The notes under the pieces were generated by a model. It worked only from the letters and a program-made list of their open reading frames with translations. It did not search any database and was not told where the DNA came from. The position numbers and the translations under genes are program-made. From an uncultured Alphaproteobacteria bacterium (GTDB taxonomy: Bacteria > Pseudomonadota > Alphaproteobacteria > HIMB59 > GCA-002718135): DNA of 64,000 bases. This document shows, one piece after another, positions 1 to 64,000 of the stretch. Numbering within the stretch: position 1 is the stretch's first letter; each line of letters starts with the position of its first letter. Location of the stretch: NCBI GenBank assembly GCA_902512415.1, contig CABXJB010000001.1, positions 4,384 through 68,383 on the forward strand. The letters run 5' to 3'.

Positions 1-213
1 ATTTTGCATCATAATACAAGGAAGTTTATTACCCAAGTAAGCGCCTGCACAAATACCCATCCCTTCTTCTTCTCTTGGAATTGCAGAATAATAAATATCT
101 TTATCATTCTCTAAAATCGTAATCATATTTGCCAAAAGCTTACAAGGCACACTTAAGAAAAAGTCTGCACCCCCAGATTTTAGATTAGTAATTATTTTTT
201 GGCTAATTTTCAT
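1..213 (-). CDS. TPP-dependent decarboxylase, N-terminal part only (sulfopyruvate/phosphonopyruvate decarboxylase alpha-type); gene runs off the window start
   Basis: Own reverse-strand translation from ATG at 213-211: MKISQKIITNLKSGGADFFLSVPCKLL...IPREEEGMGICAGAYLGNKLPCIMMQN. The REEEG-GI-AGAYL-G motif is typical of ComD/Ppd-type TPP enzyme N-domains. Confidence 0.55.
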   Translation of the reverse strand, partial: MKISQKIITNLKSGGADFFLSVPCKLLANMITILENDKDIYYSAIPREEEGMGICAGAYLGNKLPCIMMQN

Positions 214-262
214 AGATTTTGATTAATAATATAAAGAAACAATAAAACAAGATTTTATTTTT

Positions 263-1312
263 TTAAAAATCATTACGTAATTTAATTTTTATCTTTGATA
301 AATAATTTTTATTTTTTATCAATATTGGAGAAGGGAAATTATTATTGTTAATAGCATCTGGATAATGTTGAGGCTCTAAACACATCCCATATTGCAATCC
401 ATAAGACTTATTATGCTTCCCTATATATCTATCCAACATCATATTACCGGTATAAAACTGAATGCCATGTTGGTTTGTAAGATAATCAACTCCTAAACCA
501 GTTTTTTTACTATAAATTCTTGCCACTACATCTGTCATTGACTGATCTTCAAGAATATAGTTATGATCAATTCCTCCTGATTTGAGAAAATCTTCATTAA
601 TTAAAAAATCTTTTTGTAAATCAAATTTTGTTCCCTGAACCTCTAAAATTTTACCAGTAGGAATAGATTGTTTATCTGTTTCACAAATCGATGCAGAATT
701 AATATAAACAATATGATCTTCATTATTTTGATAATTATTTCCGTGTCCATGAAAATTCCAATAGTTGTGATTGGTCATATTAACTATTGTATCTTGATCT
801 GAAATTGCTTGGAAATCTATTAATAGCTCGTTATTATTGTTTAATTCGTATGTAACCGTACAATCAAGATTGCCTGGATAGTTTTCTTCCATAGCATATG
901 AGAGATATTTCATTACACACTTTATAGAATGTTTGGTTTCTTCAGTATTTTCTATTTTCCAAATTTTTTTATTAAAACCAACCTTCCCACCATGTAAATG
1001 ATCAGGGGGGGTATTGGGATATAATTGATATTCCTTATTATCAATTTTGAACTTTGAAGAACCGATTCTGTTAGCAACTCTACCCACAATAGAATTAAAA
1101 TAACCGTGTGATTCTAATACTCCTTCTATATTCCCGTAACCTAAAAGTACATCCTCTGTTTTATCTTCTTGATTGCTAATAGGAATATTAACTTCATGAA
1201 TGTACCCACCATAGGTATAAAATTTAAAGCTAAAATTATTATCATTATGTATTTCAACTGATTCAATATTTAGATGGGAAGGATTATCTACTTTTTCTAT
1301 CTTAACTTTCAT
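263..1312 (-). CDS. galM: aldose 1-epimerase (galactose mutarotase family)
   Basis: 349-aa ORF with mutarotase motifs in the translation (VANRIG, HLHGGKVGFNKKIW, HNYWNF, LEPQHYPDA). Confidence 0.85.
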   Translation of the reverse strand: MKVKIEKVDNPSHLNIESVEIHNDNNFSFKFYTYGGYIHEVNIPISNQEDKTEDVLLGYGNIEGVLESHGYFNSIVGRVANRIGSSKFKIDNKEYQLYPNTPPDHLHGGKVGFNKKIWKIENTEETKHSIKCVMKYLSYAMEENYPGNLDCTVTYELNNNNELLIDFQAISDQDTIVNMTNHNYWNFHGHGNNYQNNEDHIVYINSASICETDKQSIPTGKILEVQGTKFDLQKDFLINEDFLKSGGIDHNYILEDQSMTDVVARIYSKKTGLGVDYLTNQHGIQFYTGNMMLDRYIGKHNKSYGLQYGMCLEPQHYPDAINNNNFPSPILIKNKNYLSKIKIKLRNDF

Positions 1313-2229
1313 TATGCCTTTCTATCTCTTGTTTTTATATAATTTGTTTGACGTAAATATATGATTATTCCTCCAGCGACTATAAATAAAGCACCAGGGA
1401 ACAATTGATCAACTGGCCATTCTTTAAAGAATACCCAGCCTAAAATTAAAGCAAAAAATATTTCAATATAATCAAAGGGCATAATTTTACTAAGTTCTGC
1501 TTTTCTAGAACCATAAATTAATAATAAAACACCTGAACCACCTGCTAAACCCATTATCAACAATATAAGCAAATCATATAAACTTTTGAAATTTTCCCAC
1601 ATATTAAATGTAATAACTAAAAGTATTGCACAGATTAAAGTTCCAATATTAGCGTAAAGATTTATTAATGGCACAGGGGTATCATTTGAAAAATTTAAAG
1701 CTGTTACTCTAGCAAGAGAGTAACCAAAAGCAGCCATTACAGGAAGTAACATATAAAAATTAAAGCTTTCAGACCAAGGTTGCATAATAAATATTATACC
1801 TACAAAACCTGTTAATACGGCTAATGATTTATACCATCCAAATCTTTCACCAAGTAATGGTATTGCTAATAATGTAATCATCATTGGTCCTGTGTACTCC
1901 ATTGTTGCAACCAAAGCATAAGGTAAATAAAGATAAGAGGTATATAAACATAGTTGGGCAAAAGACATAATTAGTCCCCTTGCTAAACCGAAACGCCATC
2001 TTTTTATTACTAATTTTTTTCCACTAGCATGCCAACCTTGTGAAAAATATAATGCAATAAAACATGGTATCATTCCAAACAGATTTCTAAAAACTGATAA
2101 TTGTGCAGCTGGATAATCATCTCTAAGGTATTTTATCGCAATACCCATACAGTCTAATAAAAATAATCCTGATAAGGAAAGGGCAACCGCTAAAAATAAA
2201 TTATTTTTCACCCACAATTCACACAACAT
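1312..2229 (-). CDS. DMT/EamA-family membrane transporter
   Basis: Polytopic hydrophobic protein with two EamA-like halves. Start is ambiguous: ATG 2229 lies inside the tail of the upstream ATPase gene, while GTG 2211 gives a GTGA stop/start overlap. Confidence 0.75.
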   Translation of the reverse strand: MLCELWVKNNLFLAVALSLSGLFLLDCMGIAIKYLRDDYPAAQLSVFRNLFGMIPCFIALYFSQGWHASGKKLVIKRWRFGLARGLIMSFAQLCLYTSYLYLPYALVATMEYTGPMMITLLAIPLLGERFGWYKSLAVLTGFVGIIFIMQPWSESFNFYMLLPVMAAFGYSLARVTALNFSNDTPVPLINLYANIGTLICAILLVITFNMWENFKSLYDLLILLIMGLAGGSGVLLLIYGSRKAELSKIMPFDYIEIFFALILGWVFFKEWPVDQLFPGALFIVAGGIIIYLRQTNYIKTRDRKA

Positions 2230-3200
2230 TGATCAACCCAGTGATTGGGTGAAACTTCTATCAAGCCCATTTCTATATGTCCTTCCTTACAATCATGTGT
2301 AGGGTTAGGACATCTTGTTCTAAATACACACCCTGAAGGAGGATTCATTGCGCTTGGTATTTCTCCTTGAAGCTCAATTGCTTTAGATTTTTTTTCAGGA
2401 TCAATTGATGGAATAGAAGATAATAATGCTTTCGTATAAGAGTGTCTCGGATTACTAAACAACTCTCTTGATGGTGCCATTTCAACAATATGTCCAAGAT
2501 ACATTACCGCTACTATATCACATACATGAGCAACAACACTTAAGTCGTGACTTATAAATAAATATGTTAAATTCAATTCTTGTTGAAGTTGTTTTAAAAG
2601 ATTTAAAATATCTGCTTGTATCGAAACATCTAACGCAGCAACACTTTCATCAGCAACAATAAATTTTGGATTACTTACCAAAGCCCTTGCAATAGAAATA
2701 CGTTGACGCTGTCCACCAGAAAAAGCGTGAGGAAATCTTCTTAAATGTTCAAGATTTAATCGGCATTTTGCAGCAATATCTCGCACTCTTGCATCAGTTT
2801 CCTCTCTAGAATTCGTTATTCTCATTACCTCTAATGGTTCAGCAATTATATCTCTTACCGTCATTCGAGGACTAAGTGCAGCATATGGATCTTGAAAGAT
2901 AAGTTGTGCTTTTTTTCTATACTCTTTCATTTCTTTAGCTGTAATTGATGTTAAGTCAAAATCTCTTTCATCATCATGAAAAATTACATTACCTTCACTA
3001 ACCTTATTCGCGCCTAAGATTGCTCTCCCAAGTGTAGTTTTACCTGATCCAGATTCACCAACCAAACCAAAAAAGGATCCTTTTTTAATTTTGAAATTAA
3101 TATTGTTAACGGCTTTTATTTTTTGTTTTTTTGATAAAAAATTTTCTTGATAATCAAAGGATACAGATAAATTATTTACTGATAGAATATTTTCACTCAT
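2208..3200 (-). CDS. oligopeptide/dipeptide-type ABC transporter ATP-binding protein (OppF/DppF-like) with Cys-rich C-terminal tail
   Basis: Walker A GESGSGKTT, signature FSGGQRQR, Walker B FIVADES. I prefer ATG 3200 (MSENILSV); the 8 codons upstream (MLCELWLS) are read-through of the repeated tail of the neighbouring gene. Confidence 0.9.
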   Translation of the reverse strand: MSENILSVNNLSVSFDYQENFLSKKQKIKAVNNINFKIKKGSFFGLVGESGSGKTTLGRAILGANKVSEGNVIFHDDERDFDLTSITAKEMKEYRKKAQLIFQDPYAALSPRMTVRDIIAEPLEVMRITNSREETDARVRDIAAKCRLNLEHLRRFPHAFSGGQRQRISIARALVSNPKFIVADESVAALDVSIQADILNLLKQLQQELNLTYLFISHDLSVVAHVCDIVAVMYLGHIVEMAPSRELFSNPRHSYTKALLSSIPSIDPEKKSKAIELQGEIPSAMNPPSGCVFRTRCPNPTHDCKEGHIEMGLIEVSPNHWVDQCCVNCG

Positions 3201-3202
3201 AC

Positions 3203-4183
3203 TTAACCACAATTCACACAACATTGATCAACCCAGTGACCTGGACTAACTTCTATTAAACCCATTTCAATACTTCCTTCTTTACACTCATGGGTAGGAT
3301 CTGGGCATCTTGTTCTAAACACACAACCTGTTGGTCTATCCAGAGGACTTGGAATATTACCTGGTATAGGTTTTAATGGTGCATCAAGATTATTAATATC
3401 AGGCAGTGCATTTAATAAACCCCTTGTGTAAGGATGTTTCGGATTTTTTAGAATGTCATTGACTGGACCTCTCTCAACAACACTTCCAAGATACATAACT
3501 GCTACATCATCTGCTACTTGCGCAATAACACCAAGATCATGAGTGATGAATATAACACCCATATTGAATTCTTTAATAATATCTTTCATTAGGTTAATTA
3601 CCTGTGCCTGAATGGTAACATCAAGAGCAGTTGTTGGTTCATCTGCTAATAATAATTTTGGCATAGTAGATAATGCCATAGCTATCATCGCACGTTGTCT
3701 CATGCCCCCAGATAATTCAAAAGCATACTGATTAAATCTCTTTTCAGCATCAGCTATACCAACCCTTATTAACATATCTATTGATATATTTTTAGCCTCT
3801 CCTTTGCCCATAGTTTTATGAAGCATTAATTGTTCAACCATTTGATGACCTATTTTAATTGCTGGCGCAAAACTTGCCATAGGTTCTTGAAAAATCATTG
3901 ATACTTTGCCTCCCCTGATTTTTTTTAAATCATTTTTAGAAGTAAATTTTATAACATTTTCATCATCAATTATTATTTCTGCATTTTCATTATAAATTGT
4001 ATTTCCTGGGTTTAGCTGCATTATAGATTTTGCTGTAACTGACTTACCAGATCCTGACTCACCTACAATTCCCAAAACCTTTCCTTGATCCAATGTAAGG
4101 GAAACATTCTCTATTGCTGTAATACGTCCTTCATCAGTATCAAACTTAACATCTAAATTATTTATTTCTAATAAATGACTCAT
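3203..4183 (-). CDS. oligopeptide/dipeptide-type ABC transporter ATP-binding protein (OppD/DppD-like) with Cys-rich C-terminal tail
   Basis: Walker A GESGSGKSV, signature LSGGMRQR, Walker B LLLADEPTTALD; C-terminal oligopeptide-ABC domain. Confidence 0.9.
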   Translation of the reverse strand: MSHLLEINNLDVKFDTDEGRITAIENVSLTLDQGKVLGIVGESGSGKSVTAKSIMQLNPGNTIYNENAEIIIDDENVIKFTSKNDLKKIRGGKVSMIFQEPMASFAPAIKIGHQMVEQLMLHKTMGKGEAKNISIDMLIRVGIADAEKRFNQYAFELSGGMRQRAMIAMALSTMPKLLLADEPTTALDVTIQAQVINLMKDIIKEFNMGVIFITHDLGVIAQVADDVAVMYLGSVVERGPVNDILKNPKHPYTRGLLNALPDINNLDAPLKPIPGNIPSPLDRPTGCVFRTRCPDPTHECKEGSIEMGLIEVSPGHWVDQCCVNCG

Positions 4184-4185
4184 AA

Positions 4186-5346
4186 TTATTTAGTTTTGTG
4201 TGGATCTGCAGCATCTCGAAGACCATCTCCGACATAAACAAAGGTTAAGATTAAAACAACTAAGAAAAACACCGGTATAAAATACCATTGATAGTTTAAC
4301 AAAACATCTGCTTTAGTAGCATTTTGTAAAAGTACACCTAAGGAATTTACAGGTTCTCTTAGTCCTAAGCCAATAAAACTAAGTGCTGTTTCTGATAACA
4401 ACATGTAAGGAAAACTTATAACGAGATCAACAATGATATAACTTGTAAAGCTAGGTAAGAGATGGCGAGCAATAATATGTGTAGATGAGGCTCCGCATAA
4501 TTGAGCAGCCAATATATATTCTTGACTTCTCTCACTGAGTAAATGAGTACGTACACGGCGTGCCAATGTCGGCCAAGAAATTAACCCTAATAAACATGAT
4601 ATAAAGAAAAACCTTAGTTCGGAGCTCCATTCAAGTGGAGCAAAAGCTGCCAAACACATAAACAAAGGAATTGGAGGAACCGTCCGAATTGCATCGGTAA
4701 ACATTTGCAACAAACTATCAATCCAACCTCCGTAATATCCAGATATTCCTCCTATAATTAGAGATAAAACAAAGGAAATAAAGACTCCTAATGTACCTAC
4801 AGCAAGTGAAATATAAATTGCACTTAAGGTTCTACTAAATAAATCTTTTCCTGCCTTATCTGTTCCAAATATATGAATACCGCCTTCATCAACACCAAAT
4901 AAATGAGTTTCAAATGCTATGCCTGGAATTTTAAAATCTAATGCCTTTCCTGGAAGATTAATACTATAATTGAAAAATTTATATTCCCAACCTTTAACAA
5001 AAAAATAAACATAGCGTCTCTTTTCCGTATCAGTTTTGTAAACCCACCTAAAATTTGTATCAGCCCCTCTATACTTTGTTAAGGTATGAAGAAAGGGTCT
5101 AGGTGAAAAACCATTTTCGTCCCAAAATATTGGAATTTGAGGGGCCCCATTTTCATAATCTTTATCACGACCAGCAATTGTTGGGTCATAGGGAGAAAGA
5201 AAACCGGAAAAAAGACTGCAAACTATCATAAATAATAAAATAGAGCCTGCAATCATTGCGGATTTGTTACCAAAGAAACGAGTTCTCACTAACTGCATTT
5301 GAGTAGCGGTATAATATGCTTCTTTTTTCTTAGAGCTAATTTCCAC
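4186..5346 (-). CDS. ABC transporter permease (OppC/DppC-like)
   Basis: 386 aa with an N-terminal TM, a large loop and a binding-protein-dependent transporter core; sits between the ATPase and second permease genes. Confidence 0.85.
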   Translation of the reverse strand: MEISSKKKEAYYTATQMQLVRTRFFGNKSAMIAGSILLFMIVCSLFSGFLSPYDPTIAGRDKDYENGAPQIPIFWDENGFSPRPFLHTLTKYRGADTNFRWVYKTDTEKRRYVYFFVKGWEYKFFNYSINLPGKALDFKIPGIAFETHLFGVDEGGIHIFGTDKAGKDLFSRTLSAIYISLAVGTLGVFISFVLSLIIGGISGYYGGWIDSLLQMFTDAIRTVPPIPLFMCLAAFAPLEWSSELRFFFISCLLGLISWPTLARRVRTHLLSERSQEYILAAQLCGASSTHIIARHLLPSFTSYIIVDLVISFPYMLLSETALSFIGLGLREPVNSLGVLLQNATKADVLLNYQWYFIPVFFLVVLILTFVYVGDGLRDAADPHKTK

Positions 5347-6349
5347 CCATTACCCCTTTTCTGATTCTAGGATCCATTATTGCTAAAATAATATCAGTTA
5401 CAAAATTTACAAAAACTATAGTTGCTGTCAGTAAAAAAATAATTGCACCAGCTAATTGTTGATCATTTGATCTAGCTAAAGCTTCTATCAACAACGCTCC
5501 TGCTTCAGTTAAAATCAAAATTAATGCAACAATTGGCAAAGCACTAAATATTCGATTTAAATCAAAACCTATTGAATTAATTACTGGTCCAAGAGAATGT
5601 TTGGCGGGATATCTCCACAACAAACTCATACCTGATATACCTCTTGCTCTTGCGGCCATAACATACAATTTATCATTTTCATCAAGCATTAAAGCCCTGA
5701 CTGTTTGCAAAGCAAAAGCAGTAGCGTTCCAACCTAATACAAAAATAGGTAACCAAGCTCTACTTAAAAAATCTCTAACTCTGGCCATAGACCACGGAAC
5801 ATTCTCATATTCCTGAGAAAACAAACCTGTCATTGTATCTCCAAAATATACTGTCATAAAAAGCATAATACATAGTGCCACTAAAAAATTGGGAAGGGCT
5901 ATCCCTAAATAGCTTATAAATTTTAATGTCTGATCTAAAGAAACATACTTCGTCGAGGCGGAAATTATCCCAACTGGAATTGCAATCAAATAGGAAAATA
6001 TCAATGCCGTAATTGCTATTGTTAATGATAAAACAAACCTGCCACTTAATAACTCATTAATACTAATTCTTAATATGCAACTATCTCCAAAATCTTGTCT
6101 GACAACAATATCTGATACCCATTTTCCATACCTATAAAGAAATGGTTTATCTAAACCTAATTTTTTTTTCTCAGCAACAATTTCCTCATAGGTTATTTGG
6201 GAGCCTTGAGTATTTTTAAATGCAAGGTAACGTTCAGCACAAGTACCTGGAACTAGCTCCATTAATGAAAAAACAATAAAACAAACTATGAGTAATGTAA
6301 CAATAGCTAAAAAAGCTCTAGTCAATGTGAATTGTATAAAATTAATCAT
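5336..6349 (-). CDS. ABC transporter permease (OppB/DppB-like)
   Basis: 337 aa polytopic membrane protein ending in the DPRIR motif typical of OppB/DppB permeases; overlaps the next gene by 11 nt. Confidence 0.85.
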   Translation of the reverse strand: MINFIQFTLTRAFLAIVTLLIVCFIVFSLMELVPGTCAERYLAFKNTQGSQITYEEIVAEKKKLGLDKPFLYRYGKWVSDIVVRQDFGDSCILRISINELLSGRFVLSLTIAITALIFSYLIAIPVGIISASTKYVSLDQTLKFISYLGIALPNFLVALCIMLFMTVYFGDTMTGLFSQEYENVPWSMARVRDFLSRAWLPIFVLGWNATAFALQTVRALMLDENDKLYVMAARARGISGMSLLWRYPAKHSLGPVINSIGFDLNRIFSALPIVALILILTEAGALLIEALARSNDQQLAGAIIFLLTATIVFVNFVTDIILAIMDPRIRKGVMGGN

Positions 6350-6383
6350 ATTTGATTTCTCTTAATTGCTAGTTAAGAATAAT

Positions 6384-6420
6384 TAAAAAAAGAAAAGCGG
6401 CAATACAAAATTGCCGCTTT
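6384..6420 (-). terminator. intra-operon hairpin (partial terminator/attenuator) between the SBP gene and the permease genes
   Basis: Stem aaagcggcaa (6394-6403) / ttgccgcttt (6411-6420) with a 7-nt loop. On the minus strand it is followed by a U-run (the plus-strand A-run at 6384-6393). Confidence 0.55.
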
Positions 6421-6442
6421 TAAAGATATTTATTTACTTATC

Positions 6443-8491
6443 TTATTCGTCTAACCACCATTGTGTTGGTAGATATGGATAAGTTCTGTAATACTCATAT
6501 GAAGTTGTTTTAAATTGAGCAAAGTTCTTCAATGCATTTCTATGATATGTTGGGAAAGGTGCTTTTACAGTACCTAACAACAAACTTTGTTCTGTTATCA
6601 TAGTTGTCATTTTTTTACCCCATTCAGCTGATTCAGGTGTTCCTAAAGCATATGATTGGAATTGATCGATTGCATCACTTAACTCATAAACCCATGCTGG
6701 TGGTTCTACACCATCAGAGCCTCCACTATCAATATAAGCTGCCCATAACATTCCTTGAGTATGACTAAAGTAGTTACCAAAAGGCGGTTTAAAGTTTTCA
6801 GGATTACCTGCAACAATCGCCAATGGATGTCCTTTGTCCCATGCATGTACATCAAGAGCATTTGATGATTGAGAACCACGATATTCATCAGGTGTCACTT
6901 CTTTAAATGCAGTTTTAATACCAACATCATTCCAATGACGTGCAACCAATTCTACCTCAACACCACCTATACCTTGCGTAGCATAATCAATATTCATAGC
7001 AAAAGGAGCTCCACTTGGAAGTTCTCTAAAGCCATCTCCATCAGTATCTGCTAAACCAATTTCATCAAGAAGAGCATTTGCTGCATCTGGATCATATTGA
7101 GTCATATAGTTTCTCATATCATCAGAAACAAAGTCAGGAGCAGGTGAAATACCTGTATACTGTTCTACAGTACCCATACCATAATAAGCTACATCATTGA
7201 TCTCATCTCTGTTCATAGCCATAGACATTGCTTGACGGAAACGAATATCACCATACACAGATCTTTTTTCCATATCTGGATGAGTTACGTTAAAGCTAAA
7301 TAACGCCGCGCCACAACCTGGATTAATTTGAATACTATATCCACCCTTTTCTGCTCCATCTAATAATTGCGGTGCAGATTCAAGTTGAACTGACTGAGAT
7401 TTATAATCAACTTCACCATTAACAAGTTTTAATAGTCTGATCTCATTTTCATTGATGTATCTTTCATTTTGATAATCAATATAAGGTAATTGATTTCCAG
7501 CTGTATCAACTTGGAAGAAGTATGGATTAGCTGCATATACTCTTCCTTCAGTCGTATCTTCAATTGTCATATACGCTTCTAAAGAAGGGTAAGCTGCATA
7601 TTCTAAACCAGCAACTAAATCAGGATTTCTCAACATAGGTGTTGGAGTATCTGTCCAACCTGAGTTACCATAATAAGCTGCTAAAGCATCCCATCCATTT
7701 TCAAATCCAAGTGCTTGCGCATTTGCATCAGCATTTGAATCTATTTCAGGATGAAACTGCTCTAAGAAGTGAGCAGGCATAAATGCTTGGTTATATGATG
7801 TTGCAAGTGTAGCTAAAACTCCAGGCATTGGAGATGGTAGATTAAACCTTGCAGTAACATCATCCAGAACATCAACTGTCATTGGTTTTCCACCAACAAG
7901 AAGATAGCCATAAGGCTTTTCTCTGATATTAGCATTCATCATTAAATCTTCATACCAAAATTCAACGTCTCTTGCTGTAAATGGCTCACCATTTGACCAT
8001 CTATGACCCTTTCTAAGGGTAAAAGTCAATTCAGTGAAATCATCATTCCATGAGTAAGCTTTTGCAACATTAGGAACAATTGTAGCTAAGTCGTCAGCAA
8101 AACGAACTAAGTTTACGTGACGAGTTGATAGCATGTCAGAAGTACCTGCTTCTGTTGCATTTGATAAAAAGTTAATTGTTCCACCATAAGATCCAATTGA
8201 ATCATATGGAACAACTACTAATGGTTCATCAGGTAAACGGTCAGCAACACCTGCTAAACCTTTGTTACCTTGAATAGTAGCATTAATACTCGCAATATTT
8301 GGATTCTCAGAAAAACCCATAGTACATCCGGCTGCACTTTCATATTCTGATAATTCATATTGCTGAGGGTATTGTCCACCTTTGTGTCCATCACTCATAG
8401 TTGAGCCTGAACAAGCTCCTGCATAAGAGCTTGCACTCCACAACACAGTAGCAGATGAAAATACCAATGCTAAAAATAATTTTTTAAACAT
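6443..8491 (-). CDS. ABC transporter substrate-binding protein, family 5 (peptide/opine/nickel type), unusually long at 682 aa
   Basis: Signal peptide MFKKLFLALVFSSATVLWSASSYA; family-5 SBP-like core; first gene of the opp-like operon. Confidence 0.85.
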   Translation of the reverse strand: MFKKLFLALVFSSATVLWSASSYAGACSGSTMSDGHKGGQYPQQYELSEYESAAGCTMGFSENPNIASINATIQGNKGLAGVADRLPDEPLVVVPYDSIGSYGGTINFLSNATEAGTSDMLSTRHVNLVRFADDLATIVPNVAKAYSWNDDFTELTFTLRKGHRWSNGEPFTARDVEFWYEDLMMNANIREKPYGYLLVGGKPMTVDVLDDVTARFNLPSPMPGVLATLATSYNQAFMPAHFLEQFHPEIDSNADANAQALGFENGWDALAAYYGNSGWTDTPTPMLRNPDLVAGLEYAAYPSLEAYMTIEDTTEGRVYAANPYFFQVDTAGNQLPYIDYQNERYINENEIRLLKLVNGEVDYKSQSVQLESAPQLLDGAEKGGYSIQINPGCGAALFSFNVTHPDMEKRSVYGDIRFRQAMSMAMNRDEINDVAYYGMGTVEQYTGISPAPDFVSDDMRNYMTQYDPDAANALLDEIGLADTDGDGFRELPSGAPFAMNIDYATQGIGGVEVELVARHWNDVGIKTAFKEVTPDEYRGSQSSNALDVHAWDKGHPLAIVAGNPENFKPPFGNYFSHTQGMLWAAYIDSGGSDGVEPPAWVYELSDAIDQFQSYALGTPESAEWGKKMTTMITEQSLLLGTVKAPFPTYHRNALKNFAQFKTTSYEYYRTYPYLPTQWWLDE

Positions 8492-8517
8492 ATTATTTTC
8501 TCCTCTTTAAATTTAAA

Positions 8518-8536
8518 GTAATGACAATGTCATTAC
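8518..8536. promoter_or_regulatory. perfect 9-bp inverted repeat GTAATGACA-N1-TGTCATTAC, candidate operator
   Basis: Read directly; lies 27 bp upstream of the SBP start codon in the divergent SBP/sulfatase intergenic region. Confidence 0.3.
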
Positions 8537-8660
8537 ATGAATAGAGTCAAAATACAAAAAAATATTGAAACATTTGTTACAAATAATTGAATATATTGTG
8601 TATTAGTAAAAAAAAACAACTAGATATAGTAAGGCTTTTATATAAATATTATTAATTTTT

Positions 8661-10190
8661 ATGACGAAATCAGTTTTATTTATTTGTGCAGATCAGTGGA
8701 GATGGGACTGTTTTGGTTTCATGAAAAATAAAAATGTTTTAACTCCAAACATTGATAAGTTAGTAAAAAAAAGTACTGCTTTTACATCGCACTATGCAGG
8801 GATTACACCTTGTGGTCCAGCAAGAACAACTATGTTAACTGGATTGTATCCTTTTATTCATCGCTCAGTTACTAACGGCGCTCCTTTAGATAAACGTTTT
8901 ACTAATATTGCAAAAGAAGTTCGAAAGATCGGTTATGAGCCAGACTTATATGGTTATACTGACACATCATGGGATCCGAGATATTTAGATCCACAAGATG
9001 AAAAAAATTTTACATATGAATCTCCAATGGAAGGTTTTAATATAAAATGTCTGTTACCTGGATCTAACCCAGAGGCGTGGGCAGAATATTTAAATAATAA
9101 TGGATTTAAAATTAATCACGCAAGTGAGTTATATAATAGTCGTCAAGCAAGAAAGGGACAAGCTTTTATTCATGAGCCCTATGATATTCCAACAGAACAT
9201 TCCGATACAGCTTTTTTAGCAGATAAAATAATTAAAGATTTAGCTTCAGAAAAAAATTCTTTTTTTAAACATGTATCTTTTTTAAAACCTCACCCCCCTT
9301 TTCATGTTGCGGAACCTTGGTTTAGTCAAATACATCCAGAAGACATTGATTTACCCATGACTGATACTACAATGGAGGAACTTTCCCTTAGACATCCATT
9401 ATTAAAAGAATTTTCAAAAAAATTTCTCAATGAAGAATATTTTACAGAAATAAGATTCTCAGAACTAACAGAGAAAGATATCAAAAATATTAAAAGTGTT
9501 TATTTTGGAATGTGTGCTGAAGTAGATCACAATATTGGAAAAATTTTAAAAGCTTTAGAATCTTCTGAGCAATTAAATAACACTATGATTATTTTTACAA
9601 GTGATCATGGAGAAATGTTAGGTGAAAATAATTTATGGGGAAAGCTAGGTTGGTGGGATTCATCTTACCGTATTCCGCTTATTATTCATATTCCTGGTCA
9701 ACAGCCTAGTTTAATTAATGAGATGACAGAATCTGTTGATCTTGCTCCAACAATTCTTGATTGGTTGGGAGGTGATATACCGCTTGATTGGAATGGACGA
9801 TCACTTCTACCGTATTTAAATAATCAAAAAAGTGAATTACCACCAAAAGATTATGTAGTTTTTGATTATGATTTTAGAGAATGGACTTCCTTTGTTGCGG
9901 ATAAAAAACTGGCCCCTGAGGAATGTAATTTATCAGTCATAAGAACAGAAAAATGGAAATATGTTCATTTTCCTTCTCTCCCTTCTTTATTATTTAGTAT
10001 GGAAAAAGATCCTTTCGAAACCAACAACCTTGCTGACTTGCCTGAATATCAATCTATAAAAAATGAACTTTTATCTAAATTATTAAGTCACCGAATGCTT
10101 CATCAAGAAAGACAGTTATCAAATACTATGTTATCATCAAAAGGTGCTAGAACTAAATCTGGCCCTTACAATAGAAGATTAAAAAGATAA
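8661..10190 (+). CDS. sulfatase-family (alkaline phosphatase superfamily) hydrolase, Cys-type, no signal peptide
   Basis: C-x-P-x-R formylglycine motif (TPCGPARTTMLTG), N-terminal metal motif CADQWRWD, and FTSDHGEMLG. The N-terminus MTKSVLFICADQW has no leader. From memory it resembles the cytoplasmic phosphonate-monoester-hydrolase/choline-sulfatase-like subgroup. Confidence 0.8.
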   Translation: MTKSVLFICADQWRWDCFGFMKNKNVLTPNIDKLVKKSTAFTSHYAGITPCGPARTTMLTGLYPFIHRSVTNGAPLDKRFTNIAKEVRKIGYEPDLYGYTDTSWDPRYLDPQDEKNFTYESPMEGFNIKCLLPGSNPEAWAEYLNNNGFKINHASELYNSRQARKGQAFIHEPYDIPTEHSDTAFLADKIIKDLASEKNSFFKHVSFLKPHPPFHVAEPWFSQIHPEDIDLPMTDTTMEELSLRHPLLKEFSKKFLNEEYFTEIRFSELTEKDIKNIKSVYFGMCAEVDHNIGKILKALESSEQLNNTMIIFTSDHGEMLGENNLWGKLGWWDSSYRIPLIIHIPGQQPSLINEMTESVDLAPTILDWLGGDIPLDWNGRSLLPYLNNQKSELPPKDYVVFDYDFREWTSFVADKKLAPEECNLSVIRTEKWKYVHFPSLPSLLFSMEKDPFETNNLADLPEYQSIKNELLSKLLSHRMLHQERQLSNTMLSSKGARTKSGPYNRRLKR

Positions 10191-10196
10191 AAATAC

Positions 10197-11249
10197 ATGT
10201 TAACTACTGTTATTGGCGCTTATCCTAAACCTAATTATCTAAAAATAACTGATTGGTTTAATGCAGAAGGTGGAACAGATACTGCTAACCCCACGGAGTT
10301 ATATCAAGATGAAATAAAAAAGATGGGGGTTGATGCTGAAGCAATTTTTAAAAAAGCAGCAGCAGAGGTTATTAAAGATCAATTAGATTGCGGAATTGAT
10401 ATTATTACTGATGGTGAAATCAAAAGAGAAAATTATATTCATTATCATTGTAGACATTTAAATGGGATTGATTTTAATACTCTCACAGAAAAAGTAGCTA
10501 GAACAGGAAATTATAAATGTTGGCTACCAACAATAACAAATAAAATTTCAGCAACAGATCCTTTTTTAATTGATGAGTGGATAAGCAATCAGAGCTTATC
10601 AGATAAACCAGTTAAAGTTACTATTCCAGGGCCAATGACAATCGCCGATACCATTGCTAATATATATTACAAATCAGATGAAGAAATGGGTAATGATTTA
10701 GCAATTGCTATTAATGCTGAAATTAAAAGATTAGTAGATGCTGGATGTAAATATATTCAAGTTGATGAACCATTATTTGCAAGAAAACCTGAAAATGCTC
10801 TAGCGTTTGGAATAGAGAATTTAGAAAAATGTTTTGAAGGAATCAATCAGAATAATGTAGAAAAAATCACACATATCTGTTGTGGGTACCCGGATAAACT
10901 TGATGCGGTTGATTATCCTAAAGCACCCTTAGATTCTTATAAAGAAATTGCTAAGTCTCTTGATAATTCAATAATTGATAGCGTATCTATTGAAGATGCA
11001 CATCGCTATAATGATTTAACTTTACTGAAAGATTACAAACAGACAAAAGTAATTTTTGGAGTTATTAAAATTGCGAGTTCTAAAATTGAAACTGTTGCAG
11101 AGATTGAAAGCAGAATTCAAGAAGCACTAAATTTTATCTCCAAAGAGCAATTAATTGCTGCCCCTGATTGCGGTCTTGGACATTTAAGTAGAGAACTTGC
11201 AATGGAGAAATTAAAAATAATGTCTTTAGCTGCAAAAAAATTTTATTAA
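10197..11249 (+). CDS. cobalamin-independent methionine synthase (MetE C-terminal domain)-like Zn thiol-alkyltransferase family protein
   Basis: 350 aa with Zn-ligand motifs H-x-C (THICCGY) and a distal Cys (APDCGLGH); 6-nt gap to the sulfatase-family gene. Confidence 0.75.
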   Translation: MLTTVIGAYPKPNYLKITDWFNAEGGTDTANPTELYQDEIKKMGVDAEAIFKKAAAEVIKDQLDCGIDIITDGEIKRENYIHYHCRHLNGIDFNTLTEKVARTGNYKCWLPTITNKISATDPFLIDEWISNQSLSDKPVKVTIPGPMTIADTIANIYYKSDEEMGNDLAIAINAEIKRLVDAGCKYIQVDEPLFARKPENALAFGIENLEKCFEGINQNNVEKITHICCGYPDKLDAVDYPKAPLDSYKEIAKSLDNSIIDSVSIEDAHRYNDLTLLKDYKQTKVIFGVIKIASSKIETVAEIESRIQEALNFISKEQLIAAPDCGLGHLSRELAMEKLKIMSLAAKKFY

Positions 11250-11262
11250 TTTCTAAAAATAT

Positions 11263-11276
11263 TTGATCTAGATCAA
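11263..11276. promoter_or_regulatory. FNR-type box TTGATctagATCAA (orphan, between convergent genes)
   Basis: Perfect palindrome read directly. TACAAT at 11298-11303 sits where a class II -10 would be. Confidence 0.5.
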
Positions 11277-11345
11277 TTAGTTTTAAGTTTAATAGATTAC
11301 AATTAATACCTTAAACATTTAGTTTCTTCCTATTAAGTTAAAGAT

Positions 11346-11385
11346 TTAACCCCCATCCTTTCTTATGGGGGTTAATTTTATTTAT
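11346..11385. terminator. rho-independent terminator hairpin, possibly bidirectional
   Basis: Stem ttaaccccca (11346-11355) / tgggggttaa (11366-11375), followed on the plus strand by ttttatttat. It also lies immediately 3' of the nirK stop on the minus strand. Confidence 0.65.
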
Positions 11386-12598
11386 CTACTAAGCTCAAAA
11401 GATGTTGCTCATAAGCATTCCAATCAATATCACTTGGCTCTTTTATCTGTTTCATTAAATCATCGTTCCATTTACCATTTACTTGTACTTCTGCTTTTGC
11501 TCCTAAAATAAATGCTTCAATTAAATTATGATTTAAGTACACATAAGTACCTGGTTGATGAAAAGTATATATTGCAGCAGCAGCAGCTCCACCCGGAACA
11601 AACCAAGTTTCCAAATTTGTTCTAGGCGGATCATTGAATGATCCGTTGGGCCATACAAAATCTCCATGTCCGCCAATAAGATGAGGTCGTGTATCTCTAT
11701 TTGATTGAGCATGGATAAATAAAACAGTTTCACCGACCTCGGCAGTCATAGCATTTTCTCCAGTTAAAGAATCAACTGCACCATTAAACACAACATGACT
11801 TGGCGTAAGTGTTCTCATTACCTCTAATGTTTCACTATAACCATCACCTGGTTCCTTAAAAATTTTATAATTTCCATATTCATCTTTTGGAATATAAAAA
11901 TCTTGCTCTCCAATATAATATGCTTTGTCATATCTTATTGGATTGCCATCACGGTCTTTTAATCCATCACGTGGTAATACCATCACAGCACCATTCATAC
12001 CTTTAACGACGTGCCATGGCACCATAGCTCCTCCTGGAGCACAATGATAAACAAAAACTCCTGGCTTAGTAGCTTTCCAACGCAAAATTACTTCCTCACC
12101 TGGTAATACATGTGTTAAACCACCACCTCCAAGAGCTCCTGTAGAAGCATGAAAATCTATATTATGTTGAAAATTATTCTTCTCAGGATTAATCAAAGTT
12201 AATTCTATATAATCCCCTTCATGAACAACAATTATAGGACCTGGAACAGAATCATTAAATGCAAATACTCGAAACTGAGTTCCTTCATCATCAATTTCAA
12301 TAATCTTTTCTTCAATTATCATAGTTACTTTAACTACTTTAGAACTTTGTCCAGCTACCTGATCATGAATAGGAACAAAAGGAGGGGGTAATAACTTTTG
12401 AACAACAACTGGAAGGTTATCAGCCGTATCAGCATTGGCTTTAAAAGAAACTAAAAAAACAATACTGAGAAAAATAACTAATATAAAAAATGCTACTTTG
12501 TTACTAATATTTAGAAAGTCTAAAGAAAACTCTTGCTCTTCAAATTTATCCCATTCATCTTTTTTATTTTCTAAATCAAGTTTATAGTTAATATTCAT
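11378..12598 (-). CDS. nirK: copper-containing nitrite reductase
   Basis: Cu ligand motifs [22 protein letters not shown] and [11 protein letters not shown] prefer ATG 12598, preceded by AGGAGA (12610-12605), over the GTG at 12622 in the ORF track. Confidence 0.9.
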
Positions 12599-12646
12599 AT
12601 CTATTCTCCTTTTTGTAAACACTTACAAGCAAGTAGAGAGATTTTT

Positions 12647-12736
12647 TTGATTAATATCAAAATGCAATCATTTTTGATTAAGATCAAAATTATTTTTGAT
12701 TTGAATCAAACTGAGCATTATTTTGATTAAAATCAA
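12647..12736. promoter_or_regulatory. array of four FNR-type boxes in the divergent nirK / pdxH-like control region
   Basis: TTGATtaatATCAA 12647-12660, TTGATtaagATCAA 12674-12687, TTGATttgaATCAA 12696-12709, TTGATtaaaATCAA 12723-12736. Confidence 0.8.
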
Positions 12737-12768
12737 ATTCTTTCTCCTGAGCAATGATATAAAAAATT

Positions 12769-13386
12769 GTGAACTTTGATCTTGATAAACAAATTTTAAT
12801 TGAAGAAAATAAACAAGGTCCTTTTGAATTATTCTCAAGTTGGTACAAATCGGCAGTAAATAATGAAATTAATAATCCTAATGCAATGAATGTCGCTACT
12901 GTATCAACAAATATGCAGCCTACATCTAGAATGATATTATTAAAAGAATATGATGAATCAGGATTTATATTTAATACAAATATTGAAAGTAATAAATCTA
13001 GAGAAATCGAATCGAATAATCTAGTAGCACTTAATTTTCATTGGAAAAGTCTTCATCGACAAGTGCGAATTCAAGGAAAGGCAGTATTATTAAGTGACAA
13101 AAAAGCAAATCAGTGTTTTAATGATAGACCGAGAGAATCTAAAATAGCTGCATGGGCATCTAAACAATCTGAATTATTACCTAATAGAAAATTGCTTAAT
13201 AAAAGAGTTCATTATTATGAAAATTTTTTTAGTAATATTTCAGTAGAACGACCAAGTTTTTGGTCGGGATATAAAGTCATACCACAATACTTTGAATTCT
13301 GGTGGGATGTAAAATTTAGGCTTCATTATAGAGTTGTTTTTAATAAAAATAAAAAAAAATGGGATAAACATATGCTTTATCCTTGA
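12769..13386 (+). CDS. pdxH: pyridoxamine 5'-phosphate oxidase (PNPOx) family protein
   Basis: 205 aa; PNAMNVATV near the N-terminus and the C-terminal FEFWWDVKFRLHYRVVF...LYP pattern typical of PdxH; GTG start. Confidence 0.75.
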   Translation: MNFDLDKQILIEENKQGPFELFSSWYKSAVNNEINNPNAMNVATVSTNMQPTSRMILLKEYDESGFIFNTNIESNKSREIESNNLVALNFHWKSLHRQVRIQGKAVLLSDKKANQCFNDRPRESKIAAWASKQSELLPNRKLLNKRVHYYENFFSNISVERPSFWSGYKVIPQYFEFWWDVKFRLHYRVVFNKNKKKWDKHMLYP

Positions 13387-13399
13387 TAAAGAATTTGAG

Positions 13400-14029
13400 A
13401 TGTTTGAGTTAGTAAATAATAATTTAGATAAAGTACAATTTGAAACCAAACCATTTAACCATTGGGTTTATGATAAAGTTTTGCCAGAAAATATTGCTAA
13501 TGATCTTTCTGATTTGCCTATTTTACCTTCTTCAATAGATAAAAATAGTGGAAAACGTGATACATATAATACTTCTAGATTATTTTTTAATAAAAGAAAT
13601 TGTAATAAATATTCTTTATTTCGTGATATCGTTATTATTTTTAATAATCTAAAAACAATTATAAAACTTAGTCAAATATGTGGAAGAGATTTATCAAAAG
13701 GTAAGCTAAGAATTGAATATACTTTAGATACCGGGGATTTCTGGTTGGAGCCACATCTTGATATAAAGGAAAAATTATTAACTTTTCTAATTTATTTATC
13801 GAAAGAAAAAGGATCAAATGAATGGGGAACTACCATTTATAATCCAGATTTAAGTGTTTATAAAAAAGTACCCTACAAATTAAATTTAGGCTTTATGTTT
13901 ATGGCTGGAAAAAATACTTGGCATGGTGTGCCAAAACAAAAGATAAAAGGAATTAGAAAATCATTAATAATTAATTATGTTAATAATAATTGGAAAAATA
14001 TGGATGAGCTTTCTACATCTTTCTATTAA
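13400..14029 (+). CDS. 2OG-Fe(II) oxygenase-like protein (putative)
   Basis: H-x-D (EPHLDIKE) and a distal His (NTWHGVP) in a double-stranded beta-helix-like context. ATG 13400 chosen because the track start 13334 overlaps the pdxH-like gene. Confidence 0.45.
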   Translation: MFELVNNNLDKVQFETKPFNHWVYDKVLPENIANDLSDLPILPSSIDKNSGKRDTYNTSRLFFNKRNCNKYSLFRDIVIIFNNLKTIIKLSQICGRDLSKGKLRIEYTLDTGDFWLEPHLDIKEKLLTFLIYLSKEKGSNEWGTTIYNPDLSVYKKVPYKLNLGFMFMAGKNTWHGVPKQKIKGIRKSLIINYVNNNWKNMDELSTSFY

Positions 14030-14032
14030 TTT

Positions 14033-14821
14033 TTAATAATAATTACTTAGTGAATTTTTCATTTCCTTACTTAGTGCAAGCCATTCTTGAGCATAGATTT
14101 CATCTTGTTTATTTAGAGGTTCCCAAATTTTACCTCTGAACCACGGACCACCTCTTGTAAAATGAACATTTTTTGCATTTAAAGATTCAGGAGAATGACC
14201 ATCTAACCAATTCCATTCTTCATGTAATTTTCCTATTTCATTATCTTTTAACCACATAAAGTTATGCAACCATAATCCAGACTTTGTATTTATATCATCA
14301 ACTGTATAATTATTATGTCCTTTGTGACTGCAGTTAAACATTATAACAGATGACCAATTTTTTCGTGAATATTGATATTGTTCATTGCCGTACATTTTAT
14401 GTTTTTCTGTTGGAGCATAATTATGTTTTACACAATAAATCGCATACTTTGGATCGTTATATTCCTTAAATAAATCCAATGGATCTGATCTAAAAAACAT
14501 ATCGCAGTCCATAAAGAGGGCCCATCCTTCTAATCTGTGAAGAAAAGGTGTTAAAAAACGTGAAAAAGAAAAATCAGTAGCAAAAGGTTTTTCATCAAAA
14601 ATATCACGGTGTTGCAGATCATTATTATTTATTGGTTTTGGTAATGATGAACTTCCAAGTTGCCAAGCACGTCGATATAAACCAATTCTTCTTAATTGAC
14701 TCTGCTTAATAGGGTATACATTAAGTGGTCCTGAAGCGTATTTATATGCTGAATATTTTAATACTTTATACGCAAGATCTTCTCTTGGATCATATCCAAT
14801 ATAGATGGTAGGTATATCCAT
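14033..14821 (-). CDS. nucleotide-diphospho-sugar transferase-like protein (DxD motif), function unknown
   Basis: MDCDMFF DxD-type motif. ATG 14821 (MDIPTIYIGYDP) abuts the stop of the upstream gene at 14823; the longer track start lies inside that gene. Confidence 0.4.
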   Translation of the reverse strand: MDIPTIYIGYDPREDLAYKVLKYSAYKYASGPLNVYPIKQSQLRRIGLYRRAWQLGSSSLPKPINNNDLQHRDIFDEKPFATDFSFSRFLTPFLHRLEGWALFMDCDMFFRSDPLDLFKEYNDPKYAIYCVKHNYAPTEKHKMYGNEQYQYSRKNWSSVIMFNCSHKGHNNYTVDDINTKSGLWLHNFMWLKDNEIGKLHEEWNWLDGHSPESLNAKNVHFTRGGPWFRGKIWEPLNKQDEIYAQEWLALSKEMKNSLSNYY

Positions 14822-14822
14822 A

Positions 14823-15446
14823 CTATTTGAAATCATTATATTTTGAAAATTTATCAATATTAAAGCTAATAATAACTCTATCTTCTTTTGAAAGGTTAGG
14901 TTCAACCCAATGCTTTACATAACTAGGAAACATAGCTAATAATCCTGTTTTTGGCTCAATAGCAACTTGTTGTTCATTTAGTGAATTTACCTTATCGCAA
15001 ATAGGATGATAATATAATGAAGTCTCTCTTGGGTCTTCAGCTATGAATCTACCTCCATTTTTTGGAAATTTTACATAATAAGCTGCACTAATTAAATTAT
15101 TACTATGTATATGTGATTGATTGCAAGCTAGTGGAGGGTTAATAATAGCCCAAGTATTAGTAATTTTATAATGGTGGCGCGTTTTATTCCAACTCATATC
15201 TTTTGATACCTGTGCCAAATTAGAGGAGATTTTATTAAAAAAATTCTGATGTGGTTGAGATTTTGTAATATCAATATTTTTGCTATGCCAACCCAGCATA
15301 TTGGACCTTTTAATTCCTTTTGGATCTTTTTTTCTTAAATCATATATATATTTTAATAAATCTTTATTTATTTTTGACACATTGTCTAACGGCGACACCC
15401 ATATAGGGGTTGCAAATTTTTTAAGTAAATCAATTTTATTTTTCAA
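14823..15446 (-). CDS. 2OG-Fe(II) oxygenase superfamily protein (TIGR02466-like), function unknown
   Basis: HIHSNN...AAYYV and the C-terminal MFPSYVKHWVEPN...RVIISFN pattern that I associate with this family. Confidence 0.5.
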   Translation of the reverse strand: MKNKIDLLKKFATPIWVSPLDNVSKINKDLLKYIYDLRKKDPKGIKRSNMLGWHSKNIDITKSQPHQNFFNKISSNLAQVSKDMSWNKTRHHYKITNTWAIINPPLACNQSHIHSNNLISAAYYVKFPKNGGRFIAEDPRETSLYYHPICDKVNSLNEQQVAIEPKTGLLAMFPSYVKHWVEPNLSKEDRVIISFNIDKFSKYNDFK

Positions 15447-15466
15447 ATTTTTATAAGAAATTATGA

Positions 15467-15667
15467 TTATGGTTTCGAAAATTTATCAAAGTAAAAATCT
15501 CTTTCAACATCTGATGTTTTATTATTTATAAGATGTTGATCCCTTATTTGTAATTTTTCTAGTTTAGAAATAAAGGGAGGAGAAGAACGCCATCCATAAG
15601 AGATTAATTTATCATCTTGAGTTTTATATAATGTTAAAAATCTAAATTTATTAATTCTTTTTTTCAT
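15467..15667 (-). CDS. small hypothetical protein (66 aa)
   Basis: ATG 15667 is preceded by AGGAGA (15679-15674). It is first in a three-gene minus-strand unit behind an FNR box. Confidence 0.4.
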   Translation of the reverse strand: MKKRINKFRFLTLYKTQDDKLISYGWRSSPPFISKLEKLQIRDQHLINNKTSDVERDFYFDKFSKP

Positions 15668-15713
15668 ATATTTTCTCCTTTCTATTAATTTACAACAATA
15701 GAAAAAAGAATTT

Positions 15714-15754
15714 TTGATCAACATCAATTTAAGTTTTAATTTGATCTGTATCAA
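15714..15754. promoter_or_regulatory. two FNR-type boxes (divergent promoters)
   Basis: TTGATcaacATCAA 15714-15727 and TTGATctgtATCAA 15741-15754; centres 27 bp apart. Confidence 0.75.
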
Positions 15755-15794
15755 ATTATTTTATTATTATTATAAAGAGAATAAAATAATAAAA

Positions 15795-15884
15795 ATGAAC
15801 ATTAGAGTATCTGGTTTAACGTCTGGTATTTTAGGTGCCTTGTATGTTTTAATCATTACATGGTGGTTAATAATTTATGATTAA
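15795..15884 (+). CDS. candidate 29-aa hydrophobic micro-protein
   Basis: Own translation MNIRVSGLTSGILGALYVLIITWWLIIYD. ATG is 47.5 bp from the centre of box 15741-15754. Below the ORF-track length cut-off. Confidence 0.25.
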   Translation: MNIRVSGLTSGILGALYVLIITWWLIIYD

Positions 15885-16009
15885 TAGAAACTATGTATAA
15901 GTAAATAAAAAAAAATATATAAAACTACAAATATCAAAACTGCAATTGCAAATTCAAAAAAACCCGAGCTTTGATGTTCATCATTATTAATGTTATGATT
16001 ATTATTCAT
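15881..16009 (-). CDS. candidate 42-aa single-TM micro-protein
   Basis: Own translation MNNNHNINNDEHQSSGFFEFAIAVLIFVVLYIFFYLLIHSFY. ATG is 41.5 bp from the centre of box 16044-16057. Confidence 0.25.
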   Translation of the reverse strand: MNNNHNINNDEHQSSGFFEFAIAVLIFVVLYIFFYLLIHSFY

Positions 16010-16043
16010 AAGTATTCAAATACAAACTATAGAAATTTTTGAT

Positions 16044-16112
16044 TTGATTTTGATCAAAGAAGTAGTTATTTTGATTTGAGTCAATTCTTCTTAATAATTT
16101 GATTTAAATCAA
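16044..16112. promoter_or_regulatory. three FNR-type boxes
   Basis: TTGATtttgATCAA 16044-16057, TTGATttgaGTCAA 16071-16084 (1 mismatch), TTGATttaaATCAA 16099-16112; centre spacing 27 and 28 bp. Confidence 0.75.
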
Positions 16113-16145
16113 ATTATACTTCTTTATTTTTTGTATTATGAGTTA

Positions 16146-16700
16146 ATGAATTACTTTCAAGCAATGTTATGTCCTTCAGTAATTTTAAAGACAAGAATAG
16201 GTGATGATAAAATACTTGGTGGAGGTTGTGCAATAGGAGGCACATGGAAAGACATTAACACTGATGTATTATTTAAAGATAAGAGGATAGTGATATTTTC
16301 TTTACCTGGCGCATACACCCCAACCTGCTCATCACAACAGGTACCAGGATATGAAGAAAAGTATGATGAGTTAAGAAAATTTGTACATGAAGTTTATTGC
16401 GTATCAGTAAATGATGCCTTTGTAATGAATGCGTGGTTTCGAGATCAAAAAATATACAAAGTAAAGCCAATTGGAGATGGAGAAGGTAAATTTACAAAAG
16501 GCATGAATATGCTTGTCAATAAACCAAAACAAGGATTTGGTATGCGTTCGTGGAGATATTCAGCTCTAGTAGAAGATGGTAAAGTTATTAAATTATTTAT
16601 TGAGGAAGGAAAAAATGACAACAGTAATGATAATGATCCTTTTAAGGTATCAGATGCTGATACAATGCTTCGTTTTCTTCAAGAAAGAATGAATTATTAA
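16146..16700 (+). CDS. peroxiredoxin, Prx5 (type 5 / AhpC-TSA) subfamily
   Basis: Active-site motif PGAYTPTCSSQQVPGY. Start is uncertain (TTG 16131, ATG 16146 or ATG 16164); 16146 is chosen from promoter geometry (TGTATTAT extended -10 at 16132-16139). Confidence 0.85.
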   Translation: MNYFQAMLCPSVILKTRIGDDKILGGGCAIGGTWKDINTDVLFKDKRIVIFSLPGAYTPTCSSQQVPGYEEKYDELRKFVHEVYCVSVNDAFVMNAWFRDQKIYKVKPIGDGEGKFTKGMNMLVNKPKQGFGMRSWRYSALVEDGKVIKLFIEEGKNDNSNDNDPFKVSDADTMLRFLQERMNY

Positions 16701-16702
16701 TA

Positions 16703-16873
16703 TTAGTGTACGGCAGTTATTTTTTCTCTTCCAGAAAATATGTTTTTCCTGATTTCTGTTATTTTTTCTTGAGAATAACCGTGTCCGATCACTAAGTGTT
16801 TATCAGAAAATGAGACTGATCTAGTTACAATTACTAAGAGGATAATGATTATGATTAAAGGAATATATTTCAT
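16703..16873 (-). CDS. small membrane-anchored/secreted hypothetical protein (56 aa)
   Basis: MKYIPLIIIIILLVIVTRSV... from ATG 16873. The longer track ORF would run through the FNR boxes. Confidence 0.4.
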   Translation of the reverse strand: MKYIPLIIIIILLVIVTRSVSFSDKHLVIGHGYSQEKITEIRKNIFSGREKITAVH

Positions 16874-16906
16874 ATTTTGTGTATACAAAAAATTTATGTT
16901 TGAGAT

Positions 16907-16947
16907 TTGATTTAAATCAAAAAAGGATTTGTTTTGATACAAATCAA
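16907..16947. promoter_or_regulatory. two FNR-type boxes (divergent promoters)
   Basis: TTGATttaaATCAA 16907-16920 and TTGATacaaATCAA 16934-16947; centres 27 bp apart. Confidence 0.75.
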
Positions 16948-16981
16948 TTATCAAGAATAAAAATATATTAAGTTAATCTAT

Positions 16982-17170
16982 ATGCTTTCACTCCAAGCAA
17001 TCATTGCCTTAACATATGTTCCTTCTGTGCCACTCATTGCGTTTTCTGTAGTTGCGGGCATGGAAAATAATCCTAAAGCACAGAAATGGTACGGTTTTTT
17101 TGGGGGTGTTTTTTTTGTTATTGCTACTGTTGCCTATGTTTTTTTTCTTGGTGAACTTTTATCAAACTAG
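16982..17170 (+). CDS. small two-TM membrane protein (62 aa), function unknown
   Basis: Two hydrophobic segments (LIAFSVVAG, GGVFFVIATVAYVFFLG). ATG is 41.5 bp from the box centre. Confidence 0.4.
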   Translation: MLSLQAIIALTYVPSVPLIAFSVVAGMENNPKAQKWYGFFGGVFFVIATVAYVFFLGELLSN

Positions 17171-17664
17171 GGTGAGAGATTAATTTGTAAACAAGTAGGG
17201 TTTATTCTTTTAGCGCCTGCCTCTTGTAGAAATAATGCGTACCAATCATTTTCTTTTATATCATAGATTTTAATTGTTGAACATTTTAGATCTATTCCTA
17301 ATCTAATTATATACTCTATAAACTGTTTCAATACTTTCTGACGCCCAATTGGTCCAGGAATAATAATATGCTCAATTATTAATTTTTTTTTGTGATCTGC
17401 ACAGCAAGTAAAAAGGCCATGAATATAATCATTGGTGCTTCTGGCAATAATAATATCTTGAAAAGTAGTTTGCTGTTTTGCATATTGCTTTAATTTATAA
17501 GGAGACATATTGCTCCATAATTTTAAAAAATTATCTATAGTGCAATTTGGTTTATGTTCTTGAAAAAGAGAAAAAGTTTTACTGATATGACAGCGACCCA
17601 TTGGTGTAATAAGGAGTTTATTTAGAGTTTCATATTTATCTTTAGCTACACGTTCTACTGTCAT
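17167..17664 (-). CDS. hypothetical protein (165 aa)
   Basis: Intact ORF convergent with the 62-aa gene (4-nt overlap); no motif I can assign. ATG is 40.5 bp from the centre of box 17698-17711. Confidence 0.5.
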   Translation of the reverse strand: MTVERVAKDKYETLNKLLITPMGRCHISKTFSLFQEHKPNCTIDNFLKLWSNMSPYKLKQYAKQQTTFQDIIIARSTNDYIHGLFTCCADHKKKLIIEHIIIPGPIGRQKVLKQFIEYIIRLGIDLKCSTIKIYDIKENDWYALFLQEAGAKRINPTCLQINLSP

Positions 17665-17697
17665 AATTTGAATTTACACGGTTATAAGTTTAAAACT

Positions 17698-17711
17698 TTG
17701 ATTTAGATCAA
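17698..17711. promoter_or_regulatory. FNR-type box shared by the divergent 165-aa gene and the fnr-like gene
   Basis: TTGATttagATCAA read directly. Confidence 0.7.
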
Positions 17712-17750
17712 TTCCTGCTAGAAATTTATTTGTTAAAAGAATACACTTTA

Positions 17751-18485
17751 ATGGAGCATAGAATGGAACCAGTTGCAAGTTGTACAACAAAGAATAAAAA
17801 CAATAATCATAGGTGCGCTCAATGCTCTGTACGCCTAATTGCTTTTTGTGGTATTCTAGATGACAGTGATATTATACAATTAGAAGCAATATCTAAAAAT
17901 ATATCTTTTCCCAAAGGAACAAATATTTTCTTTCAAGGTGATCAAGTTAAAACATTCTTCAATATTAAACAAGGAAGTATAAAAATATACAAACTTTCAC
18001 ATGATGGAAGAAAACAAATTGTAGGTTTTTTGTATCCTGGGGATTTTTTAGGTATGTCAGATCAAGAAGTTTATACTTACAATGCAGAAGCTTTAGAAGA
18101 TACGCAACTGTGTCAATTCAATAAAATAGTTCTAGAGAATTTTTTTCTTAAATTTCCTAAGATTGAAAATAAAATACTTAATTTGGTTAATCATGAACTA
18201 GCAGTTGCGCAGGATCAAATTTTTCTTTTGGGAAAATATTCTGCGAGAGAACGCTTATTACAATTTTTCTTGAACATATCGAATCAGCGTGAGAAACTAG
18301 GATGGGGAGGCAACCCTATTCGTCTCAGTATGCCAAGATCTGATATAGCCAACTATTTAGGACTGACCATTGAGACAGTTAGCAGAACGCTTGCCGATCT
18401 TAAGAACGAGCAAATTATTAAAATGTTAGGGACTCAAGATATTTTTTTGAATAATAAGGATGAAATTCCACAGTATTTGTCCTAG
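17751..18485 (+). CDS. fnr: CRP/FNR-family transcription regulator, FnrL/FnrN-type (putative [4Fe-4S] O2 sensor)
   Basis: N-terminal C-x2-C-x7-C (CAQCSVRLIAFC) plus a further Cys upstream and a central Cys (TQLCQF); cNMP-like beta-roll; HTH with the ETVSR recognition motif. Start may be 17730, 17751 or 17763. Confidence 0.85.
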   Translation: MEHRMEPVASCTTKNKNNNHRCAQCSVRLIAFCGILDDSDIIQLEAISKNISFPKGTNIFFQGDQVKTFFNIKQGSIKIYKLSHDGRKQIVGFLYPGDFLGMSDQEVYTYNAEALEDTQLCQFNKIVLENFFLKFPKIENKILNLVNHELAVAQDQIFLLGKYSARERLLQFFLNISNQREKLGWGGNPIRLSMPRSDIANYLGLTIETVSRTLADLKNEQIIKMLGTQDIFLNNKDEIPQYLS

Positions 18486-18566
18486 ATCATTAGTTTATAT
18501 AGTAGCTAATTAATCTTTGATATTTGGGTAAAGAGCTTGAATGGAGAAATTTAATTAATTGGGATA

Positions 18567-19073
18567 TTACTCTTTATTGTATGGAGTAAAGCTAGGTATG
18601 AACATATTCACTTTATCTCTATAATTTTTATAGTCTTCTCCAAATCTTTTTATTAGATCTTTTTCCTCAAAATTTTTAAAATAAAAGATATTTCCAATAA
18701 AGAAAATTAAGAACCAATAAAATATTGGCATTGAAGAAAATAATATTGACTCAAATAATAATAAAAAGAACACACCGATCAACATTGGATTGCGCACATA
18801 ACAATAAGGTCCTGAAATTATTAGTTTACTAACCGGTTTCCAAGGCCCAGGAGTTCCGTCCCCTCCAAAATTATAAAAAGTTCGAACAGACCAAATAGCA
18901 AGCCAAAGACCAAGAATAAAAAATAGAAGGGAGATATAAAATAATACGCTACTTAAATTTATTAAATGATACGAATAAGTTTCTTTTGTTAAAAAATAGA
19001 TAATTAAAGGAATGGTTATAAGGACATTGCCAGGAAGAATAAGTACTACCTTAAAATACTCTAATTTTTTCAT
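18567..19073 (-). CDS. membrane methyltransferase-like protein (ICMT/PEMT family)
   Basis: Four or five TM segments and an RNPMLIG motif reminiscent of RNPMY-G in isoprenylcysteine/phospholipid methyltransferases. Confidence 0.55.
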   Translation of the reverse strand: MKKLEYFKVVLILPGNVLITIPLIIYFLTKETYSYHLINLSSVLFYISLLFFILGLWLAIWSVRTFYNFGGDGTPGPWKPVSKLIISGPYCYVRNPMLIGVFFLLLFESILFSSMPIFYWFLIFFIGNIFYFKNFEEKDLIKRFGEDYKNYRDKVNMFIPSFTPYNKE

Positions 19074-20050
19074 TACTGAGAAGCAATAACACTAATAATC
19101 TCAAACATAATAGATGCAGCTACCATTGATGTAATATTATTTTTCTGATCTTTGGTTGGCATTAAACATACAACGTCCCCACCAATAACGTTTTTATTTT
19201 TTACCGATTGAATTAATGCTTTTGCCTCATCAATTGTAAAACCCGTAAAACTAGGTTCAATATTTGAAACAGCAGGAGCTACTGATGCATCAAGTGAATC
19301 TAAATCAAAAGTAATATAAATCGGATTATCGCCTACTTTATCAAGCGTTTCTTTGATAACATCATCAATGCCTCTTTTTTGAAATTCATCCATAGTAACA
19401 ACATTATATCCAAGATCATAACTTGGTTGTAACCAATCTAATGTGCGGGGATTCCCGCGCATGCCAATTTGCATACTGGTCTTGGGATCTATTATACCTT
19501 GCTCAACAAGATAAGCCCCCCAATGAGCGGCACTCTTTTTTGCCCCCATAAAATGATCAAGCTGACTAAAAGTATCGGTGTGCGCATCGATGTGAAGGAA
19601 TGATATCTTTTTTCCTTTAGTCATTTCTAAATTATTACACCCTAAACCCTGCAAGATACCGCCTGTAATAGAGTGATCTCCACCTATTGATACAACAGGT
19701 TTATTTTCACTGGCAATTTTTTTATAAAAATTAGTTATATCCTCAATACATTTTTCATTATTATTCGCATGAGGAAGAGCAACATCACCTAGATCAAAAA
19801 TTTTTTTCTTCTTCCAAGGATTAATATTAAAATCTAAATGAACTCTTCGAAGTCCGGCAGACACATGACGCACTGCCCTTGGACCTAAGTGTTGATCTCT
19901 TTCTGTTGTTCCATTACCGGTACTGTGAGGCACTCCCACTAAAGCTATTTCACAATTTGATAGATCTTTATTATGCTCGCAACGAAATAATGTTGGTATT
20001 CCCCACCAATACATTGTTTCCATCATTAACTCATCATTTGAGCGAGTCAT
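19073..20050 (-). CDS. ureohydrolase (agmatinase/guanidino-acid hydrolase family)
   Basis: Mn-binding motifs GGDHSIT, HIDAHTDT and FDLDSLD. Confidence 0.85.
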   Translation of the reverse strand: MTRSNDELMMETMYWWGIPTLFRCEHNKDLSNCEIALVGVPHSTGNGTTERDQHLGPRAVRHVSAGLRRVHLDFNINPWKKKKIFDLGDVALPHANNNEKCIEDITNFYKKIASENKPVVSIGGDHSITGGILQGLGCNNLEMTKGKKISFLHIDAHTDTFSQLDHFMGAKKSAAHWGAYLVEQGIIDPKTSMQIGMRGNPRTLDWLQPSYDLGYNVVTMDEFQKRGIDDVIKETLDKVGDNPIYITFDLDSLDASVAPAVSNIEPSFTGFTIDEAKALIQSVKNKNVIGGDVVCLMPTKDQKNNITSMVAASIMFEIISVIASQ

Positions 20051-20061
20051 ATTTAATATAA

Positions 20062-21177
20062 TTAGTTTATTGCCTTGCTTGGATCAACGAATTCTAAATC
20101 CAAATCATCCGCTACAGCTTTGTATGTTACATTACCTTTACATACATTAAGACCTGCTAGAAAATTAGCATCACTTGCTAGTGCATCTTGGTATCCTTCT
20201 TGGGCAAGTTTTAACACAAAAGGTAGGGTAGCTGCATTTAATGCTAAGGTTGAAGTCATTGGAACACCCCCTGGCATATTGGCTACACAATAATGTACAA
20301 CATCATCAATAATATAAGTTGGATCGGCATGTGTTGTTGGTTTACTCGTCTCTACACACCCTCCTTGATCAATTGCGACGTCTACAATTACTGATCCACG
20401 TTTCATTTTTTTAATCATTTCCTTTGAAACTAATTTTGGTGCATTTGCCCCTGGTATTAAAACACCACCAATTAATAAATCACAATTAGCAACATGGTCT
20501 TCTAATTTTATTTCATCAGAAAGAAGTGTAGTAATACTTTCCCCAAATTGAGATTTTAATTCATTTAATCTTACTTCAGATTTATCAACAATAAAAACAT
20601 TTGCTTGCATCCCCGTTGCAATAATGGCTGCATTTTCACCAACAACTCCTCCTCCTAAGATCAAAACTGATCCTGGATTTACACCAGGAGCACCACCTAT
20701 TAATAACCCTTTTCCTCCTAGAGGTTTTTCTAAAGAACGAGCTCCCGCCTGAATAGACATTCTACCAGCGACTGCACTCATTGGAGCTAATAAAGGTAAG
20801 CGATTATTTTCATCTGTTACTGTTTCATAAGCAATACAAATAGATTTTGAGTCTACCAAACCTTTTGTTAAATCCGGTGCGGCAGATAGATGAAGATAAG
20901 TAAAAAGAAGTTGATTTTCTCTAAGCATAGATACTTCTTCACTCAGTGGCTCTTTTACTTTAACAATCATGTCAGCATCATTAAAGACATCGCCGGCACT
21001 CGGCGCTATTTTTGCGCCTATTTTTTTATAATCAGAATTTTCAAATCCTGCCCCATAACCTGCCTTATCTTGAATAATTACTTTATGACCATGATTAATA
21101 AGTTCTTGAACGCTAGCAGGAGTTAAACCGACACGTGATTCCTGTGCTTTAATTTCTGTTGGTATACCAACTTTCAT
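20062..21177 (-). CDS. ald: alanine dehydrogenase
   Basis: 371 aa; MKVGIPTEIK start, Rossmann motif ILGGGVVG, AlaDH/PNT family pattern throughout. Confidence 0.9.
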   Translation of the reverse strand: MKVGIPTEIKAQESRVGLTPASVQELINHGHKVIIQDKAGYGAGFENSDYKKIGAKIAPSAGDVFNDADMIVKVKEPLSEEVSMLRENQLLFTYLHLSAAPDLTKGLVDSKSICIAYETVTDENNRLPLLAPMSAVAGRMSIQAGARSLEKPLGGKGLLIGGAPGVNPGSVLILGGGVVGENAAIIATGMQANVFIVDKSEVRLNELKSQFGESITTLLSDEIKLEDHVANCDLLIGGVLIPGANAPKLVSKEMIKKMKRGSVIVDVAIDQGGCVETSKPTTHADPTYIIDDVVHYCVANMPGGVPMTSTLALNAATLPFVLKLAQEGYQDALASDANFLAGLNVCKGNVTYKAVADDLDLEFVDPSKAIN

Positions 21178-22517
21178 TACCTATCTTTCATGTAATTAGA
21201 AATACCAGTTCTTAATTTTTCAATAATTTCATCAATATGTTTTTTTTCACATACAAAAGGAGGAGCTACAATTAGACAATCACCTGTTGCTTTTAAACTT
21301 AAGCCAGCTTCAAATAGTTTTTTAAAACATGCATATCCAGCCTTACCAACACGTTCATCCATTCTCATATCAATACCGCCCATCATGCCATAGCCTCTTA
21401 TATCAACAACAATATCAAGGTCTTTTAAACTAAATAAACCATCTAGAAAATATGGTGACATATCTTTTGCGCGATCAAAAAGTTTTTCTTTCTCAAAAAT
21501 ATCCTGCATTGCAAGTCCTGCAGCCATAGAGACAGGAATTGCAGAATATGTATAACCATGAAAAAATTCTACAGCACCAGTTGGTGAAGCATTAAGAACA
21601 GTATCATATATTTCTTCACGAGACGCAACTGCGCCTAGAGGAACTACACCATTAGTAATCGCTTTTGCCATTGTCATCATATCTGGTGTTACTCCAAATG
21701 CTTGTGCAGCAAATGGTGCTCCCGTTCTACCCCAACCTGTAATAACTTCATCAAAGATTAGTAGTATGCCGTGCTTATCACAAATTTCTCGCAACCTTTG
21801 TAAGTATCCTTTAGGTGGAACTAGTGTACCAGTTGAACCTGCTATAGGCTCTACTATACAAGCAGCAATATTTTCTGCGCCAATGTTACCTGCTATTCTT
21901 TCTAAATCATCTGCTAAATCTGCACCGGTCTCAGGCTCGCCCTTAACAAATAAATTTTCTGGAAGATGTGTATGGCGTAAATGATGAACATTTGGCATCA
22001 AAATATTTGAAAAAGTTTTTCTATTAGCAATCATACCACCAACAGAGATTCCTCCAATATTCATACCATGATATCCTCTTTCACGACCTACTATGTGTGA
22101 GCGATGACCTTCACCCTTTGCTTTAAAATAAGCGATAGCCGTTTTAATTGCTGTTTCAACAGCTGATGAACCACAAATAGTAAAGAATATTCTGTTTAGA
22201 TCTCCAGGTGTATGTTGAGCAACTCTCCTAGCTAATTCAAATGAACCGCTATACCCCTGTTGAAATGGCTGAACATAATCAAGTTGTTCTAGTTGTTTTG
22301 CTACTGCTTCTCGAATTTCTGGTCTAGAATGACCTGCAGGACTACAAAATAGACCTGAACTTGCATCAATTAAATTATTACCGTGATGATCAGTGTAATA
22401 TACACCTTCAGCTTTAACCATTAGACGTGGATTATTTTTAAAATCCTTATTTGATGTAAAGGGCATCCAATGTTCTTCAAGAGAATTTGGTAATTCGGTT
22501 CTTTTTTCTATATCCAT
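21177..22517 (-). CDS. class-III (omega) aminotransferase, omega-amino acid:pyruvate type
   Basis: 446 aa; DEVITGWGRTG, PLP-lysine region MTMAKAITNG; ATGA overlap with ald. Confidence 0.85.
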   Translation of the reverse strand: MDIEKRTELPNSLEEHWMPFTSNKDFKNNPRLMVKAEGVYYTDHHGNNLIDASSGLFCSPAGHSRPEIREAVAKQLEQLDYVQPFQQGYSGSFELARRVAQHTPGDLNRIFFTICGSSAVETAIKTAIAYFKAKGEGHRSHIVGRERGYHGMNIGGISVGGMIANRKTFSNILMPNVHHLRHTHLPENLFVKGEPETGADLADDLERIAGNIGAENIAACIVEPIAGSTGTLVPPKGYLQRLREICDKHGILLIFDEVITGWGRTGAPFAAQAFGVTPDMMTMAKAITNGVVPLGAVASREEIYDTVLNASPTGAVEFFHGYTYSAIPVSMAAGLAMQDIFEKEKLFDRAKDMSPYFLDGLFSLKDLDIVVDIRGYGMMGGIDMRMDERVGKAGYACFKKLFEAGLSLKATGDCLIVAPPFVCEKKHIDEIIEKLRTGISNYMKDR

Positions 22518-22651
22518 AATATTCTTTCTAATTTGGCAAATTTTACTAAGCCTTATACGATAGAATAAGGTAATCCAAGCAGAATTCTTTATATAAAGTT
22601 TAATTTCATAGGAAAAAATAACAGCCTAGTATAGAAGGAAAATAATCAACC

Positions 22652-23563
22652 ATGCTCAGTAAATTAAAAGCAATTGTTCCAGAAAGTCTGATTTCATTGG
22701 CTAAAAAGACACCAAAAATTCCGGTTGGAATTGTATGTGCGAATCACTCTGCCTCAATTGAGTCAGCTAAAGAGGCCTGTGATATCAACTTAATTGATCC
22801 TATATTTATTGGTCAAGAAGATAAAATTAAAGAAGAAGCTAATAATATTTCTTGGAATATTAACTCATATAAATTGATTAATACGAATAATGATCAAGAA
22901 GCAGCAATTGCAGGTGCTAACCTTGCTAAAGATAATAAAATAAAAGTTTTGATCAAAGGAAATATTCATACAGATATCTTAATGCGTACATATTTAAAAA
23001 AAGAATTTGGATTAATTAGCGGTAAGCGCCTAAGTCATATTTGGCATATGACTACGAATGAGAATTCAAAACCACTTTTTATTACTGACGGTGCACTTAA
23101 TGTGGCACCTAGAATAGATGTAAAAATGCATATTTTACAAAATGTAATTGAGTTTGCTAACAAAATAAATATTCCAAAACCACGCGTAGCTGTATTGTCG
23201 GGAACAGAAGATGCTATTGAGAGTATGCCGAGTTCTATAGAAGCAAAAGAAATCATGGAACGTGCACAAAAAGAAAATATTAATGCATATGTACATGGTC
23301 CTCTTGCTTTTGATAATGCAATTTCTCCTCAAGCAGCAGAAATAAAAAAAATTAGTAATGAGGTCGCTGGTAGAGCAGATATATTACTAGTTCCAAACTT
23401 AGAGACAGGAAATGCCTTATCAAAAATGATGGTCTATTTTATGGGAGCATGTGCGGCTGGATTTATTGTTGGAGGAAAAGTGCCTGTTGTAGTGACAAGT
23501 AGAGCAGATAATGCTGCATCAAGACTTGCCTCTATTGCAGCATCAATCATTGCAGCTCAATAG
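22652..23563 (+). CDS. phosphate acetyl/butyryl-transferase family protein
   Basis: 303 aa; PNLETGNALSKM and the C-terminal VVVTSRADNAASRL pattern of the Pta/Ptb family. Confidence 0.75.
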   Translation: MLSKLKAIVPESLISLAKKTPKIPVGIVCANHSASIESAKEACDINLIDPIFIGQEDKIKEEANNISWNINSYKLINTNNDQEAAIAGANLAKDNKIKVLIKGNIHTDILMRTYLKKEFGLISGKRLSHIWHMTTNENSKPLFITDGALNVAPRIDVKMHILQNVIEFANKINIPKPRVAVLSGTEDAIESMPSSIEAKEIMERAQKENINAYVHGPLAFDNAISPQAAEIKKISNEVAGRADILLVPNLETGNALSKMMVYFMGACAAGFIVGGKVPVVVTSRADNAASRLASIAASIIAAQ

Positions 23564-24465
23564 TGATACGAAATAAATTTCTTTATGTAACTCTGCTTGC
23601 TATTAGCGCAACATTGTTTGGTTCTTCTATGGGTGCAGGTGTTAAGCTTTTATCAGATGACTTACATCCTATTATTATATGTTTTTATCGTTGCTTGATG
23701 GGATTAATTTTAATAATTCCTTTTGTAGCTCTAAATAATTTTAAAGCACTTAAATCCAATAATACAAAACTGCAATTGATAAGGGCTTCTATAAATATCA
23801 TTTCAATGATTTGTTGGTTTAGTGCAATTGGCATAATGCATTTTGAAAAAGCCACTGCCCTTGGTTTTACAACACCTTTATTTACTACTATTTTAGCTGT
23901 TATTGTTTTAGGTGAAGTAATTCGCTTTCATAGAACAGCTGCATTGATCTTAGGTTTTATTGGAATTATTATTATAATACGTCCAGGTTACGTACCTTTT
24001 GAATATGGCACCTTATTAATGCTTGCTGCCTCTTTAAGTTTTTCTTTTGTATTAATTTTTGTTAAAAAATTATCAGCTACAGACTCAAGCCTAACAATCA
24101 TATTTTATCACTTGTTATATATGACTCCTGTGTTTTTTATTCTTTCTTTATTTTATTGGGAAAGCGTTAGCTTTAATCAATTAATAATTTTTGTTTTTAT
24201 GGGCGCATCAGGACTGTTATCACATTGGTGTTTAGCACAAGCTTTTAAACTATCTGATACAACTTTTGTTATGCCGCTTCAATTTACAAAGTTAATATGG
24301 GCATCTTTGATTGGATTATTTATCTTTGCTGAACAACCAGATATTTGGACTTGGGTTGGGGGTGTAATTATATTTATCTCTGTTGTGTATATTACGTACC
24401 GAGAAGCCTTTAAGAAAAAAGGAACACAAAAACCTATTCAAGTTGATAGAGCAATTATAAATTAA
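23563..24465 (+). CDS. DMT/EamA-family membrane transporter
   Basis: 300 aa, about 10 TM segments in two EamA-like halves; start overlaps the pta-like stop. Confidence 0.8.
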   Translation: MIRNKFLYVTLLAISATLFGSSMGAGVKLLSDDLHPIIICFYRCLMGLILIIPFVALNNFKALKSNNTKLQLIRASINIISMICWFSAIGIMHFEKATALGFTTPLFTTILAVIVLGEVIRFHRTAALILGFIGIIIIIRPGYVPFEYGTLLMLAASLSFSFVLIFVKKLSATDSSLTIIFYHLLYMTPVFFILSLFYWESVSFNQLIIFVFMGASGLLSHWCLAQAFKLSDTTFVMPLQFTKLIWASLIGLFIFAEQPDIWTWVGGVIIFISVVYITYREAFKKKGTQKPIQVDRAIIN

Positions 24466-24531
24466 TTTTTCGAAGGATAAGTTTTTTCCTCTTAATACCT
24501 ATCTGAAAAATAAAATATATTATAATGACAT

Positions 24532-25689
24532 TTAACCAACTACTAAGTCTAATTTTAACTTTCCTAAACGTTCACAACCTGTTTCAGTAATAATATATGT
24601 TTCTCCTAAATTCATAGCAGTTTGCGTTTCACTGTGCATTAAAATCATATGCATAAAAAAAACTTGATTTTTATCTATTAAAATTGGATTGTTTTCATAT
24701 AACATTGGCCAATCCATCCAATTTGGGGCAAATGTTGCACCTAAAGAATATCCGCAAGCGTTAAGTCTTGCAGATTTGTATTTTGTTCTATCAATTACCA
24801 ATCGATGTTGTTCAAATACATCCCCTGCTGTACTGCCAACTTTTAATTTGCTTTCACATGCATTTAATGCCTCTAAACATATTTCATATAATTCTAAATG
24901 TTCTCTTTTAGCTTTTCCAATTGGAATGGTTCTCATTAAAGCTGAATGATAATGTCGGTAAACTCCAGCAAATTCTAAAGTGAGCTGATCCAAGTGGTCT
25001 AGTTTTCTACGTCCTGAAAAATAACGACACAATAAAGCATCAGGGCCAGATCCTATTATGAATTCATTCCCCGGATAATCTCCACCTCCTGAAAATATTG
25101 CTCCTTGCATTTCAGATAATATGTCAGATTCATTTGCTCCTGGATGTGATAAATGCCACGCTTTTTCTAAAGCTTTGTCAGCCAATTCTGCTGCTTTTCG
25201 TATATATTTTATTTCCTGCTCTGACTTAACTAACCGATGCTTAGTTATTAAAAATGATTCATCATGCAGTTTTGCAAAATTATTGAGAGAATGATTTAAC
25301 ATCATTGCATTTTTACCTGTTAACCCATAACTTTCATATTCAATACCTAAGTTTTTATTTTCTAAATTTAATTTAATCAATATAGATTTAAGTTCTTCGG
25401 CAGGATTATTATTATCTTTATCAACCCATATACGAATATCTTTTATATTAGATGTGTTTTGAGCCTGTCTTAAATCTGCAGCTCTAGTTAACAAAATTTT
25501 ATTACCTTCTGAAGTTAAAACTAGGCACTGAAAAAAAACATATCCAAATGTATCGTATCCAGTCAACCAGTACATTGATTCTTGACGAAATAATAATAAA
25601 GCATCAATATTTTTTTCTTTCATAGATTGAATAATTTTTTTTTCTCTAAGTTCAAATTCCTGTTTTGTAAAATGTAACGCCATATTCAA
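24532..25689 (-). CDS. M24-family hydrolase with creatinase/prolidase N-domain (Xaa-Pro peptidase / creatinase / ectoine-hydrolase-like)
   Basis: 385 aa with a creatinase-type N-domain followed by a pita-bread-like C-domain. Substrate cannot be assigned. Confidence 0.65.
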   Translation of the reverse strand: MNMALHFTKQEFELREKKIIQSMKEKNIDALLLFRQESMYWLTGYDTFGYVFFQCLVLTSEGNKILLTRAADLRQAQNTSNIKDIRIWVDKDNNNPAEELKSILIKLNLENKNLGIEYESYGLTGKNAMMLNHSLNNFAKLHDESFLITKHRLVKSEQEIKYIRKAAELADKALEKAWHLSHPGANESDILSEMQGAIFSGGGDYPGNEFIIGSGPDALLCRYFSGRRKLDHLDQLTLEFAGVYRHYHSALMRTIPIGKAKREHLELYEICLEALNACESKLKVGSTAGDVFEQHRLVIDRTKYKSARLNACGYSLGATFAPNWMDWPMLYENNPILIDKNQVFFMHMILMHSETQTAMNLGETYIITETGCERLGKLKLDLVVG

Positions 25690-26651
25690 AGAAGTTTTAT
25701 TGATTGAAACATTTTATCTAAATATTTCTTGTTTGCATTATATAAATTTTCAGCTGTCTCAATTGACACTTTTTCAAAACATATTTCTTTTCCAAAAGAC
25801 TGATGTGATAATTTTGCTATATCATTTAAAATAACTGTAGCAATTTTTGGATATCCCCCAATAGTTGGATGATCAACCATTAATACAATTGGATTACCAT
25901 CGCCAGGAATTTGAACTGATCCTTTAATAATGCCTTCAGAGGGAATGTTTGAAGTATTTTTTGAGACAATTTTATTACCCTCCAATCGAACACCCATTCT
26001 GTCTGCACTTTTCGATATTTTAAAGGTTTTATTAAAAAAATTATTTATTGTTTCTTTTGAAAAAAAATTTATTTGTGGTCCCTCTATCGCTCTTATAATG
26101 TTATCTTTATTGTTAGATAGATAAGATAGTTGTTTTAATTTATTTTTTTTACTTTCCATATTAAATTCAATCAATTGATTTTCTTGAATGCGCTTTCCAT
26201 TATTTGGTCCAATCCCAGATCCTACTAACGTTGAACCACATCTATTATATTTATTTATTTTAAATCCACCGATCACGCCAAAATATCCATATACAGAAGT
26301 TTTCGTAGCTAGAATATCAATTATATCCCCTTCATTTAATTGGTATGTTCTATAAGTTTCTCCAATATTTTTTGAAAAATTTTCAGATTTTTTACTTATA
26401 ATAAAATGAACCTCTCCTGTAATTACAATTTGTACGTTCCCTTTATCTAGTCTAAGTCGAGGTCCTTGATAGGCAAACTCAATAATAGTTTCATTCTTCT
26501 CATTACCAAGTAACTTGTTTGCTGTTTGAAATAAATTATTATCTACAACACCTCCGGTAGTAATTCCAAAATGCTGTAAATATTCATAACCAAAATCTTG
26601 AAATGTAGTGTGAATTCCTGGTCTTTCAACTTTAAAATGGTAATTACTCAT
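25686..26651 (-). CDS. pxpC: 5-oxoprolinase subunit C (KipA/allophanate-hydrolase-subunit-2 family)
   Basis: Family pattern (GIHTTFQD, GGYPKIATV) and operon context with pxpB. ATG 26651 preferred. Confidence 0.8.
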   Translation of the reverse strand: MSNYHFKVERPGIHTTFQDFGYEYLQHFGITTGGVVDNNLFQTANKLLGNEKNETIIEFAYQGPRLRLDKGNVQIVITGEVHFIISKKSENFSKNIGETYRTYQLNEGDIIDILATKTSVYGYFGVIGGFKINKYNRCGSTLVGSGIGPNNGKRIQENQLIEFNMESKKNKLKQLSYLSNNKDNIIRAIEGPQINFFSKETINNFFNKTFKISKSADRMGVRLEGNKIVSKNTSNIPSEGIIKGSVQIPGDGNPIVLMVDHPTIGGYPKIATVILNDIAKLSHQSFGKEICFEKVSIETAENLYNANKKYLDKMFQSIKLL

Positions 26652-27339
26652 ATATTTTTTGCAATTCAAAAAATTCTTTTTTAGAAATCAAGCGAATTTT
26701 AATTTGAGAACCTGGATTTAAAAGTGTTGGTTTTTTTTTATCTTTAAAAAATAATTTTATTGGAGTTCGGCCGATGATATTCCAACCACCAGGACTTTCA
26801 TTGGGATATATTACACAAAATTTTTCTACTATTCCAACTGATCCAAAAGGTACTCGTAAACGAGGAGTATTTAATCTTAAAACATTTAGATTAGATTCCA
26901 AATCACCCATAAAGGGAAGTCCGGGCATAAAGCCTATCATATAAACAAAAAATTTAGTTGATAAATGTGATTTAATAATTGCATCTTCATCTATTTTGGT
27001 TTTTTTTGAAACATTTTGAATATCCAAAGCAAATTCTTCATCGTAACATACCGGTATTTCTAATTCTTCAACATTCTTCTTTGACCTAACTTGGGAAAAT
27101 TCAATATTATTAATAAAATTAATAAGATCTTCTTTATTTTTTTTCGAAGGATCAAAATGAATAAGCAGTTTATTGTAAGACGGAACACAATTTTTCAAAC
27201 CTAAAAAATTGTCTTTTTGCATATTTTTAGAAATATAATAGAAAGTATTAAGCACATTTTGATTTATTTCTTTTGTAATTTCGTTACCAAAATCTAATAA
27301 AAACGCTTGTTCACTAATTTGATTTACATTTTTAATCAT
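26644..27339 (-). CDS. pxpB: 5-oxoprolinase subunit B (KipI family)
   Basis: 231 aa with a cyclophilin-like KipI pattern (SPGGWNIIGRTP). Confidence 0.8.
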   Translation of the reverse strand: MIKNVNQISEQAFLLDFGNEITKEINQNVLNTFYYISKNMQKDNFLGLKNCVPSYNKLLIHFDPSKKNKEDLINFINNIEFSQVRSKKNVEELEIPVCYDEEFALDIQNVSKKTKIDEDAIIKSHLSTKFFVYMIGFMPGLPFMGDLESNLNVLRLNTPRLRVPFGSVGIVEKFCVIYPNESPGGWNIIGRTPIKLFFKDKKKPTLLNPGSQIKIRLISKKEFFELQKIYE

Positions 27340-27363
27340 TAATATTGTGATATACTACATTGA

Positions 27364-28137
27364 ATGGAAACAAATTTGAACTGCGATTTGGGCGAAAAAT
27401 CTTTTCATTATGATGGAAGTAATGATCAAGCATTGATGCAAATAATTAATACTGCAAACATTGCTTGTGGGTATCATGCTGGAAATAAAGAAACAATGAC
27501 TTCTACTATAAGGTTAGCAAAAGAAAATAATGTTAGTATTGGAGCACACCCTGGTTTTGATGATAAAAACAATTTTGGACGTAAGAGAATAAACCTTACT
27601 GAAAAAGAAATCAAAAAACTCGTGATTGATCAAATAAATATACTGAATGAGATTGCTAATAAAGAAAATATGCAATTAACTCATGTTAAACCCCATGGTG
27701 CTTTAAATAATATGGCATGTGAGAATTATGATTTATCTCTGGCAATCGGTTCTGCTATTAAAGAGTGTAATTTAGATTTAATTTATATGGTTCTTCCGCT
27801 AACAGAAATGGAAAACGCTGCTAAAAAACTTAATGTAAAATTTGCAACAGAAATATTTGCTGACAGAAATTATGATGATAATGGTTTATTGCTACCTCGG
27901 GATAAAAAAAATTCCATTGTTAATGATGTGCAAGAAGCAGTGAAAAATGTTACGCGTATGCTCGAAAATAGATCCATATACTGTTATTCTGGAAAAAAAA
28001 TTGCATGTGAATTTGATTCTATTTGCATTCATGGAGATGGAAAACTAGCTTTAGATATAGCTAATCACTTACATAAAGAATTGATTAAAGATGGTTTTAT
28101 ACTCAAGACACTCAATCAATTGAGTAAATTTAAATAA
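27364..28137 (+). CDS. pxpA: 5-oxoprolinase subunit A (LamB/YcsF family)
   Basis: NCDLGE near the N-terminus, GYHAG, HVKPHGALNN. Confidence 0.85.
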   Translation: METNLNCDLGEKSFHYDGSNDQALMQIINTANIACGYHAGNKETMTSTIRLAKENNVSIGAHPGFDDKNNFGRKRINLTEKEIKKLVIDQINILNEIANKENMQLTHVKPHGALNNMACENYDLSLAIGSAIKECNLDLIYMVLPLTEMENAAKKLNVKFATEIFADRNYDDNGLLLPRDKKNSIVNDVQEAVKNVTRMLENRSIYCYSGKKIACEFDSICIHGDGKLALDIANHLHKELIKDGFILKTLNQLSKFK

Positions 28138-28193
28138 CATCACTTGATAAAAGTTAATTGCTTTTTTAAATTTCTTGTTCTTAAAAAATTACT

Positions 28194-29621
28194 TTAAATG
28201 CCCAGTTCTAAATATGATTTTTCAATCTTCTTTAATGCTACAGCGTAAGCAGACATGCGGTAACTATCTAAATCATATTTTTCTTTATTCTCCAGCATGT
28301 CTTGAAAGGAAGTTCTCATTGTATCTTCTAGTCCTGAAGCAATTATATCCTCTTCATTCGCACCGTGTACGAGTTGTTTTATCAAATTCTTAGGTATGTT
28401 TTTATCAGAAATACTCTGAATAGCTTTAATAATTGCTTCTCCTCTATCTTCTTCATATCGTTTGTTCAATCTACCCATTCGAATATGACTAGTGTTCCTA
28501 ATCCATTCAAAGTAAGATACTGTCACACCACCAGCATTGGCATAAATATCGGGAATAATTACCTTCTTTTTTTCTAACAATTTTTTATTTGCTCGGTAAG
28601 TTATTGGCCCATTTGCACCTTCACAAATAATCTTTGCTTGAATTGTATCTGCGTTGTTTAAAGTGATCACACCTTCTAAAGCGGCAGGAATTAAAATGTC
28701 ACACTTATAGGAGAGTAAATCAATAGACTTTTTTACATTTTGTGTATTTGGAAAATTTAATATCGTTTGTTTTTCACTTTGATATTTCTCTAGTTGATAT
28801 ATGTCTATTCCATCTTCACTAAAAATTCCTCCCTCTCTTTCCGCTACTCCAATAATTCTTGCACCATTATCATATAAAGCTTTAGCTGAATTTATACCTA
28901 CATTTCCAAATCCTTGAATGATAATTGTTTGATCACTTAATGTACCATCAATACTGTGTTTTGTAAGCTCATTAGAATGTCTAAAAAATTCTTTTAACGC
29001 CTCACAAACTCCCCTTCCTGTTGCCTCTAATCTTCCCTTTATACCTCCATGATCAGTTGACTTACCTGTAACACAAGCTGCATGATTGATATCATCGGGA
29101 CGTAAACTTTTATAAGCATCAAGAATCCAACCCATCTCTCTTTGAGAAGTCCCCATATCAGGAGCAGGCACATCTCTAGCAGGACTTAAATACCCTTTTC
29201 TTATTAGCTCTCTAGCAAATTTTTTAGTAATTTTTTCTAATGATTCTTCATCATACTGTTTTGGATCAATTAGCAATCCTCCTTTTGCACCACCAAAAGG
29301 TACATCTACAACTGCACATTTAAATGTCATCAAGGAAGCTAATGCCTCAACTTCTTCTTGATTCACATTTGTAGAAAATCTTAATCCTCCCTTTACTGGC
29401 AAACGATGAGTAGAATGTACTGCTCTCCATCCATGAAAAATTTCAATTTGATTTTTTATTTTTACGGGGAATTTTACTTGTAAAACTGAGCGACAAGTTT
29501 TTAATATTTTTGCAATATTAGAATCAATGTTTATTTTTGTAATGGTATCATTAACCATCATATCTACATTTTCTAAGAAGGTTGGTTTTTTTTCAATATC
29601 TTTCATTATTTTGCTGTCCAA
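28194..29621 (-). CDS. Glu/Leu/Phe/Val-dehydrogenase family protein (glutamate-dehydrogenase-like)
   Basis: 475 aa; catalytic-Lys region PFGGAKGG and Rossmann motif GFGNVG. Confidence 0.85.
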   Translation of the reverse strand: MDSKIMKDIEKKPTFLENVDMMVNDTITKINIDSNIAKILKTCRSVLQVKFPVKIKNQIEIFHGWRAVHSTHRLPVKGGLRFSTNVNQEEVEALASLMTFKCAVVDVPFGGAKGGLLIDPKQYDEESLEKITKKFARELIRKGYLSPARDVPAPDMGTSQREMGWILDAYKSLRPDDINHAACVTGKSTDHGGIKGRLEATGRGVCEALKEFFRHSNELTKHSIDGTLSDQTIIIQGFGNVGINSAKALYDNGARIIGVAEREGGIFSEDGIDIYQLEKYQSEKQTILNFPNTQNVKKSIDLLSYKCDILIPAALEGVITLNNADTIQAKIICEGANGPITYRANKKLLEKKKVIIPDIYANAGGVTVSYFEWIRNTSHIRMGRLNKRYEEDRGEAIIKAIQSISDKNIPKNLIKQLVHGANEEDIIASGLEDTMRTSFQDMLENKEKYDLDSYRMSAYAVALKKIEKSYLELGI

Positions 29622-30373
29622 CCACCATCAATAACTAATGATGAACCAGTTATCATTGATGAAGCATTAGATGCTAAATACACAACAGCAGTTGCTATAT
29701 CGCTATCAGTGGCAAGCCGGCCTAAAGGAATATTATTCATCATTTCTTTTTTAAATTTTTTATCTTTAAAAAATTTTTTTACCATTGGAGTTTCAACAAA
29801 AGTTGGGCAGACTGAATTGACACGAATATTATATTTTGCTAAATCTAGTGCCATCCCTCTTGTTAAGCCCTCAAGACCAAATTTTGTCATATTATATATA
29901 CTTCTATTTGGTGCTCCAACTTTCCCTAATTGAGAAGACATATTAATAATAGAACCACCTTTTGCTTTTCTATTTTTTGACTTTAGCATTACTTTTGAAG
30001 CCATCTGAGCTACATGAAAAGCAGCTTTCATATTCAAATCTACAACATAATCCATGTCTTCTTTTTTAATTTTCGTAAAATGGTCTGGTCTGTTTGTCCC
30101 TGCATTATTTACCAATATATCCAAAGTAGAAATTCTATTAAATACACTTTTTACATCATCATAGTTCGAGACATCACATATATAGAATTTACATTTTCTC
30201 TTAAGTTTAGTGATTTGTTTTTCAACCTTATCTAAATCACTTTTAGTTCTACTAAGAATAATCACATTAGCACCTGCCTCTGCTAAAGCTATAGCACAGG
30301 CTTTACCAATACCCTTGCCGGCTCCTGTAACTAAAGCTGTTGTATTTTTTACTTGTGTTTGCTGTAAATACAT
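29606..30373 (-). CDS. short-chain dehydrogenase/reductase (SDR)
   Basis: TGAGKGIG cofactor motif, NNAG, and the catalytic Y-x3-K (YNMTK). Confidence 0.85.
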   Translation of the reverse strand: MYLQQTQVKNTTALVTGAGKGIGKACAIALAEAGANVIILSRTKSDLDKVEKQITKLKRKCKFYICDVSNYDDVKSVFNRISTLDILVNNAGTNRPDHFTKIKKEDMDYVVDLNMKAAFHVAQMASKVMLKSKNRKAKGGSIINMSSQLGKVGAPNRSIYNMTKFGLEGLTRGMALDLAKYNIRVNSVCPTFVETPMVKKFFKDKKFKKEMMNNIPLGRLATDSDIATAVVYLASNASSMITGSSLVIDGGWTAK

Positions 30374-30406
30374 TATGTAAAATATAACATTAATATTAAA
30401 TTTCTT

Positions 30407-31288
30407 CTAACCTTTTACTGCTCCTGTAGTTAAACCACTAATAAGTTGGCGTTGAAAAAACATTACTATCATAAATAGCGGAGCTGTTGCTGAAACAACA
30501 CAAGCAACTGCCCACATATAATTACCACCATATTCAACAGTTCCTAAATAAGCGTTTATCTTTGGAACCATAGTATAATTTTGTTGATTAAGTAAAAGTG
30601 ATGTTACTGTAAAATCATTGTAGGCTAACATTAAACTGAAAAGCCCAGCTGTAATGACACCAGGCCACATAACGGGCATAATAACATATCGAAAAGCTTG
30701 AAAATATGAACACCCGTCTATTAGTGCGCTCTCATCAAGTTCTTTTGGCACCGTCTTAAAAAATGAATATAGCAACCATAGTGTAAATGGTTGGTTAATT
30801 GCTACCAAAACAATAATTGTCGTTGGCAGAATTCCCCAAATGTTTAGTTGAAAAAAAGGAAAAAGATACCCAGAAACAAGCGTAATATGAGGCATTGCCC
30901 TAAAAATTAGCGCAGCAATTAAAATATAAAAAGTATATTTATAAGTGGACCTTGAAAGAGCATATGCTCCTAATGTTCCTAAAAACAATGAAATGGTAAC
31001 AACCGATACAGTAATAATCATAGTATTCTTTGTTGCTCTCCAAAATTCTCCTTCAATCCAAGAGTCAATATATGCAATGAGAGTAGATGTTGAGCCTGTC
31101 TCTATAAATGTATGGAAACCAGTTACTGCATACATCCAATCAGCTCTTGAGAAAAAATCAGCTTTAACTTTGAAAGAACCCCAAAAAGTCCAAATGAAAG
31201 GAAAAACAGAAATCACTAACCAAAAAATAATGAAAATACTATTGAAAATTATTAATTGTTTAGAATATCTGTTTACTTTAGATTCCAT
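30407..31288 (-). CDS. CUT1-type ABC transporter permease (MalG-like)
   Basis: 293 aa, 6 TM, EAA-loop region ESALIDGCSYFQAFRYVIMP. Confidence 0.85.
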   Translation of the reverse strand: MESKVNRYSKQLIIFNSIFIIFWLVISVFPFIWTFWGSFKVKADFFSRADWMYAVTGFHTFIETGSTSTLIAYIDSWIEGEFWRATKNTMIITVSVVTISLFLGTLGAYALSRSTYKYTFYILIAALIFRAMPHITLVSGYLFPFFQLNIWGILPTTIIVLVAINQPFTLWLLYSFFKTVPKELDESALIDGCSYFQAFRYVIMPVMWPGVITAGLFSLMLAYNDFTVTSLLLNQQNYTMVPKINAYLGTVEYGGNYMWAVACVVSATAPLFMIVMFFQRQLISGLTTGAVKG

Positions 31289-31289
31289 T

Positions 31290-32318
31290 TTATCTCTCTG
31301 TTTTAAATTCTTTCCAAGTTCTAATTAGAACTGGGGTTAACAAAAATCCAACTCCTATAATTGTAAGCATTGAGGTTGCTCCTGCAGATCCAAACAACAT
31401 AATACTTTCATTTCTTAAATCAGAATATATCAACCATGAAAGTGATTGAGCTGCTCCCTCTGCCTTAAAACCAATTATAGGTTCAAAAACTCGAAAATTA
31501 TCCATTAAACAAATTAACATTATGAAAGTAGCCACAGGATATAAATGAGGTATTACAATGTATCTAACCCTTTGATATCTTGATGCTCCATCTATTATGG
31601 CTGCCTCAAGCGGATCCAGAGGAACTGTTTGTAATGCTGCATAAAAAACAACAAAAGCAAACGGAGTATTATGCCATATCCCATAAATAATTAGAGTTAT
31701 CCATGTCAATTCACTTGAAGATTTTAAAGATAAATTTGGATCGTCAAAAATATTTTGAATGGTTGCTCCTAATATACCCTTAGCATCTATCATCCAAAAT
31801 AAAACTAATGAGCCAATTAAGGGCGTAACAATCATTGGTAAAATTGTTCCAAATATGGTTGGACCTTTAATAGTTTGAGATATTGTGTTTATACTTAAAG
31901 CTACAATAAATCCTAAAACAATTACAGGTGGGGTTACAGCAAAACAAAAAGTTAGTGTAAATAAGAGCGCCTTATAAAATGGTAGATTAAAAATTATGTC
32001 AAAGAATTGATTATAGGATGAAGAAACTTTCCAGGCGTCATTAATTTCATTAAAGGCAAGATGATTTCTATCAGCATAAGTTCTTAATCCATTAAATCTT
32101 CCAAGTGGGTTTTCTTCATCTATTATTTTAGTTGCTTCCAGGTCTACCCTGACCTCTGTTTTACATCCAAATACATCACAATTTTCTACTTCCATTAAAA
32201 TTTGTTCATTTTCGATATGTAGAGATTGAAAGAAACTTGATATTATGGGCAACCCAATAAAAAGTAACATTGCCAGACCACTAGGGAAGAAAAACCAAAA
32301 GAAAGTTTTGTGAGGCAT
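31290..32318 (-). CDS. CUT1-type ABC transporter permease (MalF-like)
   Basis: 342 aa polytopic, EAA-loop region EAAIIDGASRYQRVRYIVIP. Confidence 0.85.
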   Translation of the reverse strand: MPHKTFFWFFFPSGLAMLLFIGLPIISSFFQSLHIENEQILMEVENCDVFGCKTEVRVDLEATKIIDEENPLGRFNGLRTYADRNHLAFNEINDAWKVSSSYNQFFDIIFNLPFYKALLFTLTFCFAVTPPVIVLGFIVALSINTISQTIKGPTIFGTILPMIVTPLIGSLVLFWMIDAKGILGATIQNIFDDPNLSLKSSSELTWITLIIYGIWHNTPFAFVVFYAALQTVPLDPLEAAIIDGASRYQRVRYIVIPHLYPVATFIMLICLMDNFRVFEPIIGFKAEGAAQSLSWLIYSDLRNESIMLFGSAGATSMLTIIGVGFLLTPVLIRTWKEFKTER

Positions 32319-32338
32319 TATATATGTATATTAAATAA

Positions 32339-32364
32339 AGAGTGGAACATCAATGTTCCACTCT
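32339..32364 (-). terminator. intra-operon hairpin after the SBP gene
   Basis: Stem agagtggaaca (32339-32349) / tgttccactct (32354-32364) with a 4-nt loop; T-rich tract follows on the minus strand. Confidence 0.5.
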
Positions 32365-32382
32365 AATGTAAATAAATAAGGC

Positions 32383-33612
32383 TTATAGAAAACCTTGTTC
32401 TGTAGCTTTTGCAATATATGCTGCTTCTACATCATCCAATGCCTTTTGAGCAGATTCATTTCCTTGTAAAAATTCAACTATCTCAGTAGACAATGCACCA
32501 TGCAGTAAACTCATATGTGGTAAGCTTGGATAAGGAGTAGCGCCTCTGTTTGCAGCATCTACAACAGGACCAGCCGTATCACCAGGTGTGTAACCTTTAA
32601 TTAACCAAATAGTTGCATTTGGATTATTATTAGCCATTTCTGTTGATGTAGCGGCACCTAATAAAGCTCTAAAAGATGCTTCAGCTTCTGCATCCGAAGT
32701 ATTTGTTGCAATTCCAAATCCATCCCACCAAAGTGTTGTTGCAGGTTTACTTCCACCTCCAACTGAAGGAGAAGGAGCTAGTCTAGTATCAGCTTTAATC
32801 ATTTGATCACCTTCATCATCTAATATAGATGCTGCACCAGAGTTCCAAATGTGCATTAAAGCTAAGTTTCCTGATTCCCATTCTTCTTTAACAGCATTAG
32901 TATCTTGTGTTAAGAAATCTGGATTAGCTACTTCAGTAAGATTTTTAAGCATATTCAAAGTTGCAAGACCTTGATCATTATTAATACTTAGTTCAGCTGA
33001 GCCAGCTTTAAAAAACTCTCCTCCGTGTCCTAAATACATGTTAACAAATTCTTGACCTAAATTCCAACCTGCTTGAAAAGCACCTCCATATGGGTTAGCC
33101 ATTTTACCAGAAGCTTGAATTTTTTTTCCAGCCTCAATAACTTCCTCATATGTCGATGGAACAGCAATACCAAGTTCATTTAAAATACTTTCTCTGTACC
33201 AAAGATGTTGAGCATTTGCCATAAAAGCAATTGCATAAATCTTACCATCAATAGTAATCTTTTGATTGTCATTTAAATTATCGCCATATTTAGCAACTAA
33301 ATCATCTAGTGGACGTATCAATCCATCATTCATCAAAGTTGTTATTGATCCATTAGTTACAAGCTTTGCAGAAAACTCTGCAGGATTTGCTGATAAAGCT
33401 GCTACTTGCAATTTGTTATGATCAACAGAGTGTGTGACACTAAAATCTGCATCAGCTCCCGCACAACTTTTTACTTCATCCATAAAAATTCTGTATGTAG
33501 TAAATTCGTTAGCAAGTATATTTATTTTTCCACCTGAAACATTACAAGGATCAGCAGCAAATGTCCCTGTACTTACAAGTGAAAAAATGATTGCGTAAAA
33601 AATATTTTTCAT
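32383..33612 (-). CDS. ABC transporter substrate-binding protein, family 1 (CUT1 sugar/polyol type)
   Basis: ATG 33612 is preceded by a GGGGG-containing RBS; signal peptide MKNIFYAIIFSLVSTGTFA. The longer track start is unlikely. Confidence 0.8.
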   Translation of the reverse strand: MKNIFYAIIFSLVSTGTFAADPCNVSGGKINILANEFTTYRIFMDEVKSCAGADADFSVTHSVDHNKLQVAALSANPAEFSAKLVTNGSITTLMNDGLIRPLDDLVAKYGDNLNDNQKITIDGKIYAIAFMANAQHLWYRESILNELGIAVPSTYEEVIEAGKKIQASGKMANPYGGAFQAGWNLGQEFVNMYLGHGGEFFKAGSAELSINNDQGLATLNMLKNLTEVANPDFLTQDTNAVKEEWESGNLALMHIWNSGAASILDDEGDQMIKADTRLAPSPSVGGGSKPATTLWWDGFGIATNTSDAEAEASFRALLGAATSTEMANNNPNATIWLIKGYTPGDTAGPVVDAANRGATPYPSLPHMSLLHGALSTEIVEFLQGNESAQKALDDVEAAYIAKATEQGFL

Positions 33613-33691
33613 TGTATTACCCCCTAAATATTTTTTTCGTGCAAAATGCACTTTTTCAATTAATAGATCATATTGCAATAGAATGAATAAT

Positions 33692-33709
33692 TATTCAAGT
33701 ATTTGAATA
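33692..33709. promoter_or_regulatory. 18-bp palindrome TATTCAAgtatTTGAATA, candidate LacI-family operator
   Basis: Read directly; lies between the divergent SBP (33612) and lacI-like (33739) starts. Confidence 0.5.
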
Positions 33710-33738
33710 TTATGATGGGGATAATATAATGGAGATAT

Positions 33739-34743
33739 ATGAAGAAAATTAAAAAAATTGCCACTTCTCAAGATGTAGCTAGTTTGGCTGGAGTATCTCA
33801 ATCTGCAGTTTCAAGATGTTTCACAAAGGGAGCTAGTATTTCAAACAGAACAAAGCTTCGTGTTATAGAAGCTGCCAAAAAATTAGGCTATAAAGTTCAA
33901 AACTTTTCTCATCCTGCAGCAACATCAGGTGATAGTGGTTTAGTAGGCGTTATCTTACCTTATATTACAAATCGATATTATCCTGAGGTATTAACAGAAT
34001 TGCATGAAGCGCTTAGAAATAGAAATTACCGAATATTATTGATTACAACAGATGATAGTGAAGAGTTAGATGACAAACTGATACAGCCATACCTTAAAGA
34101 GAAGTTGATAGCTATTATAACTGCTACTAAACCAACAGACAAATTTGTTGCAAGTTGTAATGAACAAAAAATTCAAGTGATTGCCTATAACCGAAATTTT
34201 AAAATTCCAACTACAAGTTCAGTAGGTTGTGATCATCGAAATGGTGGGGAGCTTGTTGCACAACATTTAAATCAAAATAAACATAAAAACATAGGTATAA
34301 TAGAGGGGCCAAAAGGAACTTTGGTTAGTGATGAAAGATGTAAAGGTTTTAAAAACTACATTAATAATTTTAAAAATATTAAATTAATTTTTGAGAAAGG
34401 TAATTTCACTTATGAAGGAGGTTATCAAGCTGCAGAAAAAATTTTAAAAAATAAAAATATTTCAGCTATCTTTTGTGCTGATGACACTATGGCTTTTGGT
34501 TGTATGGATTTTATTAAAGATAAAACTAAATATAAAATACCAAGTGACATAGAAGTTATAGGGTTTGATGATATGTTGATGGCAAATTGGGAGTCTTATA
34601 AATTAAGCACAATTAAACAACCTATTAGACAAATGTCAAAATTAGTAACTCAATTAATTGACGAATATATTCAAGACCCTGATTTTGAACCTGCTAATCA
34701 TTCCATAGAAGGAAAATTCATTAAAAGAAAAACTACTAAATAA
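33739..34743 (+). CDS. LacI-family transcription regulator
   Basis: N-terminal HTH (TSQDVASLAGVSQSAVSRCF) followed by a periplasmic-binding-protein-like effector domain. Confidence 0.85.
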   Translation: MKKIKKIATSQDVASLAGVSQSAVSRCFTKGASISNRTKLRVIEAAKKLGYKVQNFSHPAATSGDSGLVGVILPYITNRYYPEVLTELHEALRNRNYRILLITTDDSEELDDKLIQPYLKEKLIAIITATKPTDKFVASCNEQKIQVIAYNRNFKIPTTSSVGCDHRNGGELVAQHLNQNKHKNIGIIEGPKGTLVSDERCKGFKNYINNFKNIKLIFEKGNFTYEGGYQAAEKILKNKNISAIFCADDTMAFGCMDFIKDKTKYKIPSDIEVIGFDDMLMANWESYKLSTIKQPIRQMSKLVTQLIDEYIQDPDFEPANHSIEGKFIKRKTTK

Positions 34744-34744
34744 T

Positions 34745-35164
34745 TTATTTAAATTTTATTCCCATTTGTTGTAAGACTGAATAATTATCAACCATAACAA
34801 AGTTTTCAGAAAATTTACCATTTTTGATTAGCCAAAAGTCTGAAAATTGCATCTTAATTGGTTTTCCTGTTGCCTGAATATCTAAATACGTGCCGCTGTG
34901 TGTTCCTGTTAAATAACCTGTAGCACTTGCCCAATTTTCATCTGCCACCACAATATCATTTTCAACGTAATAATCTGGAAAAGCTGCATAAAAAGGCTTC
35001 ATCACTTGCTCTTTAAAATTTTCTAAGCCATGAATGTCTCCAAATCCTGGAGGTCCATGCCAAATCATATCTTGATGCCAATATTTATCATGCGCATTTA
35101 AATCTTTCGAATTTAAAGCAACATACATATCTTCAACTAATTTTTTGTTAAATTCAGCACTCAT
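34745..35164 (-). CDS. SnoaL-like / predicted ester cyclase (NTF2-like fold), single domain
   Basis: 139 aa with the pattern ...HGPPGFGDIHGLENFK...GTHSGTYLDIQATGKPIKMQFSDFWLIKNGKFSENF, typical of COG5485-type SnoaL-like proteins. Confidence 0.65.
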   Translation of the reverse strand: MSAEFNKKLVEDMYVALNSKDLNAHDKYWHQDMIWHGPPGFGDIHGLENFKEQVMKPFYAAFPDYYVENDIVVADENWASATGYLTGTHSGTYLDIQATGKPIKMQFSDFWLIKNGKFSENFVMVDNYSVLQQMGIKFK

Positions 35165-36301
35165 TTATTTATCTCCTAATAACTGCATAAGAATTCCAAA
35201 TTCATTAAACGCTGTCCATTCTTTAATAATTTTATTATTTTCAATTTGCCACTGAGTAATACCCCAAATATAACATTCTTTATCAGTCGGCGCTCCATAA
35301 TAACCATTGCCTTTATGCGCTCCAATAGCCCCCCAACGTATGGATACTAAATATCCATCTTGTTCATTACCCATCCAATATATATCTTCAATACTAAGAG
35401 CGAGATCTGGAAAAGAGGCAATGATTGAAATTATAAAACTTCTTACCTGTTTTTTTCCTTTAAATAGACGGCCTGTTGAACCTTCAAAAACAATATTGTC
35501 AGAATAAACATGATCAATTGCAGAAAAATTTCTTCTATTCCAGATTGTATTAAAAATAGAATGAACAAACTCTCTAACATTTGAAACTTTTTCTGGAATT
35601 TCAAAACTTATTGGTTTTGCTTTACCAGTTTTTCTTTTTGGTTTTAAGTTTTTAAAATCTGGAGCAAATGGTCCTATTCCTCCTTTATTAGCAATGTCTT
35701 TTGCTACTTGATTAACATTTAATCCTAATTGTTTTATCAAGGCAGCGGTATCATAAACAACATTTTCATAATAAATTTCATTATTTTTTGCTACACAGTT
35801 TGCAATACAAAACAACCTTACAGATTTGCCTGTTGGTTCAGAAAATTTACTATAACCTGTATTTGTTCCAGTAATTATTGTTCTATGAGACGTGTGAAAA
35901 CTTGCATTGTCATCTCCAGCCCAAATAACTTCATCAGCAAAAAGTCGAATGTCAGGAAAAGCATTATTTGTATGAACTGTATCAGCAACAATTTTTTCAG
36001 ATCCTGACTGTAAGCCAAATTCATCCCAAACACGACAATTGTTACTGTAAGTATCATATATGTATCCAATGTTTTTATCTTCCCAAATGTGGTAGGTAAT
36101 TCTTACGATATAATCGATGATATTTTTATATTGTACTTCAAAACCTTTCATTGATTGTGACTTCAATTTTTTAGGGATTGGGTTTAAAGATTTAGCTGTT
36201 CCACCACCACCATATGCTTTTAATGAAATATCAAAATTATTAGGCATATGACGATCTTTTAAAGCTAGCGGTCTTCGATCTTTTATTTTTTTGTTCTTCA
36301 T
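35165..36301 (-). CDS. tandem SnoaL-like (NTF2-like) domain protein
   Basis: Two SnoaL-like halves; clear paralogue of 38561..39550 (MKGF, ITY-IWE, FPD, VIW-G-D, SHR, A-C-AKNN-Y-E). Alternative start is ATG 36151 (MKGFEVQ), which matches the paralogue's N-terminus. Confidence 0.6.
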   Translation of the reverse strand: MKNKKIKDRRPLALKDRHMPNNFDISLKAYGGGGTAKSLNPIPKKLKSQSMKGFEVQYKNIIDYIVRITYHIWEDKNIGYIYDTYSNNCRVWDEFGLQSGSEKIVADTVHTNNAFPDIRLFADEVIWAGDDNASFHTSHRTIITGTNTGYSKFSEPTGKSVRLFCIANCVAKNNEIYYENVVYDTAALIKQLGLNVNQVAKDIANKGGIGPFAPDFKNLKPKRKTGKAKPISFEIPEKVSNVREFVHSIFNTIWNRRNFSAIDHVYSDNIVFEGSTGRLFKGKKQVRSFIISIIASFPDLALSIEDIYWMGNEQDGYLVSIRWGAIGAHKGNGYYGAPTDKECYIWGITQWQIENNKIIKEWTAFNEFGILMQLLGDK

Positions 36302-36372
36302 AAATTTTTAGACTTCAGATTAGTATTAATAAGGTTTTGATACAATTAAAATATTTCAATGCAATGAAATTT

Positions 36373-36390
36373 TATGCAAATAATTGAATA
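36373..36390. promoter_or_regulatory. 18-bp near-palindrome TATGCAAataaTTGAATA, candidate operator (1 mismatch to the other two copies)
   Basis: Read directly; lies in the divergent intergenic region 36302-36430. Confidence 0.45.
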
Positions 36391-36430
36391 TTTTGCTTTT
36401 ATTTTTTTGTATTTGTAATAAGAAATTTTT

Positions 36431-37432
36431 ATGACTGACTTACAACAAGAAAAACAATTGGTTTTAGATTTTGTAAATAATATTGATAAAACTGAAAACA
36501 AACATCTTGCTGAAACAATTTCTAAATTTACCTCTGATGATTTTCATATGAGATGTACTCATCCTTTTAATGAGCTTAAAGGGGCAGACAATGTTGCCAA
36601 TGATCTATGGATACCAATTAAAAATTCTTTTATGCCTATCCAAAGAAGAATGGATATTTTTTATGCTGGCACAAACTTAATAGACAATCATTCTTCAAAA
36701 TGGGTTGTTAATATGGGTCACTTACTTGGTATATTTAATCATTCCTTTTTAGGTATAGTGCCAACAAACAAAGCTGTAATGTTATGGTACTGTGAATTTT
36801 ATAAAGTTGAAAACAATAAAATTACAGAGGGTGCTTTTTTTCTTGATATAATGAAGTTTATGCAACAATTACAACTTCCTATTATTCCGGATTCAACTGG
36901 AATGATTGGTTTTAATGCAGGCCCAATGACTCACGATGGTCTTTACTTCAATAAACAACCTGAAGCGGAAGGGCAGAAAACTTTAGATCTTATGATGCAA
37001 ATGGCTAATAGATTGGTTGGAGGCGGAATGAAGACAACAGTTCCAGATTTAGAAAAAGATTGGCATAAAGATATGATTTGGTGGGGACCTGGTGGCATTG
37101 GTGCGTCGTATACTTATGAAGGATATTTAAAAGGACATACTGGCCCTTTTGAAGAAGGGTTAGATTATATTGAATTTACAGGTCATAAGCTTGAAAATGC
37201 AGAAGGAAATTATGGCGGATGGTTTGGTTGGCCTAATTTAAAAATGAAACCTAAAAGTAATTATATGGGACTTACATCGAGCTCAGACAAAATAGGAGAG
37301 ATGAGAGTTGTAGATCTTTATAGAAGAGATGGCGATAAATTAGCTGAAAACTGGATTTTTATTGATCATTTACATTTCTTAAAGTGTGTTGGTGTTGATT
37401 TACTTCAACGAAACAACCAATTAAATAATTAA
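36431..37432 (+). CDS. NTF2-like (SnoaL-related) two-domain protein, function unknown
   Basis: 333 aa; paralogue of 40639..41733 (KDMIWWGPGGIG vs KKMMWYGPCGIG; ENWIFID vs ENWVPID). Confidence 0.5.
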   Translation: MTDLQQEKQLVLDFVNNIDKTENKHLAETISKFTSDDFHMRCTHPFNELKGADNVANDLWIPIKNSFMPIQRRMDIFYAGTNLIDNHSSKWVVNMGHLLGIFNHSFLGIVPTNKAVMLWYCEFYKVENNKITEGAFFLDIMKFMQQLQLPIIPDSTGMIGFNAGPMTHDGLYFNKQPEAEGQKTLDLMMQMANRLVGGGMKTTVPDLEKDWHKDMIWWGPGGIGASYTYEGYLKGHTGPFEEGLDYIEFTGHKLENAEGNYGGWFGWPNLKMKPKSNYMGLTSSSDKIGEMRVVDLYRRDGDKLAENWIFIDHLHFLKCVGVDLLQRNNQLNN

Positions 37433-38556
37433 ATAACTTTTGAAGCTAGCTTCGTGCCCTCAACTAATGCATGGAGTTTCTCATAACATATATTTTCATC
37501 TATTTTTCCAAAGCCTGCAAATGTACTGAAACCACAATCTGTTCCTGCCATTAATTGTTCTTTTGGAATCACTGTTGAAAATTGAATTAATCTATCAGCT
37601 ACAACTTCTGGATGTTCTACAAAATTTGACGTTGAATCAATTAAGCCAGGGACAAGAATTTTATCTTTAGGAAGTTTAATATCTTTAAATATTTTCCATT
37701 CATGCGAATGTCTAGGATTTGACGATTCAATTAAAAAATATTTCACTTTTGCCTTCAAAATTATCGGAAGTATTTTTTCTAGACTAATATCATGAGTGTG
37801 AGGACCTTCATAATTACCCCAACATATATGCATACGCACCATATCACTTTGCACATCAACTAAAGAATTATTTAAGTATTCAATTTGCTTTTCTGCCTTT
37901 TTTAAAAAATCTTCATCTGACAAAGATTTATAACTCATATGTCTTGCTAGAGCCAAGTCAGGACAATCTAATTGTAATTGAATATTAGCTTTTGTTATTG
38001 CTTTATATTCATTTGCCATAAGGAAAGACAATTTTTCCATATATTCATCATCATCCTTATAAAATTTATTTGGCATGAATACTGAAATTACTCCTGGAGA
38101 TGCAGCGTTCATAAAACCTCTCTGATGATTTGCTTTTTGTAACGCTTTACTAAAATTTCCAATATCTTTATGTAGTGAATCATCATCCTTCAGTTCCAAA
38201 TTACTTGTGCAACATGGACGTGTATATGTAGGAGTTCCGCCGCTTTGTGCTATTTTTTCTTTATAGTTTGGAAAATCATCTAAGTCTGCTGGCGCTCTTC
38301 TTTCACTTTCTCCAGAAAAACCATGTAGTCGATCTTTTACATAAGTAGCATAGCTTATTTTGCTCATTTCACCATCGCTAACAAAATCTATACCGACATC
38401 TAGTTGTTTATTAACGACCTGCTCGACGTTTTTCTTAACCACATCTTGAAATAAGTTACTATCAAATGACTCGCCTTTATCTTTATTAAACAATAATTCT
38501 GATAATTCTTTAGAGCGAGGTAAACTGCCTACATGCGTTGTTAAAATAGATGTCAT
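37429..38556 (-). CDS. cobalamin-independent methionine synthase (MetE C-domain)-like Zn thiol-alkyltransferase family protein
   Basis: N-terminus MTSILTTHVGSLPRS; Zn ligand motifs H-x-C (MHICWGN) and distal Cys (GTDCGFS). Confidence 0.75.
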   Translation of the reverse strand: MTSILTTHVGSLPRSKELSELLFNKDKGESFDSNLFQDVVKKNVEQVVNKQLDVGIDFVSDGEMSKISYATYVKDRLHGFSGESERRAPADLDDFPNYKEKIAQSGGTPTYTRPCCTSNLELKDDDSLHKDIGNFSKALQKANHQRGFMNAASPGVISVFMPNKFYKDDDEYMEKLSFLMANEYKAITKANIQLQLDCPDLALARHMSYKSLSDEDFLKKAEKQIEYLNNSLVDVQSDMVRMHICWGNYEGPHTHDISLEKILPIILKAKVKYFLIESSNPRHSHEWKIFKDIKLPKDKILVPGLIDSTSNFVEHPEVVADRLIQFSTVIPKEQLMAGTDCGFSTFAGFGKIDENICYEKLHALVEGTKLASKVI

Positions 38557-38560
38557 AAAT

Positions 38561-39550
38561 TTAGCCTGTCTGCATTAAAATCTGTTTCCAGATCATTGTT
38601 TCATCAAAAAGTATCCATTCATTTTTTATGCCACGAGAACCAAACTCTGCATGATTAATACCCATCACATACACATCGGCCTCTGTTGGCGTTCCAAACA
38701 TACCAGCACCACTATGTTTACCAGATATGGACCAGCGAATTGCTGCTTTTTTTGGATTATTACTGTTTTCTGTAAAACTTATATGTTCAATCTTAAATTC
38801 AGAATTTGGAAAAGAAGATTTAAGATTGCTCCAAAAATTTAGCACTTCTTCTCTTCCATACCTAATGAAACCACCGGGTTGATATTGTTGAATTGCTCTA
38901 TCATAATTTTCTTCAATTACATTTTTTTCACCATTCATAATACTGCTTAAAATATTGCTATAAGCTTTACCTGTATTTATTTCAGGCAAAGAGGGCGGGT
39001 TATATATAGACTTAATAGGAGTATTATTATTAAATGGTTGATCGGCTTTATCAGTTCCTCCCTCTTCCATAATTAAATTGTATGCAAATTTTTTTGGATC
39101 AATACCAATCTGTCTTACTATTGCACCTTGATCTCTTACTAACCATTCATCATAAACTTGATTATTTTTACAAGCACAATCAGCAATACCCCTGTAGACT
39201 AGTTTTTTTCCAGTAGCCTTACCATATAAACCATCTTGATTATGCGTTACAGTAGACAGAATACGGTGTGAAGAAAAATAACCCTCTTCATCATTTCCAA
39301 TCCATATTACATCTTCACCCAACAAGGTGCGGTCTGGAAATAATTTTTTACTTGCTAAAGTACCCTTAATAACAGGCTCTGCCCCATAGATGACTCCTGA
39401 AGGTGAGCGTGTTGGCGTAGCAAGACTAACTTCAGGTATATCAGCATAATATTTTTTAATAGACTCAACATCGTTGTTTTCCCATATTTGATATGTAATT
39501 TTTAAAATAAAATCAGGTAAATCTTTAAATTGATTATCAAAACCTTTCAT
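38561..39550 (-). CDS. tandem SnoaL-like (NTF2-like) domain protein
   Basis: 329 aa; paralogue of 35165..36301. The C-terminal half has GKHSGAGMFGTPTEADVYVMGINHAEF, an ester-cyclase-like pattern. Confidence 0.6.
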   Translation of the reverse strand: MKGFDNQFKDLPDFILKITYQIWENNDVESIKKYYADIPEVSLATPTRSPSGVIYGAEPVIKGTLASKKLFPDRTLLGEDVIWIGNDEEGYFSSHRILSTVTHNQDGLYGKATGKKLVYRGIADCACKNNQVYDEWLVRDQGAIVRQIGIDPKKFAYNLIMEEGGTDKADQPFNNNTPIKSIYNPPSLPEINTGKAYSNILSSIMNGEKNVIEENYDRAIQQYQPGGFIRYGREEVLNFWSNLKSSFPNSEFKIEHISFTENSNNPKKAAIRWSISGKHSGAGMFGTPTEADVYVMGINHAEFGSRGIKNEWILFDETMIWKQILMQTG

Positions 39551-39562
39551 ATTTATTGAAAG

Positions 39563-40531
39563 TCAGTTTGTTTCTCGGACGATAAATAAGCTACCTTCAT
39601 CTCTACTTATCTGCTTAACACTTCTTTTTGATTTTTTTGGCGCAGAAAAACTATCACGAGGTCCAAGAATAACTTTTTCGTCATCACATGTAACTTCCCA
39701 TTCTCCACTTAAACAATTATAAAATTCAGATCGATCTCTTGTGTAAGAATGGATATGAGCCGAAGTTCCTTTTAATAAAGACAGTCCAAAACCAGTTTTA
39801 TGAAGAATTTGTGGTTCTATTTCTTTTCCATGAATTTCAAAAGAATCTAAATAATTAATAATTGAGTTTGAATTATAATGTTCATCATCAACATACATGG
39901 TTGTATCTTGATATCTAATAACAAATTTTTCTATTTCTTCTGAGCTATAATGATCAAAAGCTTGCAGTTCTTTTTCTTGAAGAGGTTTTGTAACTATTTT
40001 ACCATCTGGTATATTTTGTTTATCAAGATCAATTAACGATCTATCTTCCATTAATAACATTCCAGACTCATTTGCTTCTTTAAGCAACTTTGGGGTCCAG
40101 GTAATAATACCGGGATCATTTTCACCAAGAACAACAAACATAAGAGCTTCTTTATCACTAACATTTTTAAATCCTCTAAACATATTCGTTGGAAATGATG
40201 CAACATCACCAGTATTAAGAATTACTTCTCCCTCTTCTCCATTAACACCCCAATAAAAGGACCAAGATCCAGAATGAATAATAAATACCTCGGCAGTGGT
40301 ATGACTATGCAGTCCTGATCCATTCATAGGAGCGGCACTAACAGCCCCAATATTAAATCCATGAGCCTCAATTAATTTTACATTTTGTTTAGTATCCTCA
40401 CTGACCCCAGGACCAATAATTGAATAATTTTTTCTATCCTGGTGTCCTTTTAATTTTCCTTCAACAAAAGGAACTGTGCTGGGTATAAGTTCATCAAATT
40501 TTGCAAGACGTGATTGAATACTATTTGACAT
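39563..40531 (-). CDS. bicupin protein
   Basis: N-domain cupin motif GSGLHSHTTAEVFIIHSG; the second beta-barrel-like half has AHIHSYTRDRSEFYNCLSGEWEV. Confidence 0.6.
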   Translation of the reverse strand: MSNSIQSRLAKFDELIPSTVPFVEGKLKGHQDRKNYSIIGPGVSEDTKQNVKLIEAHGFNIGAVSAAPMNGSGLHSHTTAEVFIIHSGSWSFYWGVNGEEGEVILNTGDVASFPTNMFRGFKNVSDKEALMFVVLGENDPGIITWTPKLLKEANESGMLLMEDRSLIDLDKQNIPDGKIVTKPLQEKELQAFDHYSSEEIEKFVIRYQDTTMYVDDEHYNSNSIINYLDSFEIHGKEIEPQILHKTGFGLSLLKGTSAHIHSYTRDRSEFYNCLSGEWEVTCDDEKVILGPRDSFSAPKKSKRSVKQISRDEGSLFIVRETN

Positions 40532-40558
40532 ATCTATACTATAAATTATTCATTTTTT

Positions 40559-40584
40559 TTGAATATTATTCAATATATTGAATA
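40559..40584. promoter_or_regulatory. overlapping palindromes TTGAATAtTATTCAA and TATTCAAtataTTGAATA, candidate operator
   Basis: Read directly (40559-40573 and 40567-40584); lies in the divergent intergenic region 40532-40638. Confidence 0.5.
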
Positions 40585-40638
40585 AATCAATTAGTTAATA
40601 ATGGATAATTGTGAGTAACTAAATTAAAAGTTTTTGTA

Positions 40639-41733
40639 ATGCAGATTGAAGATTTTAAAACAGGTATAAAGGTTGATCCCAACCTAAAAACAATTAATTT
40701 AGATCCAAAAGAGAATGTTCAAAATAAAAAAAATATAAGAGCTCTTCTTAAAAATATCGTTGAATCTTCTTTAAGTTCGCTAAAAAAAAATTTAGAAAAA
40801 GCTTATCACAGTGAGGCAGAGTTAAATGGATTTTATCCAATAAATGAAATTAAGGGTATTGATGCAATTGAACAATTATTATGGGAGCCTCTCTTAACTT
40901 CTTTTCCTGATTTAGAGAGAAGAGATAATTTAATAATTGGGGGCAGTTTTCAAGATAAAATATTTGTATCTTGTATAAGTCATTTAACAGGAACCTTTAC
41001 TAAACCTTGGTTAAATATTCCGGCTACAAAAAAAACAATTCACTTACGTCTTTGTGAAGTGCATCAATTAAAAGATAATAAAATAATTAAATCCTATGTA
41101 CTAATTGATATTATGGATTTTATTCGCCAAGCTGGTTTTTGGCCTATCAATCCTTCACTTGGCATTGAAGAAATGTGGCCTGGACCAATTATTGGGAATG
41201 GATCTTCATTTGAAAATTTAGATATTAAACTCTCAAAAGAATCTTTGAGCCAAGGATTAACAATGCAAAGAAGTTTAAACATTAAACCTGAATCTGAAGA
41301 AGGAATAACCAATCAAGAAATTCGCAACAAATTGATAGATCACCCACAAAAGGATTTTTGGCATAAAAAGATGATGTGGTATGGACCTTGTGGCATTGGA
41401 ACAGCTAGGGGGCTAGAAGGTTTTGTTGATCATCACCAGTTACCTTTTCGATTAACTTTTAAAGAAAGAAATTATTGGAAAATTGGCCACTATGTTGAAT
41501 TAGGAGATGGATCATATTCCATGACAGGAGGTTGGCACAGCATAACAGCAACACATGGTTCAAAAGATTGGCTAGGTTATGAACCTACACAAAAACAAAT
41601 AACTATGAGAGTAATGGATTTTTACCTTCATGATGAAGGACTTATTAGAGAAAATTGGGTACCAATTGATATAGTGCATATTCTTAAACAATTGGATATA
41701 GATGTTTTCAAATTAGTTGAAAAAATGAGATGA
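40639..41733 (+). CDS. NTF2-like (SnoaL-related) two-domain protein, function unknown
   Basis: 364 aa; paralogue of 36431..37432. Its stop overlaps the start of the hisD-like gene. Confidence 0.5.
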   Translation: MQIEDFKTGIKVDPNLKTINLDPKENVQNKKNIRALLKNIVESSLSSLKKNLEKAYHSEAELNGFYPINEIKGIDAIEQLLWEPLLTSFPDLERRDNLIIGGSFQDKIFVSCISHLTGTFTKPWLNIPATKKTIHLRLCEVHQLKDNKIIKSYVLIDIMDFIRQAGFWPINPSLGIEEMWPGPIIGNGSSFENLDIKLSKESLSQGLTMQRSLNIKPESEEGITNQEIRNKLIDHPQKDFWHKKMMWYGPCGIGTARGLEGFVDHHQLPFRLTFKERNYWKIGHYVELGDGSYSMTGGWHSITATHGSKDWLGYEPTQKQITMRVMDFYLHDEGLIRENWVPIDIVHILKQLDIDVFKLVEKMR

Positions 41734-43016
41734 CTATAAAGTATATTAAAAAAGCAGATAAAACAGCCTCTTCAGATGAAGCAGAAACTCGTAAAAGAGT
41801 TCAGGATGTATTAAATGAAATTGAATCAAGAAGAGATGAAGGGATAAAAGATATATCGCGTAAATTTGATAATTATGAAGGTGATGTTATTGTTTCCAAA
41901 GAAAAAATTGAAGAGGTTATTAAGTCTCTTGATCAAAAGGTAAAAGATGACGTGCAATTCTCTTATGATAGAGTAAGAAGTTTTGCTGAACATCAATTAA
42001 AACACCTTAATAATGATTTTGAAGTTGAATTATCACCCGGTTTGTTTGCAGGGCAAAAATTAATTCCAGTTAATAGTGTTGGTTGTTATGTGCCTGGTGG
42101 TCGTTACAATAATATTGCATCCGCAGTAATGAGTATAACAACAGCAAAAGTGGCAGGCGTAAAAAATGTTATTGCAGCAAGTCCTCCAAAAGATGTGAAC
42201 GGTGCAAATCCCATTATTATTTATACAGCGAATTTATGTGGTGCTGATGTTATTATGAATATTGGTGGAATTGGAGCGATCGGAGCTTTTGCCTATGGAT
42301 GCTTTGGTAATCCAGAAGTTGATATGATTGTTGGACCAGGGAATCAATATGTTGCTGAAGCAAAAAGAATTTTGTACGGCAAAGTTGGTATTGATTTATT
42401 TGCTGGCCCAACTGAAATTGCAATTATTGCTGATCATACAGCTGATAAAGAAATGATTGCTGTTGATTTAGTAGGACAAGCAGAGCATGGACCTAACTCC
42501 CCTGCTTGGTTATATTCCACTGATCAACAATTATGTGACTATGTGATGAAGAGAGTACCTGAATTAATTGCTGCACTTCCTGAAACATCAAAAAATAATG
42601 CTGAAGCAGCATGGCGTGATTACGGAGAAATTATTCTGTGTGATACGAATGAAGAGTTATGTGAGATTAGTGATCAATATGCACCTGAACATTTAGAAGT
42701 ACAAGCAGAAAAATTAGATTGGTGGCTTGATAAATTAAAAAACTATGGATCATTATTTTTAGGCGAAGAGACAACTGTTGCCTACGGAGATAAATGCTCA
42801 GGCACTAATCATATCCTTCCAACAAAAGGGGCAGCAAAATACACGGGTGGTTTATTTGTTGGTAAATTTATTAAAACAGTTACATTCCAACGTATGACAA
42901 AAGAATCAAATAAAGAAGTTGGTGCAGCCGCTGCTAGAATTTCTCGGTTAGAAGGAATGGAAGCACATGCTAGAACGGGTGATGCTCGTTTACGCAAATA
43001 CGGATTTCAAAACTAA
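41730..43016 (+). CDS. histidinol-dehydrogenase-family NAD-dependent dehydrogenase (HisD paralogue; HpsN-like candidate)
   Basis: QAEHGPNS, APEHLEV and GTNHILPT motifs of the HisD family, with no other his genes nearby. Confidence 0.75.
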   Translation: MTIKYIKKADKTASSDEAETRKRVQDVLNEIESRRDEGIKDISRKFDNYEGDVIVSKEKIEEVIKSLDQKVKDDVQFSYDRVRSFAEHQLKHLNNDFEVELSPGLFAGQKLIPVNSVGCYVPGGRYNNIASAVMSITTAKVAGVKNVIAASPPKDVNGANPIIIYTANLCGADVIMNIGGIGAIGAFAYGCFGNPEVDMIVGPGNQYVAEAKRILYGKVGIDLFAGPTEIAIIADHTADKEMIAVDLVGQAEHGPNSPAWLYSTDQQLCDYVMKRVPELIAALPETSKNNAEAAWRDYGEIILCDTNEELCEISDQYAPEHLEVQAEKLDWWLDKLKNYGSLFLGEETTVAYGDKCSGTNHILPTKGAAKYTGGLFVGKFIKTVTFQRMTKESNKEVGAAAARISRLEGMEAHARTGDARLRKYGFQN

Positions 43017-43017
43017 A

Positions 43018-43419
43018 TTATTTTTCTTTTAATTCACCTTTTTGGCGCATTTCTTTTCTGATATTTGTTGCAGAAATTTTATGTATTTCTACTCCTAAAT
43101 CATGTTCAGTGAATGTGTAGCCCACTCCTCTGCCATAAGATATATCAATAATGTTAGGAACCTTAATAACTACATATTCTCGACCTTCTTCATATCCATG
43201 AGGCTTTAACCCTTCAATTATATTTTTTTTCACTTCTTCAAATTGAAAAGGGTTATCTGATTGTCCTTCTACGCCAGCATCTGATCCTCCTACATCACGG
43301 TACATAATGCAAACCTGTCCAGTTTTTTGCAATGCTCTTTTAAATAATTCGGTATGACCATCATGCCAGGGTTGCCACCGTCCAAGCATCTCAACAGTAG
43401 GTTTTTTCCAATCAAACAT
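43018..43419 (-). CDS. minimal cytidylyl/adenylyl-transferase-like nucleotidyltransferase (133 aa)
   Basis: GRWQPWHDGH (an H-x-G-H motif in the GRFQPFHxGH style) and a C-terminal ISATNIR (ISxTxxR) motif. Confidence 0.6.
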   Translation of the reverse strand: MFDWKKPTVEMLGRWQPWHDGHTELFKRALQKTGQVCIMYRDVGGSDAGVEGQSDNPFQFEEVKKNIIEGLKPHGYEEGREYVVIKVPNIIDISYGRGVGYTFTEHDLGVEIHKISATNIRKEMRQKGELKEK

Positions 43420-43906
43420 TTTTAATTTTCTCAGCTAATAATTTTATTTCATCATCAGTTAAAAAACTCGTTATATGCTCATTGGCATTAGATGGCTTTT
43501 CAAACATTTTCGTTGTATCATCAAATTTCTTACTCGTCGAAAGAGATTTTGCATCAAATGGAAGATTATTAATTGCATTAAGTTGATTTAATTTTGCGTT
43601 TACTACTCGCCCCTCCTTAATAGTATCTATCCAAATAAGATAATCAGCATTGAATGCTGTTCTTGCTTTTTCTGTAGGTGCTACAAAGTCACACACAACC
43701 CATCTGCCATTATTCTTTTCAAAATCTGCAAAGGTCTTCATTCTGTTGGCTTGTCTCATTCTCCCTTCAATTTCAAAGTCCCAATCATTTGCATATTTAC
43801 GAACAAAATCAGCGTTATACCAAGCACAGTTATCCAAATGCTTTACTAATCTTTCAGATAACCATGTTTTGCCAGATCCAGGTAAACCACAAACCAATAT
43901 TTTCAT
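43412..43906 (-). CDS. P-loop kinase, adenylylsulfate (APS) kinase-like
   Basis: GLPGSGKTW P-loop; NADFVRKYANDWDFEIEGRMRQANRMKTFADF aligns by eye with the CysC pattern DGDNVRHGLNKDLGFSEEDRxENIRR. Substrate is uncertain. Confidence 0.55.
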   Translation of the reverse strand: MKILVCGLPGSGKTWLSERLVKHLDNCAWYNADFVRKYANDWDFEIEGRMRQANRMKTFADFEKNNGRWVVCDFVAPTEKARTAFNADYLIWIDTIKEGRVVNAKLNQLNAINNLPFDAKSLSTSKKFDDTTKMFEKPSNANEHITSFLTDDEIKLLAEKIKNV

Positions 43907-44037
43907 AATTATTATGTTATTAAATATTTATTTATTTAACGCAATAAATGTTTCATTTTGATAAAAATTCTTTAAAAAGCTATAAAAACATACAAAGACT
44001 AACATAATAATTATTTAATTTTGGGGAAATATACTAA

Positions 44038-44832
44038 ATGATTTCAACGAATCCTTTTGCAGAATTGTCACTAACTATCCCCTCCTCTTTAATGCAGTTA
44101 TTCGTTATAACCATGATTGCTCTAGTTATCATTGGTACTGTTATGGATATAATCCATAAAAAAAATGTAAAATATTTTTTTCAAAATGCGAAAAAAGCAA
44201 AACTCCAAGCTAAAACAGAAGTTAGTGCGGGGAAAAAAACATCCGTAGTTCTAAAAACAGTAGCTCATGAAATATTAACAACTTCTGAATTAGGTGCAGG
44301 AAAAAGAAGAGTGGCTCATCTATTAGGTATGTACGGAACTATTATTTTCTGGATTTCTTCCGTTATTATGATCTTTTGTTATTCTTCAACGAATATAGTT
44401 ACCCCTACTTACTGGCCAATCTTATGGCACTTAGGGGCATTGATGACTTGTCTTGGCGGATACTGGTTTTGGTTTTTTCTAAGAGTCGATGTTGTTGCAG
44501 AAGCCTATCCTTGGTACCGCATTATACAAGCAGACCTATTTGTTTTAGCGCTTATTATTACATCAACCTTAGCCTTGATATGGTCCTTTTTCCAATTCTC
44601 AAATATTAATGTTTGGGATACTTTATTTTTAGCTTTATTTGGAATATCTAATTTAGTTTTATTTGGGGGAGTATATTGGTCTAAATTTGCTCATATGTTT
44701 TATAAACCAGGCGCTGCAATACAAAAAAATTTAGCTGAAGCTGATGGTTCAAGAGATAACCTTCCGCTACCTGCAGATAAACCAAAACAATTTGGTTTAG
44801 GAATTAAAAGAGAAGCACCAAAACATTATTAA
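44038..44832 (+). CDS. aprM: APS reductase membrane anchor
   Basis: 264-aa polytopic membrane protein immediately upstream of aprBA, matching the known aprM-aprBA arrangement. Confidence 0.65.
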   Translation: MISTNPFAELSLTIPSSLMQLFVITMIALVIIGTVMDIIHKKNVKYFFQNAKKAKLQAKTEVSAGKKTSVVLKTVAHEILTTSELGAGKRRVAHLLGMYGTIIFWISSVIMIFCYSSTNIVTPTYWPILWHLGALMTCLGGYWFWFFLRVDVVAEAYPWYRIIQADLFVLALIITSTLALIWSFFQFSNINVWDTLFLALFGISNLVLFGGVYWSKFAHMFYKPGAAIQKNLAEADGSRDNLPLPADKPKQFGLGIKREAPKHY

Positions 44833-44872
44833 AAAATTATGAAAAAAATAAATAAAAAAAGGAAAAAATAAA

Positions 44873-45343
44873 ATGTCAACTTTTGTATATATGACTAAAT
44901 GTGATGGATGTGGACACTGCGTTGATATTTGTCCTTCTGATATAATGCACATTGATAAAACAACTCGTAGAGCTGTTAATATTGAGCCCAATATGTGTTG
45001 GGAATGTTATTCATGTGTAAAAGCATGCCCTAATGAAGCAATTGATGCAAGAGGTTATGCGGACTTTGCTCCAATGGGTCATAGCGTTCGTGTTTTGCGT
45101 GAAGAAGAAAAAGGAACAATTTCATGGAGAATAAAATTTAGAAATGGAACAGAAAAAAACTTTGAATCTCCAATCACAACAAAGCCTTGGGGAGAATATA
45201 TTCCAAAACTAGCTGAAAAAGAATTACCAACAAAAGAGGAGATAGATTCTGAGCTACTATACTTAGAGCCTAATGGTCTTAATATCGATACAGGTCTTCC
45301 AAAAATAAAAAAGAGTAATTTTAAACAAGGTGTTTATTACTAA
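44873..45343 (+). CDS. aprB: adenylylsulfate reductase beta subunit
   Basis: Two ferredoxin cluster motifs, CDGCGHCVDICP and CWECYSCVKACP; 156 aa; adjacent to aprA. Confidence 0.9.
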   Translation: MSTFVYMTKCDGCGHCVDICPSDIMHIDKTTRRAVNIEPNMCWECYSCVKACPNEAIDARGYADFAPMGHSVRVLREEEKGTISWRIKFRNGTEKNFESPITTKPWGEYIPKLAEKELPTKEEIDSELLYLEPNGLNIDTGLPKIKKSNFKQGVYY

Positions 45344-47202
45344 TGGCAAAAATTAAAACAGTTTATGAGAATTGTGATGTCCTCGTAGTAGGTGGAGGAA
45401 TGGCAGGAACTGGAGCTGCTTTTGAGGCAAGACACTGGGGTAGAGATTTAAAAATTATTTGTGTAGAAAAAGCTAATATTGATAGAAGTGGTGCTGTTGC
45501 TCAAGGTTTGTATGCAATTAATTGTTATATGGGTATGCAGTGGGGTGAGAATCAACCAGAAGATCATGTCAGGTATGCTAGAAATGATTTAATGGGACTT
45601 GTACGTGAAGATCTGGGTTACGATATGGCACGCCATGTTGATTCTACTGTTCATATGTTTGATGATTGGGGTTTACCAATGATGCGAAATGAAAAAACAG
45701 GACGCTATCTAAGAGAAGGTAAATGGCAAATAATGATTCACGGAGAAAGTTACAAACCAATAGTAGCAGAAGCAGCAAAAAAATCAGCGGATAAAATTTA
45801 CAATAGAATAATGATTACACATCTCCTTATGGATGAGAGTAAAGAGAATAGAGTTGGTGGTGCTGTTGGATTTAATATGCGTACTGGAAATTACCATGTC
45901 TTTAGAGCTAAAGCAGTAATAGTAGCTGCTGGTGGCGCATCTCATATTTTTAAACCTCGAGCTGTTGGGGAAGGAATGGGTAGAACTTGGTATGCACCTT
46001 GGAGTAATGGGTCAGCTTATGCTTTACCTATTGCTGTTGGAGCAAAAATGACACAAATGGAAAACAGAATTGTTCTAACGAGATTTAAAGATGGTTACGG
46101 TCCCGTTGGCGCTTATTTTCTTCATCTTAAGACGTATACTCAAAATGGTAATGGAGAAAATTATGAGAAAAAATGGTATGAAAAAACAAAAGAATTGGTT
46201 GGTGAATATATAGACCATGTTCCTGTTCCTACATGTTTGCGAAATCACGCTTTTATTGAAGAGGTTAAAGCTGGCGGTGGACCAATACATATGGTTACTA
46301 AAGAAGCTTTTCAAGATCCTCACTTAGAAACTGTTGGTTGGGAAAATTTTCTAGGTATGACCGTTGGTCAAGCAGTGGTATGGGCATCTCAAGATATTGA
46401 TCCAAAATATACAAATCCAGAACTAACTACTTCTGAACCCTATGTTATGGGATCACACGCAACATGCTCAGGTGCATGGGTAAGTGGACCTGAAGATTTA
46501 TCTCCTCCAGAGTATTTTTGGGGGTACAACAGAATGCTTACAGTTGACGGTTTGTTTGGCGCGGGTGATACTGTTGGTGGTAGTGCGCATAAATTTTCTT
46601 CTGGATCATTTACCGAGGGACGTTTAGCTGCAAAAGCTGCCGTTAAATATATCAAAGATCTTGGAGGTGAAGAAATAGAAGTTAATGAAGAACAGTGTGC
46701 TAATTTTAAAGATATTATCTATAAACCTCTTGAGAATTATAAAGTTGGTAGAAATGAAATAACAAGTGGCACAGTGTCGCCAAGTTATATTTTACCTATA
46801 CAAGGACTGCAACGTCTGCAAAAAATAATGGATGAATATGTAGGTGGGGTTGGAGTTAATTACATGACGAACGATAATTTGCTCAAAAAAGGAATTGAGC
46901 ATTTAAATATTTTACAAGAAGACCTTGAAAATATAGGAGCTGAAGACTATCATCAACTTATGCGTGCTTGGGAATTAAAACATCGTGCACTCACTTCACA
47001 ATGTGTAGCGGAACATACTCTTTTCCGTGAAGAAACAAGATGGCCAGGATATTATTATCGAGGTGATCATATGAAGTTGGATGATGAAAATTGGCATTGC
47101 TTAACGGTATCAAGAAGAGATCCTAAAACAGGTAAATTTACATTGGAGAAAGCTCCTCTTTATCATATCGTTGATGAAAAAGAAGAAAATGAATCTGCTT
47201 GA
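45343..47202 (+). CDS. aprA: adenylylsulfate reductase alpha subunit (FAD)
   Basis: FAD motif VVGGGMAGTGAA and fumarate-reductase-family flavoprotein pattern; 619 aa. Confidence 0.9.
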   Translation: MAKIKTVYENCDVLVVGGGMAGTGAAFEARHWGRDLKIICVEKANIDRSGAVAQGLYAINCYMGMQWGENQPEDHVRYARNDLMGLVREDLGYDMARHVDSTVHMFDDWGLPMMRNEKTGRYLREGKWQIMIHGESYKPIVAEAAKKSADKIYNRIMITHLLMDESKENRVGGAVGFNMRTGNYHVFRAKAVIVAAGGASHIFKPRAVGEGMGRTWYAPWSNGSAYALPIAVGAKMTQMENRIVLTRFKDGYGPVGAYFLHLKTYTQNGNGENYEKKWYEKTKELVGEYIDHVPVPTCLRNHAFIEEVKAGGGPIHMVTKEAFQDPHLETVGWENFLGMTVGQAVVWASQDIDPKYTNPELTTSEPYVMGSHATCSGAWVSGPEDLSPPEYFWGYNRMLTVDGLFGAGDTVGGSAHKFSSGSFTEGRLAAKAAVKYIKDLGGEEIEVNEEQCANFKDIIYKPLENYKVGRNEITSGTVSPSYILPIQGLQRLQKIMDEYVGGVGVNYMTNDNLLKKGIEHLNILQEDLENIGAEDYHQLMRAWELKHRALTSQCVAEHTLFREETRWPGYYYRGDHMKLDDENWHCLTVSRRDPKTGKFTLEKAPLYHIVDEKEENESA

Positions 47203-47539
47203 AAAATCAGATGAAGAAATATTAGATATAGCAAATCCTCTTTGGGATAACCTTGTAAACAGCTCGAACAAAAAAGATTATTTTGAATTCATAAAAGATT
47301 TTTCTGCCAAAATGCTCTTAGGTGCGAATGAAGTAGAAATAGGAAAACAATGGGCAAATAATAAATTGCTTACAAGTTTGGATGAAAATAAAATTTTTTT
47401 AGGATGTTTACGAAGGGATGGATTTGTTACTGTTTTATTTAAACAAAAAAGCAATGAAGTATCCGGAGATTTTTTAGGGAGACTTGTTCTTGGTATAGAA
47501 GATGATCAAATTAAAATATTTGGTGCAACTATTTTTTAA
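47189..47539 (+). CDS. hypothetical protein downstream of aprA
   Basis: Intact ORF overlapping the aprA 3' end. Start is ambiguous (47171, 47174 or 47189). No recognisable motif. Confidence 0.45.
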   Translation: MNLLEKSDEEILDIANPLWDNLVNSSNKKDYFEFIKDFSAKMLLGANEVEIGKQWANNKLLTSLDENKIFLGCLRRDGFVTVLFKQKSNEVSGDFLGRLVLGIEDDQIKIFGATIF

Positions 47540-48324
47540 ATAGCATTGTTAGAAGCTATAAATTCTGGATTTAATAAACTCTCCTTTTCATTATAATTTA
47601 TATCTTTATTATCCAAAGTTAATATTTTGCCACCCGCTTCATTTAAAATAATATGGCCAGCTGCTATATCCCATTCAGAAGTTGGTCCAAAACGAGGATA
47701 AATATCTGCATCACCTGCAGCTATTAAGCAAAATTTGAGTGAACTCCCTGCTTGAAGAATTTTTGCTTTGGGAAATTTTTCATTAACCCAATTTGCAAAA
47801 GTATTATTAGAATGAGAGCGACTTCCTATAATACGCACTATATTAGATTGTTCTGTCACAGTAATTTTTTTTGCTTCATCAAGACTGTTTAATTCAATTT
47901 TGGTATGTAATGAAAAAGATCCAAATCCTTTTTGAGCAAAATAGAGTGTTGATTTTGCAGGTGCAAAAATAACCCCTAAGATTGGGTTATTATTTTCAAT
48001 TAGAGCAATATTAACGGTGAACTCTCCATTTTTTTTAATAAACTCTTTAGTGCCGTCTAAAGGGTCAACTAACCAATATTTGCTCCAATTCTTTCTTTTG
48101 TTCCAATCAACAAGTGACTCTTCACTTAAAACAGGAATATTAGAATTTAAACTATGAAGTGAATCAATGATGAATTTATTAGAAGCTAAATCAGCTTTTG
48201 TTAAAGGAGATGAATCATCTTTATGAGTAACTGCAATATCTTTATTATAAAAATGAAGAATTTCATCTCCTGCTAATATGGCAATATTGCAAATATCTAG
48301 TAACAATTTTTTATTTTCAATCAT
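47536..48324 (-). CDS. cysQ: 3'(2'),5'-bisphosphate nucleotidase
   Basis: WLVDPLDGTKEF and GSSLKFCLIAAGDADIYPRFGPTSEWDIAAG, the CysQ-type pattern. Confidence 0.85.
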   Translation of the reverse strand: MIENKKLLLDICNIAILAGDEILHFYNKDIAVTHKDDSSPLTKADLASNKFIIDSLHSLNSNIPVLSEESLVDWNKRKNWSKYWLVDPLDGTKEFIKKNGEFTVNIALIENNNPILGVIFAPAKSTLYFAQKGFGSFSLHTKIELNSLDEAKKITVTEQSNIVRIIGSRSHSNNTFANWVNEKFPKAKILQAGSSLKFCLIAAGDADIYPRFGPTSEWDIAAGHIILNEAGGKILTLDNKDINYNEKESLLNPEFIASNNAI

Positions 48325-48361
48325 TGTTTTTCAACTGATATAAACATTTATCAATTTTATA

Positions 48362-49156
48362 TTAAAGGAAAATATTAAGTAAAAATAATTCAGTTATCTT
48401 AATTAACTGTGGACCTATCAATATATAGAGGAAACTTGCACCAATAATGTAGGGACCAAAGGGGAGTTGAGTTTTAAAATTTTTTCCTCCCCGAATTAAT
48501 AAGCAACTTCCAATTATTGCACCACTAAGTGCAGAAAGAATTAAAATAAATAAAATGCCGTGAATGCCAAATAAAAAACCTAGAACTATAAACAATTTTA
48601 AATCACCTAGTCCCATACCTTCCATTTTACGCACATATTGATAAAAAATAATTAATCCCCCAATAAAACTACCAGCTAGTAAAGCGCCTAGTGTGGATGG
48701 GTATAGCGATGTAAACATTGGATCTAGATTCGGTATAAATAATTTTCCTAATGCTAAGAGCCCAATTAGTAAAACAAGTGAATCGGGGATGATTAAATGT
48801 TTAAGATCAATGTAAAAGATCATAATAAAGATTGGTATAAGTATGAAAAAATAAAATAAATTAATATTTAATTCATAAGTCCATCCAAAATATAAAAAAA
48901 ACAACGCACTTAATAATTCTACAATAATATATCTCTGCTGTATTCGTTTTTCACAAAAAGCGCATTTTCCTTGTAAGTAGAGATAAGAGAATAAAGGAAT
49001 ATTATAGTAGTAGGGTAAAGTTGTTTTGCAATTAGGACAGTGTGATTTAGGTAGGACGATACTCTGTTGCAAGGGAAGACGGTGTATACATACATTGGTG
49101 AAACTACCAACCGCCAAACCGAGTAATACATATAAAACTAATTCAAAAAATAGCAT
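48362..49156 (-). CDS. pilD: prepilin peptidase (A24 family)
   Basis: CPNCKTTLPYYYNIPLFSY...GKCAFC zinc-ribbon-like motif and a polytopic A24 core. Confidence 0.85.
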   Translation of the reverse strand: MLFFELVLYVLLGLAVGSFTNVCIHRLPLQQSIVLPKSHCPNCKTTLPYYYNIPLFSYLYLQGKCAFCEKRIQQRYIIVELLSALFFLYFGWTYELNINLFYFFILIPIFIMIFYIDLKHLIIPDSLVLLIGLLALGKLFIPNLDPMFTSLYPSTLGALLAGSFIGGLIIFYQYVRKMEGMGLGDLKLFIVLGFLFGIHGILFILILSALSGAIIGSCLLIRGGKNFKTQLPFGPYIIGASFLYILIGPQLIKITELFLLNIFL

Positions 49157-49178
49157 ATAATATTATTAACAGAATTTC

Positions 49179-51299
49179 TTATCCTATAACAAGAAGAGTT
49201 AAATCATCATTAAGTTTTTCAGTTGTTTGCTGAATGGTAGTTACTGTTTTTTCTACCTCTCTTTTTGTTGAAAGTCCTTTATTTTTTTCTAAAATACTTT
49301 TAATTCCCTTAACCCCTAATTCTTCCCCTTTATTGTTTGTTGCTTCCGTAATTCCATCTGTAAAAATAAATAAACGTTTATCTTTTAATAATAAAGAGGT
49401 TGTTGGAAAAATTTCACCCGAATCTTGTTTCACAACACCTACTGGAATACCGGCTTCTGTATATTCCGTAAACTGACCTTTTTGATCGCGTACTAAAGGT
49501 GGTTGGTGACCAGCATTAGACCACTCAATCATCTGTGTTTCTACATCATATACACCTACAATCATTGTAATGAACATGCCTTGAACAGATGTTTCTACTA
49601 ATTCATTATTTGTTTCATATAAAATGTCTTGTGGCGACATCTCTTGTTTAGAGAAAATCTTAAATAACGTGGAAGCTTTTGCCATGACAATTCCAGCATT
49701 CACCCCTTTTCCTGAGACATCACCTAGAGTAAAATAGAGTTTATTATTCACAGGAATATAATCAAAAAAATCACCGGATATTTCTCCTAATGGAATATTA
49801 ATTCCTGCTACAGGATATTTATCTAAACTCACTGTGGGTAAAAGACTTTGCTGCACCTCTGCTGCTAAATTTATTTCACTGAGAATACGCTTCCGCCATT
49901 TATCCAGCTCAATTTTACTTTCTTCTAATTCTTGCATGATCCTATTATAATAAAAACCTATTTGCCCAGCATCAGTAAAAGGATCTTGCGGACCACGTAG
50001 AGACAAATCTTTCGTTTCCATTTGTTTTTTTAAAATTTTTAATAACTCAAAATTATCAGTTGAAGCATTATGTTCAACAATATTCAGTCCAAGCTCTTCT
50101 TGTACGCGTGTTACTCTTAAAGGGATAAAAAAATTAATTAAAAAAACAAGAAGATAGGAACCACAAAAACTATATGCGCCTATAGATAAAATTCCAATAA
50201 TTTGCACCTTTAATTGATTTCCCATACTGAGATCTGTTCCTATCAAATCAGCATTACCAAATAGTGCTACAGCTAAAGTGCCCCAAATACCAGCAAAGAG
50301 ATGAACAGGTATAGCTCCTACAACATCATCAATTTTTAATTTTTCTAAAATGCTATTCCCGTAACTTGCAATAATACCTCCAATCATTCCTATAGCAATT
50401 GCACTCAGTTGATTAACGGCATGACACGAAGCAGTAATGGCAACTAATCCAGCTAGTGGACCATTAATAATATAATGTGATTCAACTTTTTTTAAGATGA
50501 GATATCCAAAGGTTAAGCTTGCAATAAGACCGGCGGCGGCGGATAGAAATGTATTTACTAAAATAAGTGGGACTGTATCATCAAGAGCACCGTTACTCCC
50601 TCCATTAAAACCAAACCAACCAAACCATAAAATTAAGGTACCAAGAGCTGCTAAAGGAAGATTACTTCCGTTAAATTTTTGTACCGTATTATCTTTTTTA
50701 AAACGTCCAAAGCGCGGACCAATAACAATAGCGGCACTAAGTGCTATCCATCCTCCCACACTGTGAACTATTGTACTGCCAGCAAAATCAACAAATCCAA
50801 TTTTACCTAACCATCCCATTGAGTTTGTTAATGCTATTGCAGGATCACGATTTAAATCAGCCCAAGCCCAATGACCTGCTACTGGATAAATCAATAAAGC
50901 TGTGAAAAAAGTTATATATAAGTATCCAAAAAACTTTAACCGTTCCGCTACTACTCCCGATATAATTGAAGCAGCTGTTGCAACAAACATAGCCTGAAAA
51001 ACAAAAAAGCTTTGATTGAGGGCATTTTCTGAAACAAAGAAAAAACTATCTGTGCCAAATATACCTCCAAATGAGGATCCGAACATTATCCCAAATCCAA
51101 CTGCCCAAAAAACACTGACAGAAACACCAAAATCTGCAATATTTTTTAATGCTACATTAATATTATTTTTTTTTCTTGATAATCCAGCCTCTAAGCACAT
51201 GAAGCCAGCTTGCATAATAAAAACTAGGATGGCGCTAATAAGAACCCAAAGTGTGTCAATTTGCTGTTCCATAATTTTTTGTAATTCTATTATTGTCAC
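49179..51299 (-). CDS. amt: ammonium transporter (Amt) fused to a C-terminal PP2C/SpoIIE-type serine phosphatase domain
   Basis: Amt core over about residues 1-400 (VDFAGSTIVHSVGG), then a linker/coiled segment and RsbU-like phosphatase motifs (SGDFFDY, LGDVSGKG, FTDGITE). Confidence 0.85.
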   Translation of the reverse strand: MTIIELQKIMEQQIDTLWVLISAILVFIMQAGFMCLEAGLSRKKNNINVALKNIADFGVSVSVFWAVGFGIMFGSSFGGIFGTDSFFFVSENALNQSFFVFQAMFVATAASIISGVVAERLKFFGYLYITFFTALLIYPVAGHWAWADLNRDPAIALTNSMGWLGKIGFVDFAGSTIVHSVGGWIALSAAIVIGPRFGRFKKDNTVQKFNGSNLPLAALGTLILWFGWFGFNGGSNGALDDTVPLILVNTFLSAAAGLIASLTFGYLILKKVESHYIINGPLAGLVAITASCHAVNQLSAIAIGMIGGIIASYGNSILEKLKIDDVVGAIPVHLFAGIWGTLAVALFGNADLIGTDLSMGNQLKVQIIGILSIGAYSFCGSYLLVFLINFFIPLRVTRVQEELGLNIVEHNASTDNFELLKILKKQMETKDLSLRGPQDPFTDAGQIGFYYNRIMQELEESKIELDKWRKRILSEINLAAEVQQSLLPTVSLDKYPVAGINIPLGEISGDFFDYIPVNNKLYFTLGDVSGKGVNAGIVMAKASTLFKIFSKQEMSPQDILYETNNELVETSVQGMFITMIVGVYDVETQMIEWSNAGHQPPLVRDQKGQFTEYTEAGIPVGVVKQDSGEIFPTTSLLLKDKRLFIFTDGITEATNNKGEELGVKGIKSILEKNKGLSTKREVEKTVTTIQQTTEKLNDDLTLLVIG

Positions 51300-51431
51300 A
51301 TGTTTTTAATATGTATTTTAATTGTTTACACAATATATTTAAAAAAAAATGGTCCATTTCGGTCTTTGTAGCCAATTTACCCACTTTATTTGATTGATTT
51401 CATGAATGTTTGGTAGTAGGGGAGAAAAAAT

Positions 51432-52010
51432 ATGGTTGAAACTCCAAAATTGGAAACACTACCGAAAAGCCTTGCTGATGAAGGTAAACAGGTATTTTTA
51501 AATACAGAAAAAAATATTGGCGATAGTCCAAATAAAATGGTTATTGGCAGTGGCACTTCTTTTAAAGGATCAAATATTCAGACTGATGCAATAGAAATAT
51601 ATGGTAAGGTTGAAACAAGTGTTGCCGCAAAGATCATTTTTGTGGGCTCATCCGCAGAAATTATTGGTTCAGTTACTTGTGATCAAATTGAAATCCATGG
51701 ATCAGTAAGTGGTGCCATTCAAACTAATGGAAAAGTTACGATTAAAAAAACCGCTACTGTTATAGGCACTCTTCGTTACAAAACCCTATCAATAGAGGAA
51801 GGGGCGAACATTTATTCAGACTTACATTGCACTAACACTGATCAAAAAACACTTGATAAAGTTGCGCAATTAAAAAAAGTTATGAAATCAGCTGAACCAG
51901 TTAAAGGGCTTGGCAGTAAAAACACTTTCAACGGATCGGAATCACAACAATCCATTGAAAAACCTAAACAAGAAGAACCAAAGAAACGTTCATTTTTTTC
52001 AAAATCATAA
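51432..52010 (+). CDS. bactofilin-family cytoskeletal protein with Lys/Glu-rich tail
   Basis: Repetitive beta-helix pattern (IEIYGKVE...IIGSVTCDQIEIHGSVSGAIQTNGKVTIKKTATVIGTLRYKTLSIEEGA). Confidence 0.75.
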   Translation: MVETPKLETLPKSLADEGKQVFLNTEKNIGDSPNKMVIGSGTSFKGSNIQTDAIEIYGKVETSVAAKIIFVGSSAEIIGSVTCDQIEIHGSVSGAIQTNGKVTIKKTATVIGTLRYKTLSIEEGANIYSDLHCTNTDQKTLDKVAQLKKVMKSAEPVKGLGSKNTFNGSESQQSIEKPKQEEPKKRSFFSKS

Positions 52011-52189
52011 ATTTATCACTGCTGTTTCTCTATAATTACAAAACCTCGGTAGTCTAATTTGGACCTATGTTAAGAAATCCTTTGTTATTATAATTTATTT
52101 ATGATTTATGTACTCACTATTAACTAGGAGGAACGTTTTATGATTAAAATTTTAGGGATTTTTTTCTTAACTATGTTTTTAACTGTATC

Positions 52190-53655
<1,466 letters not shown>

Positions 53656-53700
53656 AAAATTGGTATAGCCAATTAATTTTATTAATAAAACTATTAATAT

Positions 53701-53778
53701 GGCGAACGTAGCTCAGTTGGTTAGAGCGCGGCCTTGTGGTGGCCGATGTCGTGGGTTCGAATCCCATCGTTCGCCCCA
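53701..53778 (+). tRNA. tRNA-His (GUG)
   Basis: Manual cloverleaf: G-1 paired with C73, acceptor gcgaacg/cgttcgc, anticodon loop ttGTGgt, T-loop ttcgaat, encoded CCA. Confidence 0.85.
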
Positions 53779-53854
53779 AATTTTAAAAAAACCATTTATA
53801 TTTTAAATTCTCTATTGTTTTTTATTGTAATCATCATAAAAGCGGCAGAATAAT

Positions 53855-53939
53855 GGGCCGATGGTGGAATTGGTAGACACGCTAGATTTAGGTTCTAGTG
53901 CCGCGAGGTGTGAAGGTTCAAGTCCTTTTCGGCCTACCA
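53855..53939 (+). tRNA. tRNA-Leu (UAG), class II
   Basis: Manual cloverleaf: acceptor gggccga/tcggcct, anticodon loop ttTAGgt, long variable arm, T-loop ttcaagt, encoded CCA. Confidence 0.85.
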
Positions 53940-53956
53940 TTTTAAGAGGTGTTTTG

Positions 53957-55306
53957 ATGTCAATAAAAGAAATTAAATCAGGAACTTTATATAAAGAGTA
54001 TTCATTAGAAATTCCATATGAGGATATCAATCAAATTATTGATTCTAAAATAAAAGAATTAATACCTACAGTATCTTTGCCAGGATTTAGAAAAGGAAAA
54101 GCACCTGTTAACATTGTTAGAAAAAAATATGAAAATAATGTCTTATCAGAGTCTTTAGAAAAATTAGTTCAAGAAAAGACCAAAGATTTAATGAATGAAA
54201 AAAAATTAAAACCATTTACCAAACCAAAAATAGACCTAAAAAAATATGAAAAAAATAAGCCTATTGAGGTTCAAATAAAAATTGATTTAGAGCCTGAAAT
54301 AAAACTAAAGGATTTTAAAAATATAAAGATAAATCAGTATGAAATTGATTTAGATAAAAAAATTGTAGAGAGTAATTATAAAGAATTCCTTAAATCTCAA
54401 AAAAAATATTTAGAAATCAAAAACAGTAGAGAAATTAAAAAAACTGATAGAGTTCTAGTAGATTTATCATCAAAAGAAGAAAGCATTCCTGATTATTTAA
54501 AAAATCAAAAAAATTTACCCATAGTAATCGATTCAGATTATCAAGTACTCCCTTTAATTGGAAAAAAATTATTAGATAAAAAATTAAAAAAAGGAGACAG
54601 GACAAATCTAGAATTAGATATTTCAAAATCGTTAAAATTAAATGAAGAAAAATTAGCAAAATTTGAAGTTGTAATAAATAATATTGAAGAGTTAGTTCCA
54701 TTTGTTGTGGATAAAGAATTTTTAAATAAAAATGGTCTAAATAGTGAAACTGACTTAAAAAATAATTTAGAAAAAAGTCTAATATCCCAATACGAAAATG
54801 GATTAAAGCAAATTGGGAAAAAAGAACTTATGGACATTCTTGATAAGGAGCATTCTTTTGATTTACCTCAAGGAATTCTCGAACAAGAATTTAATGATAT
54901 TTGGCATAGGCTTGAGCATGCAAAAAAAGAAGGAACTCTTGATGAAGATGATAAAAAACTTAATGATAATGAATTAAAAAAAAGATACGAAAAAATTTCT
55001 AAAAGAAGAGTTAAATTGGCTATTCTTTTACAGTTTATTGCTAAAGAAAATAAGATTGTTGTTGATGAAAAAGAATTGTCGAATGGAATGATGCAGTACG
55101 CTTCCCAATATCCAGGTCAAGAAAAAGAAATAATAGAATATTTTAAAAAGAATCCCTCATCAATTGAAACTATTAGAGGTCCTATACTAGAGGATAAAGT
55201 AATTAACCATGTAATTTCTCAATCCAATTCAATCAAAACAAAAGTTAATAAAGCTAGTTATGAAAAACTTGAGAAAAAAGTTTTTGATATTAAAAAGGAA
55301 ATATAA
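53957..55306 (+). CDS. tig: trigger factor
   Basis: PGFRKGKAP motif. Start moved to ATG 53957 (MSIKEIK) because the track ORF's first 32 codons read through tRNA-Leu. Confidence 0.9.
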
Positions 55307-55917
55307 TGAAAGATATTGACAAAATTACTAATAATTTAATACCAATGGTAGTTGAGCAAACTTCTCGTGGTGAAAGAGCTTATGATATTTATTCTAGGTT
55401 ATTAAAAGAAAGAATTATTTTTTTAACTGGACCTATTGATGACAATATAGCAAGTCTCATTTGTGCTCAGTTGCTTTTTTTAGAGTCTGAAAATCCAAAA
55501 AAAGAAATTTCTTTTTATATTAATTCTCCTGGAGGGATAGTTTGGTCTGGCTTAGCGATTTATGATACTATGAAATATATATCTTCTGAAATAATGACTA
55601 TATGCATTGGTCAAGCTGCTTCCGCAGGATCATTGCTTTTAACAGCTGGATCTAAAGATATGAGATTTTCACTGCCTAATTCTAGAATTATGGTACATCA
55701 ACCAAGTGGAGGTTATCAAGGTCAAGTAACTGATATTGAAATTCATACTAATGAAATTAAAAAAACTAAACAAAGGTTAAATGAAATTTATTCTGAACAT
55801 ACTGGTAGAAAAATTGGAGAGATTCAGGAAGTTATGGAAAGGGACAGATATTTTTCACCTGAAGAAGCGGTAGAATTTGGATTAATTGATAAAATAGTTG
55901 AAAGTAGAAAAGCTTAG
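55306..55917 (+). CDS. clpP: ATP-dependent Clp protease proteolytic subunit
   Basis: GQAASAGS (catalytic Ser) and MVHQPSGG (His) motifs. Confidence 0.95.
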
Positions 55918-57182
55918 TGAATAAAAAAGATGAAAAAGAGTCATTGTTCTGTTCTTTTTGTGGAAAAAGTCAGAAAGAAGTTAAGAAATTAATTGCAGGA
56001 CCAACTGTTTTTGTTTGCGATGAATGCATTGAGCTTTGCATGGATATCATAAAAGAAGATAGCAAAAACAATAAATCCAAACTTAAGAAAGATACACCGA
56101 AACCTTCTGAAATTAAAAAATTTCTTGATGATTTTGTTATTGGTCAAAATAAATCAAAAAAAATATTATCTGTAGCTGTATATAATCATTATAAAAGACT
56201 TGCTAATTCTTTGATAGATGATGTTGAATTATCTAAGTCAAATATTTTATTAGTAGGACCTACAGGAACCGGAAAAACTCTTCTTGCTCAAACTTTAGCA
56301 AAGATATTAGATGTGCCATTTACTGTAGCTGATGCTACTAGTTTAACAGAAGCTGGATATGTTGGAGAAGATGTTGAGAATATTATTTTGAAACTTTTAC
56401 AAGCATCGGATTATAATGTTGAACGAGCACAAAAAGGTATAGTTTACATTGATGAAATAGATAAAATTACAAGAAAAAGTGATAACCCTTCAATAACGAG
56501 AGATGTTTCAGGTGAGGGAGTCCAACAAGCATTGCTAAAATTAATGGAAGGTACTATTGCAAGTGTCCCTCCTCAAGGGGGTAGAAAACATCCTCAACAG
56601 GAGTTTTTACATGTTGATACGTCAAACATTTTATTTATATGTGGAGGAGCATTCTCTGGTCTTGATGCTTTAATTAATCAAAGATTAAAGGGTTCTTCAA
56701 TGGGCTTTAATTCATTAATTACCGAATTTAATGATAAATCTATTGGTGAATCTCTTGAAAATTTAGAGAATCAAGATTTACTAAAATTTGGTATGATACC
56801 TGAGTTCATAGGAAGACTTCCAGTTATAGCAACTCTAGAGGAACTTAATGTGGAGATGTTAATACAAATTATGCAAGAGCCAAAAAATGCTTTGTTAAAA
56901 CAATACAGCTCTTTATTTAAAATGGATGGAATTACACTTGAAATTAAGAAAGATGCTTTGAAAGAAATTGCTAATTTAGCTATAGAACAAAAAACAGGAG
57001 CTAGAGGACTTAGGTCAATTATTGAAAACTTGCTTATTGATCTAATGTTTGAAGCACCTGATAAGAAAAATTTGGAAACTATTATTATTAATAAAGATGT
57101 TGTATTGGAAAGAAAAGAGCCAATTTTAATTTATTCAAATAAACAGCAGATGAATCAAAAAATTTTAGCTAATAAGTCTTGA
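55917..57182 (+). CDS. clpX: ATP-dependent Clp protease ATP-binding subunit
   Basis: Zinc-finger CSFCGK...CDEC, Walker A GPTGTGKT; GTG start. Confidence 0.95.
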
Positions 57183-57220
57183 TTTTATTAACAATATAAT
57201 CATTTATTATATATAGCAAT

Positions 57221-59614
57221 ATGAGCATCAAATCTATTCCACTACTTCCCTTAAGAGACATAGTAGTTTTTCCTGGAATGGTAGCCCCGCTGTTCGTTGG
57301 TAGAAAGCAATCAGTAAATGCTCTTAATCATGTAATGAGTAAAGATAAAAAGATTTTTCTCCTAACTCAAAAAGATTCTGACGTTGAAACCCCTGATATT
57401 GAAAATTTATATCAGTGTGGAACTATTGCTAAAGTTTTACAACTTCTTAAATTACCAGACGGAACTATAAAAGTTTTAGTTGAGGGATTGCAAAGAGCTA
57501 ATTTAAAAAGCGTAAACACTAGTAAAGATTTTACATTTGCTAATATTCAAATCCCTAATAAAAAGATCATTTTTAATTCTAAAATTAAAGCTTTATCTAA
57601 AATTGTTATTGAGCAATTTGAAGAATACACAAAGGTAAATAAAAAACTACCAAGTGATTTAATTAATAACTTCAAATCCACAAGTGATCCTAGTAAAATC
57701 TCTGATCTAATTTCAGTTAATTTAGGAATTTCTATAGAACAAAAGCAAGAATTATTAGAACTTTTTGATTTAGAAAAACGTCTTGATAAAATATATTCGT
57801 ATTTATTAAGTGAGATAGACTCATTTCAGGTAGAAAAGAAAATAAAGGGAAGGGTTAAACGTCAAATGGAAAAAACCCAAAAAGAATACTACCTAAATGA
57901 ACAAATGAAAGCAATTCAAAAGGAATTAGGCGAAAATGAAGATACCGATGAAATATCAGAAATAGAAAAGAAGATTGAAAAAATTGATCTTACTAAAGAA
58001 GCTAAAGAAAAGTGTAAATCAGAGATAAAGAAATTAAAAAATATGAGCCCTATGTCTGCTGAGGCAACTGTCATTAGAAATTATCTCGATTGGGTTCTGT
58101 CAATACCTTGGAATATCTCAACTAAGATCTCTAAAGATATTAATAAAGCTAAAGAAATTTTAGAAAATGATCACTATGGTTTAGATAATGTTAAAGACAG
58201 GATCTTAGAATATCTTGCTGTTCAAAAAAGATCAGATAAAATTAGAGGCCCAATTTTATGTCTTGTTGGACCTCCAGGGGTTGGAAAAACCTCTCTTGGA
58301 AAATCAATTGCTACTTCTACTGGTAGAAATTTTGTAAGAATGTCTCTTGGAGGTATTAGAGATGAGGCAGAAATTAGAGGTCATAGAAAAACATATATTG
58401 GTTCTATGCCAGGTAGATTTGTTCAATCAATGAAAAAAGCGAAATCTTCAAACCCTTTAATTTTGCTTGATGAAATTGATAAGCTTGGATCAGACTGGAG
58501 AGGGGATCCATCATCTGCATTACTTGAAGTTTTAGATCCCGAACAAAATAATAAATTTAATGACCATTATTTAGAATTGGATTATGACTTATCAGATGCA
58601 ATGTTTGTTTGTACCGCTAATACACTAAATATTCCTGCTGCACTTTTAGATAGAATGGAAATTATCAGAATACCTGGATATACAGAAAAAGAAAAAAATA
58701 AAATTGCTCTAAAATATCTTCTCCCTAAACAAATAAAAAATCATGTATTGAAAAAAAATGAAATTAAATTTGGAACTAAAATTATAAACCAGATCATTAG
58801 AAACTATACAAGAGAAGCTGGAGTTAGAAATTTAGAAAAAGAAATTTCAAAGGTCTGTAGAAAAGTTGTTAAGAAATTAGAAACTTCAAATAAAAAATCT
58901 GTCATTTTAAATGATGATCTTTTATATAAATTTTTAGGTTACAGTAAATTTAGGTCTAGTGAAATTGAGAAAAAAAACCTTGTTGGCGTTACAAATGGAC
59001 TTGCCTGGACAGAAGTTGGTGGTGAGATTTTATCTATAGAAACAATTTTATCTCTTGGTAAAGGTAAATTGTCTATCACGGGAAAACTTGGTGATGTAAT
59101 GAAAGAATCTGTTCAAGCTGCAATTTCTTATGTAAAATCTAATAGTATAGATCTTGGAATTCATCCTTTTGATTTTGATAAGTATGATATTCATGTACAT
59201 GTTCCTGAGGGAGCTACTCCTAAAGATGGCCCGAGTGCTGGAGTTGCTATTTTTAATTCGTTAGTATCTTCAATGACATCAAATAAAGTAAAAAGAGATA
59301 TTGCTATGACTGGCGAAATTACTTTAAGGGGCAGAGTATTACCTATAGGCGGTTTAAAGGAAAAAATTTATGCAGCCGTAAGAGCTGGTATTAAAACAGT
59401 ACTTATTCCTGAAGATAATAAAAATGAAATTAAAGAATTTGATAAAGATTTACTTAAAAATATAAAAATTATTCCTATTATAGAAGCAAAATCAGTACTT
59501 AAATATACTCTCACTAAACCTATAAATCCTCTAAATGTTAGCGAATCTCAAATTCTTGAGACTCAAAAATCATCTCAAATTGAGAATAATCTTAAGCGAA
59601 ATTTAACTCATTAA
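57221..59614 (+). CDS. lon: Lon protease
   Basis: LON N-domain, Walker A GPPGVGKTS, catalytic PKDGPSAG. Confidence 0.95.
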   Translation: MSIKSIPLLPLRDIVVFPGMVAPLFVGRKQSVNALNHVMSKDKKIFLLTQKDSDVETPDIENLYQCGTIAKVLQLLKLPDGTIKVLVEGLQRANLKSVNTSKDFTFANIQIPNKKIIFNSKIKALSKIVIEQFEEYTKVNKKLPSDLINNFKSTSDPSKISDLISVNLGISIEQKQELLELFDLEKRLDKIYSYLLSEIDSFQVEKKIKGRVKRQMEKTQKEYYLNEQMKAIQKELGENEDTDEISEIEKKIEKIDLTKEAKEKCKSEIKKLKNMSPMSAEATVIRNYLDWVLSIPWNISTKISKDINKAKEILENDHYGLDNVKDRILEYLAVQKRSDKIRGPILCLVGPPGVGKTSLGKSIATSTGRNFVRMSLGGIRDEAEIRGHRKTYIGSMPGRFVQSMKKAKSSNPLILLDEIDKLGSDWRGDPSSALLEVLDPEQNNKFNDHYLELDYDLSDAMFVCTANTLNIPAALLDRMEIIRIPGYTEKEKNKIALKYLLPKQIKNHVLKKNEIKFGTKIINQIIRNYTREAGVRNLEKEISKVCRKVVKKLETSNKKSVILNDDLLYKFLGYSKFRSSEIEKKNLVGVTNGLAWTEVGGEILSIETILSLGKGKLSITGKLGDVMKESVQAAISYVKSNSIDLGIHPFDFDKYDIHVHVPEGATPKDGPSAGVAIFNSLVSSMTSNKVKRDIAMTGEITLRGRVLPIGGLKEKIYAAVRAGIKTVLIPEDNKNEIKEFDKDLLKNIKIIPIIEAKSVLKYTLTKPINPLNVSESQILETQKSSQIENNLKRNLTH

Positions 59615-59735
59615 TCTATATTTTCTAGGAAAAAACATTAATTTACCAATAAAACTGGGATTTTTTTATAAAATTAATTGACTTGGTACTTAAACTAGAG
59701 AATATCTTTTACATATCAATAAAAAGGAGTCTAAT

Positions 59736-60011
59736 GTGAATAAAAATGACCTAATTGCATCAGTTGCTTCGTCTGCTGGTTTATCTAAATCAGACGCTAC
59801 AAGAGCAATCGAAAGTATGCTTGATGCTGTAACTAACTCTTTAAAAAGAGATGAAAAAGTTAGTATTGTGGGCTTTGGAAATTTCAGTGTTAGCCACAGA
59901 AAAGCGACAACTGGAAGAAATCCTAGAACTGGTGAATCTATACAAATACCTGCATCTAAAAGACCAAAATTTACTGTAGGTAAGGCCCTTAAAGATGCAG
60001 TAAATCACTAA
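59736..60011 (+). CDS. hupB: HU-family DNA-binding protein
   Basis: 91 aa; MNKNDLI...GFGNFSV..R.ATTGRNPRTGE pattern; GTG start. Confidence 0.9.
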   Translation: MNKNDLIASVASSAGLSKSDATRAIESMLDAVTNSLKRDEKVSIVGFGNFSVSHRKATTGRNPRTGESIQIPASKRPKFTVGKALKDAVNH

Positions 60012-60032
60012 AACAATATTATTTTTGTTGCC

Positions 60033-60067
60033 ACGGCTGTTAAAAATATTTAACAGCCGTTTTTGTT
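60033..60067 (+). terminator. rho-independent terminator after hupB
   Basis: Stem acggctgttaaa (60033-60044) / tttaacagccgt (60049-60060) followed by ttttgttt. Confidence 0.75.
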
Positions 60068-60069
60068 TA

Positions 60070-60145
60070 GGGTGTTTAGCTCAGTTGGTAGAGCATCTCG
60101 TTTACACCGAGAGGGTCGGGAGTTCGAGTCTCTCAACACCCACCA
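60070..60145 (+). tRNA. tRNA-Val (UAC)
   Basis: Manual cloverleaf: acceptor gggtgtt/aacaccc, anticodon loop ttTACac, T-loop ttcgagt, encoded CCA. Confidence 0.85.
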
Positions 60146-60148
60146 TGC

Positions 60149-60225
60149 GCGGGAGTAGTTCAGCTGGTTAGAACGCTGCCCTGTCACGGCAGAGGTCGCG
60201 GGTTCGAATCCCGTCTCTCGCGCCA
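60149..60225 (+). tRNA. tRNA-Asp (GUC)
   Basis: Manual cloverleaf: acceptor gcgggag/ctctcgc, anticodon loop ctGTCac, T-loop ttcgaat, encoded CCA. Confidence 0.85.
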
Positions 60226-60378
60226 TTTCTATGATCTATTTTATTAAGTCATAGCAATATTAGTAGCAAAAACAAATTGTCTTAATAATTATATATTGGC
60301 CGCAGAAATCATGGATTTTATCATTTAATAGTTTACTAAACATATTACTTAAATATTTTTTGTAGAAACATTTAAAAA

Positions 60379-60744
60379 GTGGAAAATTATTTATCTGAAT
60401 ATTTACCAATTTTAATTTTTATTATTATTGGGTTTGCAATGGCAATTGGAATGACCACCTTATCTTTTATAGTTGGGGAGAGAAAACCTGATAAAGAAAA
60501 GCTGTCTGCATATGAATGTGGCTTTGAAGCATTTGATGATGCTAGAGGAAGATTTGATGTAAGATTTTATTTAGTAGCCATTCTATTTATAATTTTTGAT
60601 TTGGAGGTAGCTTTTTTATTTCCTTGGGCAATATCATTAGGAAGCATTGGAATATTTGGATTTTGGTCAATGATGATTTTTTTATTCATTCTAACAATTG
60701 GTTTTATTTATGAGTGGAAAAAGGGAGCTCTTGAATGGGAGTAG
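60379..60744 (+). CDS. nuoA: NADH-quinone oxidoreductase subunit A
   Basis: 121 aa, 3 TM, YECGF motif; first gene of the nuo cluster. Confidence 0.9.
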
Positions 60745-61235
60745 AAATTAATGAAGATAATTTTGGTAATGAACTAAACTCTAAGGGGTTTTTAGTTGCA
60801 AATTTTGATAAACTCTTAACTTGGGCAAGAACAGGTTCATTGTGGCCTATGACTTTTGGTTTAGCTTGTTGTGGAGTCGAAATGATGCATACATATATGG
60901 CAAGATATGATCTTGACAGATATGGTGTGATTCCTAGAGGTAGTCCTCGTCAATCTGATGTTATGATTGTTGCCGGAACTTTAACTAATAAAATGGCACC
61001 AGCATTAAGAAAAGTTTATGACCAAATGCCAGAACCTAGGTGGGTAATATCTATGGGATCTTGTGCAAATGGTGGAGGATATTATCATTATTCTTATTCT
61101 GTTGTAAGAGGCTGTGACAGAATTGTTCCAGTTGATATTTATGTGCCTGGATGTCCTCCAACTGCAGAGGCATTAGTATATGGCATTTTGCAATTACAAA
61201 AAAAAATCAAAAGAAAAAATAAATTTGTAAGATAA
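60735..61235 (+). CDS. nuoB: NADH-quinone oxidoreductase subunit B
   Basis: N2 cluster cysteines ([22 protein letters not shown]). Confidence 0.95.
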
Positions 61236-61238
61236 TTA

Positions 61239-61811
61239 ATGCTTGAAGATATAAAAAAAATTACTGAGCTAACATCAATTGAGGATAAAAATATATTTTA
61301 CGAAGCATTTTTTAAAAAAGAAGACATTTTAAAAGTTTTAAATGAATTAAAGGATAATGAATTATTTAATTTTGATCAGTTAATTGACATAACAGCGATA
61401 GATTATCCATCCAGAGAACAGCGATTTGAGATCATTTATATTCTTTTAAGTATGAAAAAAAATAAACGTATAGTTTTAAGAACATCTATTGATGAAAATG
61501 AAAGTCTAGATAGCATTATACAAATTTTTAAAGCCTCTGATTGGTATGAGAGAGAGTGCTATGATTTATTTGGAATCAAGTTTAATAATCATCCTGACTT
61601 AAGAAGGATTATGACTGATTATAACTTCGAAGGTCATCCTCTTAGAAAAGATTTCCCTTTAACAGGACACAATGAAGTTAGATATGATGATGTTGAAAAA
61701 AAAGTTGTCTATGAACCTGTAAAATTAACGCAAGAATATCGAGATTTTGATTATACCTCTCCATGGGAGGGTCTGCCTAAAGGAATTGATGATTATAACG
61801 AGCAAGAGTAA
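61239..61811 (+). CDS. nuoC: NADH-quinone oxidoreductase subunit C
   Basis: [23 protein letters not shown] pattern. Confidence 0.9.
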
Positions 61812-61813
61812 TT

Positions 61814-62992
61814 ATGAAAGAAATAGAAGTAAACACAACTACTATTAATTTTGGACCACAACATCCAGCTGCACATGGTGTTTTAAGATTAGTTGTAGAG
61901 CTTGATGGAGAGGTTGTTGAGAGAGCAGAACCACATATTGGATTGTTGCATAGAGGTACTGAAAAATTAATTGAATATAAAACATATCTTCAAGCTGTAC
62001 CGTATTTTGATAGATTGGATTATGTTTCACCAATGTGTCAAGAACATGCTTTTGCACTAGCTACAGAAAATTTGTTAAAAATAGAAGTTCCTCAAAGGGC
62101 TCAATACATAAGAGTTATTTTTTCTGAAATTACAAGACTCTTAAATCATTTATTAAATATACCTGCTTATGCAGCTGATATTGGGGCAGTTACTCCTTTC
62201 TTGTGGTGTTTTGAAGAACGTGAAAAGCTTCTTCAATTTCATGAAGCTGTATCAGGAGCGAGATTCCACGCTGCTTATTTTAGACCCGGAGGCGTTCATC
62301 AAGATATGCCTGAGGATATGGAAGAAAAGCTTAATGATCATTTTAAAACTTTACCTAAATTTATTGATGATCTTGAAGAACTTTTAACAAATAATAGAAT
62401 TTTAAGACAAAGATCTGTAGATATTGGCGTTATATCAAAGCAAGAAGCTATTGAATGGGGATGCACAGGACCAGTTTTAAGAAGTGCTGGTGTAGCTTGG
62501 GATTTGAGACGTTCGCAACCATATGATGCATATGACAAAGTTGACTTTGAAGTGCCTGTTGGTAAAAAAGGTGATTGTTTTGATCGATACTTAGTACGTA
62601 TTGAAGAAATGAGACAAAGTATTTCAATTATTCAGCAATGCTTAACTCAAATTAAATCAGGAGAAATATCTGTAATCGATAATAAAATTACTCCTCCAAA
62701 AAGAAGTGAAATGAAACACTCTATGGAGTCATTAATTCATCATTTCAAATTGTTTACAGAAGGCTACCGAGTTCCAGAAGGTCAGACCTATAATGCTGTT
62801 GAAGCGCCTAAAGGAGAGTTTGGTGTATTTTTAGTTTCAGATGGATCAAGCAAACCTTATAGATGTAAAATAAGAGCACCAGGTTTTGCTCACCTTCAAA
62901 CACTGGATTTTTTATCTAAAGGTCATCTAATGGCTGACATCGCTGCTATTCTTGGGAGTCTTGATATTGTATTTGGGGAAATAGATCGATGA
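61814..62992 (+). CDS. nuoD: NADH-quinone oxidoreductase subunit D
   Basis: [15 protein letters not shown] and HRGTEKL motifs. Confidence 0.95.
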
Positions 62993-63588
62993 AACATCCA
63001 GGCATGATAAATAAAGTCTACAATATTTCAGATGAAACTTTTAATTGGTCTGAAGATAATTTCAAAAGAGCTTCAGAAATTATAAAAAAATATCCTGACT
63101 CAAGACAACAAAGTGCTGTCATTCCTCTTCTTGACCTTGCTCAAAGACAAAACTCAGGTTGGTTAAGTAAAACTTCTATTGAAAAAGTCGCTGAAACATT
63201 AAGTATGTCATACATTCGCGTTTTAGAAGTCGCTACATTTTATTCAATGTTTAACCTTGAACCAGTTGGTGAAAACTTTGTTCAAATTTGTAGAACAACT
63301 CCTTGTTGGTTAAGAGGAAGTGATAATCTTGTTAAAGTTGCTAAAGAGGTTTCAAATACTAAACTAGGTGAAACTTCTGATGATAAAAAATTTACTATTG
63401 TTGAGGTTGAATGTTTAGGTGCTTGTTGTAATGCACCTATGGTTCAAATAAATGATGATTATTATGAAGATCTTGATGAAGATAGTTTTAAAGAATTATT
63501 AACTGATTTAAAACAAGGTAAAAAAATTATTAAAGGTTCGCAGATAGGAAGACAAACGTCCCACCCTCAAAGAGAAAAAAATGCTTAG
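62989..63588 (+). CDS. nuoE: NADH-quinone oxidoreductase subunit E
   Basis: [2Fe-2S] cysteines ([15 protein letters not shown]). Confidence 0.9.
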
Positions 63589-64000
63589 AGAAGAAGATAA
63601 AATTTTTAATAATTTATATGGCTTTGATGATTGGTCTTTAACTGGCGCCAAAAACAGAGGCGTATGGTCTAATACAAAAGAAATTATTGAAAAAGGATCT
63701 GATTTTATTGTTGAAGAAATAAAAAGTAGTCAATTGCGAGGAAGAGGTGGAGCTGGTTTTCCTGCTGGATTGAAATGGTCATTCATGCCAAAAGATTCTG
63801 GTAAGCCTCATTATTTAGTAGTTAACGCTGATGAATCTGAACCCGGAACATGTAAGGACAGGGAGATAATGAGAAATGACCCCCATCTTTTATTGGAAGG
63901 TTGTTTAATTGCTGGTTTTGCAATGCATGCAAATACTTGTTATATTTATATTAGGGGAGAATATTCTAATGAAGCATCAAATCTTCAAAAAGCAATTGAT
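63581..64000 (+). CDS. nuoF: NADH-quinone oxidoreductase subunit F (5' part; runs off the window end)
   Basis: Own translation from ATG 63581: [14 protein letters not shown]...[20 protein letters not shown]...[16 protein letters not shown]. Confidence 0.9.

Follow-up and report, generated by a model that had tools for sequence, protein, structure and literature searches.

A SAR11 copper nitrite reductase with a conserved N-terminal extension on a putative FNR-controlled low-oxygen island

Few bacterial groups in the sea are as abundant as SAR11. Copper nitrite reductase genes (nirK) without an accompanying NO reductase (NOR) have been published for this group (Fuchsman 2017, PMC5723336; Morris 2026, PMC12816887), so that an orphan SAR11 nirK is not in itself new, and at the top of one oxygen-deficient zone SAR11-linked nirK corresponded to about a fifth of the community (PMC5723336). 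Given this share of the community and the abundance of the group, the timing and mode of NirK production in SAR11 bear on marine nitrogen loss and on NO/N2O production.

The nirK described here, from a 64 kb window (the whole stretch of DNA analysed), encodes the same class I enzyme in the same organism group as the SAR11 NirKs of Morris 2026 (Benguela isolates and Saanich Inlet MAGs; PMC12816887) and OTU I of Fuchsman (PMC5723336), and shares with the published loci nearby crp-fnr and Fe(II)/2OG oxygenase genes and the lack of NOR. One Saanich MAG cited in PMC12816887 (GCA_018649225.1; our L086) carries the same cassette, with a NirK that is 95% identical. The island of the northern Benguela isolates, however, includes cbb3 oxidase and pseudoazurin genes (PMC12816887), neither of which is in the window, and L091, which has the isolates' gene order and a plain leader, differs from the window in being predicted leaderless and in having no N-terminal extension. 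The leader, the peroxiredoxin and the FNR boxes discussed below are not mentioned in PMC12816887. What we add is a testable regulatory model, in which NirK, a peroxiredoxin and O2-dependent enzymes would be linked by a compact, mobile FNR module whose box pairs are shared and bidirectional and whose transcripts are predicted to be mostly leaderless, together with one NirK sub-clade that has a conserved clade-specific pre-signal extension and, apparently, a different mode of translation initiation. Our preferred reading, which we hold with a probability of roughly 0.6, is that a functional class I NirK encoded on this mobile low-oxygen island is induced through FNR, exported, cleaved and released as a periplasmic enzyme.

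The nirK gene and its host

The host is SAR11 (Pelagibacteraceae), as indicated by the 95% identity between the window's NirK and a nitrite reductase annotated as a Pelagibacteraceae MAG protein, and by the aprAB, tig-clpPX-lon and nuo genes in the window. A scan of a genome collection returned one close genome, a Saanich Inlet MAG (L001) with an 8 kb contig. The gene and its predicted mature product are placed as follows.

11378..12598, minus strand: nirK coding sequence, 406 aa plus stop, class I two-domain Cu nitrite reductase (TIGR02376, 1AQ8 match, Cu ligands)
11381..12430, minus strand: predicted mature periplasmic enzyme, codons 57-406, including a C-terminal tail missing in some relatives (alignments, dN/dS)

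The protein scores 481 bits against TIGR02376 (curated equivalog cutoff 296.3), covering profile positions 6-325 of 326, and its best solved match is the Alcaligenes faecalis nitrite reductase 1AQ8 (E = 1e-153; 66% identity over 336 residues), with which residues 54-389 align end to end; in chains 7QXK, 8RFV and 6THF the alignment reaches residue 399. Pfam finds Cu-oxidase domains only (residues 113-384), giving two cupredoxin domains with neither a fused cytochrome c nor an additional cupredoxin domain. The type 1 Cu ligands H145, C186, H196 and M201 (A. faecalis His95, Cys136, His145 and Met150), the type 2 ligands H150, H185 and H357 (His100, His135 and His306) and the catalytic residues D148, H306 and I308 (Asp98, His255 and Ile257) are all in place and unchanged across 36 relatives. 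The initial annotation was thus right that every Cu ligand is intact, but the first His of HLIGGHGD, which it counted among the ligand motifs, is the equivalent of catalytic His255 and not a Cu ligand, and the third type 2 ligand, in LNHNLIEAF, had been left off its list. With all ligands present and a mature-part dN/dS of 0.014-0.07, indicating strong purifying selection, the gene looks like an intact and functional class I (two-domain, trimeric) copper nitrite reductase, as first proposed. An AlphaFold2 model of the full-length protein from a 36-sequence alignment had a pLDDT of 47 and was unusable.

Among ~60 ORFs of the window, a Pfam scan found no nor, nar, nos, nnrS or nirV, bearing out the earlier description of a lone nirK at this scale. 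Nor did these ORFs include nnrR, so the gene does not sit in a classical denitrification cluster, or a cbb3 oxidase, a pseudoazurin or a c-type cytochrome; an NnrR/Dnr-type NO sensor is likewise missing from the window. An Rfam scan of the window returned four tRNAs and nothing else.

The low-oxygen island and its promoters

Judged from gene order, nirK lies within a mobile low-oxygen island of ~7 kb: the same cassette is found between differing flanking genes and adjoins a tRNA-Arg in L081, both of which argue for mobility. Phage genes adjoin the island in L091. Phage carriage was considered and set aside since NirK did not turn up in two viral-contig scans, an adjacent prophage being more likely. 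The features of the island, apart from nirK itself, are these.

11263..11276, unstranded: isolated FNR box at the nirK-side island edge (motif scan)
11346..11375, unstranded: GC-rich hairpin directly after the nirK stop, with a T-rich tail on the plus strand (terminator scan, sequence)
12620..12627, minus strand: predicted extended -10 element TGTAAGTG of the nirK promoter (class II FNR geometry)
12647..12736, unstranded: four tandem FNR boxes (12647, 12674, 12696, 12723) between the divergent nirK and pdxH
12769..14029, plus strand: pdxH (PNP/PMP oxidase; TIGR00558, 224 bits), then a 209-aa weakly 2OG-Fe(II)-oxygenase-like protein (PF13640, weak)
14033..15667, minus strand: likely operon of a 66-aa protein, a TIGR02466-family 2OG-Fe(II) oxygenase and a ~267-aa uncharacterised protein (profile matches)
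15714..16112, unstranded: FNR boxes 15714, 15741, 16044, 16071 (one mismatch) and 16099 (motif scan)
15795-15884, plus strand: small membrane-protein ORF of 29 aa, among boxes 15714-16099
15881-16009, minus strand: small membrane-protein ORF of 42 aa, among the same boxes
16146..16700, plus strand: Prx5-type peroxiredoxin with a PGAYTPTCS motif (PF08534, E = 1.6e-23)
16703..17170, both strands: divergent 56-aa (minus) and 62-aa (plus) membrane proteins flanking boxes 16907 and 16934
17167..17664, minus strand: putative GNAT-fold protein of 165 aa, divergent from fnr and sharing box 17698 (AlphaFold2, Foldseek)
17698..18485, plus strand: FNR box (17698-17711) and FnrL/FNR-like regulator (17763-18485, 240 aa; domains, alignment)

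Perfect FNR boxes of the form TTGAT-N4-ATCAA number 12 in the window against 0.53 expected, and all fall within 11263-17711. Every SAR11-type nirK locus checked has perfect boxes (2-8 per locus), compared with 0-3 in 79 non-SAR11 loci. The regulator combines cNMP-binding and HTH_Crp_2 domains and aligns to the A. fischeri FNR with a C-x2-C-x7-C motif, the central Cys and an ETVSR recognition helix; its scores for FnrL (151 bits) and Fnr (144 bits) are both below the equivalog cutoffs, making it FNR-like and not a curated equivalog. A box upstream of the island fnr suggests autoregulation, as in FNR/FnrL/FnrP regulons. Its divergent neighbour of 165 aa has no Pfam or NCBIfam match, and the GNAT assignment comes from an AlphaFold2 model (pLDDT 72) whose top Foldseek PDB matches are nearly all GNAT acetyltransferases, with TM-scores of ~0.5.

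Transcription starts were derived from E. coli-type class II geometry, which would put that of nirK near 12612 and the first two boxes (12647 and 12674) at about -41.5 and -68.5 relative to this predicted start. A box near -41.5 and a cognate FNR-like regulator are together what is expected of an FNR-dependent class II promoter, as which we tentatively class it, and the TGTAnnnn element of its -10 recurs in the island's other promoters. The 26-27 bp box pair upstream of nirK is also found in L081 and in the plain-leader loci, with a spacing of 22-49 bp in the other extension-type loci. For many island genes in several lineages the distance from box centre to ATG is 40.5-42.5 nt, including pdxH (40.5 nt in L089, L090 and L099), the 56-aa and 62-aa genes (40.5-41.5 nt; also called in L081-L088) and the peroxiredoxin, whose 40.5 nt implies a leaderless mRNA. 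Predicted starts coincide with the ATGs of the peroxiredoxin (16146), the 56-aa gene (16873), the 62-aa gene (16982) and the 165-aa gene (17664). For the 14033..15667 operon, the ATG lies 53.5 nt from box 15714 and has a Shine-Dalgarno (SD) sequence. The peroxiredoxin is 3.5 kb from nirK and not in an operon with it, but the shared FNR-box type of promoter makes co-regulation plausible, and the link proposed between the two genes in the initial annotation is, by this route, likely.

At the nirK-side edge, box 11263, a TACAAT (11298-11303) and the hairpin could together produce an FNR-dependent plus-strand RNA of ~75 nt, predicted to start at about 11310; the region has a fold z-score of -3.8, and ~135 nt are conserved in L081 and L001, where the box is one mismatch off. 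Pairing of this candidate RNA with the nirK ribosome-binding site (-10.3 kcal/mol) was rejected, as 19% of background windows did as well.

As oxygen falls, we propose, the island's own FnrL-type regulator, with four Cys positioned for a [4Fe-4S] cluster, would become active and bind the TTGAT-N4-ATCAA boxes upstream of nirK, and the resulting nirK mRNA would carry a Shine-Dalgarno leader of 12-14 nt. Such a self-contained FNR module, comprising nirK, peroxiredoxin, pdxH, 2OG oxygenases, small membrane proteins and the regulator, appears to be unreported; our literature search on a transmembrane-helix NirK, or on an FNR/leaderless regulon in Pelagibacter, found nothing relevant.

The N-terminal extension, export and role of NirK

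Three features precede the mature enzyme.

12431..12496, minus strand: signal-peptide hydrophobic core and c-region KANA, codons 35-56, with a predicted signal peptidase I cut after Ala56 (hydropathy, leader alignment, -3/-1 residues)
12497..12598, minus strand: acidic N-terminal extension, codons 1-34 (kept in at least six lineages; only on NirK)
12606..12610, minus strand: Shine-Dalgarno AGGAG, 7 nt before the ATG (sequence; purine-rich SD in all extension-type loci)

As initially described, an acidic N-terminus (residues 1-34, with 9 Asp/Glu and 5 Lys and a net charge of -4) is followed by a hydrophobic stretch (V35-F52). The NirKs bearing this extension form a monophyletic sub-clade of at least six lineages in which M1, D14, W16, F19 and E20 are invariant, and the extension changes at the same pace as the signal peptide (dN/dS mostly 0.12-0.74). 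The nirK ATG at 12598 has its SD just upstream, an in-frame GTG at 12622 precedes the predicted transcription start, and from codon 2 to codon 57 the frame offers no canonical start. The lack of an internal start, the in-frame indels (a 7-aa duplication in P0014 and a 1-aa insertion in L095), the invariant W16, F19 and E20 and the monophyly all argue that the extension is a translated and retained trait and not an annotation artefact. Ordinary leaders in close relatives, which the initial annotation had named, along with a complete denitrification set elsewhere in the genome, as speaking against its reading, do exist in sister NirKs (75-82% identical); the extension is nonetheless conserved and monophyletic. 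A profile of the extension searched against 1.84e9 (1.84 billion) representative proteins gave 10 matches, all of them N-terminal fragments of NirK, and the idea of a shared targeting motif was rejected on that ground. This conserved extension of SAR11 NirK appears not to have been described before, and it offers a sequence marker separating two SAR11 nirK ecotypes in metagenomes.

The distance from box centre to nirK ATG is +53.5-55.5 nt, with an SD, in the extension type versus +40.5-41.5 nt in the plain-leader type, from which we infer that the sister mRNAs are leaderless and those of the extension clade have a Shine-Dalgarno leader. The extension would then have arisen once, alongside the switch from leaderless to SD-led translation.

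Downstream of the extension the leader fits the Sec (signal peptidase I) pattern, with K34, the core V35-F52 and A-N-A|D. The core and KANA|D line up with the leaders of sister NirKs, which are plain and cleavable and in the 75-82% identical relatives end AxA|DxAD at the homologous position. Of 70 distinct leaders, all 70 have Ala or Ser at -1 and 69 have a small or aliphatic residue at -3. The uncharged stretch has practically the same mean length in the extension clade (19) and in plain-leader relatives (18.7), and the conserved mature N-terminus begins only ~5 residues after the predicted cleavage site. Each of these points weighs against the membrane-anchored enzyme with a cytoplasmic tail initially proposed, and we favour a cleaved periplasmic enzyme, probably induced at low O2, over a membrane anchor. 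Tat export was rejected, the first 60 residues having no twin-arginine (RR), as was lipoprotein anchoring of the AniA type, the first 70 having no Cys or lipobox.

In the favoured scheme the 34-residue acidic stretch would serve as an extended n-region of the signal peptide, and the 406-aa precursor would insert N-in through Sec, probably via SRP given its very hydrophobic core. Signal peptidase I would cut after Ala56, releasing a soluble periplasmic enzyme of ~350 residues that then acquires Cu. Its electron donor would be a periplasmic cytochrome c or cupredoxin encoded outside the window, and the enzyme would reduce nitrite to NO, serving at the oxic-anoxic interface as an auxiliary sink for electrons, while the co-regulated Prx5-type peroxiredoxin would plausibly remove peroxide or peroxynitrite formed from NO and trace O2. 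The 'unrecognised electron sink' of the initial annotation is overstated, as nitrite reduction by SAR11 lacking Nor at low O2 is already in print (PMC5723336, PMC12816887).

Some observations sit uneasily with cleavage. Were the cytoplasmic extension simply cut off and degraded, its conservation would be hard to account for, and the net acidic n-region is atypical, the usual positive charge coming from Lys34 alone. The 18-residue core, too, exceeds the 12-15 residues seen in signal peptides of the window's solute-binding proteins.

A possible, if tentative, refinement of the cleaved-enzyme explanation gives the extension a specific pre-export role resembling that of autotransporter signals, in which it would delay or redirect Sec targeting, or be required for efficient SD-led initiation, and then be removed. 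The layout is like that of the long autotransporter signals (N1, H1, N2, H2, C; PMC2805444), with residues 1-23 as a charged N1, FSLDFLNI as a weakly hydrophobic H1 and SNK as N2, and the extension was apparently acquired along with the change from leaderless mRNA to an SD leader. There is, however, no similarity to the extended signal peptide region (ESPR) of these proteins (Pfam on the full protein at E <= 0.01 gave Cu-oxidase domains only), and the extension profile matched NirK alone.

We regard as doubtful a signal anchor, in which the uncleaved segment would hold NirK at the inner membrane and leave 34 residues as a cytoplasmic tail that might place it near bc1 or cytochrome c or touch a cytoplasmic partner. 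The length of the hydrophobic stretch relative to the solute-binding proteins and its 19-residue Kyte-Doolittle mean of 2.74 are in its favour, the tail's retention in six lineages and its invariant W16, F19 and E20 suggest that it has a function, and tethered NirKs are otherwise known, e.g. the lipoprotein AniA (PMC6277709, PMC5542605). Yet the cleavage motif is kept in every leader while neighbouring residues drift, the uncharged stretch is equally long in plain-leader relatives, ~5 residues from membrane to mature fold are far below what a lipoprotein-type tether requires, and the extension changes as fast as the signal peptide (dN/dS ~0.1-0.7). It is rather unlikely, in our view, that the extension is a functional module unique to this SAR11 NirK clade, be it an inner-membrane type II tether or a new pre-export control element; if it were either, an abundant ocean NirK would be deployed unlike those of model denitrifiers, and a tether would bring nitrite reduction close to the respiratory chain within a very small periplasm.

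As neither an electron donor nor an NO-consuming enzyme is encoded in the window, respiratory use of the preferred, cleaved enzyme is read from context and published work. The role might instead be nitrite detoxification or NO signalling and not energy-conserving respiration. This is consistent with a window devoid of nor, a dedicated electron donor and cbb3 oxidase, with the probable co-regulation of nirK and the peroxiredoxin, and with SAR11 isolate genomes that likewise have no NOR (PMC12816887). It seems improbable all the same, as the regulator is of the O2-sensing FNR type and not a nitrite or NO sensor, pseudoazurin and terminal-oxidase genes in sister islands (PMC12816887) provide a respiratory context, and SAR11-linked nirK has its maximum at the top of oxygen-deficient zones (PMC5723336).

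A mis-called start, with the real protein beginning at ~Ile31 (ATT) and the extension being untranslated 5' sequence, would yield a textbook signal peptide like the ordinary leaders of plain-leader relatives, but is so improbable that we rejected it: no in-frame ATG, GTG or TTG occurs in codons 2-57 and no SD before codon 31, a strong SD precedes the 12598-type ATG in every lineage, the frame stays open with its indels in frame, the invariant residues are conserved at the protein level, and the Ile codon is missing in lineage F.

Comparison with known systems

The structurally characterised class I NirKs of A. faecalis (1AQ8), A. cycloclastes (1NIA) and A. xylosoxidans (1HAU) share with the window's enzyme the same Cu ligands and the equivalents of Asp98, His255 and Ile257, at 66% identity over the mature domain. 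Unlike them, it has a Sec-type leader lacking a twin-arginine and preceded by the 34-residue extension, a 15-residue C-terminal tail and an AT-rich, streamlined host.

For a membrane-attached NirK, the nearest precedent is the lipoprotein AniA of Neisseria (PMC6277709, PMC5542605), from which the window's NirK differs in having no lipobox or Cys in its first 70 residues and no flexible linker; if it were attached, a helix would fix it to the inner membrane. The long signals of autotransporter and TPS proteins (ESPR; PMC2805444) resemble the extension in placing charged and weakly hydrophobic segments ahead of a normal n-h-c signal, but the two show no sequence similarity. The extension is acidic, is found on one NirK clade only and precedes a periplasmic redox enzyme, a cargo unlike the autotransporter and TPS proteins.

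With the class II regulons of FNR, FnrL and FnrP the island shares the TTGAT-N4-ATCAA box, the cluster-ligand Cys and the E--SR recognition helix of the regulator. It departs from them in that the whole observed regulon is packed into ~7 kb, with bidirectional box pairs 27 bp apart, that most of its transcripts are apparently leaderless, and that nirK would be directly under the O2 sensor.

Copper nitrite reductase and its genomic setting

The nirK product, 406 aa long, scores 481 bits against TIGR02376, the NCBIfam equivalog for copper-containing nitrite reductase (cutoff 296.3), and Pfam finds only multicopper-oxidase domains in it. Among solved structures its best match is A. faecalis NiR (1AQ8; E = 1e-153, 66% identity over 336 residues), and we transferred the A. 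faecalis residue numbering to NirK through the 1AQ8 alignment.

Features of nirK and its product
11378-12622, - strand: nirK ORF, with the ATG inside it at 12598
12606-12610: SD sequence AGGAG, correctly spaced from the ATG at 12598
H145, C186, H196, M201: T1Cu ligands
H150, H185, H357: T2Cu ligands
D148, H306, I308: catalytic Asp, His and Ile

None of the T1Cu, T2Cu or catalytic sites varies in a 36-sequence NirK alignment. The initial annotation, which listed the copper-ligand motifs as intact, was right in substance but wrong in two details: the first His of HLIGGHGD is not a ligand but the equivalent of catalytic His255 in the 1AQ8 alignment, and the third T2Cu ligand lies within LNHNLIEAF, a motif missing from that list. 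Pairwise dN/dS of mature NirK is 0.014-0.07, so that, judged by these ratios, nirK is under strong purifying selection.

Among the ~60 ORFs of the 64 kb scanned with Pfam there was no nor, nar, nos, nnrS or nirV, and no cbb3 oxidase or cupredoxin; nor does the window hold a genuine CxxCH cytochrome ORF. The earlier remark that no denitrification partner gene is visible thus holds within the window. G+C is ~31%, and the genes include aprAB, tig-clpP-clpX-lon and nuoA-D. The nearest NirK proteins are metagenomic sequences (94-98% identical), and one of them, found on 78 contigs, is labelled 'nitrite reductase, copper-containing [Pelagibacteraceae bacterium]'; the sole close genome match is a Saanich Inlet Pelagibacteraceae MAG.

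Several other genes of the window deserve mention. At 34745-43016, five proteins with SnoaL-like domains are densely clustered, and in some of them the domain matches more than one stretch; between them lie a MetE-like protein, a bicupin and an enzyme of the histidinol-dehydrogenase family, and the cluster has a LacI regulator and a sugar transporter of the ABC type as neighbours. The two short stand-alone MetE-like proteins (10197-11249 and 37429-38556), one of whose genes is convergent with nirK, correspond to the catalytic domain of cobalamin-independent methionine synthase alone. At 49179-51299 (- strand), a 706-aa protein joins an ammonium transporter to a SpoIIE/PP2C phosphatase domain at its C-terminus.

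An extended NirK leader

Residues 1-34 of NirK (9 acidic, 5 basic) are followed by hydrophobic V35-F52 (19-residue hydropathy mean 2.74) and then by K-A-N-A/D-T-A-D-N-L-P, the slash marking predicted cleavage. Relatives 75-82% identical are 361-376 aa long and start straight in a short plain leader, e.g. MRSKKLLFFVFIFIVILSTSYLKVNA/DEADNLPVV; the hydrophobic core and c-region of the window NirK align with these leaders, so the extra part is a ~30-residue addition to the n-region. Among 70 different leaders from the family, Ala or Ser always occupies position -1, and 69 have A, I, V, S, G or T at position -3, while the rest of the leader evolves fast (dN/dS 0.15-0.96). Having the extension does not go with a longer uncharged stretch (mean 19, against 18.7 in plain NirKs), and the N-terminus has neither a twin-arginine motif nor a lipobox Cys. 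We therefore interpret the N-terminus as a Sec signal peptide, predicted to be cleavable, whose n-region is extended. The acidic residues and hydrophobic stretch noted initially are present, but the uncleaved membrane anchor proposed from them is less likely given the kept cleavage motif and the leader alignment, even though the two solute-binding proteins encoded in the window have shorter hydrophobic cores.

No canonical in-frame start codon occurs between nirK codons 2 and 57, a purine-rich SD precedes the same ATG in every extension lineage, and indels preserve the reading frame, one of them being a 7-aa duplication in a related NirK (P0014). Six lineages, with mature domains 78-98% identical, keep the extension, and M1, D14, W16, F19 and E20 are invariant among them; its dN/dS, mostly 0.12-0.74, is signal-peptide-like and far above that of the enzyme. 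By neighbour joining on the mature domain, extension-bearing NirKs fall into one clade nested among plain-leader types, which indicates a single gain followed by retention. An extension profile searched against 1.84 billion representative proteins gave 10 matches, all NirK N-terminal fragments; by this search, the extension is specific to this SAR11 NirK clade.

FNR boxes and the mobile island

The FNR box TTGAT-N4-ATCAA occurs in 12 perfect copies in the 64 kb window (0.53 expected), all confined to 11263-17711 (6.5 kb), and one further box, at 16071, has a single mismatch. Boxes are paired 27 bp apart, each pair between two divergent genes, so that a box stands at ~-41.5 for one and ~-68.5 for the other.

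Genes with the ATG 40.5-41.5 nt from a box centre, and the regulator
Start 16009: 42-aa membrane protein
Start 16146: Prx5-type peroxiredoxin
Start 16873: 56-aa membrane protein
Start 16982: 62-aa membrane protein
Start 17664: 165-aa protein
17763-18485: FNR-like regulator, aligning to A. fischeri FNR

For the first five genes this spacing implies leaderless mRNAs, predicted to arise from class II FNR promoters, and several SAR11 loci related to this one show the pattern again; short SD leaders precede nirK, a 66-aa gene and fnr. The regulator has C-x2-C-x7-C, a central Cys and an ETVSR recognition helix; we name it FNR-like since it scores under the FnrL and Fnr equivalog cutoffs. Co-regulation of nirK with the peroxiredoxin, suggested earlier, gains support through this shared regulator and its boxes, not through an operon.

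In three independent plain-leader lineages the nirK ATG itself lies 40.5-41.5 nt from the box centre, the spacing expected for a leaderless transcript from a class II FNR promoter, whereas in all extension-type loci it lies at +53.5 to +55.5, behind an SD. Comparison of these loci places a ~115-nt insert between promoter and signal peptide in the extension clade, made up of a 12-14 nt SD leader and 34 codons. Some gene callers pick upstream in-frame starts (413-414 aa forms; GTG 12622 in the window), which precede the inferred transcription start.

A possible FNR-dependent small RNA of ~75 nt lies at 11263-11386 (+ strand).

Elements of the candidate small RNA
11263-11276: box
11298-11303: TACAAT
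11346-11375: hairpin, with a T-rich tail on the + strand only

Its fold z-score is -3.8, and ~135 nt of the region are conserved in two related loci (L081 and L001, the latter a Saanich Inlet MAG), where the box is one mismatch off. Rfam gives no match to it, and its pairing with the 5' region of nirK is not convincing.

Each of four very short genes in 15795-17170 (29, 42, 56 and 62 aa), predicted to encode membrane proteins, directly follows an FNR box; those of 56 and 62 aa are called in related contigs too. Also on the island are pdxH, the genes for two 2OG-Fe(II)-oxygenase-like proteins and one for a ~267-aa protein without assigned function. Enzymes that consume O2 stand under an anaerobic activator at 12769-15446 (pdxH, a TIGR02466-family 2OG-Fe(II) oxygenase and a weaker 2OG-oxygenase-like protein); raised enzyme levels may compensate for scarce O2. 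The 165-aa protein (17167-17664, - strand), divergent from fnr across a common box, is paired with it in nearly every island variant seen, minimal ones included, though not in locus L099. It belongs to no Pfam or NCBIfam family and has only 20 homologues, all marine; its AlphaFold2 model (pLDDT 72) and Foldseek indicate a divergent GNAT acetyltransferase fold.

The cassette and its boxes recur in Saanich-type contigs amid entirely different flanking genes, where a tRNA-Arg adjoins the island (L081 11451-11527). Smaller versions are reduced to nirK, fnr and the genes for the 165- and 62-aa proteins. One variant (L089 1672-3684), its extension-type NirK 78% identical, adds pseudoazurin (ATG 40.5 nt from the box centre) and then a lone 520-aa A-type haem-copper oxidase subunit I, COX1 (GHPEVY and HHMF motifs); neither subunit II nor subunit III is encoded close by. 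The plain-leader island type fits the published isolate layout, with pseudoazurin downstream; on one such contig (L091, 2130-4958) phage-like genes for DNA polymerase A and a small terminase lie ~1.5 kb from the island. The viral contig collection yielded no NirK.

Proposed function and known systems

Most likely, this is a low-O2-induced, exported and cleaved periplasmic NirK that reduces nitrite. At low O2 the FNR-like regulator would activate nirK, and SD-led translation would yield a precursor exported by Sec and cleaved after Ala56; the released periplasmic trimer would reduce nitrite to NO, with an electron donor probably encoded elsewhere. Because Prx5-type enzymes reduce peroxynitrite, the peroxiredoxin could limit peroxide and peroxynitrite damage. 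Overall, what was noted initially is borne out as an observation, and its interpretation in part.

The extension loosely resembles the long signal sequences of autotransporters in layout (PMC2805444), but the Pfam scan and profile search gave no sequence relationship. At the top of the ETNP oxygen-deficient zone, a SAR11-linked nirK OTU accounted for up to ~21% of the community, according to a 2017 study (PMC5723336); ten SAR11 isolates described in 2026 carry a nirK-cbb3 region, a crp-fnr gene and pseudoazurin but no NOR, and the same study covers related Saanich Inlet MAGs (PMC12816887). The core finding, that a streamlined genome carries an orphan nirK, is therefore not new for SAR11. The 2026 paper makes no mention of the leader peptide, the peroxiredoxin or FNR binding sites, and our additions to it are modest and testable: a clade-specific pre-signal extension, a switch from leaderless to SD-led translation, and a compact FNR module.

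Follow-up and report, generated by a model that had tools for sequence, protein, structure and literature searches.

Paired FNR boxes at a 26-28 bp pitch between nirK and pdxH of an uncultured alphaproteobacterium, and a four-box allele that probably arose by recombination

Introduction

In SAR11-type bacteria, the most numerous heterotrophs of the sea, nirK forms a link to the loss of nitrogen from oxygen-deficient waters. In the DNA analysed here, a stretch of 64,000 nucleotides from an uncultured marine alphaproteobacterium that is SAR11/HIMB59-like (the window), nirK and the divergently oriented pdxH gene are separated by a spacer of 170 bp in which four FNR boxes follow one another. What do four boxes do between two promoters? 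The first-pass annotation of this DNA had proposed a designed back-to-back module of fixed pitch, in which each outer box serves one promoter and the two inner boxes give cooperative or graded control. We compared the region with related contigs that were reached through homologues; exact-sequence look-ups of the PdxH and NirK proteins of the window returned no match. The reading that we consider probable is that of two divergent class II FNR promoters sharing a 26-28 bp pair module, which has been doubled by recombination in a minority allele at nirK.

Results

FNR boxes and genes of the island

Direct reading of the sequence and a pattern search placed four perfect TTGAT-N4-ATCAA boxes at the same coordinates of the nirK-pdxH spacer: box 1 (TTGATTAATATCAA, 12647-12660), box 2 (TTGATTAAGATCAA, 12674-12687), box 3 (TTGATTTGAATCAA, 12696-12709) and box 4 (TTGATTAAAATCAA, 12723-12736). 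Their centres lie at 12653.5, 12680.5, 12702.5 and 12729.5, with spacings of 27, 22 and 27 bp, as first annotated. The whole window holds twelve perfect boxes, all of them inside the 6.5 kb between 11263 and 17711 and every one either intergenic or at a gene start. The chance expectation for perfect boxes in 64 kb is 0.53, and the maximum found in 100 dinucleotide-preserving shuffles was four. TRF detected in the spacer only a weak 22-bp period (74% matches, score 64) arising from the boxes themselves, and an iteron array or simple tandem repeat was ruled out because the sequences between the boxes are unrelated.

The first-pass annotation had also reported a 27-28 bp pitch at the other multi-box regions, and this was reproduced. 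A two-box module at 15714-15754 (centres 15720.5 and 15747.5, pitch 27 bp) has its left box directed towards a 66-aa ORF (ATG 15667, minus strand, AGGAG leader) and its right box without a clear partner gene. In the three-box array at 16044-16112 (centres 16050.5, 16077.5 and 16105.5, pitch 27 and 28 bp) the left outer box faces a 42-aa ORF (ATG 16009, minus strand, at +41.5, offsets being counted outward from each box centre here and below) and the right outer box faces the peroxiredoxin gene (ATG 16146, at +40.5), while the middle box has one mismatch and no promoter. Another two-box module at 16907-16947 (centres 16913.5 and 16940.5, pitch 27 bp), which is kept at a 26-bp pitch in contig L117, lies between divergent and apparently leaderless ORFs of 56 aa (ATG 16873, minus strand) and 62 aa (ATG 16982, plus strand). 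Finally, a single box at 17698-17711 is common to two predicted divergent promoters, those of a 165-aa ORF (ATG 17664, minus strand, at +40.5) and of fnrL (ATG 17763, with a GGAG leader).

The two genes that flank the spacer were assigned by their family models. nirK encodes a copper-containing nitrite reductase of 406 aa (11378-12598, minus strand; TIGR02376, 481 bits against a cutoff of 296) and starts at ATG 12598, the same start that gene callers chose on related contigs; its product shares 95% identity with one encoded by a Saanich Inlet MAG of the Pelagibacteraceae (L001). pdxH encodes a pyridoxamine 5'-phosphate oxidase of 205 aa (12769-13386, plus strand; TIGR00558, 224 bits against a cutoff of 180; NF004231, 238 bits) and starts at GTG 12769. 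Together with two 2OG-Fe(II) oxygenase-like genes, a Prx5-like peroxiredoxin gene, several tiny membrane-peptide ORFs and one FnrL-type regulator gene, they make up a box-rich low-oxygen island.

The FnrL-type regulator (17763-18485, plus strand) matches FnrL/FNR models, carries a C-X2-C-X7-C pattern plus a central Cys, and has the recognition helix ETVSR. Its residues 17-235 align with Aliivibrio FNR (5cvr), with C18, C21, C29, C117 and ETVSR conserved. Since it is the only Crp/Fnr paralogue in the 64-kb window and keeps both the cluster cysteines and ETVSR, it is the natural candidate for the protein that binds the boxes, and we infer that FnrL would bind and activate at them.

The predicted FnrL regulon between 12769 and 16700 consists mostly of oxygen-consuming or oxidative-stress enzymes (PdxH, the two 2OG-Fe(II) oxygenase-like proteins and the Prx5-like peroxiredoxin). 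It is not an anaerobic-respiration set and looks like a compensation for scarce oxygen. Four tiny, mostly hydrophobic ORFs of 66, 42, 56 and 62 aa (15467-15667, minus; 15881-16009, minus; 16703-16873, minus; 16982-17170, plus) each have an FNR box of their own, and for three of the four the predicted start coincides with the ATG. In L117, where NirK is 78% identical, a homologue of the 62-aa ORF can be recognised, and its geometry is the same.

A further module on the plus strand (11263-11385) is convergent with nirK at its 3' end. Here a perfect box at 11263-11276 is followed by TACAAT (11298-11303), which has the class II offset, by some 73 nt of sequence and by a strong terminator, formed by a hairpin at 11346-11375 and a T-run. 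Relatives keep this module next to nirK, also when the other neighbour is a different gene. The predicted RNA folds better than shuffled sequences (z = -3.6) and its loop, UCUUCCUA, resembles an anti-Shine-Dalgarno sequence. An Rfam scan of the window found tRNAs only, with no match for this RNA; the module may encode an FNR-dependent small RNA.

Geometry of the outward promoters

In the window, 10 of the 11 outward flanks have a TA at +28.5 that begins a -10-like hexamer. The predicted hexamers are TAAGTG for nirK (12620-12625, minus strand, +28.5 to +33.5 from the centre of box 1) and TATAAA for pdxH (12758-12763, plus strand, +28.5 to +33.5 from the centre of box 4); TATTAT, TATACA, TAAGTT, TAAATT and TACAAT are found elsewhere. 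The pdxH hexamer is identical in all relatives, and the homologous nirK hexamers read TAAGTG, TATGTG or TTAAGT. When the window and its relatives were taken together, T occupied +28.5 in 58 of 67 distinct outward flanks, A occupied +29.5 in 51, and TA as a whole stood at +28.5/+29.5 in 48 and no more than one base away from there in 58. These counts are to be weighed against two facts: the 67 flanks represent just about 20 promoter families that are independent, and at about 28% GC -10-like hexamers are common. The start codons show a corresponding arrangement, with a peak of ATG at +40.5/41.5 (26 of the 67 flanks) and a second group at +53.5 to +57.5 behind AGGAG (about 20). Gene calls made independently on related contigs agree on the starts of the 165-, 62-, 56-, 184-, 66-, 205-, 406- and 240-aa products, and the outward geometry holds for homologous small ORFs and in lineages with only 78% NirK identity.

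Inward of the paired boxes, the hexamer at +28.5 is the half-site of the neighbouring box (AATCAA or GATCAA) and never TAnnnn. Boxes 2 and 3 were checked in both directions at the promoter offset, and no -10-like hexamer was found. A scan of the nirK-pdxH spacer for the sigma-70 -35/-10 consensus detected no promoter, as expected if the promoters are activator-dependent. The outer boxes thus look like the activator sites of outward-facing class II FNR promoters placed back to back, in agreement with the earlier proposal that each serves its own promoter; the +28.5 TA hexamers and the ATG peaks fit the predicted starts. A class II promoter is defined by a site at about -41.5, a -10 element some 21-22 bp beyond the edge of the box, and the lack of a -35 element. 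In alphaproteobacteria, Fnr boxes have been mapped experimentally at -40.5 to -42.5 (PMC7713065).

From this geometry, transcription of nirK is predicted to start at about 12612-12613, which would place box 1 at about -40.5/-41.5 and give a leader of about 15 nt with AAGGAG. For pdxH, with box 4 as the predicted activator site, the start is expected at about 12769-12771, at the GTG start codon itself. A leaderless GUG start of this kind would be unusual. Judged by the same offsets, many transcripts of the island would be leaderless, whereas a leader of 12-17 nt that includes a ribosome-binding site is expected for nirK, fnrL and the 66-aa ORF.

Conservation of the pitch

Among adjacent-box pairs of the window and related contigs, 30 of 44 distinct sequences are spaced by 26-28 bp and 2 of 44 by 22 bp. 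No pair at 26-28 bp was found in 912 kb of nirK loci from other bacteria. In relatives the pitch is kept down to 78% NirK identity, and the 12-14-nt spacers between paired boxes have nothing in common beyond the A/T flanks of the boxes. Since the distance is constant between spacers of unrelated sequence, it is length that is conserved. When orthologous spacers were compared for both box number and spacing, as the first-pass annotation had called for, the spacing proved conserved in this way while the number did not, there being two, three or four boxes. Nor is 27 bp obligatory, as a back-to-back pair in L133 is 36 bp apart.

A pitch of 26-28 bp corresponds to about 2.6 helical turns and sets neighbouring boxes on roughly opposite faces of the DNA. 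Taking standard footprint sizes, with both sites at about -41.5 and a 27-bp pitch, the upstream edges (about -55) of the two divergent polymerase footprints would coincide, the tightest packing that the arrangement would allow.

Box pairs at 26-28 bp were also sought in 2.9 million viral contigs, with seven matches. The sole multi-pair match, L126, has five perfect 28-bp tandem repeats at 2494-2630, each with TTGATATAGATCAA, and was rejected as kin of this system, being an iteron-like perfect repeat on a viral contig. In L115 (2792-2832) and L116 (1500-1540), a box pair with a 27-bp pitch lies inside a conserved 69-aa ORF and outside any spacer. As a separate observation, on the contigs L117-L119 (about 15 kb; 311-958 and 2456-7107), which have coverage up to 1541x, an island of nirK, fnr, oxygenase and pseudoazurin genes stands about 1.5 kb from a Terminase_2 gene, and in that lineage it may be carried by a phage or prophage.

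Two-box and four-box alleles

In about 24 of the roughly 28 related contigs (L001, L082, L083, L123 and twenty contigs reached through two NirK homologues) the nirK-pdxH spacer is 121 bp long and has two boxes 27 bp apart. Alignment of the window with the L001 spacer shows one clean gap of 49 bp and near identity elsewhere, and the same was seen against 20 further loci. The missing segment can be placed at 12683-12731, an ambiguous placement as the boxes repeat. Among the related contigs compared, L122 and L124 alone share the four boxes of the window; they are independent assemblies from different samples with the same 170-bp spacer. Three boxes are present in L114, L115/116 and L133/134. A designed and conserved four-box module is therefore not what the relatives show: two boxes are the common state, and four are confined to three assemblies. 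The difference must be very recent, for one and the same NirK protein (P0008) is found with the two-box spacer in L123 and with the four-box spacer in L124.

The two halves of the long spacer have different affinities. Box 1, the sequence that follows it and box 2 match allele A (L001/L094), box 1 being kept in A-type relatives; the counterpart of box 2 in the two-box allele is the pdxH promoter box. Exact matches to allele B (L104) were obtained for the spacer ACTGAGCATTATT and for box 4, which is identical to the pdxH-side box of that allele; box 3 departs from the allele-B box in two letters. By these matches, the extra 49 bp joins two allelic two-box modules in tandem at box sequences. As the halves match two different alleles, recombination between alleles is preferred over plain duplication; a plain recent tandem duplication was rejected, the two 49-bp halves being about 67% identical with nearly all matches inside the boxes.

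Two other arrangements were noted at these loci. L114 (1-85), the closest relative by NirK (98% identity), has box 3 followed by a different rightward gene in place of pdxH, with its ATG at +39.5; the sequence of this gene matched no other locus, and the arrangement suggests that gene cassettes are exchanged at boxes. In the B-type contigs L104-L110, the region downstream of nirK differs from that of the window, with two NarK-like MFS transporter genes, a TauE-like gene and narG, which indicates that some strains combine nitrate and nitrite reduction at this locus.

Upstream boxes that lack a divergent promoter

None of the lineages examined has fewer than two boxes at nirK, and the first interval measures 26-27 bp throughout. 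L117-121 and L135-138 have a second, perfect box 26 bp upstream, where the neighbouring gene has the same direction as nirK and no divergent ORF is present. Arrays of 27 and then 22 bp are found upstream of nirK in L114, L115/116 and L133/134, the third box facing the divergent gene (pdxH in L133). In the L001/L094 family the peroxiredoxin promoter retains its 28-bp partner box even though the 42-aa ORF and its own box have been lost. The persistence of boxes in otherwise unalignable spacers points to selection, and on this pattern of conservation the upstream boxes may have a modulatory role. The orphan boxes may drive unannotated transcripts, or a pair may act as a unit on one promoter.

Discussion

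The most probable account of the region places the nirK and pdxH promoters in a low-oxygen regulon under the FnrL-type regulator, whose gene lies 5 kb away. Box 1 would activate nirK through the -10 TAAGTG, with AAGGAG in a leader of about 15 nt, and box 4 would activate pdxH through TATAAA, with transcription beginning at or next to the GTG to yield a leaderless mRNA. The typical pair of this lineage would consist of outward promoters set back to back, each of them seeing FNR at about -41 and about -68. One such pair would be common to nirK and pdxH in the common allele. In the minority allele, recombination at boxes would have put two allelic pairs in tandem, 22 bp apart and with 49 bp of additional length, so that the nirK and pdxH promoters each own a pair. 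Boxes 2 and 3 would then be former promoter boxes that have lost their -10 partners: box 2 would lie at about -68 from the nirK promoter and about -90 from that of pdxH, and box 3 at about -90 and about -68, respectively. These inner boxes would at most modulate expression, with no conserved four-site device.

Several other readings can be set against this account. That the four boxes are a designed and conserved module whose inner pair gives cooperative or graded control of nirK and pdxH is improbable. All four boxes are perfect palindromes, the allele is found in three independent assemblies, extra nirK boxes recur in other lineages, and CRP or FNR bound upstream can have a positive or a negative effect on promoter activity, depending on where it binds (PMC3445967). 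Yet two boxes are present in about 24 of the 28 or so related contigs, one NirK protein goes with either form, the extra DNA combines two alleles and is not something separately evolved, the inner boxes are without promoter elements of their own, and boxes 2 and 3, 22 bp apart on the same face, might even preclude joint occupancy. The combination of sequences typical of two alleles would also be expected of a misassembly from mixed strain variants, an explanation of the 49-bp insertion that is extremely unlikely and was rejected: the junctions are confirmed by L122 and L124, from different samples, and by L114, which has the junction of boxes 2 and 3, and the two differing positions of box 3 do not fit a simple concatenation. 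Another Crp/Fnr protein encoded elsewhere could be the main reader of the boxes, for instance one of the NO-sensing NnrR/Dnr type. Such regulators usually control nirK in alphaproteobacteria and their boxes resemble FNR boxes, and the visible part of the genome amounts to 64 kb. However, the FnrL-type gene, which is alone of its family in the window, accompanies nirK and the boxes on all related contigs of sufficient length, has a box upstream of itself and carries the E--SR helix that reads TTGAT, all of which makes a different reader quite unlikely. Still less credible is a face-to-face, self-limiting design in which each box activates a promoter reading across its neighbour, the latter lying at about -14.5 and repressing at high FNR, as in fnrN of Rhizobium leguminosarum. 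There, a distal site that activates and a proximal one that represses make up a documented dual anaerobox (PMC7888657), and start codons would obtain leaders of about 27 nt instead of none. But what lies inward at +28.5 is a box half-site in every case, the outward hexamers, like the sharp ATG peak at +40.5/41.5, accord with outward promoters, and the fnrN boxes are 32 bp apart against 27 here, where fnrL has a single box; this promoter model was rejected on the positions of the hexamers.

Less easily set aside is the possibility that the pair is a single-promoter unit, in which two FNR dimers 26-28 bp apart (at about -41 and -68) act together, divergent promoters share or reuse the partner, and boxes 2 and 3 are working upstream sites. 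We regard it as possible, if somewhat unlikely, and give the same tentative standing to its corollary that the four-box allele provides each promoter with a full complement. It would account for the two or more boxes at nirK in every lineage with their first interval of 26-27 bp, for the perfect distal boxes of L117-121 and L135-138, which have no divergent gene and lie in spacer DNA that is unalignable between lineages, and for the 28-bp partner of the peroxiredoxin promoter that outlives the 42-aa ORF in the L001/L094 family. Conservation of spacer length without conservation of sequence is also in its favour, as is the low chance (about 5e-4, from the shuffle rate) of finding a box with at most one mismatch at 26-28 bp. 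On the other side, the same island has single-box promoters (fnrL and the 165-aa ORF) as well as a lone box at 11269.5, another occurs in L117 at 4307.5, and mismatches are commoner in middle or orphan boxes than in promoter boxes. In E. coli a site at -68.5 is off the face that class I activators use, and an alternative role of the orphan boxes would be to drive small or antisense RNAs that escaped annotation. Being short palindromic repeats, the boxes could let arrays grow or shrink by recombination. The fullest form of this idea, that the FNR control unit here is a dimer pair at a pitch of about 27 bp (-41, -68) and that box recombination in steps of 22, 27 and 49 bp has produced an allelic series of two, three and four boxes, which could tune nirK among co-occurring strains in oxygen-deficient water, is doubtful.

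Returning to the pair of divergent class II promoters, three outcomes of the comparison are of use beyond this locus. One is a testable promoter model made of an FnrL box, a TAnnnn hexamer and a start codon with a short leader or none; another is a spacing rule of 26-28 bp unexplained by sequence conservation; and the third is a natural experiment in strains with an identical NirK protein that differ only in having two or four boxes. Should the pitch reflect a binding unit of two dimers, it would be a new architecture for one of the best-studied families of regulators. Otherwise, the locus has an ordinary class II promoter pair, packed as tightly as two polymerases allow.

Comparison with known systems

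The organisms and the island have been met before. The nirK regions of SAR11/HIMB59 genomes treated in a 2026 paper (PMC12816887) belong to the same kind of organism and have nirK, a 2OG oxygenase gene and crp-fnr together; among the MAGs that it names is GCA_018649225.1 from Saanich Inlet, the source of L099, which it places in the HIMB59 clade. A term search of that paper found neither 'promoter' nor 'motif', and the passages returned contained nothing on regulator binding sites or their spacing. No publication describing a 27-bp FNR pitch was found in a literature coverage that is incomplete and leaves absence unproven.

Tandem-bound FNR has reportedly been studied by Barnard et al. in 2003. 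In class III promoters with tandem CRP or FNR sites (PMC3445967), there are sites upstream of the one at -41.5, as in the four-box allele, and in E. coli upstream-bound CRP or FNR raises or lowers promoter activity depending on its position (Lee and Busby 2012, PMC3445967). Unlike in those promoters, the positions found here (about -68, -90 and -117) would come from recombination and have no conserved placement. The dual anaerobox of Rhizobium leguminosarum fnrN (PMC7888657) likewise consists of two close FNR-type boxes upstream of an alphaproteobacterial low-oxygen gene, but these stand 32 bp apart and work on a single promoter, whose start is overlapped by the proximal box. In the island, the predicted -10 hexamers lie outward of the pair and fnrL has a single box, so that autoregulation of the fnrN type was ruled out on the direction of the hexamers, the 27-bp against the 32-bp distance and the one box of fnrL.

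The closest likeness in arrangement is the narU/ftrB region of Sphingopyxis granuli TFA (PMC7713065), where several Fnr boxes, three in that case, also lie between divergent low-oxygen genes and are assigned to individual promoters. No fixed pitch is reported for it, whereas here the spacing is conserved across lineages and the number of boxes is two, three or four among strains. At the level of the single promoter, the likeness is to class II FNR promoters as known from E. coli FNR and from alphaproteobacterial FnrL/FnrN, for example in Sphingopyxis granuli (PMC7713065): the same 14-bp TTGAT-N4-ATCAA replaces the -35 element about 41 bp upstream of the start (here a predicted one), the regulator is of the Fe-S cluster type of FNR, and the targets are low-oxygen genes. 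The sites of the island depart from that model in being mostly paired at 26-28 bp and in serving many genes that are apparently leaderless, with the ATG at the predicted start. The conserved 26-28 bp pairing, the apparently systematic leaderless design and the two-, three- and four-box polymorphism at nirK appear to be undescribed; known already are the FNR boxes, the class II geometry, the FnrL-type regulator and spacers with several boxes between divergent genes (PMC7713065).

Follow-up and report, generated by a model that had tools for sequence, protein, structure and literature searches.

Six genes in a compact island of the analysed window, the whole 64-kb stretch of DNA, are probably transcribed as leaderless mRNAs, the first base of their start codon falling within one nucleotide of the transcription start predicted from an upstream FNR box and its -10 element. 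The window comes from SAR11 (Pelagibacteraceae), and its island would form a compact FNR regulon in a lineage of oxygen-minimum zones. When oxygen is scarce, each outward-facing TTGAT-N4-ATCAA box would be bound by the [4Fe-4S]-type FNR encoded in the island. The bound regulator would activate RNA polymerase as at class II promoters, at a -10 element with its -11A 29.5 nt away from the centre of the box. Since the start codons of pdxH, a peroxiredoxin gene (Prx) and the 42-, 56-, 62- and 165-aa ORFs sit at the predicted +1 (+/-1), AUG, or GUG in pdxH, would form the very 5' end of their mRNAs, and translation would be leaderless. In nirK, the operon of a 66-aa ORF and an oxygenase gene, and fnr, the same promoter module would be followed by a 13-18 nt leader holding little beyond a Shine-Dalgarno (SD) sequence and a spacer. 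What the sequence shows is the set of boxes, an FNR-type regulator, a -10 at constant offset, and start codons whose spacing is conserved; FNR dependence, transcription start sites and leaderless translation are inferred.

FNR boxes and regulator of the island

Twelve perfect TTGAT-N4-ATCAA (TTGATNNNNATCAA) boxes were found in the 64 kb, all confined to positions 11263-17711, against a chance expectation of 0.53 +/- 0.74 (maximum 4) in shuffles of the window. One additional box with a single mismatch is present at 16071. Boxes were also observed in every related island; one of the relatives, L001, is a Pelagibacteraceae MAG from Saanich Inlet with 92-96% identity to the window. The island encodes a candidate regulator of these sites:

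17763..18485 (+): FNR/FnrL-type regulator, 240 aa

Its cysteines form a Cys-x2-Cys-x7-Cys motif, with a further central one in LCQF, and its recognition helix reads ETVSR. Its best solved relative is the FNR of Aliivibrio (E = 3e-37), with which the Cys ligands align and in which ETISR corresponds to ETVSR. Its FnrL and Fnr NCBIfam matches fall short of the equivalog cut-offs. Judged by these sequence features, the regulator is of the true FNR type. Its start had been placed at 17751 in the first-pass annotation and was moved to ATG 17763, which is preceded by a GGAG SD and lies 58.5 nt from the box; relatives lack the ATG at 17751.

Promoter geometry and predicted transcription starts

Distances refer to the box centre (box start + 6.5); position numbers run from 1 at the first base of a box. 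The set compared comprised 31 distinct promoters, drawn from 10 gene families and 7 lineages. Outward-facing boxes are followed, after 21 nt, by a near-invariant TA corresponding to -12T and -11A of the -10 element; T36 and A37 are present in 30/31 sequences. A TA at this fixed offset is expected at about 0.16 per family, which gives p ~1e-8 over the 10 families. With the -11A 29.5 nt from the box centre, the centre would lie at -40.5 and +1 is expected at position 48. Start codons have their first base at position 47 in one sequence, 48 in 16, 49 in nine and 50 in four; in the 31st, pdxH of L036, the gene-caller ATG is at 45 and the conserved MNL ATG at 48. This base is always a purine (A in 25, G in 6) and is directly preceded by a pyrimidine in 22/31. 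The hexamer occupies positions 36-41, in line with the roughly 6-8 nt that separate -10 and start in leaderless mRNAs; its -7 T is weakly conserved (14/31). Starts at position 50 would require initiation 9 nt past the -10, or a 1-2 nt leader. No start was found at 43.5-46.5 nt from a box centre.

In the window, this arrangement was observed in the six units predicted to be leaderless:

12723..12771 (+): pdxH promoter and start; box 12723-12736, extended -10 TGaTATAAA 12755-12763, GTG 12769 at 39.5 from the box centre
16009..16057 (-): 42-aa ORF promoter and start; box 16044-16057, -10 TATTTG 16022-16017, ATG 16009 at 41.5
16099..16148 (+): Prx promoter and start; box 16099-16112, -10 TATTAT 16134-16139, ATG 16146 at 40.5
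16873..16920 (-): 56-aa ORF promoter and start; box 16907-16920, -10 TATACA 16885-16880, ATG 16873 at 40.5
16934..16984 (+): 62-aa membrane-protein ORF promoter and start; box 16934-16947, -10 TAAGTT 16969-16974, ATG 16982 at 41.5
17664..17711 (-): 165-aa GNAT-like gene promoter and start; shared box 17698-17711, -10 TAAATT 17676-17671, ATG 17664 at 40.5

The predicted +1 minus the start is 0 for three of these genes, +1 for two and -1 for one, and in the +/-1 genes the purine of the start codon is the sole Y-1/R+1 option. The box-to-start distances of the first-pass annotation were recomputed and are arithmetically right for all eight starts, and the leaderless reading proposed there is supported by a class II geometry that predicts +1 where the validated starts lie. 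Its extension to most genes of the island holds for 6 of 9-10 transcription units, operon-internal genes not being counted. Three TG-extended -10-like elements were also reported there; in TGTATTAT and similar elements the TG abuts the hexamer (-14/-13) and does not form TGnTATAAT, and only the pdxH element (TGaTATAAA) is canonical. The SD sequence is indeed absent from the six close starts, but this is uninformative because about 80% of the window's genes lack one, GGAG, GAGG or AGGA occurring upstream of the likely start in only ~12/62 long ORFs. The first 50 nt of the predicted transcripts are weakly structured, yet no more than shuffled sequence.

The spacing is kept down to ~50% (50-64%) protein identity, with spacers unrelated in sequence. 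In diverged relatives, the 165-aa gene was found at 41.5, 40.5 and 42.5 and the 62-aa gene at 41.5 and 42.5 (homologues 51-64% identical, in L033 and L039). The 165-aa gene lies at 40.5-42.5 in L003, L005, L033, L036 (GTG start) and L039, and for Prx 8 distinct variants of the promoter share a value of 40.5, among them that of L004, where the genomic context differs. The 42-aa ORF of L003 and L028 lies at 40.5 owing to a 1-nt deletion. In an 84-nt intergenic region of L036, two genes diverge from one shared box whose centre is 42.5 nt from either start; here a single box may serve two leaderless genes.

It is unlikely, though worth serious consideration, that these genes are only near-leaderless as a result of streamlining. 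Transcription would then start 1-7 nt upstream, translation would proceed independently of an SD from A/U-rich leaders as in most genes here, and the tight spacing would reflect minimised intergenic DNA instead of initiation at a 5'-terminal AUG. The scarcity of SD sequences fits this view, as do the short SD-less leaders predicted for pdxH in L033 (11 nt) and Prx in L036 (~6-7 nt); as such leaders work here, an mRNA starting a few nucleotides upstream of the start codon would remain translatable. Starts at 49-50 also permit 1-2 nt leaders, and so does the A47/A48 ambiguity of Prx, where an A also precedes the ATG and a 1-nt leader is as likely as none. However, the distribution is not continuous, 30/31 starts falling at 47-50 with no predicted leader of 3-5 nt. 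Moreover, a purine always comes first where RNA polymerase is expected to start, and the spacing is constant to +/-1 nt over ~50% protein divergence.

Arrangement of boxes between divergent genes

Divergent intergenic regions measure just 84-135 nt and are filled by boxes; 2-4 boxes, spaced 22-28 bp apart, lie between divergent genes. Several boxes lie inside the outward-facing pairs:

12674-12687 and 12696-12709: two inner FNR boxes, no -10 at the canonical offset
15741..15754: inner FNR box without a canonical -10
16071..16084: central box with one mismatch, 68.5 from the Prx start and from the 42-aa start alike

At 12674..12709, the window combines an L015-type and an L003-type two-box module in tandem. 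Such boxes raise another reading, in which they would act as operators or class I sites, FNR might repress, and transcription would come from well upstream or by read-through, giving mRNAs with ordinary leaders that contain the box. The inner boxes, about 66-69 nt from the starts, and the central box, equidistant from both neighbours, are compatible with it, as is a weak TTAATA-18-TATACT match overlapping the Prx box. Nevertheless, this reading is improbable. A search for upstream sigma-70 promoters gave no better candidates, consensus matches being at chance level (15 vs 14.9 expected), and the short divergent regions are already occupied by boxes. It also leaves unexplained the invariant TA at the class II offset after each outward box, and mapped alphaproteobacterial Fnr-activated promoters share the class II geometry.

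Start codons

The start codons on which the leaderless reading relies are backed by homologue N-termini, upstream in-frame stops and independent gene calls, and they are AUG or GUG without an upstream alternative, the 56-aa ORF being the weakest case. For pdxH (TIGR00558 match), an in-frame TAA at 12760 lies 3 codons upstream of the GTG, the conserved domain has already begun at the next canonical start, and homologues begin with MNF/MNL in the same alignment column. Prx has a conserved MNY[FKR]Q N-terminus, its internal Met7 is not conserved, and an in-frame TAG is located 2 codons upstream in L001, L015 and L026. The 165-aa homologues all begin with M[TVS]VERVAK. The substitution pattern of the 42-aa ORF is that of a coding sequence; coding constraint is modest in the 56-aa ORF, which has GTG at the same position in L003. 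Independent gene calls in L015 and L005 agree on the starts; calls were corrected for fnr and Prx in L003 and for pdxH in L033, and the 62-aa genes were uncalled in L033 and L039. That the small ORFs are not genes, or that the real starts lie downstream and convenient ATGs were chosen, is highly improbable: it would accommodate the weak constraint and premature stop (in L005) of the 56-aa ORF, a non-conserved 29-aa ORF and the differing gene-caller starts of Prx, fnr and pdxH, but Prx, 165-aa, pdxH and 62-aa are fixed by conserved N-termini and in-frame upstream stops, the L015 and L005 calls are identical, and the chance of a fixed TA over 10 families is that given above.

A 5'-terminal GUG is predicted for pdxH, the 165-aa gene of L036, the 56-aa ORF of L003, and ccoN and cytc in relatives. 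In E. coli, leaderless translation is poor from a 5'-terminal GUG; Actinobacteria do use such GUG.

Predicted leadered units

A second class of units was found at larger distances from the box:

12647..12660 (-): nirK FNR box, leadered class; -10 TAAGTG 12625-12620, predicted TSS ~12613
15667..15727 (-): 66-aa ORF promoter, leadered class; box 15714-15727, -10 TAAATT 15692-15687
17698..17765 (+): fnr promoter, leadered class; box 17698-17711, common to the 165-aa gene

For nirK, a predicted 15-nt leader, AAAAGGAGAAUAGAU, is followed by ATG 12598 at 55.5 from the box centre, a spacing kept in L015, L003 and L026. The 66-aa ORF is the first gene of its operon, a 2OG-Fe(II) oxygenase gene coming next; its predicted TSS at ~15680 would give a 13-nt leader, AAGGAGAAAAUAU, before ATG 15667 at 53.5. 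The AGGAGA noted earlier ahead of both genes is indeed present. The -10 of fnr is TTAAAA/TAAAAG at 17733-17739, from which a TSS at ~17745 and an 18-nt leader with GGAG are predicted before ATG 17763. Starts of this class in the window therefore lie at 53.5-58.5, with predicted SD-bearing leaders of 13-18 nt and an SD in 3/3 members vs ~20% genome-wide. In relatives, leadered starts are found 47.5-80.5 nt from the box, with leaders of about 6-33 nt, several without SD.

Comparison with known systems

In Sphingopyxis granuli TFA, class II FnrN promoters mapped by dRNA-seq have boxes at -40.5 to -42.5 (PMC7713065), a range that the island distances of 39.5-42.5 match. Like the class II FNR/FnrN/FnrL promoters of E. 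coli and Sphingopyxis, the predicted promoters of the island have a TTGAT-N4-ATCAA box replacing the -35, a regulator with Fe-S cysteines and an E--SR helix, an fnr gene itself preceded by a box and, with the predicted +1, a box-to-+1 distance of 40.5-42.5. On the contrary, the transcribed region is predicted to begin with the start codon in six of the 9-10 island units, the box-to-(-11A) distance of 29.5 is 1 bp shorter than in the canonical -41.5 arrangement, and divergent genes are separated by 2-4 boxes at intervals of 22-28 bp.

Leaderless mRNAs with a Pribnow box 6-8 nt before the start have been described in Mycobacterium, Deinococcus and the GeneMarkS-2 group C (PMC6028130, PMC4633059, PMC4007540). 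As in these, the -10 of the island genes ends 5-8 nt before AUG/GUG without SD, and several products are small proteins. However, leaderless genes in those organisms are genome-wide and mostly constitutive, whereas the island signal is limited to one predicted activator-dependent regulon of an AT-rich alphaproteobacterium, the rest of the window, unlike group C, having no such -10 enrichment. In 55 non-island SD-less first genes, with crude gene calls and a small sample, TAnnnT ending 5-8 nt before the start was found 1, 4, 2 and 2 times vs a background of 2-3; the same test gave 11/12 for box-associated starts. The signal thus appears specific to the island, and assignment of the genome to the group C type was rejected for lack of -10 enrichment in these 55 genes.

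A SAR11 nirK/crp-fnr region with nirK, a crp-fnr regulator and Fe(II)/2OG oxygenase genes was described in Saanich Inlet MAGs from low-oxygen water (PMC12816887, Microb Genom 2026) and is the same kind of island as that of the window. The sole ground given there for low-oxygen expression is that crp-fnr is present. The terms "promoter" and "leaderless" gave no match in that article, and its only "binding site" match concerns the NirK copper sites. A literature search for a SAR11 TSS map gave no result, and a metagenome scan and look-ups yielded DNA contigs only.

Biological meaning

SAR11 are among the ocean's most abundant organisms and their low-oxygen lineages contribute to nitrogen loss. 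It is conceivable, and proposed here tentatively, that oxygen-minimum-zone SAR11 evolved an all-in-one cassette of ~50 bp (FNR box, 21 nt, TA, 10 nt, RTG) which unites activator site, core promoter and start codon and is reused regulon-wide in two discrete forms, with no leader or with a 13-18 nt SD-only leader. If so, an inducible regulon lost its 5' UTRs through genome streamlining, and one of the ocean's most abundant bacteria would by default respond to anoxia with leaderless translation. The model is precise in that it assigns boxes to genes, predicts transcript starts to the nucleotide and indicates which small ORFs are real. Its confirmation would provide a clean natural example of activator-dependent promoters yielding leaderless mRNAs in an alphaproteobacterium, and would indicate that 5' UTR loss can be regulon-specific, not genome-wide.

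Additional ORF and orphan box

The 29-aa ORF at 15796, 47.5 from a box centre, is present only in the window and in L031, and its status as a gene is doubtful. Finally, an orphan box was observed:

11263..11303 (+): orphan perfect box with TACAAT (11298-11303) at the canonical offset

No ORF lies downstream of it, and its predicted TSS at ~11310 would be antisense to the 3' end of nirK.

FNR boxes and a fixed -10 element

Perfect FNR boxes (TTGATNNNNATCAA) occur 12 times in the 64-kb window, all within 11263-17711, for a shuffled-sequence expectation of 0.53 +/- 0.74. Every outward-facing box was aligned with its downstream gene; the alignment holds 31 distinct promoter sequences and covers 10 gene families in 7 lineages. 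Positions are numbered from the box's first base. A near-invariant TA was observed at positions 36-37, separated from the 14-bp box by 21 bases, mostly inside TGTAnnnT. T36 and A37 are present in 30 of the 31 sequences, with a one-base shift in the other, and at the island intergenic composition TA would recur by chance at the same offset in 10 independent families with a probability of about 1e-8. This TA was absent for inner boxes and for inward directions.

Taking A37 as the -11A puts +1 at position 48 and the box centre at -40.5. The dRNA-seq map of another alphaproteobacterium, Sphingopyxis granuli, has the FnrN boxes at -40.5 to -42.5 in activated promoters, equivalent to a +1 at positions 48-50 on the island numbering (PMC7713065). 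The TG-extended -10 elements proposed in the first-pass annotation hold for pdxH only, which has a canonical TGnTATAAA; in TGTAnnnT the TG abuts the hexamer. The -7 T of the hexamer is poorly conserved.

Start codons at the predicted transcription start

The eight box-to-start distances (nt from box centre to first base of the start codon) from which leaderless mRNAs had been proposed were all reproduced exactly. Among the 31 promoters, the start codon begins at position 48 in 16, 49 in nine, 50 in four and 47 in one; the odd one is pdxH in the related contig L036, with a gene-caller ATG at 45 and a conserved MNL ATG at 48. No start lies at 43.5-46.5 from the box centre. Of the 31 start codons, 25 open with A, 6 with G and none with a pyrimidine; the base just before them is a pyrimidine in 22/31. 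Three of the window genes start exactly at the predicted +1, namely the peroxiredoxin gene (Prx), the 165-aa gene and the 56-aa ORF. The starts of the 42-aa ORF, the 62-aa ORF and pdxH are one base away from it, and in each of these the start-codon purine provides the sole available pyrimidine-purine step. Several start codons are GTG, which weakens the leaderless case.

The spacing is found again in relatives. Eight distinct promoter variants have Prx at 40.5, and in one of these (contig L004) the genomic context is unrelated. In the diverged islands L033, L036 and L039, whose spacer sequences are unrelated, the 165-aa gene is at 41.5 (63% identity), 40.5 (52%, GTG) and 42.5 (50%), respectively. 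Unannotated 62-aa homologues start at 41.5 in L033 and 42.5 in L039. Also at 40.5 are ccoN (GTG) and, with its conserved MNL start, pdxH in L036, as well as a cytochrome c gene (GTG) in L039.

The start codons were examined by comparison. Island-type Prx homologues share the N-terminus MNY[FKR]Q..CPSV, in which the internal Met7 is often absent, and an in-frame TAG stands two codons upstream of the start in contigs L001, L015 and L026. All homologues of the 165-aa protein down to 50% identity begin with M[TVS]VERVAK. For pdxH, an in-frame TAA is present three codons upstream, the next canonical start would already lie within the conserved domain, and homologues show an MNF/MNL N-terminus at the same alignment column. 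A coding-type substitution pattern was seen in the 62-aa and 42-aa ORFs and, more weakly, in the 56-aa ORF. These starts also agree with independent gene calls for L015 and L005. Public gene calls depart from the conserved starts at L003 10001 and 11821 (Prx truncated, fnr extended) and at L033 6588, where the pdxH call reaches into the gene's own -10, and they leave the 62-aa gene uncalled (L033 8529-8711, L039 6814-6984).

Genes with predicted leaders and Shine-Dalgarno sequences

A second class, comprising nirK, the 66-aa family, fnr and several L033 genes, has the same -10 position and predicted leaders of 11-21 nt. The distances are 55.5 for nirK (four variants), 52.5-54.5 for the 66-aa family, 57.5-62.5 for fnr and 51.5-58.5 for the L033 genes. 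The fnr start is ATG 17763, with a GGAG Shine-Dalgarno (SD) sequence and at 58.5 from the box; ATG 17751, missing in relatives, was ruled out.

Predicted leaders in the window
nirK: AAAAGGAGAAUAGAU, SD plus spacer
66-aa ORF: AAGGAGAAAAUAU, SD plus spacer
fnr: ACUUUAAUGGAGCAUAGA, SD plus spacer

The AGGAGA reported before nirK and the 66-aa ORF was confirmed. The six close starts do lack an SD, as had been noted, but this absence is uninformative and was dropped as evidence because about 80% of the genome is SD-less, an SD being present in only ~12/62 long ORFs of the window. The unusual feature is rather its presence in 3/3 leadered island genes of the window.

Probable leaderless transcription and its alternatives

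According to the proposed mechanism, class II FNR-dependent promoters would make six island transcripts begin at or within one base of the start codon, and the other three units would use a minimal SD-only leader as an alternative design. Strict leaderlessness of the six genes is considered probable from this geometry. TAnnnT occurs 5-8 nt before 11/12 box-associated starts, and no such enrichment was found upstream of 55 non-island first genes that lack an SD. Leaderless transcription across the whole genome was rejected on the lack of -10 enrichment at non-island first genes, a comparison made on crude gene calls and a small sample.

Very short leaders instead of none are an unlikely reading. 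Two genes in relatives depart from the common spacing: Prx in L036 has a predicted leader of ~6-7 nt (distance 47.5), and the A-rich predicted leader of pdxH in L033 (distance 51.5) contains no SD. The predicted mRNAs have little structure over their first 50 nt; shuffles gave the same picture, so folding was dropped as a discriminator. Upstream start sites or an artefact are less likely still: a sigma-70 consensus scan of the island for stronger upstream promoters gave chance-level matches. Contigs sought as transcript-derived (JGI metagenome scan with the conserved Prx coding pattern; Logan/ENA) were all DNA with upstream sequence.

FNR class II promoters and leaderless mRNAs are known kinds; strict leaderlessness of the six genes would make their regulon-wide fusion in SAR11 a new instance, testable to the nucleotide. 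Literature searches found no leaderless transcripts or transcription start map for SAR11/Pelagibacter, and no FNR, FixK or FnrL promoters giving leaderless mRNAs.

Outside the island, divergent starts at 27339 (-) and 27364 (+) are separated by 24 nt (27340-27363), and TGaTATACT ends 7 nt before ATG 27364, possibly a leaderless gene judging by its sequence. The core SAR11 peroxiredoxin gene, which is not part of the island, lies downstream of fur in contig L007 (2934-3003) and has no SD. A promoter-like TTGACA-N16-TATAAA stops 8 nt short of its ATG, so a near-leaderless geometry may be older than the island copy.

Regulator and setting of the island

The nearest solved relative of the island regulator is Aliivibrio fischeri FNR (E = 3e-37), with which the N-terminal cysteines, the central cysteine and the ETVSR recognition helix align. 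Its N-terminal C-x2-C-x7-C has the FnrL/FnrN spacing, and the best NCBIfam models are FnrL and Fnr, each below its equivalog cut-off. These residues indicate an FNR-type oxygen sensor, predicted to read TTGAT half-sites. Its divergent partner in every lineage is the following gene.

17167-17664 (-): 165-aa protein

No Pfam or NCBIfam family matches this protein. Its AF2 model (pLDDT 74) retrieved GCN5, SpeG and PaiA from the PDB with Foldseek (E ~1e-5, TM ~0.55), and a GNAT acetyltransferase-like fold is predicted.

The island further encodes a copper nitrite reductase (TIGR02376), a PdxH-type oxidase (TIGR00558), two 2OG-Fe(II) oxygenase-like proteins, the Prx5-like peroxiredoxin and several small ORFs, in a window of ~30% G+C. 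Neither terminators nor, in the intergenic regions, Rfam families (E <= 0.1) were found in the island. Window 11260-18489 is 92-96% identical to L001, a contig of the Saanich Inlet MAG 'Pelagibacteraceae bacterium SI047_bin126'. The nirK/crp-fnr regions of SAR11, Saanich Inlet MAGs included, are described in a 2026 paper (PMC12816887), a term search of which found neither 'promoter' nor 'leaderless'. The island flanks differ between the window, L015-L024 and L003, where the island adjoins VapE/DUF5906 primase-like genes. In L019 (365-15512), an ENA contig, the whole island is present twice in tandem with a period of ~8.1 kb, which could reflect a circular or excised element, a real duplication or an assembly artefact.

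Inner, orphan and shared boxes

16071-16084: thirteenth box, one mismatch, central, 68.5 nt from each flanking start codon
11263-11310 region: orphan perfect box between the convergent metE-like gene and nirK

At the orphan box (11263), TACAAT sits at the canonical offset and no ORF lies downstream; a transcript from ~11310, antisense into the nirK 3' end, is predicted from the sequence. Its counterpart in L001 and L003 is degenerate, with one mismatch. The nirK-pdxH intergenic region (12647-12736) has four boxes for two in relatives, the first pair matching the two-box module of L015-type islands and the second that of L003-type islands, in tandem. The inner boxes (16071-16084, 12674, 12696, 15741) lack a -10 at the canonical offset. 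Spacings of 27-28 bp put adjacent boxes on roughly opposite helix faces, and inner boxes may serve in co-operative binding or damping.

In L036 (4075-4158), a DUF2061 gene and a 169-aa gene diverge from an 84-nt intergenic region with a lone perfect box exactly at its midpoint, at 42.5 nt from either start. A single FNR dimer might act at both promoters. This locus also ties the regulon to nirS-like, ccoNOQP and ClpB genes.

Follow-up and report, generated by a model that had tools for sequence, protein, structure and literature searches.

An 18-bp palindrome recurs in the three divergent promoter regions of a gene cluster from a SAR11 bacterium. This raises the question of which protein reads it, in what arrangement, and which genes it would control. 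SAR11 bacteria are among the most abundant organisms of the ocean and are noted for their very few transcriptional regulators.

Three palindromes in the divergent regions of one cluster

In the window, i.e., the whole 64-kb stretch of DNA analysed here, the copies are TATTCAAgtatTTGAATA at 33692-33709, TATGCAAataaTTGAATA at 36373-36390, with one mismatch, and TATTCAAtataTTGAATA at 40567-40584, the last being overlapped by a second palindrome, TTGAATAtTATTCAA, at 40559-40573; sequences and positions are exactly those of the preliminary description of this DNA, and the gene identities proposed there were borne out by Pfam. All three copies sit in divergent intergenic regions: R1, between the gene of a solute-binding protein (SBP; true ATG at 33612) and the lacI gene (33739); R2, between a double-SnoaL gene (36301) and a SnoaL-fusion gene (36431); and R3, between a bicupin gene (40531) and another SnoaL-fusion gene (40639).

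The predicted targets are transcribed away from these regions. On the minus strand, R1 is followed by an operon (28194-33612) whose genes abut or overlap and encode a CUT1-type SBP (32383-33612), two permeases (30407-32318), an SDR (29606-30373) and a GDH-like ELFV dehydrogenase (28194-29621), while the plus strand carries the gene of the LacI-family regulator (33739-34743), a predicted repressor with a site upstream of its own gene. R2 separates the minus-strand operon 34745-36301, for a double-SnoaL protein (35165-36301) and a single SnoaL protein (34745-35164), from a plus-strand gene for a SnoaL-fusion protein (36431-37432). From R3 run a minus-strand operon (37429-40531) for the bicupin (39563-40531), a SnoaL-fusion protein (38561-39550) and a MetE-like Meth_synt_2 protein (37429-38556), and a plus-strand operon (40639-43016) for a SnoaL-fusion protein (40639-41733) and a HisD-like dehydrogenase (41730-43016; 4-nt overlap). 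With NCBIfam, no equivalog or subfamily model naming a function or substrate was found for the cluster proteins, and cut-offs were passed only for a broad SDR subfamily and for hisD, the latter a generic domain model; a mycosporine- or gadusol-like substrate is speculation only. A literature search on the cluster, on a SAR11 LacI operator and on the TTGCATnCGnATGCAA motif described below gave no relevant paper.

With up to one mismatch, the 18-mer was found three times, versus 0.13 expected per window from dinucleotide-preserving shuffles of the window (n = 100), none of which reached three; the earlier estimate was far below one copy per 64 kb. At up to two mismatches the pattern loses its distinctiveness (4 found versus 2.75 expected). 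The half-site 7-mer is common in the window, with 33 copies on both strands, and two exact 7-N4-7 pairs were observed versus approx. 15 x 18/64000 = 0.004 expected from the half-site counts. Scored with a half-site weight matrix built solely from other genomes, the three sites reach 22.7, 22.7 and 20.6 bits and the next best position in the window 12.2. Frequent occurrence of the motif in unrelated AT-rich intergenic DNA had been named as grounds for doubt; the weight-matrix scan gave no further copy within the 64-kb window. In all, the scanned sequence comprised the window and the loci described below with flanks of up to 10 kb per side. A census of palindromes in the window also gave ten recurrent exact 7-Nx-7 families, against 1.3 expected, the other families being of a different motif.

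Composite elements of four half-sites

The 18-bp palindrome is the right-hand and best-conserved pair of a 38-bp composite of four half-sites TTG(A/C)ATA, arranged in the order ← N4-5 → N1-2 ← N4 → and starting at -20, -9 or -8, 0 and +11 relative to the left arm of the 18-mer. The predicted operator of R1 (33672-33709) consists of ATTGCAA (33672-78), taga, ATGAATA (33683-89), at, TATTCAA (33692-98), gtat and TTGAATA (33703-09); its distance to the start codon is 59 nt for the SBP gene and 29 nt for lacI. In R2 the predicted operator (36353-36390) reads ATTTCAA (36353-59), tgca, ATGAAAT (36364-70), tt, TATGCAA (36373-79), ataa and TTGAATA (36384-90), with the double-SnoaL start codon 51 nt away on one side and that of the SnoaL-fusion gene 40 nt away on the other; its left pair is the most degenerate among the three regions. 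That of R3 (40547-40584) is formed by TATTCAT (40547-53), ttttt, TTGAATA (40559-65), t, TATTCAA (40567-73), tata and TTGAATA (40578-84), leaving 15 nt to the start of the bicupin gene and 54 nt to that of the SnoaL-fusion gene.

The centre of the 18-mer is thus gtat, ataa or tata, with no CG, and its positions 8-11 are weakly constrained (0.25-0.60 bits over 40 unique sites), while C5 and G14 are invariant. The right-hand N4 spacing was invariant in 66/66 sites listed and in the further SAR11 contigs examined. The preliminary description held that size and symmetry fit a LacI-family operator. The even 18-bp palindrome agrees with this; the missing central CG, present in 1173/1303 motifs of the family (PMC4052901), does not, nor does the orientation, which is everted with respect to the operator of the regulator's own family, as described below.

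Conservation across SAR11 and in distant orthologous loci

The motif was found at syntenic intergenic regions in 25 SAR11 genomes, whose regulators are 68-92% identical, and every divergent intergenic region of the cluster carries it in these 25 loci and in five metagenome contigs, where the four-half-site lattice is also identical. The 25 loci (437 kb) hold 54 matches at up to one mismatch, versus 1.5 expected, and all but two of them fall in the divergent intergenic regions of the cluster. The number of sites tracks these regions, three-region clusters having three and two-region clusters two; R2 is absent too from the SAR11 clusters that lack the double-SnoaL and single-SnoaL genes. In an alignment of R1 from 11 genomes, 20/38 columns are invariant inside the composite versus 3/88 in the rest of the intergenic region, and alignments A2 and A3, the latter covering the R3 composite, show phylogenetic footprints in which conservation falls sharply outside the motif. 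The mean identity of the four half-sites to TTGAATA is 5.36, 5.86, 6.82 and 6.68 of 7, over a background of approx. 3. At every SAR11 locus the lacI gene adjoins and has a site in its own upstream region; for the LacI family, autoregulation is reported in 72% of the regulators (PMC4052901).

These data bear on whether the copies could have arisen by chance, belong to a dispersed repeat element or form an RNA hairpin. This DNA is rich in A and T, and a bare 18-mer arises by chance in huge databases: in a metagenome scan for it, 120/120 matches listed were unrelated single copies from gut, soil and other samples, none cluster-associated, a result uninformative on specificity within SAR11. Nevertheless, the motif is enriched over expectation both in the window and in the SAR11 loci, its position is conserved across genomes, and the copies have the half-sites in common and differ in spacers and flanks. 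Substitutions in the arms are uncompensated, e.g., TATGCAA with TTGAATA or TATTCAA with ATGAATA, which favours recognition by a protein over a hairpin, and the hairpin or cruciform reading was rejected on this ground. A search of Rfam over 28-43.5 kb gave no match, indicating that no riboswitch or known RNA element is present there. The conservation data effectively refute this explanation.

Orthologous regulators that are 32-38% identical occur in Roseobacter, sphingomonads, SAR324, SAR116, Thioglobus and Woeseiaceae, at loci that share the cluster (SnoaL-fusion, bicupin, MetE-like and HisD-like proteins, SDR and CUT1 transporter) with synteny in most of 55 loci. The recognition helix LAGVSQSAVSR, also that of the window protein, is identical in 44/44 sequences. 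The predicted operator of these orthologs is TTGCATnCGnATGCAA, a canonical convergent palindrome of 16 bp with a CG centre, formed by the half-site TTG(C/A)ATA beside the regulator in 45/55 distant loci (44 matches at up to one mismatch versus 0 expected), and present sometimes as two copies 22-55 bp apart. Since the same half-site accompanies an identical recognition helix, it would belong to the regulator. The everted 18-mer is absent from the distant loci, and the idea that they carry the same everted motif was rejected, another arrangement of the same half-site being found instead; conversely, at up to two mismatches, neither the window nor any SAR11 locus contains a match to TTGCATnCGnATGCAA. 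Relative to the predicted operator of the ortholog family the SAR11 18-mer is everted, a geometry without precedent in that family. The earlier assignment of the genes between 28.2 and 43.0 kb to one regulon under the regulator at 33739-34743 gains support from this comparative genomics, i.e., from the conserved sites and from the shared half-site and recognition helix, and the conservation of the sites in orthologous clusters had been proposed as a check on it.

It might be argued that some other DNA-binding protein, with its gene at another place in the genome, recognises the palindrome. The few regulators of SAR11 genomes include some that act globally, which leaves room for such a protein; however, the motif accompanies the lacI gene at every locus and occurs nowhere else in the available sequence, its half-site recurs in the predicted operators of distant orthologs whose recognition helix is identical, and no second regulator gene was found in the cluster. 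We regard this alternative as extremely unlikely.

Another view is that the conserved blocks are no more than the cores of two divergent promoters that overlap, with the inner arms as -35 boxes (TTGAAT) and the outer arms over the -10 boxes, and that no dedicated transcription factor is involved. TTGAAT matches TTGACA at 4/6 positions, and in each of the six directions a hexamer of the kind AATATT, AATAAT or CAATAT comes 16-17 nt after a -35-like arm (seen by eye; scans found part of them); the start codons are also too close for promoters to avoid overlapping the element. On the other hand, the structure was not found at any other promoter in the 64 kb or in the flanks of the 25 loci, and the same half-site forms a classic CG-centred palindrome beside orthologs in genomes of 37-71% GC, where promoters are quite different. 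Moreover, sigma-70 elements need neither strict dyad symmetry nor the invariant TG of the outer arms. Scans for sigma-70 promoters and for terminators gave counts no higher than the shuffled expectation and therefore cannot place promoters. As the whole explanation this is highly unlikely, although the resemblance of the half-site to a -35 box, and the overlap of the outer arms with -10-like hexamers, mean that promoter function could explain part of the conservation.

The regulator and its predicted mode of binding

The protein encoded at 33739-34743 (Pfam PF00356, PF00532 and PF13377) has an N-terminal LacI-type helix-turn-helix at residues 11-52 (PF00356, 41.9 bits versus a cut-off of 27) and a C-terminal core of the type-I periplasmic-binding-protein kind, for effector binding and dimerisation (PF00532, 85 bits; PF13407, 83 bits; PF13377, 69 bits), and it aligns over its full length with the structures of CcpA, RbsR, PurR and LacI (E = 1e-29 to 1e-16; PDB). 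What it lacks is the hinge helix that joins these two parts, with the consensus PNxxARxL and its leucine lever, in place of which stand residues 53-66 (VQNFSHPAATSGDS); in the PDB alignment, PNAVARGLA of CcpA aligns with VQNFSHPAA of the window protein, which has a proline and no ARxL. Residues 53-64 are hypervariable among the SAR11 orthologs (1.1-2.6 bits of entropy), which are otherwise nearly invariant, whereas the hinge residues P, N, A, R and L are retained in 25-31 of 31 distant-ortholog sequences. Judging from these alignments, the hinge helix has been swapped for a hypervariable linker in the SAR11 proteins alone. In an AlphaFold2 model from a 17-sequence alignment, which is of low quality (mean pLDDT 60), helices are placed at 10-17, 21-27 and 36-48 and the hinge segment is coil, with pLDDT below 50.

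The SAR11 site and repressor, as predicted, depart from the textbook LacI design. With canonical LacI/GalR systems (LacI, PurR, CcpA and the regulons of PMC4052901) they have in common the helix-turn-helix and the periplasmic-binding-protein core, a local regulator beside a CUT1 ABC transporter and catabolic genes, and an even palindrome of the 16-22 bp class with constant spacing, within about 140 nt of start codons and also upstream of the regulator's own gene. They differ in a free N4 centre without CG, in a variable linker instead of the hinge helix, and in four half-sites per 38-bp composite, the best pair of which is everted with respect to the orthologs' operator. The TTGCATnCGnATGCAA group, which is uncharacterised and on which no paper was found, shares gene cluster, recognition helix and half-site TTG(C/A)AT(A) with SAR11; at 32-38% identity, however, it keeps the hinge helix and the single 16-bp convergent CG-centred palindrome. 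Another parallel is CytR of E. coli, an atypical member of the LacI family with sites TGCAA-N2-3-TTGCA or GTTGCATT (PMC3454398), close to the SAR11 TAT(T/G)CAA-N4-TTG(A/C)ATA; as in the SAR11 case, CytR tolerates non-canonical spacing and orientation and needs no central CpG. The window protein is not its ortholog (NF008269, 132 bits versus a cut-off of 436; NCBIfam). Furthermore, CytR is an anti-activator sandwiched between CRP sites, and none of the form TGTGA-N6-TCACA flanks the SAR11 composites. CytR is also a nucleoside sensor with flexible site spacing, whereas the genes of the SAR11 cluster do not form a nucleoside regulon and the N4 of SAR11 is fixed.

From these results, each of the three palindromes is probably the strongest half of a 38-bp composite operator, and the three operators are most likely bound by the LacI-family repressor at 33739-34743. 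[quoted passage not shown] Dimers on everted pairs would be possible because in SAR11 a flexible linker stands in place of the rigid hinge helix, whose normal docking site is a central CpG. Against this reading stand the everted geometry, new to the ortholog family, and a 4-bp centre that is unconstrained and has no CpG, both unusual features for a LacI-family site (PMC4052901 for the centre).

A different assignment of the dimer is that the true site is the central pair in canonical orientation (→2 N1-2 ←3, e.g., ATGAATAatTATTCAA at 33683-33698), a SAR11 version of the family operator TTGCATAcgTATGCAA in which A/T takes the place of CG; the outer half-sites, to which the right arm of the 18-mer belongs, would then be auxiliary, low-occupancy or promoter elements. 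This inner pair (→NN←) agrees exactly, in both orientation and 9-bp register, with the operator predicted beside orthologs of identical recognition helix, has a centre of 1-2 bp A/T, and scores 20.6 bits in R1 and 22.7 bits in R3; in addition, at L197, a locus that came to light in the metagenome scan, the 18-mer arises as the mere junction of two canonical operators 20 bp apart. Nevertheless, the inner spacing varies (N2 in R1 and R2, N1 in R3) while the right-hand N4 is invariant at all sites, and in R2 the inner pair scores a weak 5.3 bits. Conservation of the outer half-site →4 equals that of the inner ones (6.68/7) and extends to T13 and G14, which lie outside any -10 hexamer; the -10-like hexamer, for its part, is not conserved at its key last position. 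Finally, the 11-9-11 lattice leaves two orphan half-sites if the central pair is the site and none if the everted pairs are. The central pair is thus an unlikely candidate.

With dimers on the everted pairs, control of the cluster would follow from the layout. The start codons on either side are 15-59 nt from the composites, which must, by inference, overlap both divergent promoters; as the composites fill the space between the start codons, bound repressor would occlude both promoters at once. The repressor would thereby shut off six transcription units, i.e., 14 genes between 28194 and 43016, its own included, until a small molecule binds the periplasmic-binding-protein-like core and releases the repressor from the DNA; this effector would presumably be the substrate of the transporter or an intermediate of the pathway. 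A more tentative proposal, somewhat less likely than not, is that the SAR11 branch of a widely conserved LacI-family regulator lost the hinge helix and re-phased its operator from one convergent CG-centred palindrome to two everted pairs of the same half-site, 20 bp apart; that the 38-bp element also supplies the -35- and -10-like boxes of two overlapping divergent promoters; and that it controls an uncharacterised, widespread marine catabolic pathway around five or six SnoaL-like proteins. If this is true, a streamlined genome would have in this element a minimal promoter-operator module that works in both directions.

A testable repressor-operator circuit, here a predicted one, is uncommon in SAR11. 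It delimits a 14-gene cluster for nutrient uptake and breakdown that is also conserved in Roseobacter, SAR116, SAR324, Thioglobus and sphingomonads, so the regulator could serve as a biosensor, in a screen of effectors, to find the compound. The SAR11 branch is also a natural experiment, in which recognition helix and half-site have stayed the same while the hinge helix and the central CpG appear to have been lost and the arrangement of the half-sites has changed; it therefore bears directly on how the hinge sets operator geometry in the LacI family.

Sites and genes of the cluster

The presence of the palindrome TATTCAA-N4-TTGAATA is confirmed, with its three copies where the preliminary description had placed them, i.e., TATTCAAgtatTTGAATA at 33692–33709, TATGCAAataaTTGAATA at 36373–36390 and TATTCAAtataTTGAATA at 40567–40584; a further TTGAATA lies at 40559, just ahead of the last copy. 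When one mismatch was allowed, the 18-mer matched only these three sites in the whole window, where 0.13 matches are expected from dinucleotide-preserving shuffles, and none of 100 shuffles reached three. The window has a GC content of approx. 31%, and the half-site 7-mer by itself is fairly frequent (33 copies); the improbable part is its pairing, given that about 0.004 exact half-site pairs are expected versus two observed. A half-site weight matrix trained solely on other genomes gave the three sites 20.6–22.7 bits, versus 12.2 for the runner-up, and revealed no additional operator site in the 64-kb window.

The gene map proposed previously was upheld by ORF and Pfam analysis, and the gene for the solute-binding protein (SBP) of the CUT1 transporter has its true start at the ATG at 33612, behind which a signal peptide is encoded. 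Each site falls in a divergent intergenic region, of 126, 129 and 107 bp, respectively: R1, between the SBP gene and the lacI gene (33739–34743, plus strand) that encodes the predicted repressor; R2, between a double-SnoaL and a SnoaL-fusion gene; and R3, between the bicupin gene and a SnoaL-fusion gene. The proposed extent of the regulon, 28194–43016, is spanned by six predicted transcription units and is supported by comparative genomics. These putative targets are the SBP gene with two permease genes, the SDR gene and the GDH-like gene; lacI; the double-SnoaL and single SnoaL genes; one SnoaL-fusion gene; the bicupin, SnoaL-fusion and MetE-like genes; and the SnoaL-fusion and HisD-like genes. 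The cluster proteins matched no function-specific NCBIfam model, and a generic hisD domain model and a broad SDR subfamily alone passed their cut-offs; Rfam showed no element in the cluster, and no paper on the cluster or on the motif was found in the literature.

None of the 25 SAR11 loci retrieved has, in the same place, an equivalent of the GDH-like gene (28194–29621) that closes the transporter operon; in locus L204, genes for an ELFV dehydrogenase and an S-methyltransferase follow on the downstream side of the cluster. The HisD-like gene of the window (41730–43016) shows 94% identity to that of locus L016 and just about 46% to its same-position equivalent in the other loci, including the closest relative, L001. 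This suggests gene replacement within the cluster. The GDH-like end is adjoined by pxpA/B/C-type genes (25686–28137; LamB/YcsF and two carboxyltransferase-domain subunits, i.e., 5-oxoprolinase), which have no operator site ahead of them; in L016, too, the cluster is flanked by these three genes.

Elsewhere in the window, positions 11263–17711 contain twelve exact FNR/CRP-type boxes, TTGAT-N4-ATCAA, versus 0.53 expected (0 of 100 shuffles reached 12). Four of them are in tandem at 12647–12736, between multicopper-oxidase-like and PNPOx-like genes, and others lie upstream of a peroxiredoxin gene (16131–16700) and near two 2OG-Fe(II) oxygenase genes. The stretch has the look of a densely packed regulon island under a CRP/FNR-family regulator.

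A predicted composite operator conserved in SAR11

The close homologs of the regulator belong to Pelagibacteraceae, i.e., SAR11, and a profile of this protein retrieved 25 SAR11 loci whose regulators are 68–92% identical. Conservation of the sites in orthologous clusters, suggested as a check in the preliminary description, was borne out, with the motif at syntenic positions in all 25. Gene maps revealed two cluster types: one resembles the window, with three divergent regions and three sites; in the other, the three SnoaL genes that separate lacI from the MetE-like gene are missing, and there are two such regions with two sites. In 437 kb of these loci, 54 matches with at most one mismatch were found versus 1.5 expected, and those outside the cluster intergenic regions are two orthologous ones, which L006 and L009 have within their bicupin gene. 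In the SBP-lacI alignment, the element has 20 invariant columns out of 38, versus 3 of 88 outside; the bicupin-region alignment likewise shows a sharp footprint, and five additional metagenome contigs behave in the same way.

The alignments and a half-site map showed that every region has four half-sites, starting at −20, −9 (or −8), 0 and +11 relative to the left arm of the 18-mer, in the orientation ← → ← →. The 38-bp composites are ATTGCAA-taga-ATGAATA-at-TATTCAA-gtat-TTGAATA in R1 (33672–33709), ATTTCAA-tgca-ATGAAAT-tt-TATGCAA-ataa-TTGAATA in R2 (36353–36390) and TATTCAT-ttttt-TTGAATA-t-TATTCAA-tata-TTGAATA in R3 (40547–40584). The mean identity of half-sites 1 to 4 to TTGAATA is 5.36, 5.86, 6.82 and 6.68 of 7, against a background of about 3. 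Therefore, the 18-mer first taken as the site is present, but it is only the right-hand, best-conserved pair of a larger element; likewise, the second palindrome reported at 40559 exists, not as a separate element but as the inner pair of the composite. As for the 18-mer, The four bases at its centre are nearly uninformative. A hairpin was also considered, and substitutions in the arms without compensation speak against it.

Other features are found close to the composites. A palindrome, GTGCAAAATGCAC, is located in the SBP 5' leader (33639–33651), between R1 and the SBP ribosome-binding site; in L002 and other loci a different one, e.g., TGTGAAATTCACA, occupies this position. Since symmetry is kept while the sequence changes, this palindrome may form a hairpin in the leader or serve as a second protein site. 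Directly to the right of R3, the block AAATCAATT (40585–40593) is invariant in all loci, and a second block, TGTGAGTAAC (about 40612–40622), approx. 27 nt further, is conserved in a subset of them; both may belong to the promoter or the leader of the SnoaL-fusion/HisD-like operon. In some database entries the regulator is annotated with 8–9 extra residues (L202:8001-9029 and others of 342 residues, e.g., P0044 and P0062), its start codon falling inside half-site 4 (ATGAATA) of the operator; the conserved N-terminus and a ribosome-binding-site-like GGTGGA point to the downstream ATG as the real start.

Distant orthologs and the hinge of the regulator

The same profile search yielded 55 loci (L025–L080) from Roseobacter, sphingomonads, SAR324, SAR116, Thioglobus, Woeseiaceae and others, with regulators just 32–38% identical. 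Most of them share the genes for SnoaL-fusion proteins, bicupin, MetE-like, HisD-like and SDR proteins and the CUT1 transporter; because of this, and as judged from gene content, their regulators are true orthologs in a conserved, uncharacterised cluster. From SAR11 to Woeseiaceae the set comprises LacI, four to six SnoaL-like proteins (mostly tandem-domain), bicupin, MetE-like, HisD-like, SDR and CUT1; the set lacks functional annotation and resembles a widespread, uncharacterised catabolic pathway.

The recognition helix LAGVSQSAVSR is the same in SAR11 and distant proteins (44/44 sequences compared). A de novo palindrome census of the distant loci gave a single dominant motif, TTGCATnCGnATGCAA, with 44 matches in 946 kb at one mismatch or less versus none in Markov simulations. 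It is present in 45 of the 55 loci, and its sites typically adjoin lacI or head a lacI-containing operon. The half-site TTGCAT(A) of this operator equals the SAR11 TTG(A/C)ATA, the strongest evidence here in support of the SAR11 palindromes being sites of this regulator rather than promoter boxes or sites of another protein.

The geometry of the two operators is different. The family operator, TTGCATACGTATGCAA, has convergent half-sites 9 bp apart around a CpG, the textbook LacI-type arrangement; a central CpG occurs in 1173 of 1303 LacI-family motifs (PMC4052901). No CG-centred family operator was found in the SAR11 loci searched, nor any everted 18-mer in the distant ones. In SAR11 the inner pair (→ N1-2 ←) alone keeps the family orientation, with CG changed to A/T and a spacing that varies by region, whereas the pair forming the 18-mer is everted (← N4 →), with centres 11 bp apart and invariant spacing.

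An accidental find in an unrelated region of a metagenome contig (38% GC) is a perfect 36-bp palindrome, TTGCATACGTATTCAA-tcgt-TTGAATACGTATGCAA, at L197:3244-3280, between divergent genes for a TonB-dependent receptor and a pullulanase, and is probably part of an unrelated bacterium's maltodextrin-type regulon. Two canonical LacI-type operators, 20 bp apart, make up this tandem, and the sequence at which they join is exactly the 18-mer; thus, one 9/11 lattice can be read as 9-11-9 (canonical units) or as 11-9-11 (SAR11).

The protein also departs from its family. In the established structures of LacI and PurR, the hinge helices enter the central CpG, as they normally do in the family, and hold both headpieces in place. 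The alignment of this region (PNAVARGLA in CcpA versus VQNFSHPAA in the window protein) indicates that the SAR11 regulators have lost the hinge helix. Residues 53–64 are the sole hypervariable stretch (entropy 1.1–2.6 bits) in otherwise almost invariant SAR11 proteins, whereas the far more divergent distant orthologs retain the hinge P, N, A, R and L in 25–31 of 31 sequences; a Roseobacter ortholog, for example, has PNAIARGL here. An AlphaFold2 model, poor overall, shows three DNA-binding-domain helices and a low-confidence coil at 53–66. Loss of the helix fits both the loss of CG and the changed half-site geometry. The known precedent is CytR, which belongs to the LacI family, has a half-site of the TGCAA/TTGCA type and is flexible as to spacing and orientation (PMC3454398). 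The SAR11 protein is not a CytR ortholog.

Proposed binding model and predicted overlap with promoters

It is proposed that two dimers would bind each composite, one per everted pair, with the pairs 20 bp apart. This model is favoured because it uses all four conserved half-sites, and it would account for an N4 spacing that is constant next to an inner spacing that is not; a single dimer on the inner pair only would give no explanation for two half-sites that are strongly conserved.

Distances from the composites to the start codons on either side are 59 and 29 nt (R1), 51 and 40 nt (R2) and 15 and 54 nt (R3), so short that the divergent core promoters must overlap them. Each inner arm reads as a −35-like hexamer (TTGAAT, ATGAAT or TTGCAT), and a −10-like hexamer follows on that strand 16–17 nt downstream, from base four of the outer arm onwards. 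Such a pattern would turn the element into a bidirectional promoter and an operator in one; promoter consensus scans of the sequence were not significant. The conservation of the outer arms is more in keeping with a transcription-factor half-site than with a −10 box: T13 and G14 are invariant while the last −10-equivalent position is T in just 24 of 40 sites.

The reading of the palindromes as operators of one regulon is thus supported by comparative genomics. A local LacI-family regulon is of an ordinary kind; its architecture, a predicted hinge-less regulator with an everted, CG-less composite operator, is unusual and lineage-specific, and the circuit belongs to an organism in which transcriptional regulation is scarce.
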